Part shown: positions 1 through 64,000 of the stretch, in pieces | How the letters are laid out: each line of letters opens with the position of its first letter | Numbering within the stretch: the first letter of the stretch is position 1 | Assembly (NCBI GenBank): GCA_046597065.1 | Contig: JBKJLI010000003.1 | Span: 2,807 to 66,806, forward strand | Origin: Candidatus Saccharimonadia bacterium | GTDB taxonomy: Bacteria > Patescibacteriota > Saccharimonadia > UBA4664 > SCTI01 | Direction: 5' to 3' | Length of the DNA stretch: 64,000 nucleotides | Position numbers and translations under genes: made by a program | Notes under the pieces: generated by a model | Databases searched by the model: none | The model's input: only the letters and a program-made list of their open reading frames with translations | Told to the model about the DNA's origin: nothing

Positions 1-304
1 CAACCGGTGCTTCCCCTACTGGTGCCGGAACCGGTTCTGGTAAAGGCGCCTCAGTTGCAACCGGCTGAGTCTCTAGAGTTTCATTAATCAGCGGCTCAAG
101 CTCGGGAGTGGCAACCGGGGTTACGGGCAATGGGATGGGCGCACCCGATACAATCTGAGCCGCGCCTCCCGGGTCGGTCGATAATAAGTTCATTGAAGGG
201 TTTACCGAAGATTGGTTTTGAACGCCAGAATCCCCACCTAAATCACCAAGATTAGGCGCGGAAACATTTGATCCTACTGCAGCATTGGGGTTGGAAGGAT
301 CCAC
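1..304 (-). CDS. Partial CDS (N-terminal part, runs off the left window edge): Pro/Val/Ala-rich low-complexity hypothetical protein
   Basis: Minus-strand frame starting at GTG (~302-304) behind an AAGGG RBS-like tract stays open for ~100 codons to position 1. It translates to VDPSNPNAAVGSNVSAPNLGDLGG...PLPEPVPAPVGEAPV. There is no in-window stop, so it is absent from the ORF track. Confidence 0.3.
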   Translation of the reverse strand, partial: MDPSNPNAAVGSNVSAPNLGDLGGDSGVQNQSSVNPSMNLLSTDPGGAAQIVSGAPIPLPVTPVATPELEPLINETLETQPVATEAPLPEPVPAPVGEAPV

Positions 305-413
305 AAATACCCTTTTTTATCTGTTGGTTTGCGTCTTTTTATACACTCCGACGTGCTTACAATTTTACCGGTTATGCTTACCTGGCGCAACCCGTTAATT
401 CATTAACTTTTTA

Positions 414-679
414 TTAAACGTTGGCGAAAAGAGTGATTATGTTTTTAGAAACTTTAATAAATCCGGTGTTAATTTCGATATCAACCGTTTCGTAGCCGGT
501 ATTTACCTTTACGATCCCCTTTGGCAGCAGCGAAAAAAAGTTGCTGTGATCAACCAACACATCAAAACTACCGGTTTTGTTAACGCCCGACACGCTAACC
601 GCCGCCCCCTGATAAAAAACTTGGTAGGGCGAAAACACCTTAACGTTTAATTTAGCTTTAACATTGGCGGTGGTTGCCA

Positions 680-680
<1 letters not shown>
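414..680 (-). CDS. atpC: F1Fo ATP synthase epsilon subunit
   Basis: 88-aa beta-sandwich-like protein immediately downstream of atpD and overlapping it at 680. Operon position is typical of atpC. Confidence 0.7.
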
Positions 681-2938
<2,258 letters not shown>

Positions 2939-2942
<4 letters not shown>

Positions 2943-4363
2943 GCCCGCACCTGCACGGCCGAGGCTGCCAGAAGTTGTTGAACCACTGGGTTGGGATCGG
3001 CGTTTTCGGCGAGTTGGGCCGATTTTTCGGCCGCCTGCTTTTTAAGCATAGGGATATTAAGTGATGCCCGCCCCTCGCCGGCCATTACCGTTGCCAGCAT
3101 TAAGTACTGCGTATTTAGGTCGTATAACTCGCTTGGTGGTTGTTTATAAATATCATATATGGCTTTACCCAATGCCAAATCAGCCTGAGTTTGGGGCGCA
3201 AGCTCTGATCCGAACTGCGAAAACTCTGAGGCCTGGCGAAAATCGGCCAACTTTTTAAACAGCAGCCCAGATAGTATCTTCCACTGGTTGTGCTGCACTC
3301 GGCCACCCACACGCGAAACGCTTAGGCCCACGTTTACAGCTGGTCTAATCCCGCGCCTAAAGCTATTTTGGTCGAATATAATCTGCCCGTCGGTGATACT
3401 CATTACGCTAGTGGGCAAGTAAGCGGTAATGTCATCGTTTGGTGTTAGTACCACTGGTAGCGCCGTTAAGGTGCCACCACTGCTGGCCAGTTTGCCGGCT
3501 CGTTCAAGTAGCGAAGAGTGGGCATAAAACATGTCGCCGGGGTAAGAGTCGCGACCGGGGCTAACTTCGGCCAGTAGGCTAAGTTCGCGATGGGCCTTGG
3601 CGTGATTGCTTAAATCGTCATAAATCATAATGACGTTTTTGCCGTCCCGCCAAAAGTGCTCACCAATTGCGCAGGCCACATACGGCGCCAAAAATGACAG
3701 GCTTAGGGCTTCAAAGGTACTGGCTACCACCATAATGGTGTTTTTCATGGCGCCGGTAGCCCTAAAGCTGGCCACCAGCGTATCAATATCCACCTGCCGC
3801 TTAGCAATTAGTACGTAAACCACAATCTGGCCGGCATTGGTTTGGTAGGTGGTTAGCTGGCGTAAAAAAGTACTTTTACCGGTTTTATTGTCTCCCAATA
3901 TGGCCAAGCGCTGCCCCAATACAAACGGAAACAGCGAATCTACAATCGACACACCAGTAACCAGTTGGTCGCTTAACATGTCGCGCTCAATAATTCCTGG
4001 TGCCGGAGCAAACACATCGTTATAGCCACTGATCGCAACCGGACCCTCCCCATCAAGCGGTTCACCCAGCACATTAATAATTCGCCCAACCAAGCCCTCG
4101 CCTACTCCGGTTTGGTAAACCTGCTGGTCTAAAACCGCCAGCATTCCCAATCGCAACCGGTTGGTTGAAAGTGCTAAGACTTCGACCAGCTGGTCACTAA
4201 CCGCCCGCACTAATCCTTGATCGCCATTTTCAAAACGGACTAGCGAGTTAATGCTCACGCCCTCTAGCCCGCGAACCTTAATTAAAAGTGAGTTGGTGCT
4301 TACAACCTCGCCGCTGGGACGGCCGTCGGCGATTAACTTGCTAAAAGCTTGGTTATCAAACAC
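2939..4363 (-). CDS. atpA: F1Fo ATP synthase alpha subunit
   Basis: 474 aa with P-loop GDNKTGKST and alpha-subunit conserved blocks (IYDDLSNHA..., ITDGQI). Confidence 0.95.
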
Positions 4364-4820
4364 GTTCTAGCACCCGCGTAAACCGCACCGGTTCTTTTAG
4401 TAACCTGGTTCGAAACGACCAGTCAAACACCTTGTTGGTGGTACGCATAATCATACCGCCACCAATATCGGGGCTAACTAAAAACTCCACCATCACTTCG
4501 GGGGAGGTGTTCTTTCTGAGCCAGCTAACCAGCTCCCGCTTCATGGTGTGGGGTGCTGTTGCCGCTAAGGTAAGACTAACGCTGGGGGCAGCCGCCAGGT
4601 GATGCTCCATCTCGCTCACCAGCGCATTAACAACATCGGCCCGGCTGCTATCGGCTCCCTTAATTTCTACAAACAGGTCGGTCGACTCAACCGAAAGCTC
4701 TGGTACAACTGCATTTGAACCGCGCTGGCGCTGATCAAGCGCGTCGGCATAGGCCTTTAACTCATCAATGCAAAAGCGCAGGTGATCTGGCGAATAGATG
4801 CTACTTGGAAGCAGTGCCAC
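4356..4820 (-). CDS. atpH: F1Fo ATP synthase delta (OSCP) subunit
   Basis: 154 aa between atpF and atpA. Helical N-terminus, conserved C-terminal region, operon position. Confidence 0.7.
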   Translation of the reverse strand: MALLPSSIYSPDHLRFCIDELKAYADALDQRQRGSNAVVPELSVESTDLFVEIKGADSSRADVVNALVSEMEHHLAAAPSVSLTLAATAPHTMKRELVSWLRKNTSPEVMVEFLVSPDIGGGMIMRTTNKVFDWSFRTRLLKEPVRFTRVLERV

Positions 4821-5427
4821 TTGTAATCTCTCGCTTTAACTCATCACGATGGCGCTCTAAGTTGGCCAGTAAGTAGCTGCGCTGCGCACCTAAATCGGCA
4901 TCTATACCCAAACTCTCTACAATATAGGCGGCCACGGCGGCACCCAACTTTTTATCAAGCTGGTCCATTAAATACTGCCGACGCTTAACCATTTCGGCGT
5001 CCATATCGCCCTCTAGCTCGGTCTGCTTTTGCTCGACGGTGGATTCCATTTTGCGCAACGCCGCTATGGCCTGTTCGCGAGCATTAGCTAAACTAACCCG
5101 GTAATCTTCAAGCTCACGCTCTACCACATCGGTGGTTAAGTTAACTATCAGTTTGTTTAATTGAGTCGAAGTTGTCGCCAAATCTTGGTGAAAACCTTTG
5201 GCGGCTGCAGCAACGGCTTGGCGGTAGGCCTCTTGAGTGCTAGTTTGCAGGCGCGCCAGTTCGGCTTCGGTAATATGAGGTATTTCTGGCAGCGGCGCCT
5301 GCTGCTGAACAGCCTCGGCCTTATCTTGTTCAACAACTTCAGTTGGCCGCCGGCTAAGCATCAGTGCCAGTAGGATTGCTCCAACGAGCACCCCTCCGAC
5401 TACCAAAATAATTTGAATGGTTGTCAT
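4801..5427 (-). CDS. atpF: F1Fo ATP synthase b subunit
   Basis: N-terminal single TM helix (IQIILVVGGVLVGAILLALML) followed by a long charged coiled coil. Operon position. Confidence 0.65.
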   Translation of the reverse strand: MTTIQIILVVGGVLVGAILLALMLSRRPTEVVEQDKAEAVQQQAPLPEIPHITEAELARLQTSTQEAYRQAVAAAAKGFHQDLATTSTQLNKLIVNLTTDVVERELEDYRVSLANAREQAIAALRKMESTVEQKQTELEGDMDAEMVKRRQYLMDQLDKKLGAAVAAYIVESLGIDADLGAQRSYLLANLERHRDELKREITSGTASK

Positions 5428-5433
5428 TTCACC

Positions 5434-6282
5434 CTACCTCGTTAACACCAAAAATGCTGCACTCATGGCCAGCCCTAAAACTAGGATACTTATTGCAATC
5501 ACCTGCCACAGCCCGCGATATATGCTCGACTGCGCCAAGGGATTTCGACCGATTGATACCATCGTACTGCGCACCGCCGAAAACAGCAAAACTCCAACCG
5601 CTATCAAAGAGCCTATCAAAATCACTGCACTCAAAATAATCCGCACCAGCGAAACTTGCTTGCCGGCCAGCTGGTTTGCAAACAGCTGTAAAAACTGCGG
5701 AACATAGGTTTTTTGCACCGGTGCAACGTAGTATGTAACCTGTAAATTGGCGGCCACCGTGCCCAGTTTAGCGGTTTTGGTGCTACCGTCGCTGCTCTTT
5801 ACTTCAACCGTTTTGGAACCATATTTAGCATCAGACTGGGCCGTACCAACCACCTTGCCCGACTCGTTGGCCTTCATCCCAACTCCAGAAATAGGTGAGG
5901 GCGCAATGATATCGCCGGCCTTAACCTCACCATTTAGGTCGCTTACAAAAGCCTCGGCCTGACCGCTGGTTGAAACCTGAAAAAGATCACCAGGGCTGCT
6001 AACTGCTAGGTTTGCTTCGGTAGTACCAACCACTACACCAATTAGTCCGGCCGAGTTACTGGTGTCAGCCAAAATTGCTTTGCCCTTTTCGCCATCTTTT
6101 AAAGCCACCAAGCTACCCGCCGAAAGCGTAGTGTCTGATCGGTAGCCCTGGCTAATAGCCGCCGCTGTTACACTTGGCGACAGTGCAAGCACCAGCACAA
6201 GTAGAGCTAGGCTATTAGCCAGCCTGCGGCCAATACCTTGAGTCATAGTTACCTTCATCTGTTTGTGCGAAATAAGCCTCAC
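5434..6282 (-). CDS. Secreted Gly/Ser/Thr-rich protein with C-terminal two-helix membrane anchor (hypothetical). It occupies the position where atpB/atpE would be expected.
   Basis: Signal-peptide-like N-terminus (RRLANSLALLVLVLALSPSVTAAA), about 180 aa of low-complexity extracellular region, then a C-terminal two-TM hairpin. No a-subunit or c-subunit signature is present. Confidence 0.45.
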   Translation of the reverse strand: MRLISHKQMKVTMTQGIGRRLANSLALLVLVLALSPSVTAAAISQGYRSDTTLSAGSLVALKDGEKGKAILADTSNSAGLIGVVVGTTEANLAVSSPGDLFQVSTSGQAEAFVSDLNGEVKAGDIIAPSPISGVGMKANESGKVVGTAQSDAKYGSKTVEVKSSDGSTKTAKLGTVAANLQVTYYVAPVQKTYVPQFLQLFANQLAGKQVSLVRIILSAVILIGSLIAVGVLLFSAVRSTMVSIGRNPLAQSSIYRGLWQVIAISILVLGLAMSAAFLVLTR

Positions 6283-6343
6283 CTCAAGGTGCGCACTCCT
6301 ATAGTTCTTACGCTAAATTATAACAGCTATATAACGGGAGTGA

Positions 6344-7378
6344 CTAGTCTTTAGTTATAGATTTGGCCGTAGTGGTTGCTAGCGGCCGTTTTTGTCGCCT
6401 GGCCACCTTACGCATATCATCAAAGCGATCAAACTCGTCTGCAATCTCGCGATCAATAATCTCTTCGAGAACGTCCTCAATCGTGACAATCCCCTGAACC
6501 TCGGTAAACTCATCTATCACCACAAATAGGTGATTGCGGGTTTTTAAGAAAGCATTCAAGGTTTCATCCAAATTGTCCTCTAAATTAACAAAGTAAACCT
6601 TAGAACGCGCTAACTGCCCGGCGGTTTTACGCTCAACATTCTGCCCCACCAAATCCTTCATAAACAGCATGCCGGCAATATCGCGCTCGGCGGCATCGCG
6701 ATGAACGGGAATCCTTGAAAACCCAGTCTTTTTTAAGTTGGCCAAAGTAGCCTTATCTAGCCTTTGATCGGCCGAAATTAAGGTGGCCACACTGCGCGGC
6801 GTCATCACCTCTTTAATTTTGCGATCACCAAAGCTAAGCGCTCCACGGGCAATCCGCACCTCGTCTTGATCAATCTCGCTTTCGGCATGAAAACGGTGCT
6901 CCTCGATAATCTTGGTCAGCTCGCGTTTAGAATATACCGTAGGAAGTTCGTCGCCCAGCATGCGATCGAGCATCCACGCAATTGGTGCGCAAACTGGATA
7001 AAAAATCCACATTATTACTTGCACAACATCGGTAAAGCGAGCGCCAATTTGCAGGGCGTAGCGAGCAATAATCGCCTGGGGCAAAATCTCACCAAAAACC
7101 GTAATCAAAGCTGTAGTTAAAATGCCGGCAATAATGCCGTGATAAACCGAGTCCAACACAATTGACAGTGTCGAGATAACTGCCACATTACCGGTTAGTA
7201 AAGTTACCAAAAGTAGGTTGCCGCGAGAACGAATTTGAAACACCTTTTTGGCATTTGCGTCGCCAAGTGCTGCCTTACGCCTAAGTTCAAAGGTGTCTAG
7301 ACTCATTAAGCCCAAATTTAAGCCCGAAAACAACGCCGCCAAAGCGATAAGTGCAATCGAAATAAGCACTAAAAACAT
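6344..7378 (-). CDS. CNNM/CorB-family transporter (DUF21 transmembrane domain + CBS pair), putative Mg2+/Co2+ efflux
   Basis: N-terminal 4-TM DUF21-like region followed by a tandem CBS-like region (EVMTPRS...; IPVHRD...). The acidic C-terminus lacks a CorC_HlyC domain. Confidence 0.7.
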   Translation of the reverse strand: MFLVLISIALIALAALFSGLNLGLMSLDTFELRRKAALGDANAKKVFQIRSRGNLLLVTLLTGNVAVISTLSIVLDSVYHGIIAGILTTALITVFGEILPQAIIARYALQIGARFTDVVQVIMWIFYPVCAPIAWMLDRMLGDELPTVYSKRELTKIIEEHRFHAESEIDQDEVRIARGALSFGDRKIKEVMTPRSVATLISADQRLDKATLANLKKTGFSRIPVHRDAAERDIAGMLFMKDLVGQNVERKTAGQLARSKVYFVNLEDNLDETLNAFLKTRNHLFVVIDEFTEVQGIVTIEDVLEEIIDREIADEFDRFDDMRKVARRQKRPLATTTAKSITKD

Positions 7379-7401
7379 AGCGCTATTGTATCAGGCCGTC
7401 A

Positions 7402-8133
7402 TTAGCCAAGTGCTCGCGAAACCGCGTAAACACTTGCCGCACCTACAACCGTTAAACCAAAAATTGGCCACGACCAACGTTCACGATGAGCCTCTGGCAA
7501 CACGCTGCTGGTACCGATATAAAGCAGAAATCCGCCCAGCAAACCAATCGCAATTGCCAGTTCTGACTGATTAAAGTTAACCAAAGTTCCAACTAGCGCA
7601 CCAACTACCGGAGCGATTGCGCCGGCCAGAAGCATGACAATTGTACGCCGTGTTTGATTGCCATGTGCCAGCATAAGGCTGACCGTATTTAAACCATCCG
7701 AAAAATCGTGCGCCACTACTGCCAGAGCCACCGCCAACCCCACCGCCGCGCTGGCCTGAAAACCAACACCGATGGCCACACCATCTAAAAACGAGTGCGC
7801 AATTAGCCCAGTCGCCGCTGCCACGCCTACTATTGGCACAGGGTGGTGGTGGTCATCTTCGGCCTCATGGGCGTGATGGGCCGAGACCGATTTTTCGAAA
7901 GCATGAAACACTAAAAAGCCGGCCAGTAATGCAACCATTGGAGCGGTTAAGGTTTGGCCACTCTCACCGGTAATGCTCACTAATTCCGGAATAATATCAA
8001 ACGCCACTACCCCAAGTACTACCCCAGCCGTTAGCCCCAAAATCTGTCGCAAATACCTACGGTAACGCAGGGCAAACAGGCCTCCGGCGAGGGTTGAAAT
8101 AAAGGCCAGCAAACCGGCAATAACGGCGTTCAT
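7402..8133 (-). CDS. ZIP-family divalent metal (Zn2+/Fe2+) permease, ZupT-like
   Basis: 243 aa with 8 TM. His-rich loop (HHAHEAEDDHHH) and metal-binding motifs HSFLDG and AHDFSDG are typical of the ZIP family. Confidence 0.8.
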   Translation of the reverse strand: MNAVIAGLLAFISTLAGGLFALRYRRYLRQILGLTAGVVLGVVAFDIIPELVSITGESGQTLTAPMVALLAGFLVFHAFEKSVSAHHAHEAEDDHHHPVPIVGVAAATGLIAHSFLDGVAIGVGFQASAAVGLAVALAVVAHDFSDGLNTVSLMLAHGNQTRRTIVMLLAGAIAPVVGALVGTLVNFNQSELAIAIGLLGGFLLYIGTSSVLPEAHRERWSWPIFGLTVVGAASVYAVSRALG

Positions 8134-8184
8134 AATCTGTTATTTATACGCCCGATTTACTTTTGCTGCAACCGTGGCGTTAAG

Positions 8185-8742
8185 TTAAGGCAGATCAATC
8201 TGCGTATGTTGATCAACCCCTCTTAAGGTATCTAAAAAGACAAAGCTAAACCGTTTTTCGTTTGCAGGCACCAAGTAGCTCAGCTGCCCCGAAACCGTCT
8301 GTCCGCTTTTAATCGGTCCGGCGTTTATTGGGTTAGGAATTTCCGCTGGCGACATTTGAAATATCTTGCCACTAGATCCTTGAACAAAAGTTTGATTAAC
8401 CGGTGCGAAGTCATAGGTATATCTTGAATGGTTAACCAGCTCTAAATCTACCACCAAAAACTTATAACCATCTGGTGGGGCCAACGGCCCATGACCGGTA
8501 GTTAGTTCGGTAGAATTTTTGATGAGCCAATCTATCGGTGCCGGCTGCACCGAAACCGTTGCCGCCGGTGCTTGAACCCTTCCACCTGCCAGTCTTAGTG
8601 CCAACAAGCCAACCATCGCACCCGAAATTAGCCATAAAACTACTAGCGTCCAACTAACCCCTTTATGAATATGGCGATGACTGCGCGGGCTTCGTGCCCC
8701 AACCTTTTTGATTTTGTGCTGTGGCTCTTTAGGGTGTTTCAT
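8185..8742 (-). CDS. Membrane-anchored DUF4352-like beta-sandwich protein (hypothetical)
   Basis: N-terminal basic tail plus a single TM, then about 130 aa extracytoplasmic domain resembling DUF4352 proteins of Gram-positives. Confidence 0.4.
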   Translation of the reverse strand: MKHPKEPQHKIKKVGARSPRSHRHIHKGVSWTLVVLWLISGAMVGLLALRLAGGRVQAPAATVSVQPAPIDWLIKNSTELTTGHGPLAPPDGYKFLVVDLELVNHSRYTYDFAPVNQTFVQGSSGKIFQMSPAEIPNPINAGPIKSGQTVSGQLSYLVPANEKRFSFVFLDTLRGVDQHTQIDLP

Positions 8743-9377
8743 TAGTTTGCCGGCCCTATGTAATAACTGTTCAAAATACTATAGGCGGCTGAGCTATGAG
8801 CGTGCTGCTGGCCGCCAGTAGCCGCCGAGCCGTTAAGGTAGCTTGTAATGTTATGGCCACAAGATGCGCTGTTAAACACGCTTTGACCACCCGGGTGACT
8901 GCCCCCAGTAACATAACTACTAATGTTGTAGTACTTAGATGAATAAATCACCCAGCAGTTTGATTGGGTATTGTGCGTGGCAATTTGGGCGGCCGAACAA
9001 GTGCCGCCGGCCTGGCCGCAGCTTGGCGCCGGCGGTGGAGGGGGTGGCGAAGTTGGGGGTGGTGTTGGCGAAGGTGTTGGAGTCGGCGCTGGTGCCGGTG
9101 AGGGGCTAGTTTTTGTGCCGGAGCTTGGGCTAGTGCCTGGAGGCGTAGTTGGGCTTGGTGTCGGCGCTGGTGCACTAGAGCCTCCGCCGCCGGTTGATCC
9201 CCCAGCTGAACTACCATCGCCAGTTGTAACGCCGTTGACTGGGGTGTTCGCAACCCCCACCGCCCCGAGCAGAGGGCCATTTGCACCTTTGGGCGCTAAC
9301 GCACCAGCGACAATTACCGTTAACATGCTACCGGTAAAACTTATTAAACAAATTGCGACTAGGGTTTTTAACTTCAT
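8742..9377 (-). CDS. Secreted protein with Pro/Thr/Ser-rich linker and C-terminal cytochrome b5-like heme-binding domain
   Basis: Signal peptide followed by a PT-rich linker (SPSPAPAPTPTPSPTPPPTSPPPPPPAP). C-terminus carries HNTQSNCWVIYSSKYYNISSYVTGGSHPGG...CGHN, matching the cyt-b5 pattern H..W.I...VY.I..F...HPGG plus a second His. Confidence 0.6.
   Translation of the reverse strand: MKLKTLVAICLISFTGSMLTVIVAGALAPKGANGPLLGAVGVANTPVNGVTTGDGSSAGGSTGGGGSSAPAPTPSPTTPPGTSPSSGTKTSPSPAPAPTPTPSPTPPPTSPPPPPPAPSCGQAGGTCSAAQIATHNTQSNCWVIYSSKYYNISSYVTGGSHPGGQSVFNSASCGHNITSYLNGSAATGGQQHAHSSAAYSILNSYYIGPAN
8990..9240. repeat. Low-complexity GC-rich tract (GGN/CCN periodic) encoding the Pro/Thr-rich linker of the cyt-b5 protein
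   Basis: Visible runs of ggcg/ggtg/ggag repeats. The overlapping antisense ORFs 8948..9286 and 8971..9495 are artefacts of this tract. Confidence 0.6.
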
Positions 9378-10690
9378 GACATTGCAAACTCTTCTGAATG
9401 AATTTTACTCTTTTTTATTCCCATTTTGGAAATTTGACCCTTCATGGCGGCCATCATTGGTGGCGGTCCGCACAATAATACTTCGGCATTGCTAATGTCA
9501 CCTGAATGCTCGCTAATCTTGGCAGCGTCTAAAAAGCCCACCTCGTCTGCGATGATTGGAATAACTCTCAGCGCACCATTGCTTTTAGTTACCAAACCAG
9601 ATAAGTAGTCCCAATCAATTAATTCAGCCTGGCTCTTTACACTATAGTAAAGGTCGACCTTATAATCACTGCCGACATCGCTAGCCATGCTTAAAAATGG
9701 AGTAATGCCAATGCCTCCGGCAATCCATATTTGGCGCTTTGAATGAAAGTTTTTAAAAGAAAAACGACCGTAAGCGCCCTCTATCATCACCTCTTGCCCA
9801 GCAAGATTGTTGGCAATCGAAACCAGCGTTTTGGTGTAGCTCCCCAGGCTTTTGACGGTTATGGCTAAGCCTTCGGCGTTACTATTTGAAGAGATCGAAA
9901 ACGGATGCCACTCATGCGATAAACCCTCTGAACGGAAGCTTACAAACACAAACTGACCAGCCTTAAAATCAATACGCCGACCTTTAGGTACCATCGTTAA
10001 TGTCACCACTCCCTTGGTTGGTTCGGCCACGTTGGCTACCTCGTAGTTATAGTGGCGTACAAAAAACCGCGGCAATAGTGTGCGGTAAACAAAGGCTGCG
10101 GCTGCAAGAGCCAACATGGCATACAAATATAGTCTTAGCGAAGGATTTGAGTTGGTGTCACTAGAAACCAATGCGATATGAAGCACCATTAACAACAAAA
10201 CCACCCCAAGAAACTTGTGGGTAATTAACCAGATACGATAGGGTAGCGAAATATAGAAAGTCACCACCATTAGGCCAATAAAAATCCAAAGTGCCAGGAT
10301 GCCAAGCGTAGTGGCAAAGTTGGCTACAAAGGGAATCAATAAATCCGAACCAGCACGAAGTGAGGTTGGAGTTAAGCGTAAAGCCAAGGTTATGGGGTGC
10401 ATTAGCAATACACATAAAGCTAACCCACCCAACAAGTGGTGAGCAATATACACCTTATTTAACCCACCAAACAAGTCCTCAAAAACCGGTATACGCGTGG
10501 CCAAAATCATGTTTTGACAAAACAGTACTGCTGCCACAATCCCTGATAATCGCCCAATACTCCCAAGAGCTAAAACAAGATTGCCAAAGCGCTCGCTCAA
10601 CGGGTACATAGTCGCCCACATCACAATTGGAATAAAGGCTGATAAAAATACCAACGGCCAGCCCAACCGCCAACTTCGAACTAAATTCAT
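9374..10690 (-). CDS. NOX/ferric-reductase (FRD) superfamily membrane flavocytochrome (bis-heme TM domain + FAD + NAD(P)H domain)
   Basis: 6 TM region with paired His (HHLLGG...LLMH; THKFLG...VLH), FAD motif HPFSIS, NAD(P)H motifs GGIGITP and CGPPPM. Confidence 0.75.
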   Translation of the reverse strand: MNLVRSWRLGWPLVFLSAFIPIVMWATMYPLSERFGNLVLALGSIGRLSGIVAAVLFCQNMILATRIPVFEDLFGGLNKVYIAHHLLGGLALCVLLMHPITLALRLTPTSLRAGSDLLIPFVANFATTLGILALWIFIGLMVVTFYISLPYRIWLITHKFLGVVLLLMVLHIALVSSDTNSNPSLRLYLYAMLALAAAAFVYRTLLPRFFVRHYNYEVANVAEPTKGVVTLTMVPKGRRIDFKAGQFVFVSFRSEGLSHEWHPFSISSNSNAEGLAITVKSLGSYTKTLVSIANNLAGQEVMIEGAYGRFSFKNFHSKRQIWIAGGIGITPFLSMASDVGSDYKVDLYYSVKSQAELIDWDYLSGLVTKSNGALRVIPIIADEVGFLDAAKISEHSGDISNAEVLLCGPPPMMAAMKGQISKMGIKKSKIHSEEFAMS

Positions 10691-10787
10691 ATACCTATTC
10701 TAGCCACTGCCCCAACCATAAGCAATTCACTGTTTTATCTGATTAATTAGCCTTTGGGCCAGCCAATTCTCAGTTAAAAATGCTATT

Positions 10788-11222
10788 ATGGTGGTTATGC
10801 AACCAGCAGTTCTGCAAGTATACAGCCGCTATATCGCCTTCGCCCAGGCCTCTATTGCCACCGTTGGCAGCCTATTTTTGAGCGAAATCCTTCACCTGCC
10901 GCCCTGCGTTCTGTGTTGGTACCAACGCATCGCTATGTACCCACTAGTCATCATTATGGCTGTTGGTATTTTGCGACGAGACCAAAAAATATACCAATAT
11001 GCTCTGCCGCTTGCTACCATCGGTTGGGTAATCAGCTTTTACCACAGCCTGCTGCAGTGGCACATTATCCCCGACAAGTTGGCGCCCTGCGTTCAGGGAA
11101 TCTCCTGCACCACTGTTCAAGTGCACCTACTCGGGTTCATTACAATTCCGTTTATGGGGCTAACCGCCTTTAGTATTATTATTGCAGCCCTAATAGTTGA
11201 GTGGAGGAGTAGTTCTAAATGA
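10788..11222 (+). CDS. dsbB: Disulfide bond formation protein B (DsbB/BdbC family)
   Basis: 4 TM with CxxC in the first extracytoplasmic loop (PPCVLCWYQRI) and a second Cys pair (APCVQGISCTT). Confidence 0.7.
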   Translation: MVVMQPAVLQVYSRYIAFAQASIATVGSLFLSEILHLPPCVLCWYQRIAMYPLVIIMAVGILRRDQKIYQYALPLATIGWVISFYHSLLQWHIIPDKLAPCVQGISCTTVQVHLLGFITIPFMGLTAFSIIIAALIVEWRSSSK

Positions 11223-11851
11223 GTCGCGAAGCCAAAATTTTAATTGCCATTCTAGTAGTAATTGTAGGAGGCATGATTGCCTTATTCTCGCTTGGCGGCG
11301 GATCTAGCACTCCTACCACCAGCGTTGATCAGTCCAAACTAGTTAAGGCCGATAGCCACAAACAGGGCAGTGGCCCCGTTACATTAGTAGAGTTTGGTGA
11401 CTACCAGTGCCCCAGTTGCGGCGTCGCCTTCCCTACCATTCAGAAGCTGCAAACCGAGTACGATGGCAAAATAACCTTTGTGTTCCGTCACTTCCCCCTT
11501 ACTACAATCCACAAAAATGCCATGATTGGAGCCGAAGCGGCCGAGTCTGCTGGTAGCCAGGGCAAATATTTTGAGATGCATGACAAGTTGTATTCCAACC
11601 AGGCTAAGTGGAGCGAGTTACCCGACCCCACCGATACGCTAGTTAGCTACGCGGCTGAAATAGGCTTAGACATAGACAAGTTCAAAAAAGATCTAAGCGA
11701 GAAAACTCATAAAAGCCGCATTGAAGCCGACCAGGCCGATGGTAATAGCCTGCAAATTCAGGGCACACCCACTATTTACATAAATGGCGAGCAACAAACC
11801 GCCTTCGATTACGCTACGCTTAAAGCCGCTGTCGACAAAGCCCTTAAGTAG
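11219..11851 (+). CDS. DsbA/BdbD-like thiol-disulfide oxidoreductase (thioredoxin fold, membrane-anchored)
   Basis: N-terminal TM anchor, CPSC active site (FGDYQCPSCG) and cis-Pro region (QGTPTIYING). Start codon overlaps the dsbB stop. Confidence 0.75.
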   Translation: MSREAKILIAILVVIVGGMIALFSLGGGSSTPTTSVDQSKLVKADSHKQGSGPVTLVEFGDYQCPSCGVAFPTIQKLQTEYDGKITFVFRHFPLTTIHKNAMIGAEAAESAGSQGKYFEMHDKLYSNQAKWSELPDPTDTLVSYAAEIGLDIDKFKKDLSEKTHKSRIEADQADGNSLQIQGTPTIYINGEQQTAFDYATLKAAVDKALK

Positions 11852-12632
11852 AAATTTCCAATTTAGATAGGGGCAACTTTAATTCAAAAGTTGTTTTGCC
11901 CTTTTGACTATAATCAAGTTTTATTTCTCCAGAGAAATCATTTTCAATATAGTTTTTTGCCATTGTTAATCCTATGCCAATTCCGCAACCCTGTTTTCTA
12001 GCTGAACAAAATGGCTCAAATATGGTTTTGCGCGAACTTATTGGAACTCCTCCAGCGCTATCGGTTATTTTGATAAAAAGATGTTGGTCCTTAGTTTCAG
12101 TTGCGACCATAACAACCCTTGGCTTAGTGCCGCTAGCTGGGTATGCGTCAATTGCATTGGCGATCAAGTTTGCTACTACTTTGTTAAACTTAACCGGATC
12201 TCCGAAAAGTCTTACACCGTCACCATTACTCTGGATTACAACACCACTATGCCGTGCCTTATACCCGAGTACTTCTACGACTCGCTTAATCTCTTGTTCG
12301 ACTTCAAAAAACTGTTGGTCACTTTTACCTTGAAGTTGAATCCTTAAGGCTCCAACGTATCTTTCGATGCACTTTAATGACATTTTGGCTTCTGTTAATT
12401 CGGCGCTCTTCACCTTATCTTCCAAACTCTCGATATTTGCCGATAAGGCCACCAATGGATTAGCAATATCATGGACTAGGCCCGAAGTTAATCGGCCAAA
12501 CTCAGCATAAATGTGAATCTCTTTATCTACGATCAAATAGGCTTTAAGCAAGGGATCTACCTTTATATAGATTAACCAAGCCGTCAGCGTGATAAATATC
12601 AGAGTTACTCCAAATGTGATGACATCGAACAT
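11844..12632 (-). CDS. Sensor histidine kinase (minimal sensor domain)
   Basis: Single N-terminal TM, H-box LVHDIANPL, N box NLIANAIDA, G boxes DSAGG and GCGIGIGL. Confidence 0.75.
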   Translation of the reverse strand: MFDVITFGVTLIFITLTAWLIYIKVDPLLKAYLIVDKEIHIYAEFGRLTSGLVHDIANPLVALSANIESLEDKVKSAELTEAKMSLKCIERYVGALRIQLQGKSDQQFFEVEQEIKRVVEVLGYKARHSGVVIQSNGDGVRLFGDPVKFNKVVANLIANAIDAYPASGTKPRVVMVATETKDQHLFIKITDSAGGVPISSRKTIFEPFCSARKQGCGIGIGLTMAKNYIENDFSGEIKLDYSQKGKTTFELKLPLSKLEIST

Positions 12633-12655
12633 TTTTGATACTCATACAATCCGGC

Positions 12656-13360
12656 TCATGCCACCAGTTGTTTAGTGTTATTGGCTCTAACATTAGGATC
12701 TAACTTATAGCCAATACCATGTATGGTTTGAATTAACTTGATTTCAAAAGGTCGATCAACTTTGTCTCGCAAGTATTTGATGTGTACATCGATTGCATTG
12801 GTCCAAAGATTATCATTCATATCCCATACGTGATCTAATATCATCTGCCGGGTTAAAGACTTGCCGTTATTAAGCATCAGATACTCTAGTAAATCAAACT
12901 CTTTGCGCCTTAAACTTAGCTCGATGCCATCTCTTGAGCAGGTACGGTTAGCCGAATCCAAGATTAAGCCTCCAACTGATATTTCGCTGGAGGTTATGTT
13001 AGCACTTTCGCGTCTTAGAAGGGCTCGAATTCTAGCCTTCAACTCTTCAAGGCTGAATGGTTTTGTTAGGTAATCATCCGCACCCAAATCTAATAGTGAA
13101 ACCTTTTCATCAATCTCGACCATGCCCGTTAATATAAGGATTGGAGTTGAGTTACCATTTGATCGTAAGTCTTTACAAACTGATTTGCCTGGCTTATCTG
13201 GCAGGTCAAGGTCCAGTAAAATTACATCGTACTCACTAGTATCTAGGTAGCTATAACCTTCTTCCGCTGTTGCCGCGGCGTCAATTATATAGCTGTTTCT
13301 AAGCCCTCTTTTTAATGCGGAGCTCACATATTTATCATCTTCAATGAGTAAAATTCTCAT
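12656..13360 (-). CDS. OmpR-family response regulator (REC + winged-helix)
   Basis: MRILLIEDD...DVILLDLDLPD receiver domain. C-terminal trans_reg_C helix (TRQMILDHVWD...IHGIGYKL). Confidence 0.85.
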   Translation of the reverse strand: MRILLIEDDKYVSSALKRGLRNSYIIDAAATAEEGYSYLDTSEYDVILLDLDLPDKPGKSVCKDLRSNGNSTPILILTGMVEIDEKVSLLDLGADDYLTKPFSLEELKARIRALLRRESANITSSEISVGGLILDSANRTCSRDGIELSLRRKEFDLLEYLMLNNGKSLTRQMILDHVWDMNDNLWTNAIDVHIKYLRDKVDRPFEIKLIQTIHGIGYKLDPNVRANNTKQLVA

Positions 13361-13614
13361 GATTGCCTTTCCTTAATGTTATTGTGGCAGCCCATTGTTA
13401 AATATTTATTAAATTCTTTCCTTGTTATTCTATTGCCTCCCACATGAGCTGTTCATATTGCGATAATACAGATTGAAGATTAATTATTCCTTTACTATGC
13501 CACTTTTTATAAACTGTTAAGTAAATAAAAAACGCCTATCGCGCTTTTTTCTTAACATAAACAATACAGATTAGACTAGATAATACTCATAATGATTAGT
13601 GAAGCAGAGTTAGC

Positions 13615-13899
13615 CTACAGGACTGAATGAAGCCATAAAAAGGTCAGGGCCCCAACAGCCATTACGCCGCGAATTGATTCTAATACTAGGGTCTGACCGG
13701 TATGGCGGGCATTGGCCAAAACGATAATGCCAATGGCGCCGACTAAATTCAAAAAGTGATACCAAGCACTATCAACCGAAATCGCATTAAAAGTTGTTAA
13801 ACCGTAAGCGAGCAATATTGCAAACGCTCCAATCCAGCCGATTTCATCTATTATGCGATTCTTGGCACTTTTACTCATAGCGTAATCATACCAAAGCAT
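13615..13899 (-). CDS. Small integral membrane protein (hypothetical, 3 TM)
   Basis: 94 aa with three hydrophobic helices. No recognisable motif. Confidence 0.35.
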   Translation of the reverse strand: MLWYDYAMSKSAKNRIIDEIGWIGAFAILLAYGLTTFNAISVDSAWYHFLNLVGAIGIIVLANARHTGQTLVLESIRGVMAVGALTFLWLHSVL

Positions 13900-13929
13900 A
13901 AGCAGTTACCCAGTAAGTTATAATATTTA

Positions 13930-15165
13930 TTGAATAATTTAATACTCAATCAACCAAGGAGCCGCGTGGCCACCCCTAAATCTGCAGACCATTCCCGACC
14001 ATACTTGGTAATCCCAAAACTAATTGAACAGCCTACTTGGGGTGGCAGCTACATAGCCACAGCCAAGGGCTGGCACAGTCGTCCGCTACTGGCTAATCGT
14101 AAGATTGGACAGTCCTATGAGCTATTTTCTGGCAGCAACCTGTCGCTGGCTAAGGACTCTAGGGACTTAAATTTTATCGGCGAACTAACCGATCGAGACG
14201 CCGTGCAACTCCCGACAAAGGTTTCAAAAACCGTTTCATTAGCCGACCTATTAGCGATATCGCCGACTGAAGTACTTGGCAAAACCATTGCCAAACGCAC
14301 TGGCAACCAGATGCAACTATTAATTAAGTTTACTCAAGCTAGGGGAAATTCATTCCAGCTACACCTAAAAGACGGTGAATCTCACCCCCGATGGACTCCT
14401 AAACCCGAGTCATGGTACTTTTTTGAACCCGGCATTGCCACGCTGGGAGTTAAGCAGAATATCGACTGGCAAGCCTACGAAAGCGCAACCTACCAACTAG
14501 ATCAGGACATTAGATCTATCGGGCACAGGCTGGCATGCAATGAAATAAGCCATGCCAAAGCACTGAAAGAAGTTAATGAACACCTCAACGCAACCAACCC
14601 CCATCAACACGTAAACTTGGTTCATGTACCCAAGAACCAGTTACTAGATTTAACCGCCGGTGGAGTTCATCATTCCTGGGAGGAAGACGACCAAGCGGCG
14701 CCACTGGGAAATGTTTTATATGAGCTACAGTTAGAGGCTATGGATGATGTTTCAACTCTGCGAAGCTTTGATAAGGGGCAAATGGGGCCAGACGGATCCA
14801 CGCGAGATCTGCACATTAAAGATTATTTCGATATTATTGATCGCTCACCTGCTGCTAACGAACCAAAAACCTACCTGCGCCAACCACAGCAAATTATTAC
14901 CGGCAGCGATTATACTCTCGACCAGCTAATGAACAGCTCCTATTATGGCCTCGACCGTCTTAACTTCCACGATTCCAAAGCCATATATACTCGCAATATT
15001 GATCAGTTTAACCACGTATTCGTTAAAAATGGTCGGATTAAACTTTCAGCTGGCGATGTTGAACTAACTATTACCGGCGGGCATTCAGCTTTCATACCGG
15101 CAGTAGTCAAAAATTACGCTATCAGTGCCCAAACTCCCGACACTGAAGTATTAATTAGTTACTGA
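13930..15165 (+). CDS. Cupin-fold sugar isomerase-like protein, possible type I phosphomannose isomerase
   Basis: PTWGGSY near the N-terminus and a QLHLKDGESHP region loosely resemble the PMI WG motif and QVHP(N)..E metal-binding motif. Context with manC/gmd/fcl in this window supports a GDP-mannose route. Assignment is weak. Confidence 0.3.
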   Translation: MNNLILNQPRSRVATPKSADHSRPYLVIPKLIEQPTWGGSYIATAKGWHSRPLLANRKIGQSYELFSGSNLSLAKDSRDLNFIGELTDRDAVQLPTKVSKTVSLADLLAISPTEVLGKTIAKRTGNQMQLLIKFTQARGNSFQLHLKDGESHPRWTPKPESWYFFEPGIATLGVKQNIDWQAYESATYQLDQDIRSIGHRLACNEISHAKALKEVNEHLNATNPHQHVNLVHVPKNQLLDLTAGGVHHSWEEDDQAAPLGNVLYELQLEAMDDVSTLRSFDKGQMGPDGSTRDLHIKDYFDIIDRSPAANEPKTYLRQPQQIITGSDYTLDQLMNSSYYGLDRLNFHDSKAIYTRNIDQFNHVFVKNGRIKLSAGDVELTITGGHSAFIPAVVKNYAISAQTPDTEVLISY

Positions 15166-15189
15166 GTTATAATCATAAATAGGAATTTT

Positions 15190-15756
15190 ATGGATACATC
15201 AAGATTAGAGGCATTCAGCGACGGCGTACTAGCAATAATCATTACCATCATGGTGCTCGAAATTGTACCCCCCGGTGGTCATGATTTAAATGACTGGCAG
15301 GCCGTTGTACCCAAGCTAGTTGCCTACGTGTTTAGCTTTTTGGTCATCGCCATTTATTGGAACAACCATCACCACCTACTTAAAGCCACAAAAAATATCT
15401 CGACCGGTGTAATGTGGGCCAATATGCATCTGCTATTTTGGCTTTCTTTGGTTCCGGTTGCTACCGTTTGGGTCGGCGAGCATGAAAACTATTTGCACCA
15501 GGGCCCAGTAGCATTTTACGCATTCATTGGTTTTATGGCAGGAAGTGCATATTACATTCTGACCCGTACAATCATTAAGGCTAACCCAAGCAGCGACCTA
15601 TTGGTTAGGATCGGTAAAGACAAAAAAGGTTTGATAACTGAAATGATTTACCTCCTTAGCTTGATCATTGTTCTGTTTCAGCCTGTAATTTCGTTGGTGC
15701 TAATTGCCATGTCGGCACTAATCTGGCTGATACCCGACCGACGGCTAACCAGATAA
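15190..15756 (+). CDS. TMEM175/DUF1211-family potassium channel
   Basis: N-terminus RLEAFSDGVLAIIITIMVLEI matches the family-defining RxxxFSDGVFAIAxTLLVLE signature. 6 TM. Confidence 0.7.
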   Translation: MDTSRLEAFSDGVLAIIITIMVLEIVPPGGHDLNDWQAVVPKLVAYVFSFLVIAIYWNNHHHLLKATKNISTGVMWANMHLLFWLSLVPVATVWVGEHENYLHQGPVAFYAFIGFMAGSAYYILTRTIIKANPSSDLLVRIGKDKKGLITEMIYLLSLIIVLFQPVISLVLIAMSALIWLIPDRRLTR

Positions 15757-15766
15757 TTGATAAAAA

Positions 15767-16684
15767 CTATTTCCCGTATGGATCGTCGGGCATACTTAAG
15801 GCTTTACCTTTTTTGAACTGCTTTTGTTCGGCACCAATTACGGCTTTGTAAAAAAAGTCATCATAGCCCTTTTTGGCAACGTTGGGAGTTATTGGATAGT
15901 TCATTCGCAAAATAAAGGTCGTTATTTTAAAACCCAAACGCTGATGCGGACCAAATCTTAAGTGATACATTCGGCGGATCGGCTTTGGTAAAACGCCTAG
16001 TAAAATAATGTTCATGATGCCCCGCAGCGGCAAAGCTATAACCGGTACTGGCACATTAAAGCAAATTTGCTTGCCCACCCTGCGGGCCGATTTGGTAAGT
16101 GCCAGTTCATCGCCATGCAGTCGGCCGTTAAAATACTCCCGAAACTCTGGGTAAGTCTGCGGCGCTACCGAACGCGGCATACCGAACAGTTCGCCCAAAT
16201 AAATATAGTCCTGCCACAGCCGTTCTTTTTCATCATCAGTTAACTCGCGCACCAGCAGCTCAAATAGCACCAACGCCGAATCGGCAATGCAGGCTATCGT
16301 CCATAGCATCATGCTGGGATCAAAAGCCGAGTAATGCGTGCCGGCCTGATAGCCACCAACCTCTTTAATCAACTCACCTTTTACACGCGTATGAAGCTCC
16401 GCCACATGCTTTAGCAATGCATCGGCTGTAGCTTTATCACCAAAAAAGACCGCTTCAAACGATTCGGCGGTGCGGGCCAGCCTTTTAAAAGGTAAGTGTC
16501 GATCGCGCGTATGCTCATTTGACCCAACATAGTTACGCGGGTCGGTACCTCCAATTAATAAAGCGCGTTGGCCATATAGTAGCCCAACGATCCTATTAGA
16601 ATGCACCAGCCGCAACATCGATGTCGCTTCCGGAAAATAACCGGCGGCGGTTGGGGTTTTAGATGCAGTTTGGTGATTTTTCAT
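15767..16684 (-). CDS. DUF2236 (MpaB/LatA-like oxygenase) domain protein
   Basis: LLYGQRALLIGGTDPRNYVGSNEHT...ESFEAVFFG resembles the DUF2236 ER-bound oxygenase fold. Assignment is modest. Confidence 0.35.
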   Translation of the reverse strand: MKNHQTASKTPTAAGYFPEATSMLRLVHSNRIVGLLYGQRALLIGGTDPRNYVGSNEHTRDRHLPFKRLARTAESFEAVFFGDKATADALLKHVAELHTRVKGELIKEVGGYQAGTHYSAFDPSMMLWTIACIADSALVLFELLVRELTDDEKERLWQDYIYLGELFGMPRSVAPQTYPEFREYFNGRLHGDELALTKSARRVGKQICFNVPVPVIALPLRGIMNIILLGVLPKPIRRMYHLRFGPHQRLGFKITTFILRMNYPITPNVAKKGYDDFFYKAVIGAEQKQFKKGKALSMPDDPYGK

Positions 16685-16690
16685 GGCTAT

Positions 16691-17833
16691 CTATTTTTTC
16701 ATCAACGCCCAAACCCGACGGGCTATTTCGCCGGCTTCGTCGGTTGCAACCACAAGTACCGGCTTCGCTGCATTGGCATCTGGCGATAATCCCAGATAGC
16801 TTAAACCGTTCATTATATGGTGGCGTAAGATTGCCGATCGCTCGCCAATAGTTCCAGTAAATACCACAGCATCAACGCCATCTAGCGCAGCCACCATCTG
16901 ACCGATCATTTTTTGGATAGAGTAAACATAAATGCTTAGTTGCAAGCGGGCTTTTGGCTCGCCGGCATGGTTGCGATCAAGCAAATCGCGTAAGTCAGCT
17001 GAAAGCCCAGTTAGCCCCAACAAACCGGAATTGGTACTAAGATACTTTTCTAAACCATCGTCACTTAAATTTAAATGCTGCTTAATCGCCAAGGCCGCCG
17101 ATATATCCAGACTGCCACTGCGCGTGGCCATGATCAACCCCTCTAGTGGTGAGTACCCCATGCTGGTATCAACACTTTTGCCGTCACGAAGTGCCGTCAC
17201 GCTAGAGCCGCTTCCAAGATGGCAAACCACCAACTTTGACGCCAGTTGATGTTCGGCTTGCAGTTTAAGCACCACTGCGGCAACCGAAATGCCATGATAG
17301 CCATAGCGCTTAATACCCGCCTCACTTGCCAGACCCATGGGTACGCCATAATACCAGGCCGGCGAGGCTTTAGTTAAATGAAAGGCGCTATCAGAAATAC
17401 CATAAAAGTTCGCCCCTCTAAACTCACTCTGCAAAGCTTTGAGCTCGCGAAGTGTCGCCTCGATATGTAATGGGGCTTGCTCATGGGCAGCTTTAAGCTG
17501 ATCATGAACGTGCTGGGTAATCAAATGGTCTTGAGTAAAAAAGTCCCCTGGCGCTACCACTCTTAAACCAATGTGATCAACACTTTTATCATCGCCCACT
17601 CCCGCATACTTTTCGAGCAGCGCCGGCAGCACTCGTGCCGCCTGTTTAACGCTTTCAAGCTTGGTTCCAATAGTTTTTTTAAGTCTTGGCGAACGCAGGT
17701 TGCAAACTACCTGCTTACCGACATTTTCAAAATGCAGCTCCAGAAGACTTTGCTCATCGCCTCCGCGGTATAGCGCATACTTGCAGCTGGCGCTACCAGG
17801 ATTAGAAACTAAAATTAACCCCGCCACTGCCAC
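16691..17833 (-). CDS. ackA: Acetate kinase
   Basis: ASKHA-fold signature at N-terminus (ILVSNPGSASCKYALY), VVCHLGSGSSV, and a C-terminal ...VFTGTIGERSA region. Confidence 0.85.
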   Translation of the reverse strand: MAVAGLILVSNPGSASCKYALYRGGDEQSLLELHFENVGKQVVCNLRSPRLKKTIGTKLESVKQAARVLPALLEKYAGVGDDKSVDHIGLRVVAPGDFFTQDHLITQHVHDQLKAAHEQAPLHIEATLRELKALQSEFRGANFYGISDSAFHLTKASPAWYYGVPMGLASEAGIKRYGYHGISVAAVVLKLQAEHQLASKLVVCHLGSGSSVTALRDGKSVDTSMGYSPLEGLIMATRSGSLDISAALAIKQHLNLSDDGLEKYLSTNSGLLGLTGLSADLRDLLDRNHAGEPKARLQLSIYVYSIQKMIGQMVAALDGVDAVVFTGTIGERSAILRHHIMNGLSYLGLSPDANAAKPVLVVATDEAGEIARRVWALMKK

Positions 17834-20145
17834 GCGTCGATCCCGGGCATATCGATGCCATTAATTTTTATATACTCGGTGTTCTCATCGATCATCTGCT
17901 GGTACTTAGACACCAAATGGCGCGACTCTTCAAAGGGCATGCGCTCTTGTTCGGCTAACTTTTCAAAAATGGCGATCGCAATGTGGTAGCGACTAGTGCG
18001 ATTACGCACATGCATGTCAAACGGGGTAGTAGTCGAGCCACTTTCTACATAGCCGCGCACATCAAAGCGATTTGGGTGATGGGTGTAGTTAAACAGAATT
18101 GCTTTAAAGGTTTCGGGATAGCCGTGAAAGTTGCAAATTACCGGCTTGGTGGCGGTAAAGCAGGCCTCAAACTCCTCACGATTTAAGATTGAGCCGCCTT
18201 GGCCCAAGCCGGTACTTGTCAGCGAACTAACGTTGACGCAGCGCAAGCGCGCAGCCGGTACTTCTTGTTTAGCCAGAGCAATTGCTGCCAATATTTCTTT
18301 GGTGGTGTAGTCGCCGATCCCAGCCAGAACCACGTCGGGGTGCTCATCGCTCGCGAAATCCCAAATCATTACCCCTGCCTTTAGTTGTTTACGAGCTAGA
18401 TCAGGAGTTAACCAGCGTGGCTCTTGGGTTTTACCAGCTACCAAAATGTTAATCTGTCGGGTGGTTTGTAGCATGTGCTCTAGCACCACTAAGGTTGAGT
18501 TGCCGCAGGGTGGAAAGTATACGTTTACAAAGTCGCCTTGACGTCGCAAGGCGTCATCAATAAAGCCGGGGTTTTGGTGTGAAAAGCCATTGTGGTCTTG
18601 GCGCCAACCCGAGGATGTCAAAATGTAGTTAAGCGAGGGGATGGCCCCGCGCCACTGCACCTGTATAGACTGGTTTAAAAACTTGGCAAACTGGTCCATC
18701 ATACTTACCACTACCTGCACAAAGGCCTCATAAGAGGCAAAAACGGCATGTCGACCGGTTAGCACGTAACCTTGAGCCAAGCCCTGCAAGTTATGCTCGC
18801 TTAACATCTCCATTACCCGTCCATCTGGCGCCATATCTTTATCCCACGACTCGCTAGGCCACACCCAGGCCCTTTTGGTTTGACCAAAAACCGCATCTAA
18901 CTTGTTTGAATAAGTTTCATCTGGTGACATCATCCGAAAATTTTTGGTGGCATGATTTAAGCGAAAGACTTCTTCTAAATACAGGCCGGCCCGGCGCATA
19001 CTACTAGAGCCAACCGTACCCGGAATGCTTGCATCTTCGGCAAACTTGTCGGCAGCCGGAAGCTTTAACGGGGTATAAATACCCTCTCCGCCATTAGCAT
19101 ATGGCCGGTTTCCAATGCGTAAACTTTCGGCTGGCATGATGGCATCTACAAACTCGCCAAAACCGTGCGACCGCGTAAACAGCTCCTCGATTTTGTACGA
19201 GCGCAGCCATTGATCTAACATTTTTAACTGTTTTGGGTCGCTCTTGGCTTCAGTTAAGACAACTTGGTGCGAGGCGTAGTTGCCCTCAATTTTTAAGCCA
19301 TCCAATTCCTTAACGCCGCTCCAACCCTTAAGCGTTCGCATAATGATCATGGGCATATGCACCGGTTGGCCGGGCTTGGTGCCCTTAATCACTTGAATTG
19401 TGGCATGAGCCCAATCTAAGGTAGCTTCCATTTGAGTATGTAAATCGTTACCGCTAACTATCCGTGGTTGATAGCCGTAACCGCTAAATAATGAAGTTAG
19501 TTCCTCGTCGCTCATACGCCCAAAAATGGTTGGCGCCGAAATTTTATAGCCATTTAAATGCAGAATTGGCAGTACCGCTCCGTTAGTTCGGGGGTCTATT
19601 AGCTTATTTAAATGCCAAGCACCAGCCGCTGGCCCAGTTTCGGCCTCACCGTCACCTACCAGACAGGCAACTAACAGTTCCGGCCGGTCCATGGCGGCTC
19701 CATAGGCATTTGATAACGAATAGCCTAACTCGCCGCCCTCTAAAATCACTCCAGGCGTACCGGGGTTACTATGGCTAGGAAAGCCGTAGGGCCAGCTAAA
19801 CTTACGGCATAAATAACCAATGCCTTCATAGGTGTTAGTGGCCTCCGGATAATAATTTTGCAAAGTGCCTTCCATAAACAAATTGGCTTGCAGCGCCGGA
19901 AAGGCGTGTCCGGGGCCCAATACAAACATTGAATCTTGATTGTGCTTTTTAACCAGCCGGCTTAAATGGCTGTATGCAAAACTAACACCGGGCCCGGAGC
20001 CCCAGTGGCCAAGCAAGCGCGGCTTGATGTGCTCGGCTTTAAGTGGCTGTTCTAGTAAAAAATTATCTTGCAGAAATATTTGAGCCGCCGTTAAGTAGTT
20101 GGCCGCCCGTAAATACTTTTCTAATGATTGCTTTGAATCTGACAT
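17815..20145 (-). CDS. xfp: Xylulose-5-phosphate/fructose-6-phosphate phosphoketolase (TPP-dependent)
   Basis: 776 aa with N-terminal motif HIKPRLLGHWGSGPG. Typical XFP length and conserved blocks. Overlaps ackA by 19 nt, consistent with an operon. Confidence 0.9.
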   Translation of the reverse strand: MSDSKQSLEKYLRAANYLTAAQIFLQDNFLLEQPLKAEHIKPRLLGHWGSGPGVSFAYSHLSRLVKKHNQDSMFVLGPGHAFPALQANLFMEGTLQNYYPEATNTYEGIGYLCRKFSWPYGFPSHSNPGTPGVILEGGELGYSLSNAYGAAMDRPELLVACLVGDGEAETGPAAGAWHLNKLIDPRTNGAVLPILHLNGYKISAPTIFGRMSDEELTSLFSGYGYQPRIVSGNDLHTQMEATLDWAHATIQVIKGTKPGQPVHMPMIIMRTLKGWSGVKELDGLKIEGNYASHQVVLTEAKSDPKQLKMLDQWLRSYKIEELFTRSHGFGEFVDAIMPAESLRIGNRPYANGGEGIYTPLKLPAADKFAEDASIPGTVGSSSMRRAGLYLEEVFRLNHATKNFRMMSPDETYSNKLDAVFGQTKRAWVWPSESWDKDMAPDGRVMEMLSEHNLQGLAQGYVLTGRHAVFASYEAFVQVVVSMMDQFAKFLNQSIQVQWRGAIPSLNYILTSSGWRQDHNGFSHQNPGFIDDALRRQGDFVNVYFPPCGNSTLVVLEHMLQTTRQINILVAGKTQEPRWLTPDLARKQLKAGVMIWDFASDEHPDVVLAGIGDYTTKEILAAIALAKQEVPAARLRCVNVSSLTSTGLGQGGSILNREEFEACFTATKPVICNFHGYPETFKAILFNYTHHPNRFDVRGYVESGSTTTPFDMHVRNRTSRYHIAIAIFEKLAEQERMPFEESRHLVSKYQQMIDENTEYIKINGIDMPGIDAWQWRG

Positions 20146-20151
20146 GCTTAT

Positions 20152-20185
20152 GCTTATTGTAGTTAGCTATTAGGTTGCTAGCAAC
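20152..20185 (-). promoter_or_regulatory. Putative xfp-ackA promoter: -35 TTGCTA, 17 nt spacer, -10 TACAAT, embedded in the perfect 12-bp palindrome GTTGCTAGCAAC (20174..20185)
   Basis: Read on the minus strand: GTTGCTAGCAACCTAATAGCTAACTACAATAAGCATAAGC then ATG. The palindrome is self-complementary and overlaps the -35. Confidence 0.4.
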
Positions 20186-20206
20186 TGACAACATGCACGT
20201 AGGGGC

Positions 20207-20482
20207 CTAAGTAAAATGGCCTACAAGCAACCCAAGCATCACAATTACCCCTAAAAGACGGCGTGCAAGCGTGCTGCCGTCACTAATTTCTAGATATGCC
20301 CAAGTAAACAGAAAAGCTGCGCCCAGCCAACCAATGCCGTTTTTTAAGCTTCCGTCTGCTAAAAAGCGTACCAATATTGCGCACATAGCCCAGCCTATTA
20401 TTGGAGCATTCGGGCTTTGAGTCACCACCACCTTGCCATGCTTGTCTTTAAATAGGCGATCAAACCAGCTTTTGGCTGCCAC
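20207..20482 (-). CDS. Small membrane protein (hypothetical, 2-3 TM)
   Basis: 91 aa, hydrophobic. Start/stop overlaps the downstream gene. Confidence 0.35.
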   Translation of the reverse strand: MAAKSWFDRLFKDKHGKVVVTQSPNAPIIGWAMCAILVRFLADGSLKNGIGWLGAAFLFTWAYLEISDGSTLARRLLGVIVMLGLLVGHFT

Positions 20483-21435
20483 TAGTTACCTTCTACAATC
20501 GGCTTTATCTCCTCGTTAAAGATTTTTGAAACCATTTCGGTGTAAGTGGCAATGTTTTCTTTAAAATACTGGGGCTGACTTTTTTGAATCTGAGAAATGG
20601 TGTAATAACCAACCGCCATCATCGCGCCATAACCGGCATTTTCGGGCAGAGGCACATAAAAGCGATTTTCGGGCTTACCCCAAGTTGTGTTTTCCTCGCC
20701 AAAGCTAATAAACAACTCATCCGATGGCGCTACAGTTGTGGCATGTCGAACATTTTCAGAGGTTTCAATGTCTCTAGCGATATTGCGTCCAAATAGCTCA
20801 ATAAACTTTACGTGCAACATTCGAATAATGCCCGAAAACTGCGGCGGAATAATTAAGTAATATTTGTTGTAGCTACCAAACTCCGGCCAGTTTAGTTTAT
20901 CGGTTGAATCCAGCAGATATTTTTCGATCTCAGCCGGATCTTCGCCAGTTTCAGATAAGATCATGCCCATATAGGTAGATGCGTTATAGGTGTATGGTTC
21001 GCGGTTCTTGGGGTAGATATACTGCGCTAAATCCTCGGGCTTAGCAAAAACCTTGCTAGCCGGTGAATCGGGCGTATTGGTTATGAGCGTTACGTGTTTG
21101 CCGTATTTCTGAGCAGTCCGGGCAATGATTGGGGCATGCTTACCCCCAGATGCCGATAATAGTACTACTTCATCGATGTCTTTAATAAACTTAAGTTTTT
21201 CCTCAACATCACTTTCCGATGCATATAAAGCATTGGTGTCGCGAAAAATGATCTGACCGGCCGCCACAGCGTTACCCGAACCCACCACCAATGGCAGCTT
21301 ATAGGCATCAAGCTCCAACTTTGACAGCGGCTTTTGCTGAAACAGCTCAAGTGCCGCCAGCACAACCACATCTAAATCTGGGATCGAGTTTATGTCAAAG
21401 TTTTTTAAGGTTTCAATATGTGATGATTCTGCCAT
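20482..21435 (-). CDS. SIS (sugar isomerase/phosphosugar-binding) domain protein
   Basis: LPLVVGSGNAVAAGQIIF and VVLLSASGGKHAPIIARTAQKYGKHVTLITN resemble the SIS-domain nucleotide-fold motifs seen in GmhA/KpsF/hexulose-6-P isomerase. Confidence 0.4.
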   Translation of the reverse strand: MAESSHIETLKNFDINSIPDLDVVVLAALELFQQKPLSKLELDAYKLPLVVGSGNAVAAGQIIFRDTNALYASESDVEEKLKFIKDIDEVVLLSASGGKHAPIIARTAQKYGKHVTLITNTPDSPASKVFAKPEDLAQYIYPKNREPYTYNASTYMGMILSETGEDPAEIEKYLLDSTDKLNWPEFGSYNKYYLIIPPQFSGIIRMLHVKFIELFGRNIARDIETSENVRHATTVAPSDELFISFGEENTTWGKPENRFYVPLPENAGYGAMMAVGYYTISQIQKSQPQYFKENIATYTEMVSKIFNEEIKPIVEGN

Positions 21436-21467
21436 TTAGTTATTATACCAATCGCCTGGGCTACTAG

Positions 21468-21656
21468 CTAAGTAATGTTCAAAAAGCCAAGTAGGTGGTA
21501 AACCACAAGCGCCGGCCACACCAAAGCCTCGAAAAAACCTCCCAAAAAAGCCCAGAAATTGTGGGCATGCTGGATAAAGTAAACCAGGGCACCAATAAAA
21601 CCAAGGCCGTAAACTGCGCCTCCTCCAGCTGCTTGTGATTTGTGCATACGTGACAT
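21468..21656 (-). CDS. Small two-TM membrane protein (hypothetical)
   Basis: 62 aa, Gly-rich N-terminus, two helices. RBS AAGAGG lies 9 nt upstream. Confidence 0.35.
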   Translation of the reverse strand: MSRMHKSQAAGGGAVYGLGFIGALVYFIQHAHNFWAFLGGFFEALVWPALVVYHLLGFLNIT

Positions 21657-21683
21657 AACAATTACCTCTTATACATTAAGTTT

Positions 21684-21715
21684 GCTCCAGCTAAAATTGA
21701 AACGCAAGCTGGAGC
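21684..21715 (-). terminator. Perfect 9-bp-stem hairpin (GCTCCAGCT / 14-nt loop / AGCTGGAGC) abutting the stop codon of the YdeI-like gene
   Basis: Arms are exact reverse complements. No downstream U-tract, so it may be a stabiliser or attenuator rather than a classical intrinsic terminator. Confidence 0.3.
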
Positions 21716-21963
21716 TATTGGCGATGCATGCAGCCAGCCCAGCAGCAAGGGCGACGCTTTCCCTCAATTAATTCCATGCGCGTTCGCTCAATATGATTTG
21801 CCCGCGTTTCCGGCCTTTTAACCGATATAGCCCAACAGATCCACTCATTTCGTGCCAGCGGCGTAAGATCTACCCAAGCCGTCCAAACGTCAGGGTCTGA
21901 CTTCAGGGCAACCCGTAAGTCTGTAGGAAGTTCGTGAACTGGCCCTGATTTAACTTTATTCAT
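21715..21963 (-). CDS. YdeI/OmpD-associated family protein (PF13376-like)
   Basis: C-terminal signature WVDLTPLARNEWICWAISVKRPETRANHIERT...GKRRPCCWAGCMHR matches the family pattern (PLAR.EWI.W...ETR..RI......GKRRPCCW.GC.HR). Confidence 0.55.
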   Translation of the reverse strand: MNKVKSGPVHELPTDLRVALKSDPDVWTAWVDLTPLARNEWICWAISVKRPETRANHIERTRMELIEGKRRPCCWAGCMHRQ

Positions 21964-22017
21964 ATAAACCCACCAGCTATAGACTTAGTTATTTCTGTAT
22001 ACGTATCCTAGCGGCAA

Positions 22018-22659
22018 CTATTTTACCAACAGGTACCCAACCATCCAGAATTCACCGATAGATGCTGGGATGACTAATAAATCTGTTGCGGCTTTTTGGT
22101 CTGGCCATAAAACCAAAATGAATGCCGCCAAAATGTACCCTATACCGCCTAAAATTAAAAAACCCGATAGTATCTTAGGCATCTTGGCTTTGTACACAAG
22201 ATAACCCATTGGCACCAGCCACAAGCCAAAGAACAAATTAGACACCAGCCATATGGTTTCGTGAGTATTAAAAAGTCTGTAGGCAGAAGCAGCCAAATCA
22301 CCAGAAGTTGCGGCGTTCAGTGCACTTAGCCAGAAAGCCGATGATATTAATATTGCCGTAGCATTAATTAGCCCAAAAGCAGCCAGTGTTCCTGCAGCAA
22401 ATTCGTTCGTCTTTTTGAAAAGCTTATAAAACCAAATTGCCGTTAGTGCCTGGAATACTACCAGAGCTAATTCAGCTGCAATCCCAATACGTGCCAGATT
22501 CTCTTTATCAATTAAGTTAGCTAAGGTTGCGGCTGCATTGCCATCTACATAAAGCTGATTTCTGGCAAATAGAAACGAAACCACCCCCGATAAGGCTAGC
22601 CCTAGATAAAATAATCCCGTTAAGCGCTTGGTCGTGAAGAATTTTTTTATACCGTTCAT
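22018..22659 (-). CDS. Polytopic membrane protein (DUF4386-like, hypothetical)
   Basis: 213 aa with 5-6 TM. Confidence 0.35.
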   Translation of the reverse strand: MNGIKKFFTTKRLTGLFYLGLALSGVVSFLFARNQLYVDGNAAATLANLIDKENLARIGIAAELALVVFQALTAIWFYKLFKKTNEFAAGTLAAFGLINATAILISSAFWLSALNAATSGDLAASAYRLFNTHETIWLVSNLFFGLWLVPMGYLVYKAKMPKILSGFLILGGIGYILAAFILVLWPDQKAATDLLVIPASIGEFWMVGYLLVK

Positions 22660-22750
22660 TGTTGATATATTAACAAAATTTTCTTAATAATTATTTAATC
22701 TTAGCTCGATGCTCCCAAGCCGTTATTGAAGCTAAAACTGCAATCGCTAA

Positions 22751-23143
22751 CTAATCTCGATTAACGCTGACCAGTTTTATAATTCCCCAGACTATTAATG
22801 CGTACACCAACATCGCTACAATAGTCGCCGTTTCGAATACCGAAACGCTAATATTTCCCTGGGTAGTTGGTGTAGTAAAAATACCCAGGAATGGGGTTAC
22901 AAAAGGTTTGCTAAAAGTATAAATTGAGCTTACAAAACTATTGGCCGAATTGGCTCCTAGCATTTTAAATACAAAACGAAGTCCAAGTATTACCTCTATT
23001 GCTCCCAGCAAAAGCCAAATGGAATTTACAATCGTCCGCTGTGTCCCTGCGCTGCTAGCCGTTGAAGTACTTTTTCGCACTACTTGGGTGTCGCCTTGCT
23101 GAGTCACTTCAGTCTGATTTACGGTTTCTTCTGTATCAGCCAT
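22751..23143 (-). CDS. Membrane protein with S/T-rich N-terminus (YggT-like, hypothetical)
   Basis: 130 aa with two to three TM. Weak resemblance to YggT/Ycf19 topology. Confidence 0.3.
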   Translation of the reverse strand: MADTEETVNQTEVTQQGDTQVVRKSTSTASSAGTQRTIVNSIWLLLGAIEVILGLRFVFKMLGANSANSFVSSIYTFSKPFVTPFLGIFTTPTTQGNISVSVFETATIVAMLVYALIVWGIIKLVSVNRD

Positions 23144-23233
23144 GTCACACTCCTTGGTTATAAAGTTTCTTAAACTCTAATATAATTATACTCCTGTTGG
23201 TAAAGAGTTAAATTAACCGAATTATCATTGCGG

Positions 23234-23479
23234 CTACTTATGGCTTTGTGAATGTTTTTGTTTTGCTAAGGCCAGCCAGCCCAGTGCATTGATTGTAATT
23301 GTTACGGCAGAAAACCACAGCGACAGACTTACGTAAGTGATCGCAAAAGTTATTAAGACGCCGGCTGTGATTAAGCTGGTACTAAATGCTGGTTTGTTTT
23401 CACTGCGTAACGATGGAACCAGTGCCAGCGAAAAAATTAACGAGCCGGCTGCCAAAACAAAATCTTGCCATTTATACAT
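23234..23479 (-). CDS. Small membrane protein (hypothetical, 3 TM)
   Basis: 81 aa hydrophobic ORF lying immediately upstream of, and opposite in orientation to, the ABC-F gene (23545..25200). Confidence 0.3.
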   Translation of the reverse strand: MYKWQDFVLAAGSLIFSLALVPSLRSENKPAFSTSLITAGVLITFAITYVSLSLWFSAVTITINALGWLALAKQKHSQSHK

Positions 23480-23544
23480 GCCCTAATCATATCAAAAGCG
23501 ACTGGCGGGGTTCCTGCCATATAACCTGTGATAAGATTACGGCT

Positions 23545-25200
23545 ATGATTCTGGGTGTCGACATCGCGGAAAAAACGATTGGCGCCAAGGAACTTTTCCG
23601 AGGGCTAGAGTTTAGGTTGGAATTAGGCGAAAAGGTCGCTATCATCGGCCGCAATGGCGTTGGCAAAACAACATTGTTTAACATGCTTGCTGGCAACGAT
23701 AAAATTTTTATCGGCGAGGTCAAGGGTAGGCGCGGGCTTCGAATCGCCGCCACCAAACAAGAATTTCACGGCACTGGCGAGGTGACCTGCTACGACTATA
23801 TCTTGGACAATATTCCGGAATTCAGGGTACTACAAAAGATAATCGATGCATATCCTGAAAGCAAAGATCATAGCCAAAAAAATATCGCTGCTTATACCGA
23901 CGCCTTAGAGCGATTTTCGCAGCTCGATTACTTTTCTATTAAAGACAGAGTTTTTAATGCATTAGCGGTATACCAAATTGGACCCGAAGCGGCATTACAG
24001 CGGTTTAAAAACCTTTCTGGCGGACAAAAGCGGTTCGCCGATTTAGTGCGAGTAGAGCTATCTTACTCCGATCTGGCACTTGTAGATGAACCTACCAACC
24101 ACATGGACTATGTGGGCAAAGCAGCCTTTATTAACTGGCTCAATGATTCCTCACACGCTGTAGCGGTTATCACCCATGATCGCGACGTGCTTGCCAATGT
24201 CGACCGCATAATCGAGATTAAAGACAAGAAAGCCTACAGCTTTAATGGCAACTATCATGAGTATTTACGGCTTAATAACAGTTCAACGGTCGATAAAATT
24301 ACCGACTACGAAACCGGCCAGCGAACCCTAGATAATCTTTATAAGCAGTTAATAGCCGCTAAAACTAAAAAGTTAAACGCCAGCTCTGACTCGGCCAAAA
24401 AGTTTCGGATTATGGAGGATCGACTGCAACGGCAGTATGATGATTTGAAAGCTCAAGTCTCTAGGCCCGATTTCTGGATCGACCAAGAAAATGTCGCCAT
24501 GATGCCTGGCAAGGTTTCCGAAAAATATCATAAATATAAATCCAAAAATATCCGCATACTTGGTCATCAGGGCATCGATTCAATTCACGAATTACTCCGA
24601 ATTAATGGCCTTTCCCTTGGTTACGATCACCCACTCTTTGATTACGTTAGTTGTAATGTTTCCTCTGGAAGCCAAATTCAAATAAAAGGCCGCAATGGCG
24701 CTGGCAAAACAACCTTGGTCCGAGCCATTATTGCTGCATCCACTAGCGAAACTCCCCCATCTACTACCTTTGCGGGAGAGATCTTGCCTCATAAAAAAAT
24801 CAAAGTGGGTTTTTACGAACAGGAAATCAGCGAGCATTACTTACGCCTAACGCTTGCCGACGCAATTAAACAGACCTACCACGATAAGGACGTGCCAATC
24901 AATGACCAAAAGGTTAAGCAGATAATGGCCGACTACTTATTCGATCCTCAAATCGATGGCAGGCTTAGGGTAGAGCAGCTTTCGGGTGGGCAAAAAGCCC
25001 GTTTGCAAATAATTAAGATGCTTTGCAATAAACCGAATCTACTCATTCTGGACGAACCTACTAATCACCTAGACCTGCCTTCGGTAGAAGAGCTAGAAAA
25101 CGCCCTCACCAAGTATGATGGAGCAATAATCTTTGTGTCACACGACACCTTTTTTGCCAAAAACTTTGACGCCGAAGTCATTCAAATTGGGGAACAGTAA
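23545..25200 (+). CDS. ABC-F family ATPase (tandem ABC domains, no TMD). Likely ribosome-associated translation factor or ARE-type protein.
   Basis: Two NBDs (GRNGVGKTT...LSGGQKR...LVDEPTNHMD and GRNGAGKTT...LSGGQKARL...ILDEPTNHLD) with an inter-domain linker. The real start is probably ATG ~23545 (MILGVDIAEK...), not the track start at 23386. Confidence 0.85.
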   Translation: MILGVDIAEKTIGAKELFRGLEFRLELGEKVAIIGRNGVGKTTLFNMLAGNDKIFIGEVKGRRGLRIAATKQEFHGTGEVTCYDYILDNIPEFRVLQKIIDAYPESKDHSQKNIAAYTDALERFSQLDYFSIKDRVFNALAVYQIGPEAALQRFKNLSGGQKRFADLVRVELSYSDLALVDEPTNHMDYVGKAAFINWLNDSSHAVAVITHDRDVLANVDRIIEIKDKKAYSFNGNYHEYLRLNNSSTVDKITDYETGQRTLDNLYKQLIAAKTKKLNASSDSAKKFRIMEDRLQRQYDDLKAQVSRPDFWIDQENVAMMPGKVSEKYHKYKSKNIRILGHQGIDSIHELLRINGLSLGYDHPLFDYVSCNVSSGSQIQIKGRNGAGKTTLVRAIIAASTSETPPSTTFAGEILPHKKIKVGFYEQEISEHYLRLTLADAIKQTYHDKDVPINDQKVKQIMADYLFDPQIDGRLRVEQLSGGQKARLQIIKMLCNKPNLLILDEPTNHLDLPSVEELENALTKYDGAIIFVSHDTFFAKNFDAEVIQIGEQ

Positions 25201-25238
25201 TTAACTTTTTATGTTTATGATAGCTAGAACTGCCATAT

Positions 25239-25627
25239 TTATTTCAGCTTGAAGTCGAAAACCAAAAATGGATCGTCATCCTCGATCTTACGTCCAATAT
25301 AATCATAGTATCCCGATAGAACTTCACGCTGATGCTCTTTATCCTTATATGATTCATGTGTGCCTGTTTTGATGGGTATATTTTTAAAAATGGTCGTGGA
25401 TTTATCTTCAATCTTGGCCTTACCGACAATCTCCTTTGTGTCAGAGTTTTGAATGCTTACATTGTCTCCTACCTCGAGGTAGTCATATTTATTGCCGAAT
25501 CTGTACGTGGTTAGCTTCTTTTGCTCAAGGATAAATCGCACCAGCTCCGGCGCAAATGGAATTACATAAGCATCTGGACTGTACTCAGTAGGATTTATGG
25601 ATGTAGTATCCGGTACTCGGTAATTCA
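25239..25627 (-). CDS. ASCH (PUA-like) domain protein
   Basis: APELVRFILEQKKLTTYRF fits the ASCH signature (..I..G.KT.E.R). The start is probably the internal ATG ~25627 (MNYRVP...), because the conserved leader module occupies 25628-25686. Confidence 0.5.
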
Positions 25628-25686
25628 TGACCCCATGATAACAAAAACGACCTTTCGGTCGTTTAAGCATAAGTGCAATGGCTCAC
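25628..25686 (-). repeat. Leader module copy R5 (GAGCCATTGCACTTATGCTT-AAACGACC-GAAA-GGTCGTTT-TTGTTATCATGGGG)
   Basis: Shares the tRNA-Asn 3' flank sequence and the hairpin with R1-R3. Sequence is written on the minus strand. Confidence 0.7.
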
Positions 25687-25706
25687 CCTAAGGGACGATT
25701 TTCAAA

Positions 25707-26111
25707 CTATAATGACGGTCCAAGCCAATTACTGGGGATAGCATACTTCTCAACTGTACCAGCTGGAACATCACCGTTACCTTCAAAAATAATTGTCCAA
25801 GCGCCGTTCTGTTTTGATAAATAAATGTGACCGCCGCCGCCCTCTCCATTGGTCACTACATGCGCCAAGCTTGACTCCTTGTTCTCAATCTTGCAGTTAG
25901 TATTGCCCGTGCACTTTGCTGCTTTAAGAATTTGGTCGTCTTCACTTAAATTATTCTTAGTTTCGACTGCTTTAACTACAGTTTTTGTTGAATCATTGGC
26001 GACCTGACGTGCGGTATAAACGTATACTCCTCCGCCAACTAGCAAACTAGCTAGGAGGACAAATAATACTACTTCTAATCCGGAGAATCCTTTTTGATTG
26101 AGTTTTTTCAT
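25707..26111 (-). CDS. Type IV prepilin-like N-terminal domain protein (small pseudopilin/pilin)
   Basis: N-terminus MKKLNQKGFSGLEVVLFVLLASLLVGGG carries the class III signal G|FxxxE with Glu at +5, followed by a hydrophobic helix. Confidence 0.5.
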   Translation of the reverse strand: MKKLNQKGFSGLEVVLFVLLASLLVGGGVYVYTARQVANDSTKTVVKAVETKNNLSEDDQILKAAKCTGNTNCKIENKESSLAHVVTNGEGGGGHIYLSKQNGAWTIIFEGNGDVPAGTVEKYAIPSNWLGPSL

Positions 26112-26191
26112 GAGTGCTCGCCTGTTTTGAACTAAGAGTAGCTAAAAATAAGCATAAGTGCAATGGCTCCGAGTGGTAATGGAAGTTAGAA
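26112..26191 (-). repeat. Leader module copy R4 (GGAGCCATTGCACTTATGCTTA..., hairpin replaced by unrelated sequence)
   Basis: Conserved GTTAGAACT boundary motif at the upstream stop and CGGAGCCATTGCACTTATGCTT core. The hairpin portion is absent. Confidence 0.6.
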
Positions 26192-27010
26192 CTAGTATCC
26201 AGGGTGATCAGGAAACAACGGGTCAACGAGGCGAGCGGCCGTTAAAAGCTCTTTATCGCTAAACTTTTTCCGAATTACTTTTTCCCAACCCTCACCACTA
26301 TTACTCGGGTCGGCTGGACTAACCGATCTTTTCCAATCTAAATGCTCGGATAGCTTGTTATCTTCTGGGTTACGACGGGTGTAGTGCAGGACTTGGCAAT
26401 TAAAGATTTTTACTCCCGGCTCCTTTGATTTATCCATTTCTACCCACTGCTCAATTGTCATACGCTCAAGAATAAAGCGAAACGCAGACATAACCTCACC
26501 ATGGCACACAATTATCACTCGCTTGTCTGAGCATTCACGGTGAAGTGTATTGAGGATTGGGCGCAGGCGATTGGTAAGTTGGGCGATTGACTCACCGTTG
26601 GGAGGAATCCAATAAAATGGGTCTGTGTCCCTCTGTTTTAACGACTCTTCAGACAAATGCAGGCGCTCTTCCGGCGGCTTACTGTCAAAATCACCCCATT
26701 CTCTTTCTCTCAATAGTGGCTCAACAAACCAGTTTGGACCATCAATTTCAAGCAATCCCGCCGTCTCCACAGCTCGGGTGTAGGTTGAAACGTATCGGCG
26801 GTCGAAGAAGCCAAGTTCATTATCTTTAAGCCACCCGCCGGCTTTTTTTGCCTGTGTCCTTCCTTTAACTGTAAGTCGGTGCTGCGAGCCGTGACGACTT
26901 CGGAATGCCTTTGTATATAAACTGCTATCACCCTTCTTGGCAAAATGGGATGCCAGGTTTTGTTCAGATTGGCCGTGGCGAACAAGAATTAAGTCAATTG
27001 GCATTGCCAT
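26192..27010 (-). CDS. Histidine phosphatase superfamily (branch 1, phosphoglycerate-mutase-like) protein
   Basis: LILVRHGQSEQN (RHG catalytic motif) and a later IIVCHGEVM (catalytic His). Confidence 0.7.
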   Translation of the reverse strand: MAMPIDLILVRHGQSEQNLASHFAKKGDSSLYTKAFRSRHGSQHRLTVKGRTQAKKAGGWLKDNELGFFDRRYVSTYTRAVETAGLLEIDGPNWFVEPLLREREWGDFDSKPPEERLHLSEESLKQRDTDPFYWIPPNGESIAQLTNRLRPILNTLHRECSDKRVIIVCHGEVMSAFRFILERMTIEQWVEMDKSKEPGVKIFNCQVLHYTRRNPEDNKLSEHLDWKRSVSPADPSNSGEGWEKVIRKKFSDKELLTAARLVDPLFPDHPGY

Positions 27011-27104
27011 GTTTAATACTCCCTACTCCCATCATAACAAAAACGACACTTTCAAGTCGTTTAAGTATAAGTGCAATGGCTCCGGTTCCTACAGGATGTT
27101 AGAA
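27011..27104 (-). repeat. Leader module copy R3 (AGTTCTAAC...CCGGAGCCATTGCACTTATACTT-AAACGACTT-GAAA-GTGTCGTTT-TTGTTATGATGGGAGTAGGGAG...)
   Basis: Near-identical to the tRNA-proximal copy R1. Includes a GGGAG RBS 10 nt before the ATG. Confidence 0.75.
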
Positions 27105-27641
27105 CTATTCACTCAGGTGTTTGAGCAAAAATACCGCCGAGTTACCGTACCCGTATTGATAATCGTTAATCCTACCTGCGTTCTGGTACCCGTTCTTTGC
27201 ATAAAAATGGATAACCTTTTCATCGTCTTCATTAGTATAAACAAACATCTTGGTAGCGCTTCGCCCACGAGCTATCTGTTCAGTTGCTTCCAGTAAAAGA
27301 CTCCCAGCTCCCTGGCCGGCAAATTCTGGTTCAATGGCCATTATTACGATTACCCACTTCTCCTCGCCCTCTAAACCATTTATGGGGCTTTCTTGCTGGG
27401 TGTAAACAAAGCCAATAGTTCTGCCATTATTCAAGATGACTACGCATGCTCCACGGTTTGCGCGGATTTGCGCTGCCATTTCGTCAAAAGAGAACCATTC
27501 CGAAATGTTTGCGTCTGACGTTTTCCCGAAGGCACGCTCTGCTATGCTACGAAGTTCTGACATTTGATTATCCGACTTGAGAAGTTCTGTGTGCATACAT
27601 AAATGATACCAAAAAACGACCCTCTTGAGTCGTTTAAGCAT
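27105..27641 (-). CDS. GNAT-family N-acetyltransferase
   Basis: The acetyl-CoA binding region (EPEFAGQGAGSLLLEATEQIAR) is diagnostic of GNAT and occurs with other conserved blocks. The biological start is probably the internal ATG ~27563 (MSELRSIAER...), since the first 26 codons of the track ORF translate the leader-module hairpin. Confidence 0.65.
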   Translation of the reverse strand: MLKRLKRVVFWYHLCMHTELLKSDNQMSELRSIAERAFGKTSDANISEWFSFDEMAAQIRANRGACVVILNNGRTIGFVYTQQESPINGLEGEEKWVIVIMAIEPEFAGQGAGSLLLEATEQIARGRSATKMFVYTNEDDEKVIHFYAKNGYQNAGRINDYQYGYGNSAVFLLKHLSE

Positions 27642-27671
27642 AAGTGTAATGGTTCCTGGTGGTGATGGAAG
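27564..27671 (-). repeat. Leader module copy R2 (AGTTCTAACTTCCATCACCACCAGGAACCATTACACTTATGCTT-AAACGACTC-AAGA-GGGTCGTTT-TTTGG...)
   Basis: Same module with 2-3 substitutions in the tRNA-derived core (GGAACCATTACAC) and loop AAGA. Confidence 0.7.
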
Positions 27672-28328
27672 TTAGAACTTTAGCAGCTGTCTAACTTTCG
27701 GCATGACTTTACTGTATATAAATTCATGGCCATCATCATTTGGGTGGACGCCATCAATTAATAACGCCTCTTCGCCCTTTGCTTTAAACTCATCGTAAAT
27801 TCTGATGCAGGGAATATGATTTTCTCTACATACCGCATGGAGTATTATATTAAATTTCGTTATGCGATCATTATCATAACATTTACCCGTAGAGGAGCTC
27901 TCAAGCGGAGTAGTTTTCCCCTCGTCCACCGGAGGAATCTCGATAAAAAAGATGTTTCTATCACTATATTCTTTAGCCCTAGCCACCAATTTATTGAGCG
28001 AATTTCGATACTCTTCTTCGCTGGTCTCATACTCAATTTTACTTAGGTGTTGCTTCCGATGAAGGGAATCGTTTGTCCCCGTTGCGAATATAAATGCATA
28101 CTCTTCTCCATCCCATAGCCTAGCCTTGGTTTCGTTATCAAATCTTTCTAGAATAAGCTCGGCTGTATTCCCGTCAACACCAAGACTAAACACCTTGTTA
28201 TAGTCTTTTATACCGTTGTCGACTTCGTAGGCTTGGACTGCAGCCTTTACCCTATCGGCCCAACCACCCTTACTATCCCAAAGGCCCTGAGTAATACTGT
28301 CACCGTAAATAAATATGATCATACCCAC
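27672..28328 (-). CDS. SGNH/GDSL-family hydrolase (lipase/esterase/acyl-esterase-like)
   Basis: IFIYGDSITQG (GDS block I), a Gly-containing block, and a C-terminal DGVHPNDDGHEF (DxxH catalytic pair). The track start is GTG (28328). ATG at ~28322 (MIIFIYGDS...) is equally plausible. Confidence 0.7.
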   Translation of the reverse strand: MGMIIFIYGDSITQGLWDSKGGWADRVKAAVQAYEVDNGIKDYNKVFSLGVDGNTAELILERFDNETKARLWDGEEYAFIFATGTNDSLHRKQHLSKIEYETSEEEYRNSLNKLVARAKEYSDRNIFFIEIPPVDEGKTTPLESSSTGKCYDNDRITKFNIILHAVCRENHIPCIRIYDEFKAKGEEALLIDGVHPNDDGHEFIYSKVMPKVRQLLKF

Positions 28329-28374
28329 ATCATAACAAAAACGACCCTTTCGAGTCGTTTAAGTATAAGTGCAA
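28323..28374 (-). repeat. Leader module copy R1, the native tRNA-Asn 3' flank (TTGCACTTATACTT-AAACGACTC-GAAA-GGGTCGTTT-TTGTTATGATGTGGGT)
   Basis: Directly contiguous with the tRNA 3' end (...CCCCGGAGCCA). Hairpin is a 9-bp stem with GAAA (GNRA) loop followed by UUUUUGUU. Confidence 0.75.
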
Positions 28375-28449
28375 TGGCTCCGGGGGCCGGACTCGAACCG
28401 GCAACCTACTGATTAACAGTCAGTTGCTCTACCATTGAGCTACCCCGGA
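28375..28449 (-). tRNA. tRNA-Asn (anticodon GTT), CCA-encoded
   Basis: Minus-strand sequence TCCGGGG-TA-GCTC-AATGGTA-GAGC-A-ACTGA-CTGTTAA-TCAGT-AGGTT-GCCGG-TTCGAGT-CCGGC-CCCCGGA-G-CCA. It has a 7-bp acceptor, D stem GCTC/GAGC, anticodon loop CU-GUU-AA, T loop TTCGAGT and 75 nt. Confidence 0.9.
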
Positions 28450-28451
28450 AT

Positions 28452-28520
28452 AGTACCTAAGTACTCCGAAAGTATACTTCTCGAGACTCAACCTGGTCAA
28501 ATCTCAATCATAGGGGTATG
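28452..28520 (-). promoter_or_regulatory. Putative tRNA-Asn promoter (-35 TTGACC, 18-nt spacer, -10 TATACT) with an AGTAC-N4-GTACT inverted repeat between the -10 and the tRNA 5' end
   Basis: Minus-strand sequence is TTGACCAGGTTGAGTCTCGAGAAGTATACTTTCGGAGTACTTAGGTACTATT followed by the tRNA. The same 80-nt gap must also hold the plus-strand cfa promoter. Confidence 0.35.
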
Positions 28521-28531
28521 CTAAATGCATT

Positions 28532-29710
28532 ATGATCGAAAAACAGCTATTTGGAGCCATTCTCTCCCGCATAAAGGTTGGCGCACTTAAAGTTACCTAC
28601 TGGGACGGCAGCACCATTACCTACGGCAATGCCAAACCGGATGTTCATATTACCTTTAAGAACGTTCAAGCTGCTCGAGCGATTTTAAAAAACATGAGCC
28701 TTGGCTTTGGCGAAGGTTACATGAACGGCGATATTGAAATTAAGGGCCCCCTGGATCACGTTGGTAAGATTATCAGCGAAAACCAAAAGGCCTTTAGCCG
28801 ACTGATGATTTCGCGACTTACTAGCATTAAGGTGCCCAACACTCGCAGTCGCCAAAAGGCGCAAATTCAGCACCACTACGACTTAGGAAACCAGTTTTAT
28901 AAGCTATGGCTAGACCGATCAATGACGTATAGTTGTGCATATTTTAAAAAAGATACCGACAGCTTAGAAGTAGCTCAAGACCAAAAACGCCAGCACTTAC
29001 TACGCAAGCTGCAGCTTAAGCCGGGCATGACCTTGCTAGATATTGGAAGCGGCTGGGGCGAGCTACTATTTACTGCTGCTAAAGATTATGGCATCACCGG
29101 CATGGGTGTAACTTTAAGCGCCGAACAGTACAAGCACTGTATCGACAAAGCCAATAAACTTGGGCTCGACGATAAGATTAAGTTTGAACTGATTAATTAC
29201 CAAGATCTGGCCGAGCGAAAAAATGTTCAGTTCGATCGAGTGATCAGCGTGGGCATGTTCGAACACGTTGGAAAGCGCAACCAAAGCCAGTACTTTGGCG
29301 CCGTAGATAAGCTGTTAAAGCTTGGCGGCATATCGGTCTTGCACACCATCTTCGTTGCCCGTGATCCCGGCAACGACCCTTGGATTGATAAGTATGTTTT
29401 CCCCGGTGGCTACCTGCCTGAACTCGCCGAAATATCGCGTTCGATGGCCGAACGTGACATGCACATGGTTGATTTAGAAAGTCTGCGCCTGCACTATGCC
29501 ATGACACTGGATGAGTGGTGGAAGCGCTATGAAACCCATAAGGCTGATGTTATTAAAATGTATGATAAGCGCTTTTACCGTATGTGGCGGTTTTGGTTGC
29601 AAATGTCGTCTGCTGGGTTCCGTTACGGCAACCTAGACCTGGGGCAGATTGTATTTACCAAGGGAATAAACAATGCTCTCCCACTAACGAGAGAGCATTG
29701 GTACAAGTAA
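28532..29710 (+). CDS. cfa: Cyclopropane-fatty-acyl-phospholipid synthase (SAM-dependent)
   Basis: CMAS-family blocks: LLDIGSGWGEL (SAM motif I), DRVISVGMFEHVG, YLPEL, and a conserved C-terminal region. Confidence 0.85.
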   Translation: MIEKQLFGAILSRIKVGALKVTYWDGSTITYGNAKPDVHITFKNVQAARAILKNMSLGFGEGYMNGDIEIKGPLDHVGKIISENQKAFSRLMISRLTSIKVPNTRSRQKAQIQHHYDLGNQFYKLWLDRSMTYSCAYFKKDTDSLEVAQDQKRQHLLRKLQLKPGMTLLDIGSGWGELLFTAAKDYGITGMGVTLSAEQYKHCIDKANKLGLDDKIKFELINYQDLAERKNVQFDRVISVGMFEHVGKRNQSQYFGAVDKLLKLGGISVLHTIFVARDPGNDPWIDKYVFPGGYLPELAEISRSMAERDMHMVDLESLRLHYAMTLDEWWKRYETHKADVIKMYDKRFYRMWRFWLQMSSAGFRYGNLDLGQIVFTKGINNALPLTREHWYK

Positions 29711-29898
29711 CTCTTACCACAACGAACCGGTTAGCCTTACTTAACGTTTAATATTTTTGTGAAATTAGCACCGGTGCCATAGCACGCGGTTCAAACACTT
29801 CAAATGTGTACGAAAACAGATACTTGCGGTAACTTTTTCGCAGTTTTCGTTTGCTCATTTCCTTCCCCCTTTGTTTTTAGTTTCCGGACCGTAATAGT

Positions 29899-30519
29899 TT
29901 AGTATTTGCGAATCACTCCAATGCAAACTCCCTGTATCTTAATGGGCGTATCAGGCTTAACGATAATCGGAGCATAGGCATCGTTAGCCGGCTGCAGTCG
30001 GATGTGATTCTTTTCTTTAAAGTAGCGCTTTAGGGTAGCCTCTTCGCCATTAATCAGTGCTACCACCATTTCGCCGTTCGAAGGCACCGTCTTTTCTTGA
30101 ATCACCACATAGTCGCCCTCAAAAATACCGTCATTAATCATGGAATCGCCCTTAACTTGCAGCACGTAGGAGTGGCGAGTACCGACCATAAATGGTGGCA
30201 CTTCTAGAGTTTCGGTATGACCCGACATGGTTTGAATTGGTTGGCCGGCCGCAATAAGACCCAGAATTGGTAGGCCCACCGAACGGTCTTCATCAAAATC
30301 GTCTGGGGTGACTATTTGTAGCGAACGAGCCGAATTATCGCTTTTCTTTAATAAGCCCTTAGAAACCAGCGTTTCAACATGATCGGCCACGGTTGCTACC
30401 GATCCTAAGCTAAAAGCTTCGGCAATTTCTCGGTAACTGGGCGCGTAGCCATTAAGCTCGATCGATTGACTAATGTAATCGAGAACCTCTTTTTGTCTTT
30501 TGGTTAATGGCTCGGCCAT
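29899..30519 (-). CDS. lexA: LexA repressor (SOS regulator, S24 peptidase)
   Basis: N-terminal winged HTH (LTKRQKEVLDYI...), cleavage-site region and C-terminal S24 domain (GDSMINDGIFEGDYVVIQ...; VALINGEEATLKRYF with Ser/Lys dyad). Confidence 0.9.
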   Translation of the reverse strand: MAEPLTKRQKEVLDYISQSIELNGYAPSYREIAEAFSLGSVATVADHVETLVSKGLLKKSDNSARSLQIVTPDDFDEDRSVGLPILGLIAAGQPIQTMSGHTETLEVPPFMVGTRHSYVLQVKGDSMINDGIFEGDYVVIQEKTVPSNGEMVVALINGEEATLKRYFKEKNHIRLQPANDAYAPIIVKPDTPIKIQGVCIGVIRKY

Positions 30520-30520
30520 G

Positions 30521-30580
30521 CTCGCCTCCTATGGCTTATGTTCGTTTTTAGTATGGCGAACATTAACCGAACTGTCAAGC
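30521..30580 (-). promoter_or_regulatory. lexA promoter and candidate LexA operator: -35 TTGACA (30574..30579), 18-nt spacer, -10 CATACT (30550..30555), RBS AGGAGG. Inverted repeat ATGTTCG-N12-CGAACAT (30538..30563) straddles the -10, with an additional GTTC-N7-GTTC direct repeat.
   Basis: Minus-strand sequence is GCTTGACAGTTCGGTTAATGTTCGCCATACTAAAAACGAACATAAGCCATAGGAGGCGAGC then ATG. Arms ATGTTCG/CGAACAT are exact reverse complements. Confidence 0.45.
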
Positions 30581-30592
30581 ACCTTAACCGTT

Positions 30593-32341
30593 TTAATTAA
30601 ACTGGGGCGTGGTCACAATCGTAAAGTCAGTACTGGCCTTATAAAAAGTACTGGTTGTATCGGTGCGGATAACCTTACCGCTTAAATCCACCACGTCACG
30701 ATAAAACACCGTTTGCGAAGGCTTGGTGGCATCGGCGTCGCCAGTTACAAAATAAGGCCCCCGTATCACTCCGGTTTTGGTTTTGGTGCCAAATAAACTA
30801 AAAGTTAATGTGGTGCCAGCCATGCGTGTTTGAATCAAAATGTAGCCGGGTGTGTCATTTTTAAACTTTAGATCCACCTGGGGGTAATAAACAGTGGCAT
30901 CAACACCCGGTACGCCATAAGGCGCGGTGTAAAACTCGTTGATGGCAAAGGCATGGTTGGTGCGCTGCACAATTGGCAGTCCGGCGGTTAGGGCCGCCCG
31001 GTACAGCGTGCTCGACACCTGGCACAAACCGCCGCCGTACTGCTTTTCTTCTTTAGTACCAATAATCACTAGTGAGGGTAGGTAGCCCTGGGCCGGTCCA
31101 ACATCGCCCAGTGCCGCCCCAAAACTAAACACCTCACCCGGTTTAATTAAAATGCCATCATAAATTGCCTGCCCCACTCGCACGTTGGTTAATCGCGCCG
31201 CCGAGCTTCCCGGAAAAGTGCTGTACCCCAGCCCGATCTGCTCTTTAAGCCCCAGCGTGTCCAGGTTGCCTTCATTAACCGCCGCCTTGGTGTTAGCTGT
31301 AACCAGGGCGATCGTGCGGTTGCCGTCTGGTTTTCCCAATGTCGCAATAATGCTATCGGTCGCCTTGGCCTCGTCAACTTTCAACCCGTCTTTGCTGGGT
31401 GATTCAACCACCAACTTGCCGCCGGACATCGAAAGCCCGGCGTTTTGAGGCTCGCGATTAACTTTTGCGGCCAGTTGCTGCACAAACACCTCTACCTTTG
31501 GCCGGCTGATAACCAGCTTTACATTGCCCTCATTGGGGTCCTCGTAAAACGATTTCAGGCCGGTTAGCATGTCGGTGCGATAACCGGCAGCGCTAACGTC
31601 TATCCAGCTTATTATCGAGGCTTGATCGATGGTTTGGCTAACCGCCTGCGCCGTGGCCGTTAGCGGCGCCGATACAAAGGTGGCGGCTTGATCTTTGGCC
31701 AGCGCCAAAGTGTCCTCATTAATACTGGGAGTAATTAAATAAACCGGCGCCTTAATTTCGGAATCATCCATTTGGCCAAGGCGCGAATTAATTAACTGCA
31801 CCAACTGCCCGCGGTTAACTCGCTTGCCGGGTTGCGACGGCTTTACCGATACCTGCCCGCCCTCAAAGCTCAACCTGGCATTGGCCACCGGGCTGGTAAC
31901 GTCAGTATCCACTTGGTCCAAAAATGGCGTTAAACTAGTGTCGTTATAGTTAAACCGCTCAATGGAAGAGTTGCGCGCCAAAATTGAGCGAGAATAAATC
32001 TTCAAACGGTTAATTAAACTACCGCTGCGACCGTAATCTAGCGCGGCCTGCGCCGCCGCCTCATCATACTTAATACCCAGGCCCGAAACTGGAATCCGCA
32101 AAGTGGTTTGGTTGTACTGAACCGCAACTTGCTGGCCTTGATAGTCTGCCGCCGCAGTTTTTATGGCCTCTACCGTTGCCGATTTGCTTAAGCCGCCCGC
32201 ATAAACCCCGTTTACGCTGACTCCAGGAAGCACCTTGCCGGCATAAACGCCTGCAAAACCAATTAACCCCAAAACCACAATCACCACGAGGGCAACCCCA
32301 ACGCCTAATAGATAATGAGTTTTAGATGAAAACGGTTGCAT
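30593..32341 (-). CDS. VanW-family protein (membrane-anchored, YoaR-like)
   Basis: N-terminal TM. C-terminal VanW-domain block QYGGGLCQVSSTLYRAALTAGLPIVQRTNHAFAINEFYTAPYGVPGVDATVYYPQVDLKFKND. Confidence 0.7.
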   Translation of the reverse strand: MQPFSSKTHYLLGVGVALVVIVVLGLIGFAGVYAGKVLPGVSVNGVYAGGLSKSATVEAIKTAAADYQGQQVAVQYNQTTLRIPVSGLGIKYDEAAAQAALDYGRSGSLINRLKIYSRSILARNSSIERFNYNDTSLTPFLDQVDTDVTSPVANARLSFEGGQVSVKPSQPGKRVNRGQLVQLINSRLGQMDDSEIKAPVYLITPSINEDTLALAKDQAATFVSAPLTATAQAVSQTIDQASIISWIDVSAAGYRTDMLTGLKSFYEDPNEGNVKLVISRPKVEVFVQQLAAKVNREPQNAGLSMSGGKLVVESPSKDGLKVDEAKATDSIIATLGKPDGNRTIALVTANTKAAVNEGNLDTLGLKEQIGLGYSTFPGSSAARLTNVRVGQAIYDGILIKPGEVFSFGAALGDVGPAQGYLPSLVIIGTKEEKQYGGGLCQVSSTLYRAALTAGLPIVQRTNHAFAINEFYTAPYGVPGVDATVYYPQVDLKFKNDTPGYILIQTRMAGTTLTFSLFGTKTKTGVIRGPYFVTGDADATKPSQTVFYRDVVDLSGKVIRTDTTSTFYKASTDFTIVTTPQFN

Positions 32342-32388
32342 AATGGCTATAAGTATAGACTAATTTATGCCTCTAGCGAGCGGTTACT

Positions 32389-33330
32389 CTACTTGAGTCG
32401 GCTCTCTATATTTCTCAGAACAGCGTGCTGCTCCTCGGTTTCAGCGTGTTGCCGCAATATCATCAAATTAGAATTGAGCCTAGCCTCAAGTATAGACAAG
32501 TCGTTCTCGTCACCCGTCGTGCGAACGTCTTCATAACCTGACTCCCTGGCTCGAAGAACCGCCTCTGCTTCCCGCTGAGCTGTATCAAACTGGGTTGGCG
32601 CCCTTCGAATCTGTTCGGGCTGCACTACAACATCGGGTAAAACACCACTCTCGGCGTCATATTTCCTACCAGCTTTCCATGCCGCCTCATCTCCTCTTAA
32701 AGTATCTAGCCGGCTTTCATATCTTTCCATCTGGGCGGCGTTTCTTAAAATACTAGCCTCATCCTCATCGCCAATCGCCTCGGCTACTCTAGCCTCTTCA
32801 TTAAGAGATTTTTCGGTTGCATGCAAGAGGGAGGCCCGAGAAAGCGCACTAGCCGCCGCTTCGGCCATCGCCCTAGCTTTTTCGGGGTCATCAACTCTAT
32901 GCTTTGACCCCGCTTCTGCTTGTCTTGGCTCTCCTGCGAGCTCTTGCTCCTCATCATAGATGGCAGCTGCAGCGTCCGCAGCCCTTGGCGCCTGCTCTCT
33001 TTTGGCAGCTGCTCGGTTCCGCTGTTTCTGAAGCTCCGACCCAAGCTTGGCTATTTCTTGCTTACGCTGACGACCGGCTTTTGTTAGCCCCAATCTGTCA
33101 AGAAGTGTGCTTTCTTCTCGAGCTTTTTCGAGTGACGCTTCGAACTTACCCGCCAACCTTTCGCTTGCCTGAGCGTCAGTGATATAACGATCCATATGAT
33201 TAGCCGTCATTTGATCGCGACCTTCGTCCGTTTCACCGGTTTGTGCACCAACCTCGTGCCCTAAGTTTGCGGCTTCATTTTCTCCGGCTCGAAACTCTGA
33301 CTCTCCGCTAGATTCACCCTTTTCGGGCAT
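32389..33330 (-). CDS. Highly charged Ala/Glu/Arg-rich predicted coiled-coil protein (hypothetical)
   Basis: 313 aa of low-complexity charged helix-forming sequence. No catalytic motif. Preceded by a degenerate copy of the cassette leader module. Confidence 0.45.
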   Translation of the reverse strand: MPEKGESSGESEFRAGENEAANLGHEVGAQTGETDEGRDQMTANHMDRYITDAQASERLAGKFEASLEKAREESTLLDRLGLTKAGRQRKQEIAKLGSELQKQRNRAAAKREQAPRAADAAAAIYDEEQELAGEPRQAEAGSKHRVDDPEKARAMAEAAASALSRASLLHATEKSLNEEARVAEAIGDEDEASILRNAAQMERYESRLDTLRGDEAAWKAGRKYDAESGVLPDVVVQPEQIRRAPTQFDTAQREAEAVLRARESGYEDVRTTGDENDLSILEARLNSNLMILRQHAETEEQHAVLRNIESRLK

Positions 33331-33344
33331 GACATTTCCTCTTT

Positions 33345-33385
33345 TGGCTTGCTTATGGTGTGATCATAACATAGAAGCATAAGTG
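33345..33385 (-). repeat. Degenerate, hairpin-less copy of the cassette leader module (CACTTATGCTTCTA-TGTTATGATCAC)
   Basis: Forward strand tgatcataaca-tagaagcataagtg is co-linear with the R1-R5 forward sequence atcataacaaaaacgac[hairpin]gtttaagcataagtgcaatgg. A separate 7-bp-stem hairpin (CCCCGAG..CTTGGGG, 33391..33410) lies just upstream. Confidence 0.4.
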
Positions 33386-33538
33386 AAACTCCCCGAGCTG
33401 ACGCTTGGGGCAGCGCGTGGGAATGAGTGCAGCCCTTGCCACCCAACAGCTGTGCATATGCCATTTTGACTGAAAAATATTTCAATATGCTCGACCAAGA
33501 ACTACAGACTACCGAGAATTGCTCCGCATAGAGCTTGG

Positions 33539-34051
33539 CTAGCTAAGATCAAGTTTTCTTAGGTCATCGAAGCGATTCAATTGCACCGGAATCATATTGT
33601 CCGGCAGTTCATCTGACTTAAACCATCCGTACTCTGCCGTTTCATCATCTAATACGTCATTATGTTCAACTGGTCGTGCCAGAAAGCTTACAACCCAGCG
33701 ATGCTCACTATGCTTATCACCCGGAAAGCTATCTAAGTAAACGCCCAGTACCCGGCCCAACTCCACCGTCCAGCCGGTTTCCTCTTTGGTTTCCCTAATC
33801 GCGGTTGCGGCGGGCTTTTCGCCGTAGTCAGAGAATCCACCCGGTAGTGCCCAAGTTCCCTTCATCGGATCAATTGCCCTTTTTACTAACAACACCTCCC
33901 CTTTTTCATTTAATGTCAGGGTTTCGGCGCTGGCCGCATTCCTAACTAGCGGCCAAAGTATGCCATGAGTTTTACAGGTGGGCAATTGGTTATTGTAATC
34001 AAATTGGTCACCACATATATAGCACCTTTGAGGTATAGTTTTTTTGCTCAT
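33539..34051 (-). CDS. NUDIX hydrolase with N-terminal Cys4 zinc-ribbon, possibly a GDP-sugar hydrolase
   Basis: Nudix box GGFSDYGEKPAATAIRETKEETGW (G.5E.7REUxEExGU). N-terminal CxxC...CxxH ribbon. Start overlaps the manC stop, which is consistent with the gmm/wcaH role in GDP-fucose loci. Confidence 0.7.
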   Translation of the reverse strand: MSKKTIPQRCYICGDQFDYNNQLPTCKTHGILWPLVRNAASAETLTLNEKGEVLLVKRAIDPMKGTWALPGGFSDYGEKPAATAIRETKEETGWTVELGRVLGVYLDSFPGDKHSEHRWVVSFLARPVEHNDVLDDETAEYGWFKSDELPDNMIPVQLNRFDDLRKLDLS

Positions 34052-35175
34052 AATGAGAGTCCGTTTTTTTGCACTCGCCCAGACAGCTTCTTAGCCGCCT
34101 CGCCCACTAGCTGAGACTGCTCCTTGGCGCAAACCAACAATCCATCTGGTGTATCAACTACAATTACGCCCGATAGACCAATCACTACTACCGGCTTACC
34201 CTGGCTCATCACCATCACGTCATCGCTATCAATTAACTGCACGTCACCCTTAATGGTGTTGTTTTTGGAGTCACTCATCACATTATGCAAATCAAAAAAT
34301 GATCCAATATCAGCCCAGTCAAAACTACCGCTGACAACCATTAAATCCGGCACTTTTTCCATTAAGGCTGTATCAATTTGCTGACTGGGCAATGCTAAAT
34401 ATGACTGCTCCAGCTTTTTACCTTTAATAATGGCATCTTCGAGCGACTCATATCCCAGCATTAAGTCTTTTGCATGCTCCTTCATTTTAGCGAGAAACAC
34501 CGATCGAGGGGCGGCGAACAAACCCAAATTCCACAGGTAATTTCCGTCTTTCAAGTAGCCCTCGGCAACCGTTTGTGAGGGCTTTTCAACAAACTTCACT
34601 ACGTTGGAAACCGACATGCCTCCGCTTTGCTCCAACTCATCGGCCAGCTCCATATACCCAAACCCAGTGGCCGGATAAGTTGGTTTAATGCCAATTAGCG
34701 TTATGCGTTTGTGCTTAGTCGAGGTATTTCCAGCTACTTTTACCGTTTTAGCAAAGGCCGTTTCATCAGAAATGTGATGATCGGCGTGTAAAAACACCAC
34801 CGGTTCATCGTCGGGTTCAATAGTTTGCATATGTGCCATAGCGAGCAAAATGCAAGATGCCGTTCCGCGACGACCAGGTTCAACAATAATGTGTTTGGCA
34901 TCTAGATATGGAAGCTGTTCTGCTACTTCATTAGAATGCGACCGCTCGGTTATCACGTATATCTTACTTGTAACCAAACAAGCTCGCTTGTAGGTGTTCT
35001 GAAGCAGCGAACTTTGGCCGGTTAGTTTAAGTAAGTGTTTGGGATGGTTGCCTTGTGAAAGCGGCCACAGTCGCGTACCTGATCCTCCAGCGATAATTAC
35101 GATAATCATTTCTTGATTATACACGCCTATTTTTGTATAATCGTAAGCAGTTAGGGGCAAACAAATTGGCCGCAA
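34048..35175 (-). CDS. manC: Mannose-1-phosphate guanylyltransferase (GDP-mannose pyrophosphorylase)
   Basis: The track ORF start is 35175. The probable biological start is the internal ATG at ~35109 (MIIVIIAGGSGTRLWPLS...). Nucleotidyltransferase motif IIAGGSGTRLWPLS...PKHLL. A TATAAT box lies 8 nt upstream of that ATG. Confidence 0.8.
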   Translation of the reverse strand: MRPICLPLTAYDYTKIGVYNQEMIIVIIAGGSGTRLWPLSQGNHPKHLLKLTGQSSLLQNTYKRACLVTSKIYVITERSHSNEVAEQLPYLDAKHIIVEPGRRGTASCILLAMAHMQTIEPDDEPVVFLHADHHISDETAFAKTVKVAGNTSTKHKRITLIGIKPTYPATGFGYMELADELEQSGGMSVSNVVKFVEKPSQTVAEGYLKDGNYLWNLGLFAAPRSVFLAKMKEHAKDLMLGYESLEDAIIKGKKLEQSYLALPSQQIDTALMEKVPDLMVVSGSFDWADIGSFFDLHNVMSDSKNNTIKGDVQLIDSDDVMVMSQGKPVVVIGLSGVIVVDTPDGLLVCAKEQSQLVGEAAKKLSGRVQKNGLSL

Positions 35176-35717
35176 AAATATACAAAAACAAAACAGTTTT
35201 AATCACCCTCGTCGTCATCGCAGTCATAGCGATGGGGGCGGCCGTTTACGTTTATATTAAAATGCACCAAGAATCCGATTCTACTCCGGTAAATAAAAAC
35301 CTTGGTCAAGAAACCACTCAAACCAAGCAAAATGCCGGGCCGGCAACCGACAAAACCATTAACAATGGCTCGTCTACTGCGCCCGTGCCAAACCCTAGCC
35401 ATCCGGTAAGCAGCTTAGCCAAGCCAATAGGCCCCAACAATAATACCGGTACAGTAAGCCTATCCGGTGCCACCGGCATGGAGTCGGTTTGTCGTTCGGT
35501 ATCTGGGGCCAGCTGCTATATTCAAGCCAGTAAAGATGGAAAAACGATTAAGGTCTCAGTGGCCAAAACGGTTGGCAGCGATACAGCTAGTGACGGAGTC
35601 ATACTAGATTGGGATGCCAACCAGTTAACTGTCGGAACATGGATCATCCAGGCTGTAGCTAGTAAGGATGGCCAAACCGCCAGCTCTGATCCTCAAACAC
35701 TTAGGGTTAATTCATGA
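35133..35717 (+). CDS. Membrane-anchored S/T/N/P-rich protein with C-terminal Ig-like domain (hypothetical)
   Basis: The start is uncertain: TTG at ~35166 behind an AGGGG RBS, or an upstream codon. It has an N-terminal TM (VLITLVVIAVIAMGAAVYVY), then a low-complexity linker and an ~80-aa beta-rich C-terminal domain with a Cys pair. The stop overlaps the next gene's start. Confidence 0.45.
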   Translation: MYNRKQLGANKLAAKIYKNKTVLITLVVIAVIAMGAAVYVYIKMHQESDSTPVNKNLGQETTQTKQNAGPATDKTINNGSSTAPVPNPSHPVSSLAKPIGPNNNTGTVSLSGATGMESVCRSVSGASCYIQASKDGKTIKVSVAKTVGSDTASDGVILDWDANQLTVGTWIIQAVASKDGQTASSDPQTLRVNS

Positions 35718-38008
35718 AGCATTTATTAAAACTCCCCCTCTTACTTCTTGCCATCGCTTTCACCAGCATCATAAGTGCTGGCTCTGCACATGCTTATAGT
35801 AACTCTCGACTAATGGACGATGTTATTTTTGATAACTCTAATAGTATGAGTGAGAGTCAGATCCAAACCTTCCTAGCTGGAAAGGGGCCATGCTTAGCTA
35901 ATTACAGCGATGTTGACCCAAATTGGAATGGCACCACCTGGAGCTATACGGGTAGCGTGTCGGCCGCACATATTATCTACAAAGCTAGCCAACAATGGGG
36001 CCTTAATCCTCAAGTGATTATTTCGACCCTGCAAAAAGAAGAGAGTCTGATTACCGGCACCAGCTGCGACGCCTGGCGCTACAACTCAGCCATGGGATAC
36101 GGCTGTCCCGATTCCGGCGGCTGCAACGCCAAATACGCCGGCTTTACCCGCCAGGTACTGTGGGGCGCTTGGCAGTTAAAGTTTAATAAAGAACGCGCCT
36201 ACGGTAATACCGCCTGGGACGGCGACGGCGATATTGTCTATGTTGGCCTAATGACCGCCGGCGATCGGCGCCGCTGCACGACCTGCTCGCTGGTTAGCTA
36301 CGATGGCAACGCAACCATAGACGGCCAAGTTATCCATATGGACAATGGCACCACCGCCTCGCTATACACCTACACTCCCCACCTCGGCCAGTCATTCCCG
36401 GGGATATTTGAAGGCTGGTTTGGGAGTGTGCTTGTGCCAACGTATTCATGGCAGCTTGTTGATCAAAGAGTTAAAATTTATGGCACCAATACCGATTTTG
36501 ACCCCACTCCAGGTATTACTGCTGGCGACAGGTTCGTTATTTACTTCAAAGCTCTTAATACTGGTACGGCCACTTGGAGTAATAGCGGTCCCAGCCCTAC
36601 CAGGGCTGGGACTTCACAGCCCTATGATAGAACCAGCGTATTCTGTGAAGTATCTTGGATAAGTTGCAGTCGACCGGTGCAAATGCAAGAAGCCACCGTT
36701 TCCCCCGGCCAAACCGGTACCTTTATGTTCGCGGCCCAGGCTCCAGCCACGCCGGGTACATATAACGAGCGCTTTAATCTTTTGGCGGAGGGAGTCTCCT
36801 GGATGAGCGACATTGGGTTGTATTATCATCTCAAGGTCAACCCGGCTGATTTTAAATACTCACTTGTCAGCGATACGCTTCCTACGCAATTAGCTTCTGG
36901 GTCTAGTGGATCTGGAGCCGTTACTTTGCGCAATGACAGTAACTTCACTTGGTACAATGCACCTAAATTCCCAATCCGAATAGGGGCAACTTCGCCAAAT
37001 GATCGGGTTTCGGCTTTCCGAGACTCGTCATGGATAGGCTCGACGCGCCTGGCAAATCAAGCTGAGTTCTCGGTAGCGCCTGGCCAACAAGCGACATTCA
37101 CCGCCACCCTACATGCTCCTCAGGCTGCCGGTACCTACAATGAATCTCTTGGCCTGGTTGCCGATGGCATTGCCTGGGCCGGCCAATCCTTCAATCACCC
37201 CGTCACAGTAAAGCAAAACTATGATGCCAGCCTAGACTCAACATCAACGTCGATAATCTCCATGGGTGGAGCCGAACGTAAGCTGGTCACCCTTAAATAC
37301 TTAAACACTGGGCTGCTGACTTGGTCCAATGCAGGCGCAAACCCTGTTCGCATTAGTACCAGCTCACCAAGTGATAGAAGTAGTGGATTTTGCTATCAAA
37401 GTTGGATCGCCTGCCATCGACCCACCCAATTACTCGAAAGCTCGGTTGCACCGGGCCAAACCGGTACTTTTCAGTTTTATGTTGAGGGTCGTCCATGGTT
37501 TAATTCAAATCCATACTTTGAGAGCTTTGGCCCCATAGCAGAGGGTTTGGTAAGATTTGGAGCTGTGGCCCAAGTTCGAGTAAACTACACTCACCAGTCA
37601 TACTCGTGGAGTTTGACCGATCAATACGCACATACAGTTGGGCCCGGCCCAACACCTGTAGACATGGCTACCATGAGCCCTGGCCAGACCATCATTATCG
37701 GTTTTAAGGCTAGAAATACGGGTAGTGCTACCTGGCTCAATGACGGTGGTTTCCCGCTCAGAGTTGCAACATCGCGACCGACTGACAGATCAAGCGCCTT
37801 CTGTTCAAATACGTGGATCGCCTGCCATCGTCCGGCACAAATGCTCGAGGCCTCTGTGGCACCAAATCAGATTGGTACTTTTGAGTTTGAGTTTAAGGCT
37901 CCGACCGGCAGTCCGGGGCTACATAGTGAATATTTTGTACCAATCATCGAAAGCTACTCTTACCTAAGCGATATAGGCCTATATTATCGGACGAATGTCT
38001 CTCCATAG
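35714..38008 (+). CDS. Large secreted protein: signal peptide, N-terminal lysozyme/lytic-transglycosylase-like domain, and four tandem ~120-aa beta-sandwich-like repeats
   Basis: Signal peptide MKHLLKLPLLLLAIAFTSIISAGSAHA. N-domain has ASQQWGLNPQVIISTLQKEES, resembling the SLT consensus (A...G..P..L.AIA.qES). The same block recurs in the CHAP protein at 62413..63606. Each of four repeats carries NTG.ATWSN...DR.S.F...WI.C.RP.Q..E..V.PGQ.GTF.F...P...GTYNE.F.L.AEG. Confidence 0.65.
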   Translation: MKHLLKLPLLLLAIAFTSIISAGSAHAYSNSRLMDDVIFDNSNSMSESQIQTFLAGKGPCLANYSDVDPNWNGTTWSYTGSVSAAHIIYKASQQWGLNPQVIISTLQKEESLITGTSCDAWRYNSAMGYGCPDSGGCNAKYAGFTRQVLWGAWQLKFNKERAYGNTAWDGDGDIVYVGLMTAGDRRRCTTCSLVSYDGNATIDGQVIHMDNGTTASLYTYTPHLGQSFPGIFEGWFGSVLVPTYSWQLVDQRVKIYGTNTDFDPTPGITAGDRFVIYFKALNTGTATWSNSGPSPTRAGTSQPYDRTSVFCEVSWISCSRPVQMQEATVSPGQTGTFMFAAQAPATPGTYNERFNLLAEGVSWMSDIGLYYHLKVNPADFKYSLVSDTLPTQLASGSSGSGAVTLRNDSNFTWYNAPKFPIRIGATSPNDRVSAFRDSSWIGSTRLANQAEFSVAPGQQATFTATLHAPQAAGTYNESLGLVADGIAWAGQSFNHPVTVKQNYDASLDSTSTSIISMGGAERKLVTLKYLNTGLLTWSNAGANPVRISTSSPSDRSSGFCYQSWIACHRPTQLLESSVAPGQTGTFQFYVEGRPWFNSNPYFESFGPIAEGLVRFGAVAQVRVNYTHQSYSWSLTDQYAHTVGPGPTPVDMATMSPGQTIIIGFKARNTGSATWLNDGGFPLRVATSRPTDRSSAFCSNTWIACHRPAQMLEASVAPNQIGTFEFEFKAPTGSPGLHSEYFVPIIESYSYLSDIGLYYRTNVSP
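36440..38005 (+). repeat. Four tandem in-frame ~360-390 nt coding repeats (protein-level domain repeats) within the 764-aa secreted protein
   Basis: Repeats begin near residues 243, 372, 498 and 618. Conserved anchor residues are listed in the CDS entry. Nucleotide identity is low and the repeats are diverged. Confidence 0.6.
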
Positions 38009-38056
38009 CACTTAGGACATTTTACTGCTGAGCTGGTTTTTGGTAGAATCCCTGAT

Positions 38057-39010
38057 ATGTCGATCCCATCCCCAGTGTTTTGGAATAAGAAAAAAGTGCT
38101 TGTTACCGGCGGTAGCGGGTTTCTTGGCTCACGCTTGGTCGCTGAGTTGAATAAGCTTGGAGCCAATGTCTTCGCCCCGAGCCACAGCGAGTTCGATCTA
38201 GTGCATGAAGATCAAATTAAAAAAATGTACGCCAAATACCCCGAAATTGATACCGTTATTCATTTGGCGGCTGTTGTCGGTGGTATTGGCGCTAATCGGG
38301 AGCACCCCGGGTCGTTTATGTACGACAATCTCATGATGGGCACCCAGCTATTACATCAAGCTTATGTCAATAATATCCCCAAGTTTGTTGCTCTAGGAAC
38401 CGTTTGTGCTTACCCAAAACACACACCGGTACCCTTTAAAGAAGATGACCTCTGGAACGGCTACCCAGAAGAGACTAATGCTCCATACGGCCTGGCGAAA
38501 AAAATGATGCTTGTCCAAAGCCAGGGTTACCGAGAAGAGTATGGATATAACTCCATATTTCTGTTGCCGGTAAATCTTTATGGTCCTGGAGACAATTTTA
38601 ACCCGTCTAGCTCGCATGTTATACCTGCCTTAATCAAGAAGTGTGTTGATGCCGTTGAAAATAATCAAGACGAGATTGAGGTTTGGGGTGACGGATCAGC
38701 CAGTCGTGAATTTCTATACGTTGATGATGCCGTACGCGGCATAATTCTTTCAGCTGAGAAATATAATAAAAGTGAGCCAGTAAACCTTGGATCTGCCTTT
38801 GAACTAACTATTAAGCAGTTAGTGGATATTATCACTAGGGAAACTGGGTTTAAGGGAAAGGTTGTTTGGGATACTTCAAAGCCAAATGGACAACCTAGAC
38901 GTAAACTCGATGTATCTCGCGCCAAGAATGAGTTCGGTTTTCTCTCAAAGATCAGCTTCGACGAGGGCTTGAGCAAGACGATTGATTGGTACAAAAGGCA
39001 CCAGAGTTGA
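38057..39010 (+). CDS. fcl: GDP-L-fucose synthase (GDP-4-keto-6-deoxy-D-mannose 3,5-epimerase/4-reductase)
   Basis: Rossmann motif [10 protein letters not shown], catalytic Y..K (APYGLAKK), and blocks [53 protein letters not shown] closely matching Fcl. An extended -10 (TGGTAGAAT) lies upstream. Confidence 0.85.
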
Positions 39011-39828
39011 GCACAACTATCATAAGGCCAAGCCGTAAGCTAACAATTGACCTAGCTGAGCTTTGGCGATACCGAGAATTGTTCTACTATTTTGCCTGGC
39101 GTGACATTAAGGTGCGCTACAAGCAAACGGCTATTGGTGCAGGCTGGGCCATCTTTCAACCTTTCATCACAATGGTTGTCTTTACGCTATTTTTTAATAA
39201 AGTTGCAGGCATTCAGGCAAACGGCGCCATACCATACGCTATTTTTTCGTACTCTGGATTATTGTTTTGGCAGTACTTTTCTAACGCTTTAACCCGTTCG
39301 AGCAATAGCCTGGTTGATAATCAGTCGGTAATAACAAAAATCTACTTCCCGCGGATTATCCCCCCCATTTCTAGCACCATTGTGGCTCTAATTGATTTTT
39401 TCTTTGCATTTTTAATTTACCTTGGCCTGCTTGTCTACTTCCAAATATCCCCTGGAGTAGTCGGCATTCTGTTGTTTATACCCGCAATTATTATTACCTT
39501 TATTGCGGCGGCCGGTTTGGGATTATATCTCGCGGCTCTCAACGTTAAGTATCGCGACGTCAAGCAGGCGCTGCCATTTTTTATTCAAACCGGGCTTTTT
39601 TTAACTCCCGTTATCTACCCTGTGTCTCTTGTGCCGGAAAAATACCAGTGGTTGCTGTACTTAAACCCGATGACTGGAGTTATTACTACAATTCGCCATA
39701 CTTCACTCCACGTTGGTGATCTCAATTGGGGTCTAGTTAGTATTTCAGTGATATCCGCTCTCCTGATGTTTGCATTTGGGCTGTACTACTTCAAGACTAA
39801 AGAACGTGAATTTGCGGACATAATATGA
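38986..39828 (+). CDS. ABC-2 type polysaccharide exporter permease (Wzm/TagG-like)
   Basis: 280 aa with 6 TM. N-terminal [24 protein letters not shown] block typical of Wzm/KpsM-type permeases. Confidence 0.8.
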
Positions 39829-41081
39829 CAGATCCAGTCGTTCAAATTAGCGGTCTGTCCAAGGTGTACCAAATTGGCCATGAGGACCAGGTTGATCGAG
39901 GATCCTTGCGAGAAGCGATTACTCGAACCCTTAAAAAGCCGAGCGAGCTTTTCACCGGCCACCGAGTAGCCCAAGAGAAATTCTGGGCTCTTAAAGATAT
40001 AGCCGTGGAGATCAACCGAGGTGATGTGGTTGGCCTGATTGGCAGAAATGGATCCGGCAAGTCAACCCTACTAAAAATACTGTCGCAGATTGTCGAGCCG
40101 TCTGAAGGAGAGGTAATACTCAACGGCAACAGCGCCAGCTTGCTTGAAGTTGGCACCGGTTTTCACCCTGAGCTCACCGGGCGCGAAAACATCTATTTTA
40201 ATGGTTCGATTTTAGGTATGAGTCGTAAAGAAATTGAAGCTAAATTTGCCGAAATTGTCGAGTTCTCGGAAATTGAAAGATTTCTCGACACACCGGTGAA
40301 GTTCTACTCTTCTGGTATGTACGTACGTCTAGCATTTGCGGTCGCGGCTCACCTTGAGCCCGATATCCTCATTGTCGACGAGGTGCTGGCGGTCGGTGAT
40401 GCTGCATTCCAACGTAAAAGCTTAGGCAAGATGCGTGACGCCACTCAAAATGCGCAACGTACGGTTATTTTTGTAAGCCACAGCATGGAATCCATTCAGA
40501 GTATTTGCAATAAGTGCATTTGGCTAGACTCTGGTAAGGTGATCGCCATGGGAGAAACCTCCAAAATAGTTGAGCGGTATATGTCGTCGTCAGGAGCACT
40601 CGAGCGCCCGGCGCTTAAAGATCGTACCGACCGCAGGGGTAATGGCGATGTTCGCCTAACAAGCCTAAAGGTACAAGACTCAATTCAAGAAGACAAGCGA
40701 GTTTCCCTGAACCTGCAGTTAAATAATCTAACATCAAGTGTGTTCAAGGATGCAAAGCTATCGATCGACATTTACGATGGTACGGGCGTCCACGTGAGCA
40801 ACCTCTTAAACTACACCGTCAAGCAGCAAGTGAACATTAAACCTGGCTCAAATAAGATTCAAATTGAAATAAGCAATTTCTGCCTAGCCCCCGGGCGCTA
40901 CAGTCTGAACGTTTTTATTGCGTCAGACCAATTAAATAAGAAGCTATTCGATTGGGTCGAAGATGCCTCCCAACTCTTGGTCCAGCCATATGATTTCTAC
41001 GGCACAGGTAGCGTCCCGAGCTTTAGTGGTAAGTTTGTATACTTAGACTATGATTACAAAGCTGAAAAACCGAGTCGGTAG
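39825..41081 (+). CDS. ABC polysaccharide exporter ATP-binding protein (Wzt/TagH-like) with ~170-aa C-terminal extension (candidate carbohydrate-binding domain)
   Basis: NBD with GRNGSGKST, LSGGM-like YSSGMYVRLAFAVAA, DEVLAVGD, H-loop SHSM. A predicted beta-rich C-terminal domain follows (RLTSLKVQDS...FVYLDYDY). Confidence 0.8.
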   Translation: MTDPVVQISGLSKVYQIGHEDQVDRGSLREAITRTLKKPSELFTGHRVAQEKFWALKDIAVEINRGDVVGLIGRNGSGKSTLLKILSQIVEPSEGEVILNGNSASLLEVGTGFHPELTGRENIYFNGSILGMSRKEIEAKFAEIVEFSEIERFLDTPVKFYSSGMYVRLAFAVAAHLEPDILIVDEVLAVGDAAFQRKSLGKMRDATQNAQRTVIFVSHSMESIQSICNKCIWLDSGKVIAMGETSKIVERYMSSSGALERPALKDRTDRRGNGDVRLTSLKVQDSIQEDKRVSLNLQLNNLTSSVFKDAKLSIDIYDGTGVHVSNLLNYTVKQQVNIKPGSNKIQIEISNFCLAPGRYSLNVFIASDQLNKKLFDWVEDASQLLVQPYDFYGTGSVPSFSGKFVYLDYDYKAEKPSR

Positions 41082-41742
41082 GCTTCTGTCTCGCCAAAAT
41101 ATCGGCAATGGTATTGTTTCCTATTCACAAGAAGGTGAAGATATGGTTCTCAGACGCTTTGTGGGCGACTCAGCAAAGGGCTTCTATATTGATATAGGAG
41201 CACACCATCCCTCGCTTTACTCAAATACAAACTACTTCTACCAAAGGGGTTGGAGCGGTATAAATATTGACGCAGACCCAACCCTAATGGAGGCATTTTC
41301 TAAATATAGAACCCGAGACATAAACCTAGCGGCTGGAGTGGCAACAGACTCTGGTGATCTTACTTTTTATATTTTTAATGATCGGGCCCTCAACACCTTT
41401 AACCCAGAATTGGCAAAAGAGCGCAGCGAGCTGGAGCATTATCACATAATTGAAGAAGTTAAGATAAAAGTACAACCCCTCGGGGCACTACTCGAAGCTC
41501 ACCTTCCCAAAGAACAATCAATTGACTTTATGTCTGTCGATACCGAAAGCTTAGATTTTGATGTCTTACGTTCAAATAACTGGGGAAAGTTCCGGCCAAG
41601 ATATATCTTGGTTGAGTGCTTGGAAATAAATGATTTGAGTAAAATTGCTCGTGATCCGATAGCGATATTTTTGACTGAAAAGAATTACAAGCCCGTTGCA
41701 AAAACTCTTTATACGGTTCTCTTTGAGGACTGCAAAAAGTGA
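41050..41742 (+). CDS. FkbM-family SAM-dependent methyltransferase
   Basis: GFYIDIGAHHPSLYSNT...GINIDADP...LTFYIFN matches the FkbM domain core. The start is probably an internal ATG. Confidence 0.6.
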   Translation: MITKLKNRVGRLLSRQNIGNGIVSYSQEGEDMVLRRFVGDSAKGFYIDIGAHHPSLYSNTNYFYQRGWSGINIDADPTLMEAFSKYRTRDINLAAGVATDSGDLTFYIFNDRALNTFNPELAKERSELEHYHIIEEVKIKVQPLGALLEAHLPKEQSIDFMSVDTESLDFDVLRSNNWGKFRPRYILVECLEINDLSKIARDPIAIFLTEKNYKPVAKTLYTVLFEDCKK

Positions 41743-43304
41743 CGCAGCCACCAGTCGCATTATTTGTGTTCAACCGCTATGAAAAGCTACCCGAAACTTT
41801 GGCCTGCCTTAAGCACAATAAAATCACTAAATTATATATATTTTGCGATGGCGCCAGAGATGCCAAAGATGAGTCTGCGATCACCAAAGTGCGTGCTCAC
41901 ATAAAAAATATTACGTGGATTAAACCAACTATTGTTGAGCATCAAAAAAATCTTGGGCTGAGCGAGTCTATTGAGTTTGGCCTTGCCCGAATTTTCAGAC
42001 AACATGACCGGGTGGTGGTGGTTGAGGACGACGTATGTGTTGCGCCAGGGTTTTATCAATATATATCTGAGGCTCTTGAATTATATAAAGATAAAAGTGA
42101 TGTTGCCGGGGTAACGGGCCTCCGCTATCCGTTCGACCAAGAAGGTCTCAACGGATACCCATTCACCGCCTTTTTTGCCCCCCGATTTTCTTCTTGGGGT
42201 TGGGGCACGTGGAGAAGGTTCTGGCATAGTCGAACTCTTAGCAGCCAAGTATTGGCCAAGCAAATATCAAACCAAAATCTGAAACTTGATACTGGTGGTA
42301 GCGACATGATTGCAACTTTCAACGGCTACCTTAGTGGCTCCCTTAAGGGGTCATGGGATGTCTGCTGTGCCGCAAATATGCTCGTAAACCAACAATACTT
42401 TGTTTGGCCGAGCTGGAATATGGTGAGAAATACTGGGCTGTTGGGTGGTACTCACTCAAGCGAACATTTGCCCGGTTGGGAACTCCGCTGGGAAGGCGCA
42501 CCAAAAAGCTTGAAACTCCCCCGCCAGATCAGCGTTAATGATAAAATTATGACAGAGTTTTTAGACTTCTTCGCCGAGATTAAACCAAAAGGAGACCACA
42601 TGACATCACGGGTACGAACATTGGGTGGCAAAGTTAAGAGAAGGTTGATAGGAATGCGGCCCGAAAAGGCCAACAAGCCCCACCCGTCAGAATATACTAC
42701 GACCGACGGCCCCATGGAAGTGCCGGTGCAAATCGAAGCTTATTTTATCGCTCTCAATAACTATATAACCGAGGGTGATAGCGTATTGGATGTTGGCAGC
42801 GGCTTGGGTTATGGACTCAACCTGCTTTCAATCAAGTCGGGTTCGGTGGCGGGCGTAGACATTGATGAAAAAGCTATTGCTTACACAAAGTCTCACTATT
42901 GGGGCAGGAATCCAAAACTAAAGGAATTAAAAGTGTACGACGGATATCATCTACCCTATAAAGATAAGTCATTTGACGTAATCACCACTATTGACGTCTT
43001 AGAGCATGTTGAGGACTATGACGCATACATTGATGAGTTACTAAGAGTTGCCAGAAAGGCAGTGATAGTTAGCACTCCTAACCGCCGAGAGGAGCATACA
43101 AACCCCGACGGTACACCAAAAAATCATTGGCATCTGCGTGAATGGTCGCGAGCGGAGCTGGATGAAATTTTGCGGCGGCATGACGTGGGCATTGAATGGC
43201 ACCACGTAAATGGCCCGTGGGAAGGCCCATTTACGGTGACTAAAGAATTAGCTGCAGACACGATGACATTAACCCCCGTGCTTTTACCCAAGAGCAAGTC
43301 GTAG
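41739..43304 (+). CDS. Bifunctional protein: N-terminal glycosyltransferase-like domain fused to C-terminal class I SAM-dependent methyltransferase
   Basis: N-domain has a DxD-like acidic motif (VVVVEDDVCV) in a GT-A-like context. C-domain has SAM motif I VLDVGSGLGYG and motif II/III (VITTIDVLEHV). Confidence 0.5.
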   Translation: MTQPPVALFVFNRYEKLPETLACLKHNKITKLYIFCDGARDAKDESAITKVRAHIKNITWIKPTIVEHQKNLGLSESIEFGLARIFRQHDRVVVVEDDVCVAPGFYQYISEALELYKDKSDVAGVTGLRYPFDQEGLNGYPFTAFFAPRFSSWGWGTWRRFWHSRTLSSQVLAKQISNQNLKLDTGGSDMIATFNGYLSGSLKGSWDVCCAANMLVNQQYFVWPSWNMVRNTGLLGGTHSSEHLPGWELRWEGAPKSLKLPRQISVNDKIMTEFLDFFAEIKPKGDHMTSRVRTLGGKVKRRLIGMRPEKANKPHPSEYTTTDGPMEVPVQIEAYFIALNNYITEGDSVLDVGSGLGYGLNLLSIKSGSVAGVDIDEKAIAYTKSHYWGRNPKLKELKVYDGYHLPYKDKSFDVITTIDVLEHVEDYDAYIDELLRVARKAVIVSTPNRREEHTNPDGTPKNHWHLREWSRAELDEILRRHDVGIEWHHVNGPWEGPFTVTKELAADTMTLTPVLLPKSKS

Positions 43305-43306
43305 AT

Positions 43307-43987
43307 ATGGCGTACAAGCAAAACTTGGGCGACATGATGGTAAAACCAGACGGTTATTATGCCAATATCCGCAATGAGATGCTGCCCTACATCCCCAAAA
43401 ACCCTAAGCGCGTTTTAGAAATTGGCTGTGGGGAGGGATTATTCGGAGAAAAGCTTAAGGAACTATATGGTTGCGAGGTTTGGGGGATTGAATTATTCCC
43501 CGAGTCAGCCGCAGTTGCCAAAAAGAATCTTAATAAAGTATTGGTCGGCGATGTAGCGGTAGCTATTGATAAGCTGCCTAATAACTATTTTGACTGCGTG
43601 GTGTGCAACGACGTTTTAGAACATCTTGAGGATCCCTATAGCGTGATCGAGCGGCTCAGAGCCAACCTTGTTAAGGGCGGCGTTATTGTTAGTTCAATAC
43701 CCAATGTTAGATACTTCCATAACCTTTATTCATTAATAATGGCGAAGGAGTGGGAGTACCAGGATGCTGGCATCCTAGACAAGACTCATTTGCGATTTTT
43801 TACTATTAACAGTATTCGAAACATGTTCACTCGACACGGTTATGACGTAATAAGTCTCGAGGGGATTAACCCGATGACCCAATTCCCCTGGGAGTATCGA
43901 GTAGCAAACATCCTCTTTAGGGGTAAGTTAGCCGACACTAAGTTTATGCAGTTTGCTTGCGTCGCCCAAAAAAGTGATGCTAGTTAA
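43307..43987 (+). CDS. Class I SAM-dependent methyltransferase
   Basis: VLEIGCGEGLFG (motif I), CVVCNDVLEHLEDP (motif II/III region). Confidence 0.7.
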   Translation: MAYKQNLGDMMVKPDGYYANIRNEMLPYIPKNPKRVLEIGCGEGLFGEKLKELYGCEVWGIELFPESAAVAKKNLNKVLVGDVAVAIDKLPNNYFDCVVCNDVLEHLEDPYSVIERLRANLVKGGVIVSSIPNVRYFHNLYSLIMAKEWEYQDAGILDKTHLRFFTINSIRNMFTRHGYDVISLEGINPMTQFPWEYRVANILFRGKLADTKFMQFACVAQKSDAS

Positions 43988-44783
43988 AAGCCGGTTGCGC
44001 CGCTGGTTCCCCCGGAGATCTATCGGCAATAAGCTGGTAAGGTTTGCTCGCGGCAAATCCGCTACGGCTGTTCGCCCAGTTGATTTTCAAAAAAATATTG
44101 AGGTAATAATTCCCTGCTACAACCATGCCTCAAACTTGGGTGAAGCCTACCGCAGCATTCTAGGCCAAACCTGGAGGGACCCAATCTCAATAACACTAAT
44201 AGACGATAACTCAACCGATAACACTTGGGATGAAATAAAGCGCCTAACATCAACTACTAAAAATCCCCGCATTCACATTAAGATCATTAAAAACACTTCT
44301 AATTTAAGACAATGGGGTTCGCTAAATAAAGCAATTGCCGATTCTTCTAATCAATTAATTATCGTTTTAAATGATGATGATATGTTGGTACAAGATGCCA
44401 TTGAAAAAATTGTGACTGCATTTGATTCCAGGCACGATGTTTACATGGTTGGGGGCTCAAGCATATGGTTTGATGGCCAAACTAATACTGCCCACGAGCC
44501 ACTTCCATTTGAAAAACTTAATCTAGTGATAGCGGAACCCCACCTTGTTGAAGGCTACATCGAACTTAATGATTTAAATATGACCCACAGCTCCTGTGCT
44601 TTTATGCGCGTTGCCTGGGAAGCTGTTGGCGGGTACTACCCAAAGCATAAGCGTATTAGCCCTCAAGCCAATGAGGATCGCGACTTTCAGATGAGAGTAA
44701 ATTCACTGTTTTGCGTGGGGGTGTTTAAGGATTACCCGCTGGCTTTTTGGCGAACAGACAGCTCGCACGGCAAGGATTTTTGA
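43953..44783 (+). CDS. GT2-family glycosyltransferase
   Basis: IEVIIPCYNHASNLGEAYRSILGQTW...ITLIDDNSTDNT and a later NDDDM (DxD) motif. The biological start is probably an internal codon, because the track ORF overlaps the upstream gene. Confidence 0.7.
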   Translation: MLASPKKVMLVKSRLRRWFPRRSIGNKLVRFARGKSATAVRPVDFQKNIEVIIPCYNHASNLGEAYRSILGQTWRDPISITLIDDNSTDNTWDEIKRLTSTTKNPRIHIKIIKNTSNLRQWGSLNKAIADSSNQLIIVLNDDDMLVQDAIEKIVTAFDSRHDVYMVGGSSIWFDGQTNTAHEPLPFEKLNLVIAEPHLVEGYIELNDLNMTHSSCAFMRVAWEAVGGYYPKHKRISPQANEDRDFQMRVNSLFCVGVFKDYPLAFWRTDSSHGKDF

Positions 44784-45970
44784 TGCTACTGATACGAATC
44801 ATACAAAAAACGCGGTTGTGGGCATTCGCCTGGCGATATGGTGTACAAATTGAAGAAAATGATCCGCCACGAGTCATTCATTACTCTACGCGCAAAGTAG
44901 ACCCTGCGGCTAAGTATGCGCTGCTAGCTTACCTTTCAGTGCCAATAATAGAAAATATGGCTGGCATTAAGGCGCGCGCCTTCAGCAACTATGGCCTGGC
45001 TGTGAGCTGGGCTAATGCCCTGACCCGGCTTGGCTATGTTGTTGATATTATTAATTGGGACGATACTGCTTTTGTCCCAAGGCAGAAATATGATTTGTTT
45101 GTTGCCCACGGTGCCAAGAATTTTTCATCAATTTACCAGAAGATGCCCAAGAAAATGAAGACTATATACTTTTCAACTGGCAGTTATTGGCGTTTCCATA
45201 ATGTCGAAGAAAAAAAACGCTTTAAGTACTTCAAAGATCGTCATGGCCGCACCCTCCCCCTCGACCGCTACATTTATGAAAGCGAGGAAGCGGCTAATAA
45301 AATGGCTGACGGTATTATTTGTCTTGGAAACCAAGCTCTAGCGGAAACCTATAAATCCTTTCATGGTGTTTACGCCCTGCCAATAGGCAGTTTTGCTGAA
45401 AACAAGAGTCTGCCCCAAAAAGATTTTGTTAAAGCCAGAGAAAACTTCCTGTTTTTTAGTGGTGGTGGCAACGTACATAAGGGACTTGATTTACTAATTG
45501 ATGCCTTCACGGATAGCGACCTGCACCTCTACATCGCTACCCGTCTTGACCCTGAGTTTGAGCGGTTTTACCAGAAACAACTTTACTCAACAAACAATAT
45601 TCATTACGAAGGATTTGTAAGCATTGGTTCAGACCGTTTTTACAAGCTGATTAATAAGTGTGGTTTCGTAATACTGCCCTCATCAAGCGAGGGATCCCCA
45701 GGGTCGGTCGTTGACTGTATGCAGCGTGGTTTGATCCCGATAGTTACTACCAATGCACATCTTGATGTTGAGCCCTTCGGTTACACCATCAAAACTACTA
45801 GCGTTGATGGTATCCGTGATTTGGTAAGAAAGGTTAGTCAGCTTCGGCCAGATAAGCTGTTGCTCCAGTCTACTGCATCAAAACAAACTGCTATTACCCG
45901 ACACTCTATAACTAAATTCGAAGACACGTTGAGAAACTATATTTCAGCGGTCGCCGGGGGTAGAAAATGA
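44747..45970 (+). CDS. GT-B fold glycosyltransferase (GT4-like)
   Basis: C-terminal half contains the nucleotide-sugar binding pattern (FFSGGGNVHKGLDLLIDAF...GFVILPSSSEGSPGSVVDCMQRGLIPIV). The N-terminal start is uncertain. Confidence 0.5.
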   Translation: MANRQLARQGFLMLLIRIIQKTRLWAFAWRYGVQIEENDPPRVIHYSTRKVDPAAKYALLAYLSVPIIENMAGIKARAFSNYGLAVSWANALTRLGYVVDIINWDDTAFVPRQKYDLFVAHGAKNFSSIYQKMPKKMKTIYFSTGSYWRFHNVEEKKRFKYFKDRHGRTLPLDRYIYESEEAANKMADGIICLGNQALAETYKSFHGVYALPIGSFAENKSLPQKDFVKARENFLFFSGGGNVHKGLDLLIDAFTDSDLHLYIATRLDPEFERFYQKQLYSTNNIHYEGFVSIGSDRFYKLINKCGFVILPSSSEGSPGSVVDCMQRGLIPIVTTNAHLDVEPFGYTIKTTSVDGIRDLVRKVSQLRPDKLLLQSTASKQTAITRHSITKFEDTLRNYISAVAGGRK

Positions 45971-47103
45971 CAATTGGTTTAGTGGCCCTGACCTACGAGC
46001 CCGGTACTGCCGGCGGTATTGAAACCTATTTCCTAGATCTTGTACGCACACTTCAAGAAATTGATAAAACAAATAAATATATCATTTTCACTCGCCCGCA
46101 TGTCAAAAATAAAATAAAAATTACCAATCGCAAATGGCAGGTAGTTGGGATAGCTGACAGCTGGTATATGAAAGTCGCCCGAAAATTACGCATATCGCGT
46201 CTGTGGCCAGGGCTAAGCGAGGCTGGATTGGTTAACCAGCATAATTGCGCAATAATCCACTTTCCTTTCCAGGTTATCTACCCCCATAACCTACGGGGGC
46301 CAAAGGTTTTATCGTTTATGGATATGCAGCAAGAATTCTATCCAGAATTTTTTACAAAGGAAGATTTAACGGCCAGGCGCCAGGCATACCGATCGTCCTG
46401 TGAGGAAGCCGACCATATCATTGCGATCTCTGATCACACTAAATCGACTTTGGTAGACTGCTATAATCAAAGCCCGGCTAAAGTTTCCGTTGTACACCTG
46501 GCGTATAACGCGCATCTTTATGGCAAAAAGTCGATTGCGGCCGGGCCCAAGCTTAAGTTGCCTTACTTTTACTACCCAGCTGCCAGTTGGCCCCACAAGA
46601 ACCATGGGCGGTTACTCGAAGCTTTCGCTCTAGTGTTAAAAAAACGCCCCGAATTCTCGCTGGTACTGTCAGGTATTAAGAAACGAGATGACGGGATTAT
46701 TTCAAGAGAAGCCCAGAAGCTAGGCATCGAGCATAAGGTAACCCAGCTAGGATATCTACCATACGAACAACTCCCCGACGTCTACCGGCACGCAACGGCT
46801 CTTGTCTTTCCCTCGCTTTTTGAGGGTTTTGGAATCCCATTACTTGAGGCCATGGCTTCATCGTGTCCGGTGGCGGCCTCAAATTCCACCTCAATACCAG
46901 AGATTGCGGGCGACGCCGCCGCCTACTTTGATCCTATGGATGTATCAGACATTGCTGATAAAATGGTTAGGCTAGCGACCAATCCCGGTCTTAGAAATAG
47001 GCTAATTCGTGCTGGATTAAAACATATGGAGCTTTTTTCAGATGAGAAAATGGCGACTCAGACACTTAATATTTATGTGCAAGTAGGAGCTCAAGATGCA
47101 TAA
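45967..47103 (+). CDS. GT4-family glycosyltransferase
   Basis: EX7E motif region FPSLFEGFGIPLLEAMASSCPVAASNSTSIPEIAGDAA. Confidence 0.8.
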   Translation: MTIGLVALTYEPGTAGGIETYFLDLVRTLQEIDKTNKYIIFTRPHVKNKIKITNRKWQVVGIADSWYMKVARKLRISRLWPGLSEAGLVNQHNCAIIHFPFQVIYPHNLRGPKVLSFMDMQQEFYPEFFTKEDLTARRQAYRSSCEEADHIIAISDHTKSTLVDCYNQSPAKVSVVHLAYNAHLYGKKSIAAGPKLKLPYFYYPAASWPHKNHGRLLEAFALVLKKRPEFSLVLSGIKKRDDGIISREAQKLGIEHKVTQLGYLPYEQLPDVYRHATALVFPSLFEGFGIPLLEAMASSCPVAASNSTSIPEIAGDAAAYFDPMDVSDIADKMVRLATNPGLRNRLIRAGLKHMELFSDEKMATQTLNIYVQVGAQDA

Positions 47104-48019
47104 AAAAACGCCCAGCTTGGCGCTTGTAACGCCAGTGTTCAATCGTAAGAATTACACTAAAAGATTTTTGACCTCATTGAACTCTCAAACCTATCGAGAT
47201 TTTGTCGTCATCATTACTGACGACGGCTCTAGCGATGGCACCTCAGGCATGATTAAAGAACTTTTTCCAGATGTAATCCTATTAACTGGTGATGGTAATT
47301 TATGGTGGTCGGGTGGCACAAACTTGGCAGCCAAGCACGCTATTGCGCTTGGGATCCCCCTCATACTCACTATTAATGATGATATTGAGCTGCCTGATGA
47401 TTACCTCGAAAATATTATGGCTTGTGGTAAAAAAAATCCCCATGCGTTAATTGGATCAAAAGTATGTTACAGAGATGACCCCAAGCGTGTATGGTACTTT
47501 GGCGCAAAATTTAGCACTAAAACTGGTGATATGGCCCACATTACGGGTCAAGATAGCGACTTTACCAAAACGGCCGCCTCGGAGTGGTTGACGGGGATGG
47601 GGGTGCTAATCCCGGCTGATGTTTTTAATAAAGTAGGATATTTTAATCGCTCTGAATTTCCCCAGTACTTTGGCGACGCTGAATTTTCGGTTAGGGCAAA
47701 AAATGCCGGATACGGTCTACTGGTCTGTCCGGATGCTCGAATTTATGCTGATGTCAGTGCCCAATGGGTGCTCAATCAGATATCTAAGCCGACTCTGCGT
47801 TTCCCGATAGAGCTGCTTACCTCTATCAGATCTCCCTACCAGCTAAAAACTAGGCTCCTATTCTACCGGCGACACTGGCCAAGACACTGGCAACTATCGG
47901 CATTAAAACTTTACGGCTGGACTTTAAAAGGTCTCTATATTAGTTATTTTGCAGCCTACATTAAAAAATTCCTGGGGATTAAGTCCTTTAAAGGGCTTTT
48001 CAATCGGGAGCAAAGATGA
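47096..48019 (+). CDS. GT2-family glycosyltransferase
   Basis: LALVTPVFNRKNYTKRFLTSLNSQTYRDFVVIITDDGSSDGT. DxD-like INDDIEL. Confidence 0.8.
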   Translation: MHKKTPSLALVTPVFNRKNYTKRFLTSLNSQTYRDFVVIITDDGSSDGTSGMIKELFPDVILLTGDGNLWWSGGTNLAAKHAIALGIPLILTINDDIELPDDYLENIMACGKKNPHALIGSKVCYRDDPKRVWYFGAKFSTKTGDMAHITGQDSDFTKTAASEWLTGMGVLIPADVFNKVGYFNRSEFPQYFGDAEFSVRAKNAGYGLLVCPDARIYADVSAQWVLNQISKPTLRFPIELLTSIRSPYQLKTRLLFYRRHWPRHWQLSALKLYGWTLKGLYISYFAAYIKKFLGIKSFKGLFNREQR

Positions 48020-49155
48020 GAGTCGCGATTGAAGCGAGTATACTGACGCGCGACCTTAAAACCGGCACGTACCATTATTTGCGCAATCTACTGGAACCAC
48101 TAAGCACCCATGGTGGTGGCAATACTTACTCCCTGTTCTACTTTAGGACTAGACACGCCCTTGAGCTTGGAGCGGCTACTGGAAAGTTTAAGTCACATCT
48201 CATATGGTGGTTCCCAAGAAGATTATATAACTTGCTTTTGCGTACGCCCTTTGCCCCGCCAATCGACCTATTGGCTGGGATAAAAGCTGATGTTTATATA
48301 TTTCCAGCATTTGTTAGATGGCCGCTGCTTTGGAACCAGAAGTCCATTGTTATCATCTACGACCTTAGTTTTATTACTTCTCAAAAAACTCAGCTGTCCT
48401 GGTTTAACTGGTATCTTAACCGGGCGGTTCCAAAATCCGTCAAGAAAGCCACCAGGGTTATAACTATATCTAAAAATAGTGAGCGAGAAATAATTGAGAA
48501 TCTGGGTGTAGACCCAACAAAAATTAGTGTGATAACTCCGGCAGTCGATCATGGAGTATATCGACCAGCAACCAGTCCAGAGGTCGCCGCGGTTAAGCAA
48601 AAATATGGTATTAAGAGTAAATACATTCTGTTTCTAGGGACCCTCGAACCGAGAAAAAATGTGACCGGTATCATTGAAGCGTATCGCTTGCTACGCCCTG
48701 AAATAAAGAAGCAGTACCAGCTGGTGTTGGCGGGTGGAAAGGGTTGGCTCGATGGAACGATACTTGATTTAATCAATCAGCTGCCTCGTGAGCAGGTTGT
48801 GAAAACCGATTACGTTGAAGAGGCAGACGTACCGGCACTATACTCGGGGAGCTCTGTGTTTGTTTATCCCTCACTTTACGAAGGCTGGGGGATGCAAGTA
48901 CTTGAGGCCATGGCGTGCGGGGTGCCAGTGGTTACGGCAAATAACTCCTCGCTACCTGAGGTTGCCAGTGACGCCGCTATCTTAGTTGAAGCAACAGACA
49001 CCTTGGCAATTTCCAAAGCAATCAATAAAGTCATAACTGACCCCGCCCTAGCAGCAGCTATGCGAGCAAAGGGTATTGCCCACGCCAAAAAGTTTACCTG
49101 GGAGGATAGCGCAGAAAAACTAAAAGCGGTTATAGAGCAAGTCGACAAGCAGTAA
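48016..49155 (+). CDS. GT4-family glycosyltransferase
   Basis: YPSLYEGWGMQVLEAMACGVPVVTANNSSLPEVASDAA (EX7E). Confidence 0.8.
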   Translation: MRVAIEASILTRDLKTGTYHYLRNLLEPLSTHGGGNTYSLFYFRTRHALELGAATGKFKSHLIWWFPRRLYNLLLRTPFAPPIDLLAGIKADVYIFPAFVRWPLLWNQKSIVIIYDLSFITSQKTQLSWFNWYLNRAVPKSVKKATRVITISKNSEREIIENLGVDPTKISVITPAVDHGVYRPATSPEVAAVKQKYGIKSKYILFLGTLEPRKNVTGIIEAYRLLRPEIKKQYQLVLAGGKGWLDGTILDLINQLPREQVVKTDYVEEADVPALYSGSSVFVYPSLYEGWGMQVLEAMACGVPVVTANNSSLPEVASDAAILVEATDTLAISKAINKVITDPALAAAMRAKGIAHAKKFTWEDSAEKLKAVIEQVDKQ

Positions 49156-50148
49156 CTATCGGCGCTGCTTGGCGCCCTCAATCTCTAGATCATTTTTAAC
49201 CATCCTTGAGATTAACTGCTGAAAATTAACTTCCGGCTTCCAACCTAACTGTTTGTTAGCCTTGGCTGGATCGGCCAAGAGCATGTCGACTTCGGCCGGG
49301 CGCATAAAACGTTTGTCTTGTACCACATAAGGTTTCCAGTCCTTGATGCCCGCCTCCGCGAAGGCTACATCGAGTAGCTCTTTGATTGAGTGAGTTTCGC
49401 CCGTGCCGAGCACATAATCATCTGGTTTGTCTTGCTGCATCATCATCCACATACCGCGCACATAGTCCCCTGCAAAGCCCCAGTCCCGCTTAGCATCTAG
49501 GTTGCCCATAACAAGCTTGTCTTGCAAACCCAGCTTGATTCTGGCCACGCTGCTAGTCACTTTCCGGGTCACGAACTCATAACCTCGCCGCGGAGACTCG
49601 TGGTTGAATAGGATGCCGCAAGAGGCATGTATACCGTAACTCTCTCGGTAGTTTATGGTCATAAAATGACCATAAAGCTTGGCCGCACCATACGGGCTTC
49701 TGGGATAAAAAGGAGTTTTCTCGCTTTGAGCGTGGTTTTGGACTCCTCCGAACATCTCGCTGGTAGATGCTTGGTAGAAACGAATGTTACCCTTTCCGCC
49801 ATCAAATATCCGTACGGCCTCTAAGATCCTCGTTACCCCCAAGCCACTAATGTTGCCGGTAATCTCGGGCTGATCAAATGACAGCTTAACGAAACTAATT
49901 GCCCCTAAGTTATAGACTTCATCGGGCTGAGATTCTTCAAAAGCTCTCAATATTGAGCCCATATCAGTCAGATCGCCCTCAATTAGCCTAACGCCGGGGA
50001 TCTCGCGCTCAACTTCTGAACGCTTGGGGTTATGCTGGCCACGTATTAGGCCATAAACTTCGTAGTTCTTACTTAGTAGTAGCTCGGCTAAGTACATGCC
50101 GTCTTGACCAGTGATTCCGGTTACTAGTGCGCGCTTTGGGTTACTCAT
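49156..50148 (-). CDS. gmd: GDP-mannose 4,6-dehydratase
   Basis: ALVTGITGQDGMYLAELLL (Rossmann + GxTGQDG), YGAAKLYGHFMTINYRESYG (Y..K catalytic), 330 aa. This is the only minus-strand gene inside the glycan locus. Confidence 0.9.
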   Translation of the reverse strand: MSNPKRALVTGITGQDGMYLAELLLSKNYEVYGLIRGQHNPKRSEVEREIPGVRLIEGDLTDMGSILRAFEESQPDEVYNLGAISFVKLSFDQPEITGNISGLGVTRILEAVRIFDGGKGNIRFYQASTSEMFGGVQNHAQSEKTPFYPRSPYGAAKLYGHFMTINYRESYGIHASCGILFNHESPRRGYEFVTRKVTSSVARIKLGLQDKLVMGNLDAKRDWGFAGDYVRGMWMMMQQDKPDDYVLGTGETHSIKELLDVAFAEAGIKDWKPYVVQDKRFMRPAEVDMLLADPAKANKQLGWKPEVNFQQLISRMVKNDLEIEGAKQRR

Positions 50149-50200
50149 AAATATCCTTTTCTACTGATTGCCGTAATGGTATTTATGATACCATTACCCT

Positions 50201-51511
50201 GTGAGATTTATTAAACAAATCTGGCCTTTTTTATTGCTCGCCAGCCTTCCGTTTGAGCGTATTCCATCGTATGACCTAGCTATTTTGGGGCATAGCGTTA
50301 CAGTTAGGTCGGGCTTGATCATTGGCGTTGTTGGCATTGCTCTTTTCGGCTGGATAACCGCTAAGAATCTAAAACTGAATTTCAAGGAACCCGAAACCTG
50401 GCTGGTAAGCTATCTGGTCGTGGCGCTACTGTCTATTTTATTCACCCTCAATCTTCCACGTTCGCTAATTGCGGCCACCGCCACACTGATTGTCTTAGGC
50501 ACGTCCCTTGTTGTGGCGCAGGTTTTCGAAAAAGTGGCATTGGAAAAAGTTTATATAACCCTGTTCATAGCGAGTGTCGTAGTCTCGATCATTGGTCTCT
50601 ACCAATTCTTTGGCGATGCTTTTGGATTGCCCAGAAGCCTTACCGGTCTACGCGAAATATACACTAAGCAGGTATTCGGGTTCCCTCGAGTTCAGTCGGT
50701 TAGCCTGGAGCCACTATTTTTTGCTAACTTCTTGATTATTCCTATACTACTAACTGTAGGCCTGCTCTACACAAAAAAAATTAGCGGCCCTAAGTACTGG
50801 CTCGGCCTGTTTCTGTTCACTTTAACCCTTGGCCTGACGCTATCACGCGGAGGCTACTGGGCAACTGCAGGCGGACTTATAATCGTCGTTGTGGCACTCC
50901 GGAAACTCGGATCGTTAAAACGCGTTGCGGCACTATCGGCCACCATGCTGCTTGGTGTCGCCTCGGCGGTCTTAATGATTTACGTCACCGCTCAAATTAC
51001 AGGTGGTGGTAACAAGGGCGATGCTGCAGTTAGTAACTATGTGCATCAATCGAAGAAAGTCAGCTCGGCTCAAAGTGCCGATTCCGATCGAGTGGTTAAT
51101 CGCAAACTGGCTCTGGAGGCTTTTGCCGAACGCCCAGTAATCGGTAATGGGCTGGGAGCATTTGGCACCTACGCCCAGCGCAATGACCCGGTGTTTTACG
51201 CGTCTACTGATGCCGCGACTGTAAACAACGAATATCTCGAGATTTTGGCCGAAACTGGGTTACTCGGCTTTATTTCTCTGGCAGGCTTCGTAATCACATT
51301 GATGATTTCGGGCATCAATGCATTAAATAAAACTACGGACACTAACGTAAAAGCATGGATAGGATCGTTACTGGCTATCTGCGTCGCTTTTGGCATTCAA
51401 TACAACTCATTTTCCACGCTCTACATTATGCAAATATGGGTGATGATTGGAATCTTAATGGCCTTAGTTGCAAATGCAAATTCGTCGAACAGCTCAAAAT
51501 CTAAAGCCTAA
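50201..51511 (+). CDS. Wzy_C-family protein (O-antigen ligase / polymerase / O-oligosaccharyltransferase-like), about 11 TM
   Basis: Polytopic. TLGLTLSRGGYWA sits in a large external loop and resembles the Wzy_C signature shared by WaaL and PglL/PilO. Start is uncertain. Confidence 0.5.
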   Translation: MRFIKQIWPFLLLASLPFERIPSYDLAILGHSVTVRSGLIIGVVGIALFGWITAKNLKLNFKEPETWLVSYLVVALLSILFTLNLPRSLIAATATLIVLGTSLVVAQVFEKVALEKVYITLFIASVVVSIIGLYQFFGDAFGLPRSLTGLREIYTKQVFGFPRVQSVSLEPLFFANFLIIPILLTVGLLYTKKISGPKYWLGLFLFTLTLGLTLSRGGYWATAGGLIIVVVALRKLGSLKRVAALSATMLLGVASAVLMIYVTAQITGGGNKGDAAVSNYVHQSKKVSSAQSADSDRVVNRKLALEAFAERPVIGNGLGAFGTYAQRNDPVFYASTDAATVNNEYLEILAETGLLGFISLAGFVITLMISGINALNKTTDTNVKAWIGSLLAICVAFGIQYNSFSTLYIMQIWVMIGILMALVANANSSNSSKSKA

Positions 51512-53009
51512 AAGCTTATTGCTCCTACTTAAGCGTGTGCGCACTGAATGGCAACAACGCGTATATTTTGATTACTTATTTTTAGCAATAATCTGTCTAT
51601 CTGCGGTCGCTCTCAATATAGTTTGGAGAAATATTGAAACCAGGCCGCCGCACTGGGATATGGCAAGACACCTCTGGACCAGCTTGCAATACTTTAATAA
51701 CTGGTCAAACCATAGTATTAATGCGCTACTCAACCAGTATTTTTATTACCCTCCCCTAATCTATTGGGTCAGCATCCCAGTCTACTTAATCTTTGGTGCA
51801 TCGGTTAGCTCTGCCGTTTTAGTAAGTAACCTGTTCTTACCAATACTAGTATTTTCAACTTACGGGATAGGCCGCAGACTTTGGGGTCGGCTTGTCGGGC
51901 TATCTTCGGCTATTGTTGTAATGTCTTATCCAATTGTCACCAGCCAGTTCAAGGAATACCAGTTAGATGCGCCGCTAATGGCTATGGTTGCGCTGGCCGT
52001 TCTAGCTTTAATTCTAGCTCGTGAGTTTTCAATTAAGTGGATGAGTATGGCATTTGGGGTCGTATTTGGGTTGGGGATGCTAACGAAGTGGACCTTCATT
52101 GTAGCCATAGCCGCTCCACTGGCAATGGCATTAATAATAATGTCTTTGCGGGTCTATAAAACTCGAAACTATAGACCCCTCCAATATGTTTTTGTGGCGG
52201 GATTAATCGCCTATACTATAGCCAGTATCTGGTACCTGCCCAACCAAGTGCAGTTGAGGATCGATATGAGCAGCAACGGGGTGGCTCAAGCTCTCGCAGA
52301 GGGCGACCCAATACCTGGATCTTTTAATGCATATAGCTGGTACGCGGCTACACTGCTTAACGTACAAGTCTATCTGCTGCCAATACTACTGTTCTTTGTC
52401 GGCATTACCCAGAGCATCGCCCACAGAAAATCCTTCACTATCAATAAGTACCTATGGGCGACATTGATTGGATGCTATATTGGTTTTTCCTACCTTCCCA
52501 ATAAGGATGCTCGTTATACTATGGTGCTTTTGCCCGCCCTGGCAGTGCTTTCGGTTTATTGGATTCATTATTTGAAAAACCGGATAAAGTTGACGGCTGC
52601 CATGGCCATCATGCTAGTAAGTTTACTTATGTACTTCACTTTCAGCTTCGGCCTGCCCTTGGCACCGAAGCAAATTAGTTTAAATCGCCCAAATGTAACG
52701 CTGTTTGCCCAGCACGGATATATTATCGGCGCACCAACTAACGAGCTATGGCATCAAGAGGAAATATTTAAGTCTGTTGCCGGTAAAAGTTTGTCTATAA
52801 ATTACTCGGGACCGGAATCAATCTGGTTTAACAATTGGGGCATAGCATACTACTCAAACCTTTACCATGTGGCGCTGGTGTCTGACTCCCGAAAGGCTGA
52901 TCGCGTTGCTATCAGATCTAGCTCAACGGTTGTTGCGCCCGACGGTTTTCTAGAAAAACATATCTATTGCCTGCCAGATGGCACCAATCTATATATTTAT
53001 CAGAAATAG
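51468..53009 (+). CDS. GT-C fold membrane glycosyltransferase (ArnT/PMT-like, GT39/GT83-type)
   Basis: 12-13 TM. The first external loop has RPPHWDMARHLW and YYPPLIYW, typical of ArnT/PMT-like GT-C enzymes. Start is uncertain. Confidence 0.45.
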   Translation: MQMQIRRTAQNLKPKSLLLLLKRVRTEWQQRVYFDYLFLAIICLSAVALNIVWRNIETRPPHWDMARHLWTSLQYFNNWSNHSINALLNQYFYYPPLIYWVSIPVYLIFGASVSSAVLVSNLFLPILVFSTYGIGRRLWGRLVGLSSAIVVMSYPIVTSQFKEYQLDAPLMAMVALAVLALILAREFSIKWMSMAFGVVFGLGMLTKWTFIVAIAAPLAMALIIMSLRVYKTRNYRPLQYVFVAGLIAYTIASIWYLPNQVQLRIDMSSNGVAQALAEGDPIPGSFNAYSWYAATLLNVQVYLLPILLFFVGITQSIAHRKSFTINKYLWATLIGCYIGFSYLPNKDARYTMVLLPALAVLSVYWIHYLKNRIKLTAAMAIMLVSLLMYFTFSFGLPLAPKQISLNRPNVTLFAQHGYIIGAPTNELWHQEEIFKSVAGKSLSINYSGPESIWFNNWGIAYYSNLYHVALVSDSRKADRVAIRSSSTVVAPDGFLEKHIYCLPDGTNLYIYQK

Positions 53010-53033
53010 CTGTTCAGCCCTATAATAGTCTCT

Positions 53034-54143
53034 ATGAAAATCATTATTGATGGCCGGATGATTGGCTGGACCGGAATTGGCCGCTACTCCATCGAACTGT
53101 TAAACCACCTCCAAGAGATAGACCAAGATAACGAGTACGTTGTGCTGGTTCGTAGCGTTGACTGGGATAAGTGGCAGCCAATCAGCTCTAATTTTAATCG
53201 CGTACGCTGCGACATTGAGCCTTACAGTTTAGCCGAGCAGCTTAAGCTGCCCTGGCAAATCCGCAAGCTACGGCCAGACATTGTGCATTTTTTAAGCATT
53301 AACTCCCCTATTATCGGGCACTTCCGACGGGTTACTACGGTGCATGACCTAACACTTATCGATTATGACGTTGCCCGTGGGTCGTGGATTAAGCAACAAG
53401 TTTACGGCTTAAAGCGATTGGTGCTGCGGATTCACGTTAATCTAGTTCTTAGGCGTTCTCGGCGAGTGATAGCTGATACCGAGTTTGGGCGGCAGAATTT
53501 AGTTAAGAGAAATTTGATTCGACCCAACAACGGCCACGCCATTCATTTGGGCGCCGGTATCGCGACGAATAACCTTATCAAACCTTCCCCCTATCCCCCA
53601 CTAATAAACCAAAGGTTTATCCTGGCTGTCGGCAATGCATTCCCCTACAAAAACCTCCAACGACTCATTGATGCTTATGCCCTGGCTCGGCCTAGGGAAA
53701 CCAAACTAGTGCTAGTTGGTAAGCCTGACTATTTTTATGAGCAGCTACAAACTTACGTAAAAAACAATAAAATTGTTGGGGTTCACTTTGCCGGCTTTGT
53801 GCCCGATACTCAGCTAGCCTGGCTATATCAACAAACTAGCTTATATGTTTTTCCTAGCCTCAGTGAAGGCTTTGGGCTACCGGGCTTAGAGGCCATGGCC
53901 TACGGCGCGCCGGTCGCTAGCAGCAACGCCACTTGTTTGCCTGAAGTCTACGGTGAGGCCGCTGCCTACTTTGATCCGAACGACACCGTCGACATCGCCC
54001 GGGTCATCACCGAGTTGCTGAATGACGCCAAGCTCAGCTCCAAGTTAATAAAAGCTGGGCACGAGCAGGTCGCCAAGTACTCCTGGGAGCGCATGGCCCA
54101 CCAAACCCTTGAGGTTTATAATCGAGCGCCGGGGGCAGAATAA
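53034..54143 (+). CDS. GT4-family glycosyltransferase
   Basis: FPSLSEGFGLPGLEAMAYGAPVASSNATCLPEVYGEAA (EX7E). Confidence 0.8.
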   Translation: MKIIIDGRMIGWTGIGRYSIELLNHLQEIDQDNEYVVLVRSVDWDKWQPISSNFNRVRCDIEPYSLAEQLKLPWQIRKLRPDIVHFLSINSPIIGHFRRVTTVHDLTLIDYDVARGSWIKQQVYGLKRLVLRIHVNLVLRRSRRVIADTEFGRQNLVKRNLIRPNNGHAIHLGAGIATNNLIKPSPYPPLINQRFILAVGNAFPYKNLQRLIDAYALARPRETKLVLVGKPDYFYEQLQTYVKNNKIVGVHFAGFVPDTQLAWLYQQTSLYVFPSLSEGFGLPGLEAMAYGAPVASSNATCLPEVYGEAAAYFDPNDTVDIARVITELLNDAKLSSKLIKAGHEQVAKYSWERMAHQTLEVYNRAPGAE

Positions 54144-54151
54144 GTAATTCA

Positions 54152-55561
54152 ATGTATATGAATTTGCTTAGATTCAGAAAGCTACTTGCCCAGAAAAAAT
54201 ACTGGGTTATTGTGCTTATTGCAGTCCTAACTATCTCAATGGGGGCACGGTTTAATATAAAAATGGGACTTTCGGGTGACGAGCCGCACTACCTAGTTAT
54301 GGCAAATAGCCTCAAAGTCGATCATGATCTGAATGTAAAAAATGATTACGGGCAAAAAAGATACTTGCCGTACTACCCCGACACATTAGAGCCGCACATA
54401 AATTGGGCTCTGGTACAACAGTCCGGCGAACGTTGGCATTCAATACACGGGCCAGGTTTACCTCTACTAATTCTGCCCGGGGTCGTTTTTAGCAAGCGGC
54501 TTGGGGCACTCTTGATAATGATTGGCTTCGGATTGCTTGCAGTTGTTGCCGGTATATCTATTTCAAAACTAGTAGCAAGCAAAGGGGCTTCTTTTTTAGC
54601 CGGGCTGATGTTGGCATTAAGTGTTCCATTCCTCGCTCTAGCTGGCTATATCTTCCCAGATATAGTGATCGGATCGTTAACTGCATTAACATTTTTGCTA
54701 ATTAACATGAAATCCAAAACTCTTTGGCGAGATGTGGCGATTGGGGTATTATCGGCAACACTCATTTGGGTGCACGTCAAAACCAGTCTAGTTGCGGGAT
54801 CTCTCATTTTAATTGCAGTTTGGTACATTATTGAAAGTTCTAAGGATCTTACCAATCGCAATCGCAGGCTGGCAGCATTACTTGTGCCTTTCATTCTTTT
54901 GACCGGCCTACTTCAATTCAAGTTTTACCAATGGTTCGGTGTGTTCACTCCAAATGGTATCTATAAGGGTAACAATCAGCTATTTCAGCTGAATCCGTTC
55001 AAGTCACTCTTAGCAATACTATTCGATCCATTTAAGGGTCTGCTAATAATGAGTCCTATATGGTTTTGTGCCGTCGTGGGTTTGCCAGAATGGTATAAGC
55101 GAAATAAGAAGCAATTGTTATTTGTATTAGCAATAGTATTGCCGAGTTTTTTCATTCAATCTACTTTTGACGATTGGGCCGGAGGATGGAGCCCGCCAGC
55201 ACGATATACCGTTCAATATTTACCAATCCTGCTGCCAGCACTCGCGCTTGGCCTGGAGCTAATGCTGAGTAACGCAAAGATGCGGATCTACGCATTTACC
55301 CTCATTGTGGCACAAGTTACTATCGCCGCGACCTATATATTATTCAGGACTCCATGGGACTTCGCTGGTCACGAAGCTCCGTTTATTGTTGATTTGAAAG
55401 ACTCATTACATTTGAATTGGCTACCTACAATATTTTTCGACAACCATGCAAACCCTACAAAAGCTGGGATTGTAGTTATTTTAAGTAGCTTTTTCGTGAT
55501 GACTGCTTTATTAATTTTTAAAAAGTTTAGTCAATCAAGAAACAGCCGTAAAATAAGCTAA
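54152..55561 (+). CDS. Polytopic membrane protein, GT-C-like (candidate second lipid-linked-sugar transferase)
   Basis: About 12 TM. The first external loop has GLSGDEPHYLVMANSL (DE..Y motif as in ArnT/PMT/AftA-type GT-C). Confidence 0.4.
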   Translation: MYMNLLRFRKLLAQKKYWVIVLIAVLTISMGARFNIKMGLSGDEPHYLVMANSLKVDHDLNVKNDYGQKRYLPYYPDTLEPHINWALVQQSGERWHSIHGPGLPLLILPGVVFSKRLGALLIMIGFGLLAVVAGISISKLVASKGASFLAGLMLALSVPFLALAGYIFPDIVIGSLTALTFLLINMKSKTLWRDVAIGVLSATLIWVHVKTSLVAGSLILIAVWYIIESSKDLTNRNRRLAALLVPFILLTGLLQFKFYQWFGVFTPNGIYKGNNQLFQLNPFKSLLAILFDPFKGLLIMSPIWFCAVVGLPEWYKRNKKQLLFVLAIVLPSFFIQSTFDDWAGGWSPPARYTVQYLPILLPALALGLELMLSNAKMRIYAFTLIVAQVTIAATYILFRTPWDFAGHEAPFIVDLKDSLHLNWLPTIFFDNHANPTKAGIVVILSSFFVMTALLIFKKFSQSRNSRKIS

Positions 55562-56031
55562 CCCCGCTTCTTTACCACCAGCCGGCGTCTTTTATCCTCG
55601 CCCCGGCTCTCGGTGGTAACGTGCTCGTGATCGGTAAACAGTGAGTGAATCTGGCGGCGTTCGGCGGCGTTCATTTGCGGCAGCGGCACCTCATCTTCCT
55701 CACCATCGGCCACCTTACGAGCAGCTTCGTGGGCGCGTTCGGCAAGCCGTTCTAAGCGGCCCTGGCGGTAGCTTCCAACATCTATGCGTACATACACTCG
55801 TTCGGCGGTTAGGCGCCTGATCATCATGTTTAAAACGTGCTGAAGCGCCTCTAGAGTTTCACCCCTATGCCCAATTACGTGGGCTCCGTCTTCGCTTGCT
55901 ACTGCGAGCAAAATTGTGTCTTCGTCGCGGATTACAGTAGCCTCCGCATTAACCCCAAAAAAGGCCAGCAAGTCCTCAAACTGTTGCTTGGCCGCCGCCT
56001 CAACCGCACTTCCGGTTAACTGCTCCCTCAT
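55558..56031 (-). CDS. jag: KhpB/Jag-like RNA-binding protein (KH + R3H domains), minimal form
   Basis: KH-like GHRGETLEAL and R3H (LPQMNAAERRQIHSLFTDHEHVTTESRGE..RRLVV). Conserved position downstream of yidC. Confidence 0.65.
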   Translation of the reverse strand: MREQLTGSAVEAAAKQQFEDLLAFFGVNAEATVIRDEDTILLAVASEDGAHVIGHRGETLEALQHVLNMMIRRLTAERVYVRIDVGSYRQGRLERLAERAHEAARKVADGEEDEVPLPQMNAAERRQIHSLFTDHEHVTTESRGEDKRRRLVVKKRG

Positions 56032-56873
56032 TTGCGAGCTCGCTTGCCGCCCTTTTTGCGCGCCTTGGCCTTTTTAGCTGAAGCAACCGGTTCGCTAGAA
56101 GCCAGTGTGCGAGTGGTGATCTTGCTTACTCCGGTTTCACCAACCACCTCCATTTCGTGGGCATCGCGCAGTAGCACGTGGTACTGCTGATAAACCGCAA
56201 TCGCGCTGGTAACCGTCCAGTATAGGGCCAAAGCCGAGGGCAGCGTTAAGCCGATGCCAAAGGTTAATATTGGGAAAAGGTAAATGATGTTCTGCATCAT
56301 CCGGACCTGGGGGTCGGTAGAGGCGGCGGCACCCTTGGGCTGTAGCATCTTGCTTTGGTAAAACTGGGCGGCGGCGGCGGTTAGCGCCAAAAACCAGCTA
56401 GGCTGGGCCAGGTTAATCACCCCAAACAGCGTTGGTGAAAAGCTTCCCGGGTTGGCGATAACGTTGGCCACTTCGGGGATGCGCTCAACAAAGCCGTAGG
56501 TTAGCTTGGCAATCTGGTCACCATGCACGGCGTCGCTAAATACAATGTAGATGGCAAAAAAGATTGGCAGCTGAAATAACAGCGGTAAAATTGGGGCCAG
56601 CGGGCTGGTACCCTTTTCTTTATACAAATCCATCATCATCTGGGTTTCAAGCTGGCGATCACCACCGGCCTTGGCCTTCACCTTGGCAATTTCGGGGGCC
56701 AGCGCTTGCACCTTCTTTTGCGAGTGCAGTTGCCTAGTTACTAGCGGCCAAATGGCTAGCCGGACTAAAACGGTTAGCAAAATAACCGCCAGGCCAAGAT
56801 CATGACCAGGCAGCCATCCATAAATGGCAAACAGAATGTTAAATAATGGTTGAACAAAAATTACGGTAAACAT
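56028..56873 (-). CDS. yidC: Membrane protein insertase YidC (short, Gram-positive-type)
   Basis: 5 TM with a YidC/Oxa1 core. C-terminal Lys/Arg-rich tail (KKAKARKKGGKRARK). Sits in the rnpA-yidC-jag cluster. Confidence 0.85.
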   Translation of the reverse strand: MFTVIFVQPLFNILFAIYGWLPGHDLGLAVILLTVLVRLAIWPLVTRQLHSQKKVQALAPEIAKVKAKAGGDRQLETQMMMDLYKEKGTSPLAPILPLLFQLPIFFAIYIVFSDAVHGDQIAKLTYGFVERIPEVANVIANPGSFSPTLFGVINLAQPSWFLALTAAAAQFYQSKMLQPKGAAASTDPQVRMMQNIIYLFPILTFGIGLTLPSALALYWTVTSAIAVYQQYHVLLRDAHEMEVVGETGVSKITTRTLASSEPVASAKKAKARKKGGKRARK

Positions 56874-56887
56874 ATCTAAACCTGTCT

Positions 56888-57244
56888 CTACTTGGCTTTT
56901 GAGCCGTTAATTAAATCGGCCTTGGTTAACACCTCTACCACCAGCTTTTCCAGCTGGGCGGCGGTTTTGGCGCTAAGATCGGCGCGTACCGTCACTACTA
57001 TATCGTATCCGGGGGCGACTGTCTGCCACCCGCGTTGAGCCACTCCCACGATCTGTCGACGCAAACGGTTGCGAACGGTTGCGCGTTTAGACACCTTTTT
57101 ACTGACAATCACCACCAAACGGCTTTCGGCGTTGCCATTACGGGCCGATCGCACCAGCAGCTCTGGGTTTGATACTCCCCGACCCTGCTTAAAAACCCGC
57201 GAGATTTCGCGGGGTTTTTTTAAACGGTTGGGAGCTGGCAGCAC
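56888..57244 (-). CDS. rnpA: Ribonuclease P protein component
   Basis: 118 aa, basic. RNR-like motif region (VRNRLRRQI). Immediately downstream of rpmH. Confidence 0.8.
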   Translation of the reverse strand: MLPAPNRLKKPREISRVFKQGRGVSNPELLVRSARNGNAESRLVVIVSKKVSKRATVRNRLRRQIVGVAQRGWQTVAPGYDIVVTVRADLSAKTAAQLEKLVVEVLTKADLINGSKAK

Positions 57245-57253
57245 CAGAGCGCC

Positions 57254-57391
57254 TTAAATTGCGACGCGCGTTCGGCCCTTGGCCCGACGTCGTTGCAACA
57301 CGGCTCGGCCGGCGCGACTAGACATGCGCTTTAAAAAGCCATGGACGCGTTGGCGGCGGGTTTTCTTTGGCTGATACGTTCGCTTACTCAT
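57254..57391 (-). CDS. rpmH: 50S ribosomal protein L34
   Basis: 45 aa, [45 protein letters not shown]. Below the 60-aa ORF-track threshold but unmistakable. Confidence 0.9.
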
Positions 57392-57626
57392 ACTCGAGAC
57401 ATCATAGCGGTTTTGAGCCTACAGGTCAATCCGTTGTAGGAGGTTAAAAGCGAACACTAAATTTGTTTTTCCCCGAAATTAGCCGATTTATCCCCCTTTT
57501 TACATCTGTTGCTGTATACCCTGTGGACAGAATGTATTAAAATTTCATGGTTGTGAGTTAGCCGCAATTACGGTTATGATTGAGCTATCAAACGACACTA
57601 AATTGCGTTTAAAACGGTGGAGGTTT
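57392..57626. promoter_or_regulatory. oriC part A (rpmH-dnaA intergenic): dnaA promoter region with DnaA-box-like motifs TTTTCCCCG, TTATCCCCC and TGTGGACAG
   Basis: The motifs match the TTATCCACA consensus at 7 of 9 positions. The region is AT-rich. Confidence 0.4.
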
Positions 57627-58991
57627 ATGAGTTCACAAAAGCTGTGGCAGGCTGTTCTCGGCGAGCTAGAAGTTAGCTTTACCCGGGCTCAGTTTGAAAC
57701 TTGGTTCAAGGGCACCTCGGTGATTGCCAGCGAGGACGGCTACATTGTTGTGGGCGTTCCAAACATTTTCACTAAAGAGTGGCTCGAAAAAAAGTACTGC
57801 CAGCAGATTAGTGATAGCCTAAGCCGCATTGCCCCCGACATCGAGGGCATAAAGTACACCGTTACAACGGTGGGCGGCAAGGTTAGTGGCGCTCGTGATC
57901 AAATTATTGCCCCCATCGAAGCTCCGGTAACGGTTGTGGCCGCTACTCCAACTCCCACCCAGGGTGCCAATAAAAAACTCAATCACCGCTACACTCTAGA
58001 TGGTTTTGTGGTTGGTTCTAGTAATGATTTGGCCTTTGCGGCAAGTCAGGCCGTGGTGGCTGCGCCTGGTGCCAAGTACAACCCGCTATTTATTTACGGT
58101 GGCGTTGGGCTTGGCAAAACCCACTTAATTCAAGCCATTGGAAACGAAATCAACCGTAATGATCCCTCCAAAAAAGTCCTGTATGTCACCAGCGAACAGT
58201 TCACTAATGAGTTCTTAAACAGTATTTCCGGCAAAAGCACCAAAAAATTCACCGAAAAGTACCGCAGCCTAGACGTTTTAATCGTCGACGACATTCAGTT
58301 TTTGGGCAACAAAGAACGGACCCAAGAAGAGTTCTTTCACACCTTTAACACCCTGTATGAGGCTAATAAACAGGTTATTCTTTCGAGCGATAAACCACCA
58401 CGCGACATCCCCCACCTAGAAGACCGTCTGCGCTCTCGCTTTGGCTGGGGCATGGTGGCCGACATTCAAAAACCAGACTTTGAAACCCGCGCCGCCATTA
58501 TTCAGCGCAAGGCTGCTAGTCGTGGAATAAATCTAGAACTGCCGGTTATCGAACACATCGCTCGTCATCACCAGCACAATATCCGCGACCTCGAAGGCAC
58601 CTTAACCAACATTCTGGCTCAGTGTGAGCTAAAAGACCGCGAACCTTCACTCGAGTTTGTAAACTCTATTTTAGGTGCCGCAGCACCGGCCACTAAGCGC
58701 CGCTTGGCCACCCCTAAAATGATCATCGAAAAGACGGCCGGATTCTTTGATATTAGTCCGTCTGACATTACCGGCCAGTGTCGCGATAAAGATATTGTAG
58801 TACCACGCCAAATCGCCATGTATATCATGCGCCAAGAGTTGGGTTTGAGCTTTCCAAAGATTGCCCAAAACGTTGGCGGTCGCGACCACACAACGGCCAT
58901 GCATTCGGTATCAAAGATAGAGAAGTTATTAGAGGTTAATGAGGAGCTTCGCTCCGAGGTGAGTCAGGTTCGGGAACGCGTCACCCTGTGA
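57576..58991 (+). CDS. dnaA: Chromosomal replication initiator DnaA
   Basis: Domain III Walker A GGVGLGKTHL, sensor motifs, and domain IV DnaA-box binding helix (VVPRQIAMYIMRQELGLSFPKIAQNVGGRDHTTAMHS). The probable biological start is the internal ATG at ~57627 (MSSQKLWQAVLGELE...) behind a GGAGG RBS, not the track start at 57576. Confidence 0.95.
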   Translation: MIELSNDTKLRLKRWRFMSSQKLWQAVLGELEVSFTRAQFETWFKGTSVIASEDGYIVVGVPNIFTKEWLEKKYCQQISDSLSRIAPDIEGIKYTVTTVGGKVSGARDQIIAPIEAPVTVVAATPTPTQGANKKLNHRYTLDGFVVGSSNDLAFAASQAVVAAPGAKYNPLFIYGGVGLGKTHLIQAIGNEINRNDPSKKVLYVTSEQFTNEFLNSISGKSTKKFTEKYRSLDVLIVDDIQFLGNKERTQEEFFHTFNTLYEANKQVILSSDKPPRDIPHLEDRLRSRFGWGMVADIQKPDFETRAAIIQRKAASRGINLELPVIEHIARHHQHNIRDLEGTLTNILAQCELKDREPSLEFVNSILGAAAPATKRRLATPKMIIEKTAGFFDISPSDITGQCRDKDIVVPRQIAMYIMRQELGLSFPKIAQNVGGRDHTTAMHSVSKIEKLLEVNEELRSEVSQVRERVTL

Positions 58992-59276
58992 TCAAAGTGA
59001 CAAAAAGCTGGGGGAAAACTGAGGGTATCTTGTGGGCAAGGTCCCTCTTTTTGTTGGGCCGGTTAGCATCCTGGGGAAAAACCATAACAACTTTACCCAG
59101 TTTGGCCCCAACTCGTCCCCTAAACCGTAAGCAGTTTTCCCATTGGCTGGGGACGCAAAAAGGTTTAACTCAAGCTAAAAACCAGGGCTTTCCCCACTAT
59201 CCCCACCCCCTACTACTACCCCAACTTATTTTAAAAATTACTAAAGTATAATATTAGTCACGAAAGGTGTGGATTA
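58992..59276. promoter_or_regulatory. oriC part B (dnaA-dnaN intergenic): cluster of TT(T/A)TCCCC(A/C)-type boxes, a TGTGGATTA box abutting dnaN, and an AT-rich DUE candidate (TTATTTTAAAAATTACTAAAGTATAATATTAGTC, ~59222..59256)
   Basis: TGGGGGAAAA (59011) and TGGGGAAAAA (59074) are the reverse complement of TTTTCCCCA. TTTCCCCAC and TATCCCCAC lie at ~59187..59210. TGTGGATTA at ~59265 matches the reverse complement of TTATCCACA at 8 of 9 positions. The 87-aa ORF 58988..59251 is regarded as non-coding. Confidence 0.5.
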
Positions 59277-60383
59277 ATGAAACTCAGCGTCACCCAAGAA
59301 AATCTGAATAAGGCTCTAGCTTCAGTGGGGCGAGTTGTTAGTAACCGCGCCAGTCTGCCGGTATTAAGTAATGTCTTATTAAGTGCCGATTCTAGCCAAC
59401 TTAGAATTGCCGCAACCAATTTAGAGATTGGAATAAACTACTGGATTGGCGGCAAGGTCGAAGAAAAGGGCGCCTTAACTGTACCGGCAAGGTTGTTGGG
59501 CGAGTTCGTGGGTAATCTTCCAGCCGGTAATTTAGAGCTCAGCGCCGAGGATTCCAACTTAAGTGTTAAAGCCAAACACCACAATTCGCACATTAACGGC
59601 ATATCGGCCGAGGACTTCCCTTTAATTCCAGAGGTTAAGGGTGAGCCGGTTTTAACCCTAGAGTGTCAGCCGTTTAAAGAGGCTATTGCCGAAGTGGTTC
59701 TGGCGGCTGCGCTAGATGAAAGCCGACCGGTTTTGGCTGGAGTTTTAATGCGGATTGAAGATGGAGAGTTAATCATGGCCGCCACCGACAGCTTTCGCCT
59801 GGCCGAACGTCGCATAAAGCTGCCTAAGGGTCATAAAGGTGAGTTAGACGTAATTGTTCCGGCTCGTACCATGCAAGTGCTGGTGCGGATTCTGGGTGAC
59901 AGTGAGGGCGAGGCCAGTATGCACGTAGCCGACAGCCAGGTGTTATTTAGACTCGAAAATGTTGAGTTGGTTTCGCGCACCATCGATGGCACCTACCCCA
60001 ACTACCCCCAAATAATCCCAGCTACCGAGGAAACCAACGCCACCGTTAATGTGGCTGAATTAACTCGCATCACTAAGATGGCTAATCTGTTTGCCCGCGA
60101 AAATGGCGGCGGCGTTAAGGTTGAGGTTCAAGCCGAAGGCGAGATTAGGATTATGGCGGCGGCCAGTCAAGTTGGCGAAAACACCTCTAGCGCCGACTGC
60201 GAGGTGGCTGGTGATGACGCCGAAATTTCGATTAATGCTCGCTTTTTAACCGACGCCTTAGGGGTTATAAAAACCGAAAAGGTCAGCTTTAGCACCAGCG
60301 GCAAGCTTAACCCCTGCGTGCTGCGGCCGGTTGGCAACAACACCCACGACTATCTTCACATTATTATGCCGCTGCGCTCTTAG
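59277..60383 (+). CDS. dnaN: DNA polymerase III beta subunit (sliding clamp)
   Basis: 368 aa, three-domain clamp. N-terminal MKLSVTQENLNKAL... Position after dnaA. Confidence 0.9.
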   Translation: MKLSVTQENLNKALASVGRVVSNRASLPVLSNVLLSADSSQLRIAATNLEIGINYWIGGKVEEKGALTVPARLLGEFVGNLPAGNLELSAEDSNLSVKAKHHNSHINGISAEDFPLIPEVKGEPVLTLECQPFKEAIAEVVLAAALDESRPVLAGVLMRIEDGELIMAATDSFRLAERRIKLPKGHKGELDVIVPARTMQVLVRILGDSEGEASMHVADSQVLFRLENVELVSRTIDGTYPNYPQIIPATEETNATVNVAELTRITKMANLFARENGGGVKVEVQAEGEIRIMAAASQVGENTSSADCEVAGDDAEISINARFLTDALGVIKTEKVSFSTSGKLNPCVLRPVGNNTHDYLHIIMPLRS

Positions 60384-60410
60384 CGGCTGCCGTTTAAATA
60401 AGATCAGACC

Positions 60411-61457
60411 GTGATTAAACGGCTTTCATTAACCAACTTTCGCTCCTACGCCAACACCAGCTTTGATTTTGGCCCACTGGTTACGGTTGTTGTGGGTCCT
60501 AACGCTACTGGTAAGACCAACTTGCTAGAGGCTGTGTTTGTACTAGCAACCACCCGCAGCTTTAGAGCCAAAGATCCAGAGTTAATTAACCATCAAGCCG
60601 ACTTTTACCGGATTGTGGCCGCCACCCCAAATGGTGAAATTGCCTTAGGCTATCAAAACAGCGATACCACTACCAAAAAGGCCCAGCACGACGGCGCCAA
60701 CCAAACCCTTATGCAGCATTTAGGCCACCTGCGTACCGTGCTGTTTGAGCCCAACGACTTACAGTTAATTTCTGGTGCGCCAGATCGCCGCCGCCGCTAC
60801 CTGGATTTTATCCTCACCCAAACCCAACCCAACTACTTAAAAACCCTGCATCAGTACCGAAGGGTGTTGCAACAACGCAACCGTCTGCTTTCCGACTGGC
60901 ATGGCAATGATGGCGAGCTGTTTGCCTGGAACCTTAAACTGACCGAACTGGCTACCGACATCGACACCGCACGCCGCACGCTCGTAGAGCATCTAAACCA
61001 GCGCATACCCACACTGTATGCAGAAATTGCCGGTAAGCCAGCCCAACTCGAACTAATCTACCTGGGCAGCGCCGATGCGATTAACTACTCCGATACCTTT
61101 TTGGCTCGGCTTGAATCCAACCTGTCGCGCGACATTGGTGCCGGCTTTACCACCATTGGCCCCCACCGCGACGATCTAGAGATCCGCTTTAAACAGGCCA
61201 GTACCACAGCCGTGGCCAGCCGCGGCGAAATGCGCACGGTAGTGCTGGCGCTAAAGTTTGCCGAGCTGGAATACATTCACAAACACTCTGGCATCTCCCC
61301 CATTCTTTTACTCGACGATGTTTTTAGTGAGCTCGACGGACGCCGCCGCGAGTACTTAATTAACCGGCTAGATAGCCACCAAGCTATAATTACCACAACC
61401 GACGCCGATACCAGCAAGCGCTTAGACGGAGCCACCGTAATCGAGACTAAACTATGA
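60411..61457 (+). CDS. recF: DNA replication and repair protein RecF
   Basis: N-terminus MIKRLSLTNFRSYANTSFDFGPLVTVVVGPNATGKTNLLEA (Walker A). SMC-like signature and Walker B (LLLDDVFSELD). Confidence 0.9.
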   Translation: MIKRLSLTNFRSYANTSFDFGPLVTVVVGPNATGKTNLLEAVFVLATTRSFRAKDPELINHQADFYRIVAATPNGEIALGYQNSDTTTKKAQHDGANQTLMQHLGHLRTVLFEPNDLQLISGAPDRRRRYLDFILTQTQPNYLKTLHQYRRVLQQRNRLLSDWHGNDGELFAWNLKLTELATDIDTARRTLVEHLNQRIPTLYAEIAGKPAQLELIYLGSADAINYSDTFLARLESNLSRDIGAGFTTIGPHRDDLEIRFKQASTTAVASRGEMRTVVLALKFAELEYIHKHSGISPILLLDDVFSELDGRRREYLINRLDSHQAIITTTDADTSKRLDGATVIETKL

Positions 61458-61708
61458 GTGATGATTTAAAAGACTATTTGGCCAAAAAAGCCACTCAACT
61501 GGGCCTTGAACGCGAAGATCAACTTGGCGAGATCCAAGCCTTCTTAAACCAGCTCCACCCCAACACCTACCGTGCCACCACCATTAATAATGGGGTATTA
61601 AAAATCGTAACTGCGAGCGCCCCCGCCGCCAGCGACCTCCGCCACAATCAGGTAGAACTACTCAGCCGTTTTGATTACGTAAAGCGTTTGGCAATTGTTA
61701 TCGGGTAG
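61454..61708 (+). CDS. DUF721 domain protein (DciA-like, candidate helicase operator)
   Basis: 84 aa overlapping the recF stop. NNGVLKIVTASAPAASDLRHNQVELLSRF resembles the DUF721 core (GxLxVxVxSsaWAxEL...LL..LN). Conserved dnaN/recF neighbourhood. Confidence 0.45.
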   Translation: MSDDLKDYLAKKATQLGLEREDQLGEIQAFLNQLHPNTYRATTINNGVLKIVTASAPAASDLRHNQVELLSRFDYVKRLAIVIG

Positions 61709-62431
61709 CTAATCGCCTCCGGTAGGCTCGCCACCACTTGGCGGATCGGTGCTAAGAGTCGGTTTATAAGTTACCTTGTAGTCAGATAATTTAAACCCGT
61801 GGTCAGTAATAAATTTATTCGCCTCATTTCGATACTGGGAGGTTGTTTGTGCGAATGCTGCCTGTTGTTCAGGTCGGTTCAAGATGGCGTAGGTCGTTAC
61901 ATTGATATTGAGTGAACTGTCAGGGTTAACTGTATAATCGATTTTAAAATGAGACTCTTCGTGTGGAAGGTACTGCACTAATGGTTGTTTCTTTTCCAAA
62001 GAATCGGTTTGTTTATTTACTCTGTCTTTTTCTTCTTTAGATAGGTCTGTATAGCCCTTGTACTTGATCTTGAATTTTAAAACAAAGCTACCTAATTCGT
62101 CTCCCTTAGTGCTTCTCGGTTTGACTATTGTTAGGCTATACTTTTCACCAATTTTCAAACTGGTTGAGGGTCTAAAAATCACATCCTTTCCGGAAAGGGA
62201 GAATTTCCCTTCGACATAAGGCGAAATCTTAATGCCCTTTAAGGTACTGGAATCCAGATCGCGGTTAAAACGGACCGATATATCTTGGGCATAATTGGCA
62301 TCACCATTTTGAGAAGGGTTACTCGACACGGCTCTAAAAACCAAAGCATCGAAAACCAGGTAACCAGCAATAATAAGAGCCAGTGCGGCAACCCCACCAA
62401 TTAAATACTTTCTCACTTCTGGTGCCCCCAT
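61709..62431 (-). CDS. Membrane-anchored extracytoplasmic protein (hypothetical) with Pro/Gly-rich C-terminus
   Basis: N-terminal TM (LIGGVAALALIIAGYLVF), about 190 aa beta-rich region, ending DPPSGGEPTGGD. Confidence 0.4.
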   Translation of the reverse strand: MGAPEVRKYLIGGVAALALIIAGYLVFDALVFRAVSSNPSQNGDANYAQDISVRFNRDLDSSTLKGIKISPYVEGKFSLSGKDVIFRPSTSLKIGEKYSLTIVKPRSTKGDELGSFVLKFKIKYKGYTDLSKEEKDRVNKQTDSLEKKQPLVQYLPHEESHFKIDYTVNPDSSLNINVTTYAILNRPEQQAAFAQTTSQYRNEANKFITDHGFKLSDYKVTYKPTLSTDPPSGGEPTGGD

Positions 62432-63606
62432 CCCTTTATGGTATTGTCCGATCGGTAGTTGCTGTATTTTCTTCTGGCCACCCTGTTACTCGTGTTCCCC
62501 TCGATTGTTGTTACCTCGCCGCCAGACACACTCTCGACAATACCAATATGAGTGTCATTGCCGGACTCGTCACCACTATGGTTGAAGTCAATAATATCTC
62601 CCGGCCTTGGAGTTGGAGCGCCTGGTTTGTTTTGATAATACACTCCATTAGCCTGCATCCAGGCAACAACTCCTGCTACCGCCGGCAGCCTCCAGCCCCC
62701 ACTTTCGCCCCCAGTAAACGGCTTGCCGGCCTGCTTGTATACCCAGCTTAAGAAATCGGCACACCAAAATTCAGGATGGTTATCGGTGTATGTGTTAATG
62801 GGACCGCCACAGTTACATCCGTCCGGACTTTCTTGAACATTTTTGGCCAACTCTTGCCTGGCCACATCAACAATACTGCCACCCCCCGATCCGCTACAGA
62901 CCCCGCCATCAATTCCCACTAATGCCGCAAAAACCGTAACTGCCCCTAAGTTGCTATCCTTGCCATTAACTGGTTCGTAGGGGGGATTGTAGGGCCATGA
63001 CATGTCATTGTGGCTACTATCATATTGATTCATAGCATATGGTGATTTATCGGGATCTATGCCTCCTTGTTTGTAGAGGCCGCCTCTATTGTAGGCGACA
63101 AATATCTTCTTCAGCTCATCAACTGAGTTGCTTTTACCGACTTTTACACCATAGACGTTTTGGGCATTATCCTTCATTAACTTTGCTGCGTAAGTCGCCC
63201 CTTCTTTGACGGTATGTATTACTAATCCAGGGTGGTCTGGATTTGGACTGCCAAGAGGCTCTCCGGCCAATGGCGAGGTATTTGGGTCGTTATGGTTTTC
63301 GCGGTAATGAACCGCTGCAATAAACTGCCATGGTACTCCCTCGGCTTCGGCGGCCTGGTAATCACTTTGCAATTTATTTATGGCATCAACCGTGGATTTG
63401 GGAAGATTGACACTAGTAGGAACCGATCCACTGCAGGTGCCTCCTTCGGTTGAGTAAAATTCGGATCCGTGGCTTACTGATCTAACATCTTCTTTTGAAA
63501 CCGTGGTTGCAAAGGTGATGTTCGGGAATCCAATAGCCATAAATAGCATGAAAAATAGAATGGTTTTTTTCATCACTGGGCGTACCCCGTTGATCCAGGG
63601 CCGCAC
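62413..63606 (-). CDS. Secreted peptidoglycan hydrolase: N-terminal lysozyme/lytic-transglycosylase-like domain + C-terminal CHAP (Cys/His amidohydrolase/peptidase) domain
   Basis: Signal peptide. AEAEGVPWQFIAAVHYRENHNDP block is similar to the N-domain of the 764-aa protein. The C-terminus has a CHAP pattern: Cys in FWCADFLSWVYKQAG and His in GNDTHIGIVESV. Confidence 0.55.
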   Translation of the reverse strand: MRPWINGVRPVMKKTILFFMLFMAIGFPNITFATTVSKEDVRSVSHGSEFYSTEGGTCSGSVPTSVNLPKSTVDAINKLQSDYQAAEAEGVPWQFIAAVHYRENHNDPNTSPLAGEPLGSPNPDHPGLVIHTVKEGATYAAKLMKDNAQNVYGVKVGKSNSVDELKKIFVAYNRGGLYKQGGIDPDKSPYAMNQYDSSHNDMSWPYNPPYEPVNGKDSNLGAVTVFAALVGIDGGVCSGSGGGSIVDVARQELAKNVQESPDGCNCGGPINTYTDNHPEFWCADFLSWVYKQAGKPFTGGESGGWRLPAVAGVVAWMQANGVYYQNKPGAPTPRPGDIIDFNHSGDESGNDTHIGIVESVSGGEVTTIEGNTSNRVARRKYSNYRSDNTIKGWGHQK

Positions 63607-63977
63607 TTACCAGCGCTTGTATCTAGTGAGCGACCATCGCTTGGTAGGTAATCCAGGGGGTTCAGTGTTCCGGGGTTAGCCGCATTCCCAAGAGCACCGG
63701 CTTGGTCTTGGATATTGAAGTGTAGGTGAGGGCCCTTTGAGCCACCAGTGTTTCCGGTTTTGCCAATCACATCGCCTTGCTTTACCTTTTGACCTACCGA
63801 AACACCAATTTCATTTAAATGGCCATACAGGGTCCATCTGCCATTACCATGATTTATAACTACCATATTTCCATAACCAGACGGATCTTGGGTGCCGTTA
63901 GCAATTTCAACTGTCCCATCGGCTGATGCATGAGCGGGTGTGCCAATAGGTGCGGTAATATCTATACCTGCGTGCAA
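63573..63977 (-). CDS. M23-family (LytM-type) peptidase, partial: N-terminus lies beyond the right window edge
   Basis: HAGIDITAPIGTP (HxxxD) and GNTGGSKGPHLHFNI (HxH) are the two M23 zinc motifs. The frame is open to the window end. Confidence 0.7.
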   Translation of the reverse strand: MHAGIDITAPIGTPAHASADGTVEIANGTQDPSGYGNMVVINHGNGRWTLYGHLNEIGVSVGQKVKQGDVIGKTGNTGGSKGPHLHFNIQDQAGALGNAANPGTLNPLDYLPSDGRSLDTSAGKCGPGSTGYAQ

Positions 63978-64000
63978 GTGATTGCCTCGGTCATTTTTCC

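Follow-up and report, generated by a model that had tools for sequence, protein, structure and literature searches.

In the slg clusters of Geobacillus stearothermophilus NRS 2004/3a and Paenibacillus alvei, the Wzy_C proteins WsaB and WsfB are the O-oligosaccharyltransferases (PMC2943079). A Wzy_C domain alone does not discriminate between such O-oligosaccharyltransferases and ligases (PMC12645811); in the ligase WaaL a His is the proposed catalytic base, and mutation of its counterpart in PglS gives an inactive enzyme (PMC12800693). A GT-C enzyme working with a lipid-linked donor is the signature of glycosylation that follows polymerisation, ABC-dependent pathways included (PMC11127046), and the three-component extracytoplasmic systems comprise GtrABC, Klebsiella O2 Gml, streptococcal GacL and Citrobacter ORF12/GT136 (PMC11127046, PMC8035078). 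For the ultrasmall Patescibacteria, an absence of the outer membrane has been proposed; no experimental data on any Patescibacterial member of these families were found in the literature, and the functional assignments made here are predictions from homology, predicted structure and synteny.

Within the 64 kb of DNA analysed (the window), positions 50201-55561 are filled by four co-directional, closely spaced ORFs. These form the end of a 20-kb glycan cluster that has a Wzm/Wzt ABC transporter, a GDP-fucose supply and three methyltransferases. The cluster adjoins jag-yidC-rnpA/dnaA, and its + strand genes run unbroken from 35133 to 49155 and then from 50201 to 55561, no gap exceeding about 50 nt. 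Family and fold assignments, synteny and residue conservation are what the analysis shows. The homologues are all from Patescibacteria and place the host in Saccharimonadia; given that this group is proposed to lack an outer membrane, the classical acceptor of WaaL, lipid A-core, is unlikely in this host. It is suggested, with slightly better than even confidence, that these four genes make up the extracytoplasmic end of a surface-glycan pathway dependent on an ABC transporter in a Saccharimonadia bacterium, comprising a ligase and GT-C decorators.

The preliminary description of this DNA had proposed a fucose-containing glycan, which is a reasonable reading of the sugar-supply genes. The GDP-mannose 4,6-dehydratase GMD (49156..50148, - strand; PF16363, E 3e-126) scores 423 bits with TIGR01472, above the cutoff of 415, and a GDP-L-fucose synthase-like SDR (38057..39010, +; Epimerase, PF01370) matches the Fcl model NF047922 over its full length at 288.6 bits, below the cutoff of 500. 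Adjoining them is the mannose-1-phosphate guanylyltransferase ManC (34048..35175, -; NTP_transferase and ManC beta-helix; TIGR01479, 255 bits), the source of GDP-mannose. Export is represented by a Wzm permease (38986-39828, +; ABC2_membrane, E 1.6e-17) and a Wzt ATPase (39825-41081, +; ABC_tran, E 2.8e-21) with a C-terminal Wzt_C glycan-binding domain (E 2.8e-9), with further matches to galactan/teichoic-acid exporter models. An FkbM methyltransferase (41050-41742, +), a fusion of a GNT-I-like glycosyltransferase with a methyltransferase (41739-43304, +) and a further methyltransferase (43307-43987, +), all assigned by Pfam and NCBIfam, are candidate chain-capping enzymes by analogy with the methyl cap added by WsaE (PMC2943079). 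Five cytoplasmic glycosyltransferases assigned by Pfam follow between 43953 and 49155 on the + strand, none with a TM segment: a GT2 (43953-44783), a GT1-like enzyme (44747-45970), a GT4 (45967-47103), a second GT2 (47096-48019) and a second GT4 (48016-49155), the last of which corresponds to a GT4 that directly precedes Wzy_C in 44 other loci. Another cytoplasmic GT4, here GT4c (53034..54143, +; Glycos_transf_1, E 6.9e-30, and Glyco_transf_4; no TM segment), lies between the two GT-C genes and was absent from the preliminary description. Among the partners of the Wzy_C gene it is the most conserved; it lies downstream of that gene, and its orthologues, at 40-50% identity, sit between Wzy_C and jag in Saccharimonadia loci.

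The donors, the acceptor and the order of the steps that we infer are as follows. Going by family assignment, ManC would supply GDP-mannose, which GMD and the Fcl-like enzyme would convert to GDP-L-fucose; GT2 and GT4 enzymes would extend the polymer on a polyprenyl-diphosphate carrier in the cytoplasm and the methyltransferases would cap it. On the model of E. coli O8/O9a and the Geobacillus slg cluster, Wzm/Wzt would export the polymer with Wzt_C reading the cap. The WaaL-fold Wzy_C protein would take the completed chain off its lipid carrier and transfer it en bloc to an acceptor other than lipid A-core. The two lineage-variable GT-C proteins would then add single sugars to the exported glycan or its acceptor, using polyprenyl-monophosphate sugars at the external face of the membrane as in systems of the Gtr/GacL type.

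The preliminary description had correctly recognised one Wzy_C protein and a pair of GT-C membrane transferases whose loops carry DE/HWD motifs (PF04932, PF13231, ETRPPHWD). The first of these (50201..51511, +) is a 436-aa membrane protein of the Wzy_C family and WaaL fold (PF04932, E 5.3e-16; 59.2 bits, cutoff 31.7). It is a candidate for the ligase that transfers the glycan en bloc, and its Asn-type clade occurs across Patescibacteria. Two invariant Arg align with the Und-PP-binding arginines, and the HN-x9-G motif is in the same register as in WaaL. Nevertheless, an Asn that is invariant in 120/120 homologues stands at the position aligned to the His of WaaL and of chain 9rmk (610 aa, entered in the PDB as 'Oligosaccharyltransferase'), and with Asn in place of His the chemistry of the protein may differ, or it may fall outside this type of transferase. 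The homologues share 35 invariant columns, and the extracytoplasmic motifs PFER, GFPRVQS and EPLFFANYL, in the outer loops, are unusually conserved across the whole superphylum, whereas WaaL sequences are usually far less conserved.

Given that PF04932 also includes polymerases and that the His of ligases and O-oligosaccharyltransferases is missing, the protein could instead be a Wzy-type repeat-unit polymerase or a SEDS-like glycan synthase, and a Wzx flippase does lie beside the gene in most Patescibacteria. This is the least probable of the alternatives, and very unlikely, for several reasons. Across 78 related loci, compared with 10-kb flanks, both locus types retain the Wzy_C orthologue: in 46 of the 78 it is accompanied by Wzx and by a second Wzy_C paralogue, and 20, like the window, have neither, although the exporter of these 20 Wzx-less loci would mostly fall outside the flank. 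A polymerase would be jobless in an ABC-dependent pathway, so retention without Wzx and without the second paralogue favours a ligase; a better candidate for the polymerase is the paralogue whose presence tracks that of Wzx. Furthermore, the fully scanned window carries an ABC exporter instead, with no Wzx/MOP family among the scanned ORFs of its 64 kb, and in structure the protein matches WaaL far better than it does FtsW or RodA.

Returning to the pathway of ligase and decorators, the accessory genes downstream behave as variable inserts. The first (51468..53009, +; probably starting at the ATG at 51474) encodes a PMT_2, ArnT-like membrane glycosyltransferase of GT-C_A type (PF13231, E 2.4e-12, 47.8 bits, cutoff 26.1) with a conserved ETRPPHWD motif in the first loop and a conserved YYPP motif, and the other (54152..55561, +) a second GT-C-fold membrane glycosyltransferase with an SGDEPHYL loop motif, from a family that has no Pfam model. 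Between the Wzy_C gene and the conserved GT4 there is a variable slot that may hold the PMT_2 gene, the second GT-C, a second Wzy_C-like ORF (loci L006 and L080) or nothing. The PMT_2 gene is found in L001, L004, L005, L007, L009, L079 and L083 and is missing from L002/L003, L012 and others; in L083 a small DPM1-like GT2 lies directly 3' of it. GT-C genes occur in 8/20 Wzx-less loci and in 2/58 of the others. GT-Cs that decorate a glycan would be expected to show such insertion at one position of an otherwise conserved locus, and the distribution fits decoration of the glycan after export. Within the window, no initiating phosphoglycosyltransferase was found, and neither a GtrA/SMR-type flippase nor a TM-bearing polyprenyl-phosphate-sugar synthase, so the three-component system is incomplete in cis.

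The preliminary description had instead read these proteins as a general O-glycosylation system, in which the Wzy_C protein is a PglL-like O-oligosaccharyltransferase and both GT-Cs are PMT-type enzymes that place sugars directly onto secreted proteins rich in Pro and Thr. The PMT_2 match, the DE/HWD first-loop motif, which PMTs share, the adjoining GDP-mannose supply and precomputed PF02366 matches in many homologues of the PMT_2 protein are consistent with this reading, which is nevertheless improbable. Among the Pfam models it had named, PF04932 and PF13231 match and PF02366 and PglL_A do not. The window PMT_2 protein itself has no Pfam match to PF02366 (PMT), PMT_4TMC or MIR, which leaves its membership of GT39 unsupported, and the sole PDB match of its profile, and thus its only relative by sequence with a solved structure, is ArnT (5ezm, E 7.2e-8). 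ArnT modifies lipid A; the PMT_2 protein was rejected as an ArnT since the host is probably without lipid A, its outer membrane being proposed absent. The second GT-C is about equally remote from ALG12, ArnT, AglB and Pmt4, and both genes are dispensable in close relatives and lie inside a glycan locus. Of the four substrates named as having long Pro/Thr/Ser-rich linkers, only the cyt-b5 protein (8742-9377) qualifies: in a scan of all 68 ORFs of the window it is the sole clear case (a PTS-rich stretch, 27 of 30 residues), and the substrate argument rests on this single protein. The 282-aa protein (5434-6282) has no such stretch in that scan, the partial ORF at 1-304 is rich in P/E/V/A instead, and the small membrane-anchored protein that begins the + strand run (35133..35717, +; one TM segment, no family match) is only mildly enriched in S/T/N/P. 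In summary, protein O-glycosylation by the Wzy_C protein is plausible, if unproven, given the WsaB/WsfB precedent, and by the GT-Cs is unsupported.

For the ligase, the nature of the acceptor has to be weighed. A conserved wall or lipid anchor, such as a secondary cell-wall polymer or lipoglycan, is put at a little short of even, and a secreted or surface protein, glycosylated in the manner of WsaB/WsfB, is the more tentative choice. The lean towards the former has two grounds: first, the high conservation of the outer-loop motifs; second, the conserved neighbours of Wzy_C across Patescibacteria, which are the peptidoglycan hydrolases SpoIID and Amidase_2 and not obvious glycoprotein substrates. 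The NBR1-like Ig domain of a secreted 764-aa protein that heads the glycan operon (35714..38008, +; signal peptide; N_BRCA1_IG, E 9e-17) recurs beside Wzy_C fused to SpoIID (28 other loci) and Amidase_2 (17 other loci). The repeated Ig (FW) domains of the 764-aa protein are visible in the translation, C-terminal to an unassigned region, and this protein may be a glycan binder or a glycan acceptor. In single-membrane bacteria, attachment to peptidoglycan or lipid is normally by LCP enzymes, and we know of no precedent there for a Wzy_C protein doing so.

The protein alternative takes its fullest form in O-glycosylation of S-layer or surface proteins of the Geobacillus/Paenibacillus type, which is considered rather unlikely. 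The Wzy_C protein would transfer the methyl-capped, ABC-exported glycan to Ser/Thr/Tyr and the GT-Cs would decorate that glycan, the candidate substrates being the 764-aa Ig-repeat protein, pilins and PT-linker proteins. The outer membrane is probably absent in the host, the window holds one genuine PT-linker protein, and several O-oligosaccharyltransferases have substrates encoded close by (PMC12645811). Against this, the Wzy_C protein has no Pfam match to PglL_A or Wzy_C_2, which mark PglL and PglS, or to TPR families and no large extracytoplasmic C-terminal domain, it has Asn where the catalytic His would align, its profile is nearer to WaaL (E 1e-13) than to 9rmk (E 5e-8), no pilin family occurs among the scanned ORFs, and it is wall hydrolases that neighbour it elsewhere.

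The predicted pathway resembles several known systems in part. With WaaL of Cupriavidus metallidurans (PDB 7TPG/7TPJ) the ligase shares the Wzy_C domain, the aligned arginines and the motif register, and the upstream Wzm/Wzt, Wzt_C and methyl capping are those of the E. coli O8/O9a-type ABC-dependent O-antigen pathway that ends in WaaL; the invariant Asn, the superphylum-wide motifs and the probable lack of lipid A-core set it apart. The PMT_2 protein shares with ArnT (GT83) and PMT (GT39) the GT-C_A fold, an acidic first-loop motif and presumably a polyprenyl-phosphate-sugar donor; the second GT-C differs in coming from a family that Pfam does not model. Like the three-component systems, the locus has strain-variable GT-C-fold enzymes in a glycan locus, a setting compatible with ABC-dependent backbones, and in L083 the DPM1-like GT2; unlike them, the cluster lacks the synthase and any GtrA/SMR/MATE flippase, and its two tandem GT-Cs are unrelated to each other. 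The slg clusters differ in using dTDP-rhamnose where GDP-fucose/mannose is predicted here, and the window holds two GT-C genes, the Asn-type Wzy_C protein and neither an initiating phosphoglycosyltransferase of WbaP type nor a TPR partner. Nevertheless, in cluster architecture the likeness to slg is extensive. In a single-membrane host, both clusters combine nucleotide-sugar genes with a fusion of methyltransferase and glycosyltransferase, and the gene of a large secreted protein lies adjacent. As in slg, the glycan is predicted here to be methyl-capped, completed on its lipid, exported by Wzm/Wzt and passed in the last step to a Wzy_C membrane protein. To our knowledge, S-layer protein O-glycosylation is the sole precedent for a Wzy_C protein in a methyl-capped Wzm/Wzt cluster of a single-membrane host.

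The interval 50201-55561 contains four ORFs, all in the same direction: a 436-residue Wzy_C protein (50201-51511; Pfam Wzy_C PF04932, E 5.3e-16, 59.2 bits against a cutoff of 31.7, residues 202-360), a PMT_2 protein (51468-53009; Pfam PMT_2 PF13231, E 2.4e-12, 47.8 bits against a cutoff of 26.1), a cytoplasmic GT4 enzyme (53034-54143; Glycos_transf_1, E 6.9e-30) that the preliminary description had omitted, and a second GT-C protein (54152-55561) that has no Pfam match and whose sole NCBIfam match scores 29 bits against a cutoff of 200. That description had counted one Wzy_C protein and two GT-C transferases with acidic loop motifs, and was correct in this according to the Pfam matches, the alignments and an AlphaFold model of the second GT-C; the PF04932 and PF13231 profiles it had named both match above their gathering scores. 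Promoter and terminator scans of 48000-57600 gave signals no better than shuffles, so operon boundaries cannot be drawn from them.

The Wzy_C protein is a member of the superfamily of that name, and its closest structural relative is WaaL. A profile of 37 homologues retrieved, from PDB sequences, WaaL of C. metallidurans (7tpg, E 1.1e-13) and 9rmk, a 610-residue 'Oligosaccharyltransferase' (E 4.8e-8). The AlphaFold model (pLDDT 89.8) predicts the multi-helix GT-C_B membrane fold, superimposable on WaaL, which is its best match (Foldseek E 2e-8, TM 0.61/0.65), with SEDS polymerases far behind. Two arginines, R216 (TLSRGG) and R297, are invariant in 120 of 120 homologues and align with arginines of 7tpg and 9rmk; as judged by alignment rather than by three-dimensional superposition of side chains, they would be the counterparts of those that hold the diphosphate of Und-PP in WaaL. 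The catalytic histidine of the WaaL motif (H-[NSQ]-x9-G-x-x-[GTY]) is absent: the aligned residue is N342, in VNNEYLEILAETG, in all 120 homologues, where 7tpg and 9rmk both carry HN. This histidine is the proposed catalytic base, and the H324A substitution inactivates PglS (PMC12800693). The Asn-type clade comprises at least 675 representative clusters (50% identity) at E<=1e-30, contained within 18,195 Wzy_C-like clusters at E<=1e-10.

The markers of two other classes of Wzy_C enzyme are lacking. O-oligosaccharyltransferases of the PglL/PglS type are marked by Wzy_C co-occurring with PglL_A and/or Wzy_C_2 and by a C-terminal periplasmic domain (PMC12645811). On the window protein, Wzy_C is the sole Pfam match at E<=0.01, neither PglL_A, a profile suggested in the preliminary description, nor Wzy_C_2 is matched, and the chain ends about 20 residues past the last TM helix. 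The pilin enzymes TfpO, PilO and TfpM are recognised by a gene adjoining that of the pilin substrate, and no pilin family was found among window ORFs of at least about 90 aa or among recurrent neighbours in 78 loci. NCBIfam assigned no family to either the Wzy_C or the PMT_2 protein.

Homologues of the Wzy_C protein all belong to Patescibacteria, either to Saccharimonadia or to other groups, including Kerfeld-, Berkel-, Nealson- and Parcubacteria. In Saccharimonadia the gene order Wzy_C, variable slot, GT4, jag, yidC, rnpA, dnaA is conserved, the slot holding PMT_2, the second GT-C type, a second Wzy_C-like ORF or nothing. Most other Patescibacteria share a cassette around the orthologue of the window protein (loci L015-L082; for example L075:11242-12534, L037:7364-8800, L071:4279-5760 and L032:12658-14571). 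When neighbours were clustered across 78 loci, the orthologue was found to be preceded by a SpoIID protein with an NBR1-like Ig domain (position -3, 28 loci), a Wzx-type MOP flippase (-2, 49 loci) and a GT4 (-1), and followed by a paralogous second Wzy_C (+1, 55 loci) and an Amidase_2 protein, also with an NBR1-like Ig domain (+2, 17 loci). The conserved MOP gene was considered as a possible MurJ and rejected, since it matches the Wzx-type profiles Polysacc_synt and Polysacc_synt_3. Wzx and the paralogue are present together in 46 of the 78 loci and both are missing from 20, 13 of which contain GMD, as does the window. The orthologue is thus present whichever polymerisation mode is used, whereas the paralogue goes with Wzx, a distribution that speaks for ligation, the final step common to both modes, as the role of the orthologue and for polymerisation as that of the paralogue. 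The one representative paralogue read, from L075:11242-12534, has DN at the motif equivalent to that around N342. In a separate database protein of 861 aa (P0375), a GT4 (residues 1-350) is fused to Wzy_C (431-856), which would tie the Wzy_C protein functionally to the GT4 encoded upstream of it; the fusion could also be an artefact of gene calling or of a frameshift.

Within the window, the four ORFs close a glycan cluster of about 20 kb. The cluster begins with ManC (34048-35175, minus strand) and a small anchored protein, followed by a secreted 764-aa protein with repeated NBR1-like Ig domains (35714-38008), which heads the glycan operon. An Fcl-like GDP-fucose synthase comes next, then Wzm and a Wzt carrying a Wzt_C domain, then an FkbM methyltransferase, a GT-methyltransferase fusion and a third methyltransferase, and then five cytoplasmic GT2/GT4 enzymes; GMD, on the minus strand, separates these from the final Wzy_C, PMT_2, GT4 and second GT-C genes. 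Pfam scans of the large ORFs of the 64 kb found no Wzx/MOP flippase, initiating phosphoglycosyltransferase, LCP protein or GtrA-type flippase. Given the presence of Wzm/Wzt and methyltransferases and the absence of Wzx, the pathway is an ABC-transporter-dependent one of fucose/mannose type, and its glycan is probably methyl-capped. It is within an otherwise ordinary ABC-type glycan locus that the Wzy_C protein is found, and both its sequence and its predicted structure suggest that it belongs to a WaaL-fold, His-less ligase clade of single-membrane bacteria. In a related locus, L083, a GT11 gene (alpha-1,2-fucosyltransferase family; L083:1485-2330) and two FkbM methyltransferase genes lie upstream of Wzy_C and PMT_2, which fits fucose-containing, methylated glycans in this lineage.

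Directly after the cluster lie jag, yidC and rnpA (minus strand), then dnaA, dnaN and recF (55558-61457), a region normally found at the replication origin. The adjacency of the glycan locus to these genes is conserved in Saccharimonadia (L001-L005, L009, L012, L013, L044 and L080). Elsewhere in the window, a phosphoketolase (XFP, 776 aa) adjoins acetate kinase (16691-20145), a compact ATP-yielding route from pentose or hexose phosphates, and 28532-29710 encodes a cyclopropane-fatty-acyl-phospholipid synthase (CMAS, E 2e-94) with an N-terminal DUF7884, which is notable given the general view that bacteria of this group rely on lipids from their hosts. Several window proteins of at least 300 aa have no family match (32389-33330, 20482-21435).

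The two GT-C proteins had been proposed to be PMT-type enzymes acting on secreted proteins rich in Pro, Thr and Ser, a proposal that is left without support. The PMT_2 protein matches the PMT_2 family only. GT39 PMTs carry PF02366 with PMT_4TMC, and MIR in eukaryotes, and none of the three is matched here, PF13231 being the only match at E<=0.01; its homologues show weak precomputed PF02366 matches, never PMT_4TMC. A profile of 32 homologues has ArnT as its sole PDB match (E 7.2e-8) and does not retrieve Pmt1, Pmt2 or Pmt4, and a single-sequence search of PDB sequences gave no match. The protein combines a profile match above the gathering score with an acidic residue in the first extracytoplasmic loop, as expected of a PMT_2/ArnT-like GT-C_A enzyme: D64 of HWD is invariant among its homologues and aligns with the loop-1 PDEGRY of ArnT, and its YYPP motif aligns with ArnT EKPP. 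A scan of all 68 ORFs for stretches of 30 residues of which 18 or more are P, T or S identified one protein, the cyt-b5 protein (8742-9377), with 27 of 30; of the other proposed substrates, the 282-aa protein has no such stretch and the remaining two are marginal. In public annotation the PMT_2 protein (P0231, 449 aa) begins at ATG 51660, past the ETRPPHWD motif and the first TM helix, and homologues support a start upstream, such as ATG 51474, which would overlap the end of the Wzy_C gene. As for the cyt-b5 protein, it is membrane-anchored, with its cytochrome b5 domain on a long PT-rich linker, and may form part of an extracytoplasmic redox module (8742-11851) with a ferric-reductase-like FAD/NAD membrane protein (9374-10690) and a DsbB/DsbA-like pair (10788-11851).

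No Pfam model covers the family of the second GT-C, none of whose 110 homologues (P0121-P0230) has a Pfam domain, and its profile gave no match in PDB sequences. An AlphaFold model built on the homologue alignment (pLDDT 84.9, pTM 0.88) matches GT-C enzymes strongly and about equally, and this predicted GT-C_A membrane fold is accompanied by an acidic first-loop motif, SGDEPHYL, which follows the first helix and hardly varies among the homologues. Outside Patescibacteria the family occurs in Vicinamibacteria, Chloroflexota and candidate division KSB3, many members being 550-800 aa long. Across the 78 loci, GT-C genes lie beside Wzy_C in 8 of the 20 without Wzx, against 2 of the 58 others, and in L083 a small DPM1-like GT2 gene directly follows PMT_2. 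Three-component extracytoplasmic glycosylation joins a GT-C to a polyprenyl-phosphate-sugar synthase and a small flippase; the window has the GT-Cs, and no GtrA, SMR or MATE gene was found within its 64 kb. The two GT2 proteins of the cluster were considered as the synthases and set aside, as both lack TM helices and neither gives a full-length match to a DPM1-like profile. Both GT-Cs appear to be accessory enzymes of a routine kind that decorate the glycan.

On the basis of homology, predicted structure and synteny, from which all functional assignments made here derive, it is suggested that the Wzy_C protein would move the exported lipid-diphosphate-linked polymer en bloc onto a non-LPS acceptor, and that the GT-Cs would use polyprenyl-monophosphate donors to add sugars at the outer face. 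Their accessory role is likened to that of three-component systems, which decorate both Wzx/Wzy- and ABC-made glycans (PMC11127046). Given that CPR bacteria have been proposed to have no outer membrane, lipid A-core is unlikely to be the acceptor. That the polymer is instead placed on a wall or lipid anchor has close to an even chance of being right: the outer-loop motifs of Wzy_C are unusually conserved across the whole superphylum, and its conserved neighbours are peptidoglycan hydrolases whose Ig-like domain is common to the 764-aa protein heading the operon, suggesting a wall-associated polymer bound by such domains. The NBR1-like Ig (FW) domain of the SpoIID and Amidase_2 neighbours is the same as the repeats of that protein, which has no match in PDB sequences, and the literature found for bacterial NBR1/FW domains dealt solely with autophagy in eukaryotes. 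Further envelope proteins of the window (30593-32341 and 61709-63606) are a VanW/PG_binding_4 protein, a Big_5 Ig-like protein and a CHAP-domain hydrolase.

Patescibacteria, which live attached to the cells of their hosts, represent much of bacterial diversity, and their envelope glycoconjugates are essentially undescribed. Literature searches combining Saccharibacteria or Patescibacteria with O-antigen ligase or glycosylation and S-layer returned nothing directly relevant; a Tn-seq study of Southlakia reports only that predicted EPS genes are important for growth (PMC10633639). A conserved WaaL-fold enzyme in cells that probably lack lipid A, with Asn at the His position, raises questions of both acceptor and catalytic base, and the gene is tractable now that natural-competence genetics exists for Saccharibacteria. 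A broader reading, tentative and rather unlikely, is that the Patescibacteria-wide His-less clade is a general ligase of Wzx/Wzy- or ABC-made surface glycans onto a non-LPS acceptor, which would be surface proteins or the wall, where the clade would replace LCP enzymes or act beside them; the NBR1-like Ig domains found in the 764-aa protein and in the neighbouring wall hydrolases would read or carry the glycan. If true, this would make the clade a novel type of glycan ligase, and the candidate phyla radiation would possess a conserved envelope module.

A protein acceptor, as the preliminary description had proposed, is a plausible one for the Wzy_C protein. For the GT-Cs it lacks support, no link specifically to protein acceptors having been found for either of them. 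A protein acceptor for the Wzy_C protein is somewhat doubtful on balance, and it draws on a striking likeness between the window cluster and the S-layer glycosylation clusters of Geobacillus and Paenibacillus. In the latter, a Wzy_C O-OTase (WsaB or WsfB) is encoded beside the S-layer gene together with Wzm/Wzt and WsaE, a fusion enzyme that adds the methyl cap (PMC2943079). In the window, as in the WsaB and WsfB systems, Wzy_C is encoded in a Wzm/Wzt cluster with methyltransferases, and the adjacent secreted 764-aa protein would be the putative counterpart of the structural glycoprotein.

Follow-up and report, generated by a model that had tools for sequence, protein, structure and literature searches.

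We propose that the two intergenic spacers flanking dnaA in a Saccharimonadia (TM7) bacterium very likely form a bipartite chromosomal origin of the Bacillus/Clostridioides type and that, judging from their sequences, the C-rich sites in these spacers would be ordinary DnaA boxes with C at position 7. The analyzed DNA is a stretch of 64,000 nt (the window), in which the two spacers together cover 520 bp. Within the window they stand out as the best candidate for an origin, with clustered and conserved box-like sites and an adjoining AT-rich region, in line with the preliminary description of this DNA, which had placed a bipartite oriC here. The source genome was compared with 8 relatives (9 family genomes). 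The dnaA loci of close relatives were collected by exact-protein look-up, while single-protein scans of genome and metagenome contigs returned, among the matches listed, relatives at ≤54% identity, whose loci provided a wide panel for examining the unwinding module.

Gene context of the dnaA locus

The dnaA gene (57627..58991, + strand; Pfam DnaA_N, Bac_DnaA and Bac_DnaA_C) has its true start at 57627, with a GGAGG ribosome-binding site. It is followed on the + strand by dnaN (59277..60383, with all three beta-clamp domains in Pfam), recF and a DciA-like gene. To the left of dnaA, jag/khpB, yidC, rnpA and rpmH all lie on the − strand. These Pfam assignments bear out the reported gene order, with rpmH pointing leftward and dnaA-dnaN-recF rightward, and provide the rnpA-rpmH-dnaA-dnaN neighbourhood expected for a bipartite oriC. 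The order rnpA-rpmH / dnaA-dnaN-recF-dciA is common to the relatives with contigs reaching that far.

DnaA boxes in the spacers

All box motifs quoted in the preliminary description are present in the sequence, and a search with a relaxed motif, of the kind suggested there, found them both clustered and enriched in the spacers. The motif T[AT]TCCCC occurs 20 times in the window, with 6 occurrences in the 520-bp spacers against 0.16 expected (binomial P = 1e-8), and TCC[AC]CA occurs 31 times, 6 of them in the two spacers (P = 2e-7). Of the 22 TCCCCA cores in the window, 4 fall in the dnaA-dnaN spacer, against an expectation of 0.18 for the spacers (P = 3e-5); the spacer thus carries the core that characterizes the W-box class of Caulobacter. 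The longer TTWTCCCC is not over-represented window-wide (8 found, 6.2 expected), yet 4 of the 8 lie inside the two spacers. When 9-mers with at most one mismatch to TTWTCCMCA were counted over the whole window, the densest 300-bp cluster started at 59001 and held 6 matches, while the next-densest clusters held 3 each. Neither a second box cluster nor another origin candidate was found within the 64-kb window. The 64-kb window contains no perfect copy of TTATCCACA.

The upstream spacer contains 3 boxes and 1 decayed box, and the dnaA-dnaN spacer at least 8 box-like sites. Enriched and conserved box clusters therefore occupy both dnaA-flanking spacers, as a bipartite oriC of the Bacillus/Clostridioides/Helicobacter type requires. 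An unbiased 7-mer enrichment over the 9 family genomes returned the DnaA-box words TGTCCAC, TCCACAG, TATACCC and TCCCCAG, together with the trio word TACTACT and words belonging to promoters and ribosome-binding sites; the canonical TGTCCAC/TCCACA words were top-ranked. Comparison with the relatives' spacers, for which box conservation had been anticipated, showed clustered and conserved box sites, though the base at position 7 varies.

In the rpmH-dnaA spacer, a promoter scan predicted the rpmH promoter TTGACC-17-TATGAT (57401..57429, − strand; 10/12 matches), whose −35 element is a GTCAAT block that is invariant in a 3-genome alignment (the window and the relatives L081 and L083) and present in 8/9 upstream spacers. 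Upstream box U1, TTTTCCCCG (57467..57475, + strand), is seen in the sequence and in relatives: TGTTTTTCCCCG does not vary across the 3-genome alignment, and the equivalent in more distant relatives is TTTTTCCAC, TTTATCCAC or TTTTCCCCA. Box U2, TTATCCCCC (57488..57496, + strand), is likewise found in relatives, where the site reads TTATCCAC or TTTTCCAC in 8/8, the C at position 7 being specific to the source genome. Conservation also marks box U3, CTGTCCACA (57522..57530, − strand; earlier quoted as TGTGGACAG), with TGTGGA invariant in the 3-genome alignment and CTGTGGA/TTGTGGA in 7/9 upstream spacers (TGTGCA in two). The scan further predicted a dnaA promoter, TTGTGA-18-TATGAT (57551..57580, + strand), in a region that also holds CGGTTATGATT, the most enriched family word, found in 9/9 genomes. 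Because the −35 element of this promoter overlaps the decayed box, which reads TTGTGGACAA in 6/8 relatives, the layout suggests DnaA autoregulation.

At the distal end of the dnaA-dnaN spacer, box D1, TTTTCCCCCA (59009..59018, − strand; TGGGGGAAAA on the + strand), is recognizable in the sequence and in relatives; its ortholog in L165 and L167 is TGTGGAAAT, and L083, L166 and L170 have TGGGGAAAT or TGGGGATTT there. Box D3, TTGCCCACA (59031..59039, − strand), is conserved, with CTGTG(A/G)GCAA kept in most relatives and columns T43 and G44 invariant. A further box, TTTTCCCCA (59072..59080, − strand; previously quoted as TGGGGAAAA), perfectly matches the lineage consensus TTWTCCMCA; it could not be aligned in relatives because the surrounding part of the spacer is variable. 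The middle of the spacer carries an array of weak C-rich sites in the same orientation, TTGGCCCCA, GTCCCCT and TTTTCCCAT (59102..59143, + strand), read from the sequence. Of this array, CCCCAACTC(G/A)TCCCC and TTTTC(C/A)C are kept in L081 and L083, and the corresponding stretch in relatives contains several TCCCCA, CCCCCA or TACCCA sites.

A predicted unwinding module next to dnaN

The dnaN-proximal end of the spacer (59188-59258) displays the complete layout of a basal unwinding system: tandem boxes, CCCC, 3 DnaA-trios and an AT-rich stretch. This layout was absent from the preliminary description. Such systems are defined by a box that has ≤2 mismatches and is separated from the first trio by 0-16 bp (PMC8287927) and by at least three consecutive trios 3'-NAN-5', preferably 3'-GAT-5'. 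Box 1, CTTTCCCCA (59188..59196, + strand; earlier given as TTTCCCCAC, 59189-59197), is matched in all relatives, which have TTATACCCA, TTTTACCCA or (G)TATCCCCA at the orthologous site, with an invariant ...CCCA ending. Box 2, CTATCCCCA (59197..59205, + strand; earlier TATCCCCAC, 59198-59206), has 2 mismatches to TTATCCACA, and its ortholog is T(A/T)TCCACA in 4/9 and T(A/T)TCCCCA in 5/9 family genomes. A 4-nt GC cluster, CCCC (59206..59209, + strand), lies between box 2 and the trios, the first of which begins 4 nt downstream of the box; the published average gap is 4 bp (PMC8287927). The three trios (59210..59218, − strand) have the sequence 3'-GAT GAT GAT-5', seen as CTA CTA CTA when the + strand is read. 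They are kept in most relatives, with the first CTA invariant, and their sequence, CTACTACTA, has its sole occurrence in the 64-kb window here. We consider the DnaA-trios the strongest evidence that 59188-59258 is an unwinding site.

Beyond the trios lies the putative AT-rich unwinding region (59226..59258), the stretch near dnaN that had been pointed out earlier; it spans 33 nt at 91% A+T and ranks in the top 0.025% of 33-nt windows over the whole window. Within it is a conserved TAA..TATA(A/C)TA block, whose TATAAT/TATACT could be the −10 element of dnaN. A near-canonical box before dnaN had also been reported, and it is present (TAATCCACA, 59268..59276, − strand; earlier TGTGGATTA), but rather than standing ~10 nt away it abuts the dnaN ATG at 59277 and overlaps the ribosome-binding region. 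It is the only sequence in the two spacers with at most one mismatch to TTATCCACA, and its TGTG is invariant in 9/9 family genomes, with TGTGG in 8/9.

The module is found at the same place in the 8 family relatives, with position and orientation of the layout conserved. On a broader scale, a regular expression for the layout was run over 129 spacers between dnaA and dnaN, taken from several phyla, and matched 45 of them on the correct strand, compared with 8/129 on the reverse strand and 1/129 in a coding control, all counted among the matches listed. Among these matches, further Saccharibacteria and loci from Firmicutes show the same box-trio arrangement.

Nature of the C-rich boxes

The C-rich core had been interpreted as a lineage-specific box variant. 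The exchange of C for A at position 7 is real, but the sites are not a separate motif: since relatives often carry TCCACA or TTATCCAC at the same positions, we regard them as variants of ordinary DnaA boxes. The orthologous sites being often TCCACA, and canonical words topping the 7-mer enrichment, the lineage box is best written TT(T/A)TCC(A/C)C, and the source genome sits at the C-rich end of this range. TCCCCA is already known as the weak W-box of Caulobacter (PMC4285127). The likening of these sites to a "Helicobacter-type TTTTCCACA" was mistaken; in H. pylori the consensus reads TCATTCACN (PMC5043019), and TTTTCCACA is the cyanobacterial consensus (PMC4674748). In the trio-proximal box, C at position 7 was found in 5/9 family genomes versus 2/38 regex-matched non-family spacers (from the matches listed).

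A re-specified DnaA/box pair, as exemplified by the Thermotoga 12-mer with its diverged domain IV, is marked by altered base-contact residues in domain IV. In the source genome and the 8 relatives, the equivalents of the six base-contact residues listed in PMC7561715 (R399, P423, D433, H434, T435 and H439) are identical to those of E. coli, and no domain IV change tracking C-type versus A-type boxes was found among the family genomes compared. One residue before the R399 equivalent, the DnaA of the source genome has a Cys where relatives have R or K; L081 also has C-type boxes and carries Arg there. Alignment to B. subtilis DnaA (8btg) showed that the arginine finger R264 and the ssDNA-binding K222 are identical and that I190 is conservatively replaced by L. 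These residues have roles in ssDNA binding and oligomer formation (PMC6669920), and the protein thus retains the ssDNA-binding and arginine-finger residues for an oligomer on trios.

Because the base-contact residues are unchanged, variants of weaker affinity are the simpler reading, with C at position 7 tolerated in the family and the substitution probably lowering affinity. It is quite improbable, in our assessment, that DnaA specificity in this lineage has shifted or broadened such that TCCCCA (TTATCCCCA versus TTATCCACA) is preferred and bound at full strength, and not as a weak variant. Box 1 does end in CCCA in 9/9 family genomes, box 2 shows the family bias toward TCCCCA given above (5/9 versus 2/38 outside, from the matches listed), and the otherwise invariant upstream box U2 is changed from A to C in the source genome. 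Yet such a shift is at odds with the six unchanged contact residues and a domain IV in which no difference tracks box type, and with TCCACA words that are still the most enriched in the family. Moreover, any deviation from TTATNCACA lowers affinity in studied systems (PMC5043019), and TCCCCA is bound only weakly in Caulobacter (PMC4285127). A narrower suggestion, that the essential trio-proximal boxes of the family are W-box-type sites (TCCCCA/TACCCA) and not consensus boxes, is offered tentatively, and we hold it to be doubtful. If such sites bind like TCCACA, DnaA would tolerate C7 with its known contact residues unaltered; with weak binding instead, origin firing would depend on high ATP-DnaA occupancy in these tiny epibionts, amounting to a built-in slow-start origin.

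Assignment of the proposed origin

Some features of the window count against an origin at dnaA. Gene orientation does switch at dnaA, which had been taken to mark the origin, but only among the four closest genes to either side; farther out, dnaA is faced from the left by a 20-kb + strand operon and from the right by a − strand cluster. Such converging operons would meet replication forks head-on, which speaks against an origin at dnaA. The cumulative G-C curve of the 64-kb window is still falling to ~63 kb, without a turning point or local minimum at dnaA, where the preliminary description expected the minimum of the whole-replicon curve. In the window and two relatives (10-kb flanks), coding-strand skew does not change polarity across dnaA, GC3 skew by side and orientation is contradictory, and a few genes dominate these results. 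The missing local turning point, the same-polarity coding skew and the lack of a perfect TTATCCACA all count against the origin reading. Another orientation switch, at ~35.1 kb, was rejected as an origin candidate, with genes that overlap and leave no intergenic space.

These skew and orientation data would fit boxes that serve solely as transcriptional operators for dnaA/dnaN autoregulation, with the origin elsewhere on the replicon, as would the decayed box overlapping the dnaA −35 element, the box over the dnaN ribosome-binding site and the conserved TATAAT within the AT-rich stretch. We nonetheless find this explanation unlikely. It leaves unexplained the conserved, orientation-specific module of two boxes, GC cluster, CTA-trios and AT-rich region, which corresponds to a defined unwinding module (PMC8287927). 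No other box cluster lies within the 64-kb window, operator and origin roles coexist in known bipartite origins, and in a related closed Saccharibacteria genome the skew-defined origin lies between dnaA and dnaN (PMC6031116). Far less credible still is that the spacer owes its conserved blocks to a structured RNA leader or a small protein gene, for which an 87-aa ORF (58988-59251) spanning the dnaA-dnaN spacer might be adduced. Structured RNA was rejected because shuffled versions of the spacer fold just as well (z = 0.18; in 112/200 shuffles the fold is at least equally good), and an Rfam search of 56.5-60 kb at E ≤ 1 gave only sub-threshold chance matches, with none in either spacer. As a gene, the ORF was discarded, having no Pfam match and a reading frame that is not conserved in relatives, whose spacers differ by indels and share short conserved blocks only, a pattern that fits protein-binding sites.

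The arrangement of the sites, its conservation and the canonical DnaA residues are observed; taking the spacers as a bipartite origin, we infer DnaA binding, unwinding and origin firing at the dnaA-dnaN locus by analogy with B. subtilis. DnaA would bind the box cluster in the rpmH-dnaA spacer, probably also repressing its own promoter, and another cluster between dnaA and dnaN. At the dnaN end of this second spacer, the tandem boxes (59188-59205) would position ATP-DnaA, from which an oligomer may extend onto the three trios of the bottom strand (59210-59218, 3'-GAT-5'), stretching and opening the adjacent 91% A+T segment (59226-59258). Helicase loading would come next, probably aided by the DciA-like protein of the same operon.

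The result is an origin map at single-base level for an uncultivated lineage with reduced genomes (Saccharibacteria/CPR), and it brings Patescibacteria within the universality that has been proposed for the box-trio module. Orthologous origins that alternate between A and C at box position 7 form a natural test set for DnaA strictness there, and the origin coordinates can be used for setting genome start points and for reading coverage-based growth estimates.

Comparison with known origins

No description of the anatomy of a Saccharibacteria origin was found in the literature searched. The closed genome of 'T. rhizospherense' (Starr et al. 2018, PMC6031116), from the same class, has its origin at the same dnaA-dnaN location; in the available text of that paper the origin was located by GC skew only, and boxes, trios and unwinding region are not described.

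The B. subtilis oriC (incA/B and incC; Richardson 2016/2019, Pelliciari 2021; PMC6669920, PMC8287927) shares with the Saccharimonadia locus the rpmH-dnaA-dnaN context, box clusters in both spacers, and tandem boxes, a 4-nt GC cluster, at least three 3'-GAT-5' trios and an AT-rich region, all oriented toward dnaN. Its incC, like the dnaA-dnaN spacer here, has box subregions distal and proximal to the trios (PMC6669920). The Saccharimonadia locus differs in having TCCCCA rather than TCCACA in its trio-proximal boxes, only three clean trios and an extra inverted box abutting the dnaN start codon, and its origin is predicted from sequence. The nearby helicase-loader gene here is DciA-like, whereas Bacillus uses DnaD/DnaB/DnaI as helicase-loading proteins.

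The oriC1/oriC2 of C. difficile (PMC7561715) is similarly bipartite around dnaA, and between its dnaA and dnaN genes a trio sequence, CACCTACTACTA..., comes ahead of the unwinding region; its trio, 5'-CACCTACTACTATTACTACTATGA, resembles the Saccharimonadia trio layout. The boxes there fit TTWTNCACA, and unwinding was shown by a P1 nuclease assay (PMC7561715). The cyanobacterial box TTTTCCACA (PMC4674748) shares a T at position 3, common in the Saccharimonadia family (TTTTCCAC, TTTTCCCC), and belongs to an origin that adjoins dnaN, but at position 7 the boxes of cyanobacteria retain A.

A parallel to the C-type sites is given by the W-boxes of Caulobacter crescentus (Taylor et al. 2011, as summarised in PMC4285127 and PMC6393856), which have the same TCCCCA core, differing from TCCACA at the same position, and likewise occur in several copies in one origin beside few closer-to-consensus boxes. 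The Caulobacter origin lies away from dnaA-dnaN and is controlled by CtrA, and its W-boxes are 6-mers, whereas the Saccharimonadia sites also keep the 5' TT(T/A) of the 9-mer and occupy the trio-proximal positions of the predicted unwinding module itself.

The probable origin region and its gene neighbourhood

Our combined findings suggest that the spacers flanking dnaA are, in all probability, an origin of replication (oriC) of the known bipartite, Firmicute-like kind, equipped with a box-trio unwinding module. The preliminary description is borne out in what it observed and supported in part in its interpretation. Pfam assignments bear out the gene order, with jag/khpB (55558-56031), yidC (56028-56873), rnpA (56888-57244) and rpmH (57254-57391) on the minus strand, and dnaA, dnaN (59277-60383), recF (60411-61457) and a small DciA-like gene (61454-61708) on the plus strand. 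The dnaA start codon is the ATG at 57627, with GGAGG upstream; a longer ORF, from 57576, would begin within the promoter -10 element. The rpmH-dnaA spacer (57392-57626) is 235 bp long and the dnaA-dnaN spacer (58992-59276) 285 bp. The DciA-like gene, directly after dnaA-dnaN-recF, scores 23.0 bits against PF05258, just below the cutoff of 24, and is syntenic in most relatives among loci reaching beyond recF; a helicase-loader gene thus seems to accompany the origin operon in the Saccharimonadia lineage.

The window belongs to a genome of the Saccharimonadia (TM7, Patescibacteria), and its named relatives are Saccharimonadales/Saccharimonadia. We compared the locus in eight family members, with DnaA 62-89% identical, and in a wider panel of about 160 more distant loci among the matches listed. 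The layout of the rpmH-dnaA spacer is kept in the relatives: the rpmH promoter is followed by boxes U1 and U2, an ATCTGTT block, the inverted box U3, another inverted box that overlaps the -35 element of dnaA, then the -10 element CGGTTATGATT and the ribosome-binding site. Box U2 is the telling case: the window has TTATCCCCC, and each of the eight relatives has TTATCCAC or TTTTCCAC. In U1, TTTTCCCC alternates with TTTTCCAC or TTTATCCAC. The ATCTGTT block (57505-57511), just 3' of U2, is not box-like and holds the same place in 8/8 relatives, with the variants ATCTGGT, ATCAGTT, ATCTGAT and ACCTGAT. Insertions of 200-300 bp lengthen one origin spacer in each of two relatives (L169, 3363-3942, 580 bp; L170, upstream spacer, 417 bp), where about 280 bp and 220 bp are usual. 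The end-of-spacer box modules are unbroken in both.

DnaA boxes and the probable unwinding module

The motif strings quoted in the preliminary description were all found where it placed them; TGTGGATTA, said to lie about 10 nt before the dnaN start, is actually at 59268-59276, directly adjoining the ATG. T[AT]TCCCC occurs six times in 520 bp of spacers versus 0.16 expected, and 20 times in 64 kb (P = 1e-8), and 6 of the 31 window copies of TCC[AC]CA lie within the two spacers (P = 2e-7). For 9-mers with at most one mismatch to TTWTCCMCA, the top 300-bp cluster anywhere in the window begins at 59001 and contains six matches (runner-up, three). Perfect TTATCCACA is absent from the window, and its only one-mismatch copy within the two spacers is TAATCCACA (59268-59276). 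The first box past the dnaA stop is TGGGGGAAAA in the window, TGTGGAAAT in L165 and L167, and TGGGGA(A/T)TT in others.

The sequence at 59188-59218 reads CTTTCCCCA CTATCCCCA CCCC CTA CTA CTA, that is, two tandem rightward boxes (box 1 and box 2), a 4-nt GC cluster and three trinucleotides that are 3'-GAT-5' on the bottom strand. It stands directly upstream of an AT-rich stretch (59226-59258; 91% A+T, top 0.025% of the window's 33-nt windows). These triplets match the DnaA-trio consensus and, judged by sequence, the arrangement is that of a basal unwinding system, a system whose definition comes from B. subtilis and which has been proposed to occur widely (PMC6669920, PMC8287927). Boxes and AT-rich stretch had been recognized before, but the box-trio module had been overlooked. 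Published searches took a box with no more than two mismatches, lying within 16 bp of three or more NAN trios, the GC gap being 4 bp on average (PMC8287927), and the window module has all of these features. CTACTACTA is single-copy in the window. The module is in register across the family alignment, with invariant box ends (CCCA and CC.CA) and an invariant first CTA, and the same order and orientation were seen in ~50%-identical Saccharibacteria, other Patescibacteria, Bacillales, Clostridia and other loci. A regular expression (box-box, 3-5 nt, then at least three trios), tested on 129 dnaA-dnaN spacers from the matches listed, matched 45 on the correct strand and 8 on the opposite one; among 129 equal-length dnaA coding controls it matched 1.

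Directly before the tandem boxes, an AT-rich block, GGCTTAATGAAGGnTTAATnAAAG, is common to the 62-74% relatives (L083, L165-L169); it has diverged in the window (AAAGGTTTAACTCAAGCTAAAAACC, ~59160-59185) and in L081. It could bind an accessory protein or serve as another segment that melts easily. The inverted box TGTGGA(A/T) at 59268-59276 is family-specific in the alignment of dnaA-dnaN spacers (A3), most ~50%-identical Saccharibacteria having a plain AAGGAG/AAAGGA-type ribosome-binding site at the dnaN start. With the rightward tandem boxes it forms convergent boxes bracketing the AT-rich stretch.

Could the conserved spacer blocks have another function? A structured RNA is unlikely, as the predicted fold is no better than that of shuffles (z = 0.18) and Rfam has no match within either spacer. 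An 87-aa ORF in the dnaA-dnaN spacer was rejected as a gene, having no Pfam family and a frame not conserved in relatives. That the boxes are purely regulatory is partly true: a decayed box overlaps the -35 element of the predicted dnaA promoter (57551-57580, TTGTGA-18-TATGAT), and another the dnaN ribosome-binding site. Yet this is insufficient, since operators leave the trio module unexplained.

Boxes with C at position 7

The C-rich motifs had been proposed as a lineage-specific DnaA-box variant. Relatives often have ordinary TCCACA where the window has C-rich motifs, which makes the latter position-7 variants (C for the usual A) of ordinary boxes rather than a separate element. Hypothesis-free 7-mer enrichment on 18 family spacers agrees: the top words include the dnaA -10 element, the ribosome-binding site and TACTACT, together with canonical (TGTCCAC, GTCCACA, TCCACAG) and C-type (TATACCC, TCCCCAG, ATCCCCA) box words. 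Box 1 ends in CCCA in 9/9 family genomes, mostly as TTATACCCA, and box 2 is split between TCCCCA (five of the nine) and TCCACA (the other four); beyond the family, position-7 C occurs in the trio-proximal box of 2/38 regex-matched spacers. Tolerance of this base is therefore real and concentrated in the family, with the window genome at the C-rich extreme, and lineage-specific specificity applies only in a limited sense. In unrelated L145 (metagenome contig Ga0187892_10007955, 43% DnaA identity), two TCCCCA boxes, CCATCCCCA CAATCCCCA, directly precede the trios, so trio-proximal C-type boxes arose more than once.

The initiator itself looks standard from its predicted protein. The equivalents of E. 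coli R399, P423, D433, H434, T435 and H439, listed in PMC7561715, after Fujikawa 2003, as base-specific contacts, are unchanged in the window DnaA and in 8/8 relatives, regardless of box type. Of the arginine-finger and ssDNA-binding residues known from B. subtilis DnaA, the window protein shares R264 and K222 and has L in place of I190. It has a Cys (GQCRDKD; 58713-58721, residues ~363-365) immediately preceding its R399-equivalent arginine, a position at which relatives have R or K (PRR, SRR or AKR); this difference does not follow box type, because L081 has Arg yet C-type boxes.

Strand composition and gene orientation

Strand composition is the weak point of the origin reading, as the GC-skew minimum that the preliminary description expected at dnaA is not confirmed within the window. 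Starting from 0, cumulative G-C drops to about -1400 across 1-57 kb, consistent with a plus strand that is lagging on the left side of the origin. The curve is flat over 36-60 kb and then descends to -1596 near 63 kb, within the 4.7 kb of window right of dnaN. With genes split by side and strand, coding-strand skew is -0.012 (left, plus), +0.086 (left, minus), -0.061 (right, plus) and +0.058 (right, minus), its polarity unchanged across dnaA. GC3 skew yields conflicting results, and the picture in two relatives, taken with 10-kb flanks, is as ambiguous.

The reported switch of gene orientation at dnaA holds for four genes per side, but farther out both flanks point to dnaA: a ~20-kb glycosyltransferase/Wzy operon (35133-55561, plus strand) and a T4SS-like cluster (61709-64000, minus strand) comprising a hypothetical protein, an amidase/glucosaminidase, a ~1150-1200-aa protein and a TraG/VirB4-like ATPase. 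These dnaA-directed flanks are kept in relatives (L171/L172 14067-21374). Operons converging on dnaA are unusual for an origin; if it fires at dnaA-dnaN, flank genes meet forks head-on, the opposite of the usual co-orientation.

Comparison with known systems

TCCCCA is already known as a DnaA site from Caulobacter, where it is given as the consensus of five weak W-boxes in the origin (PMC4285127, PMC6393856). Departure from TTATNCACA generally reduces affinity (PMC5043019), and lower-affinity DnaA boxes are the economical reading of the window's C-rich sites. The likeness drawn earlier to cyanobacterial TTTTCCACA is fair as regards position 3 (PMC4674748); the comparison with Helicobacter fails, its consensus being TCATTCACN (PMC5043019). 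It is possible, if rather doubtful, that the unwinding module of this Saccharimonadia family works through sites of the W-box type; if so, either DnaA accepts position-7 C with its known contact residues unchanged or the origin is deliberately attenuated. By its sequence the module is otherwise a textbook box-trio unwinding module, and the sole distinctive trait of the probable origin is heavy use of W-box-like position-7 C boxes, trio-proximal positions included. The published C. difficile dnaA-dnaN trio, 5'-CACCTACTACTATTACTACTATGA, is nearly identical to the window trio sequence (PMC7561715), and the window's dnaA-dnaN spacer resembles B. subtilis incC in having one group of boxes near the trios and another at a distance from them (PMC6669920).
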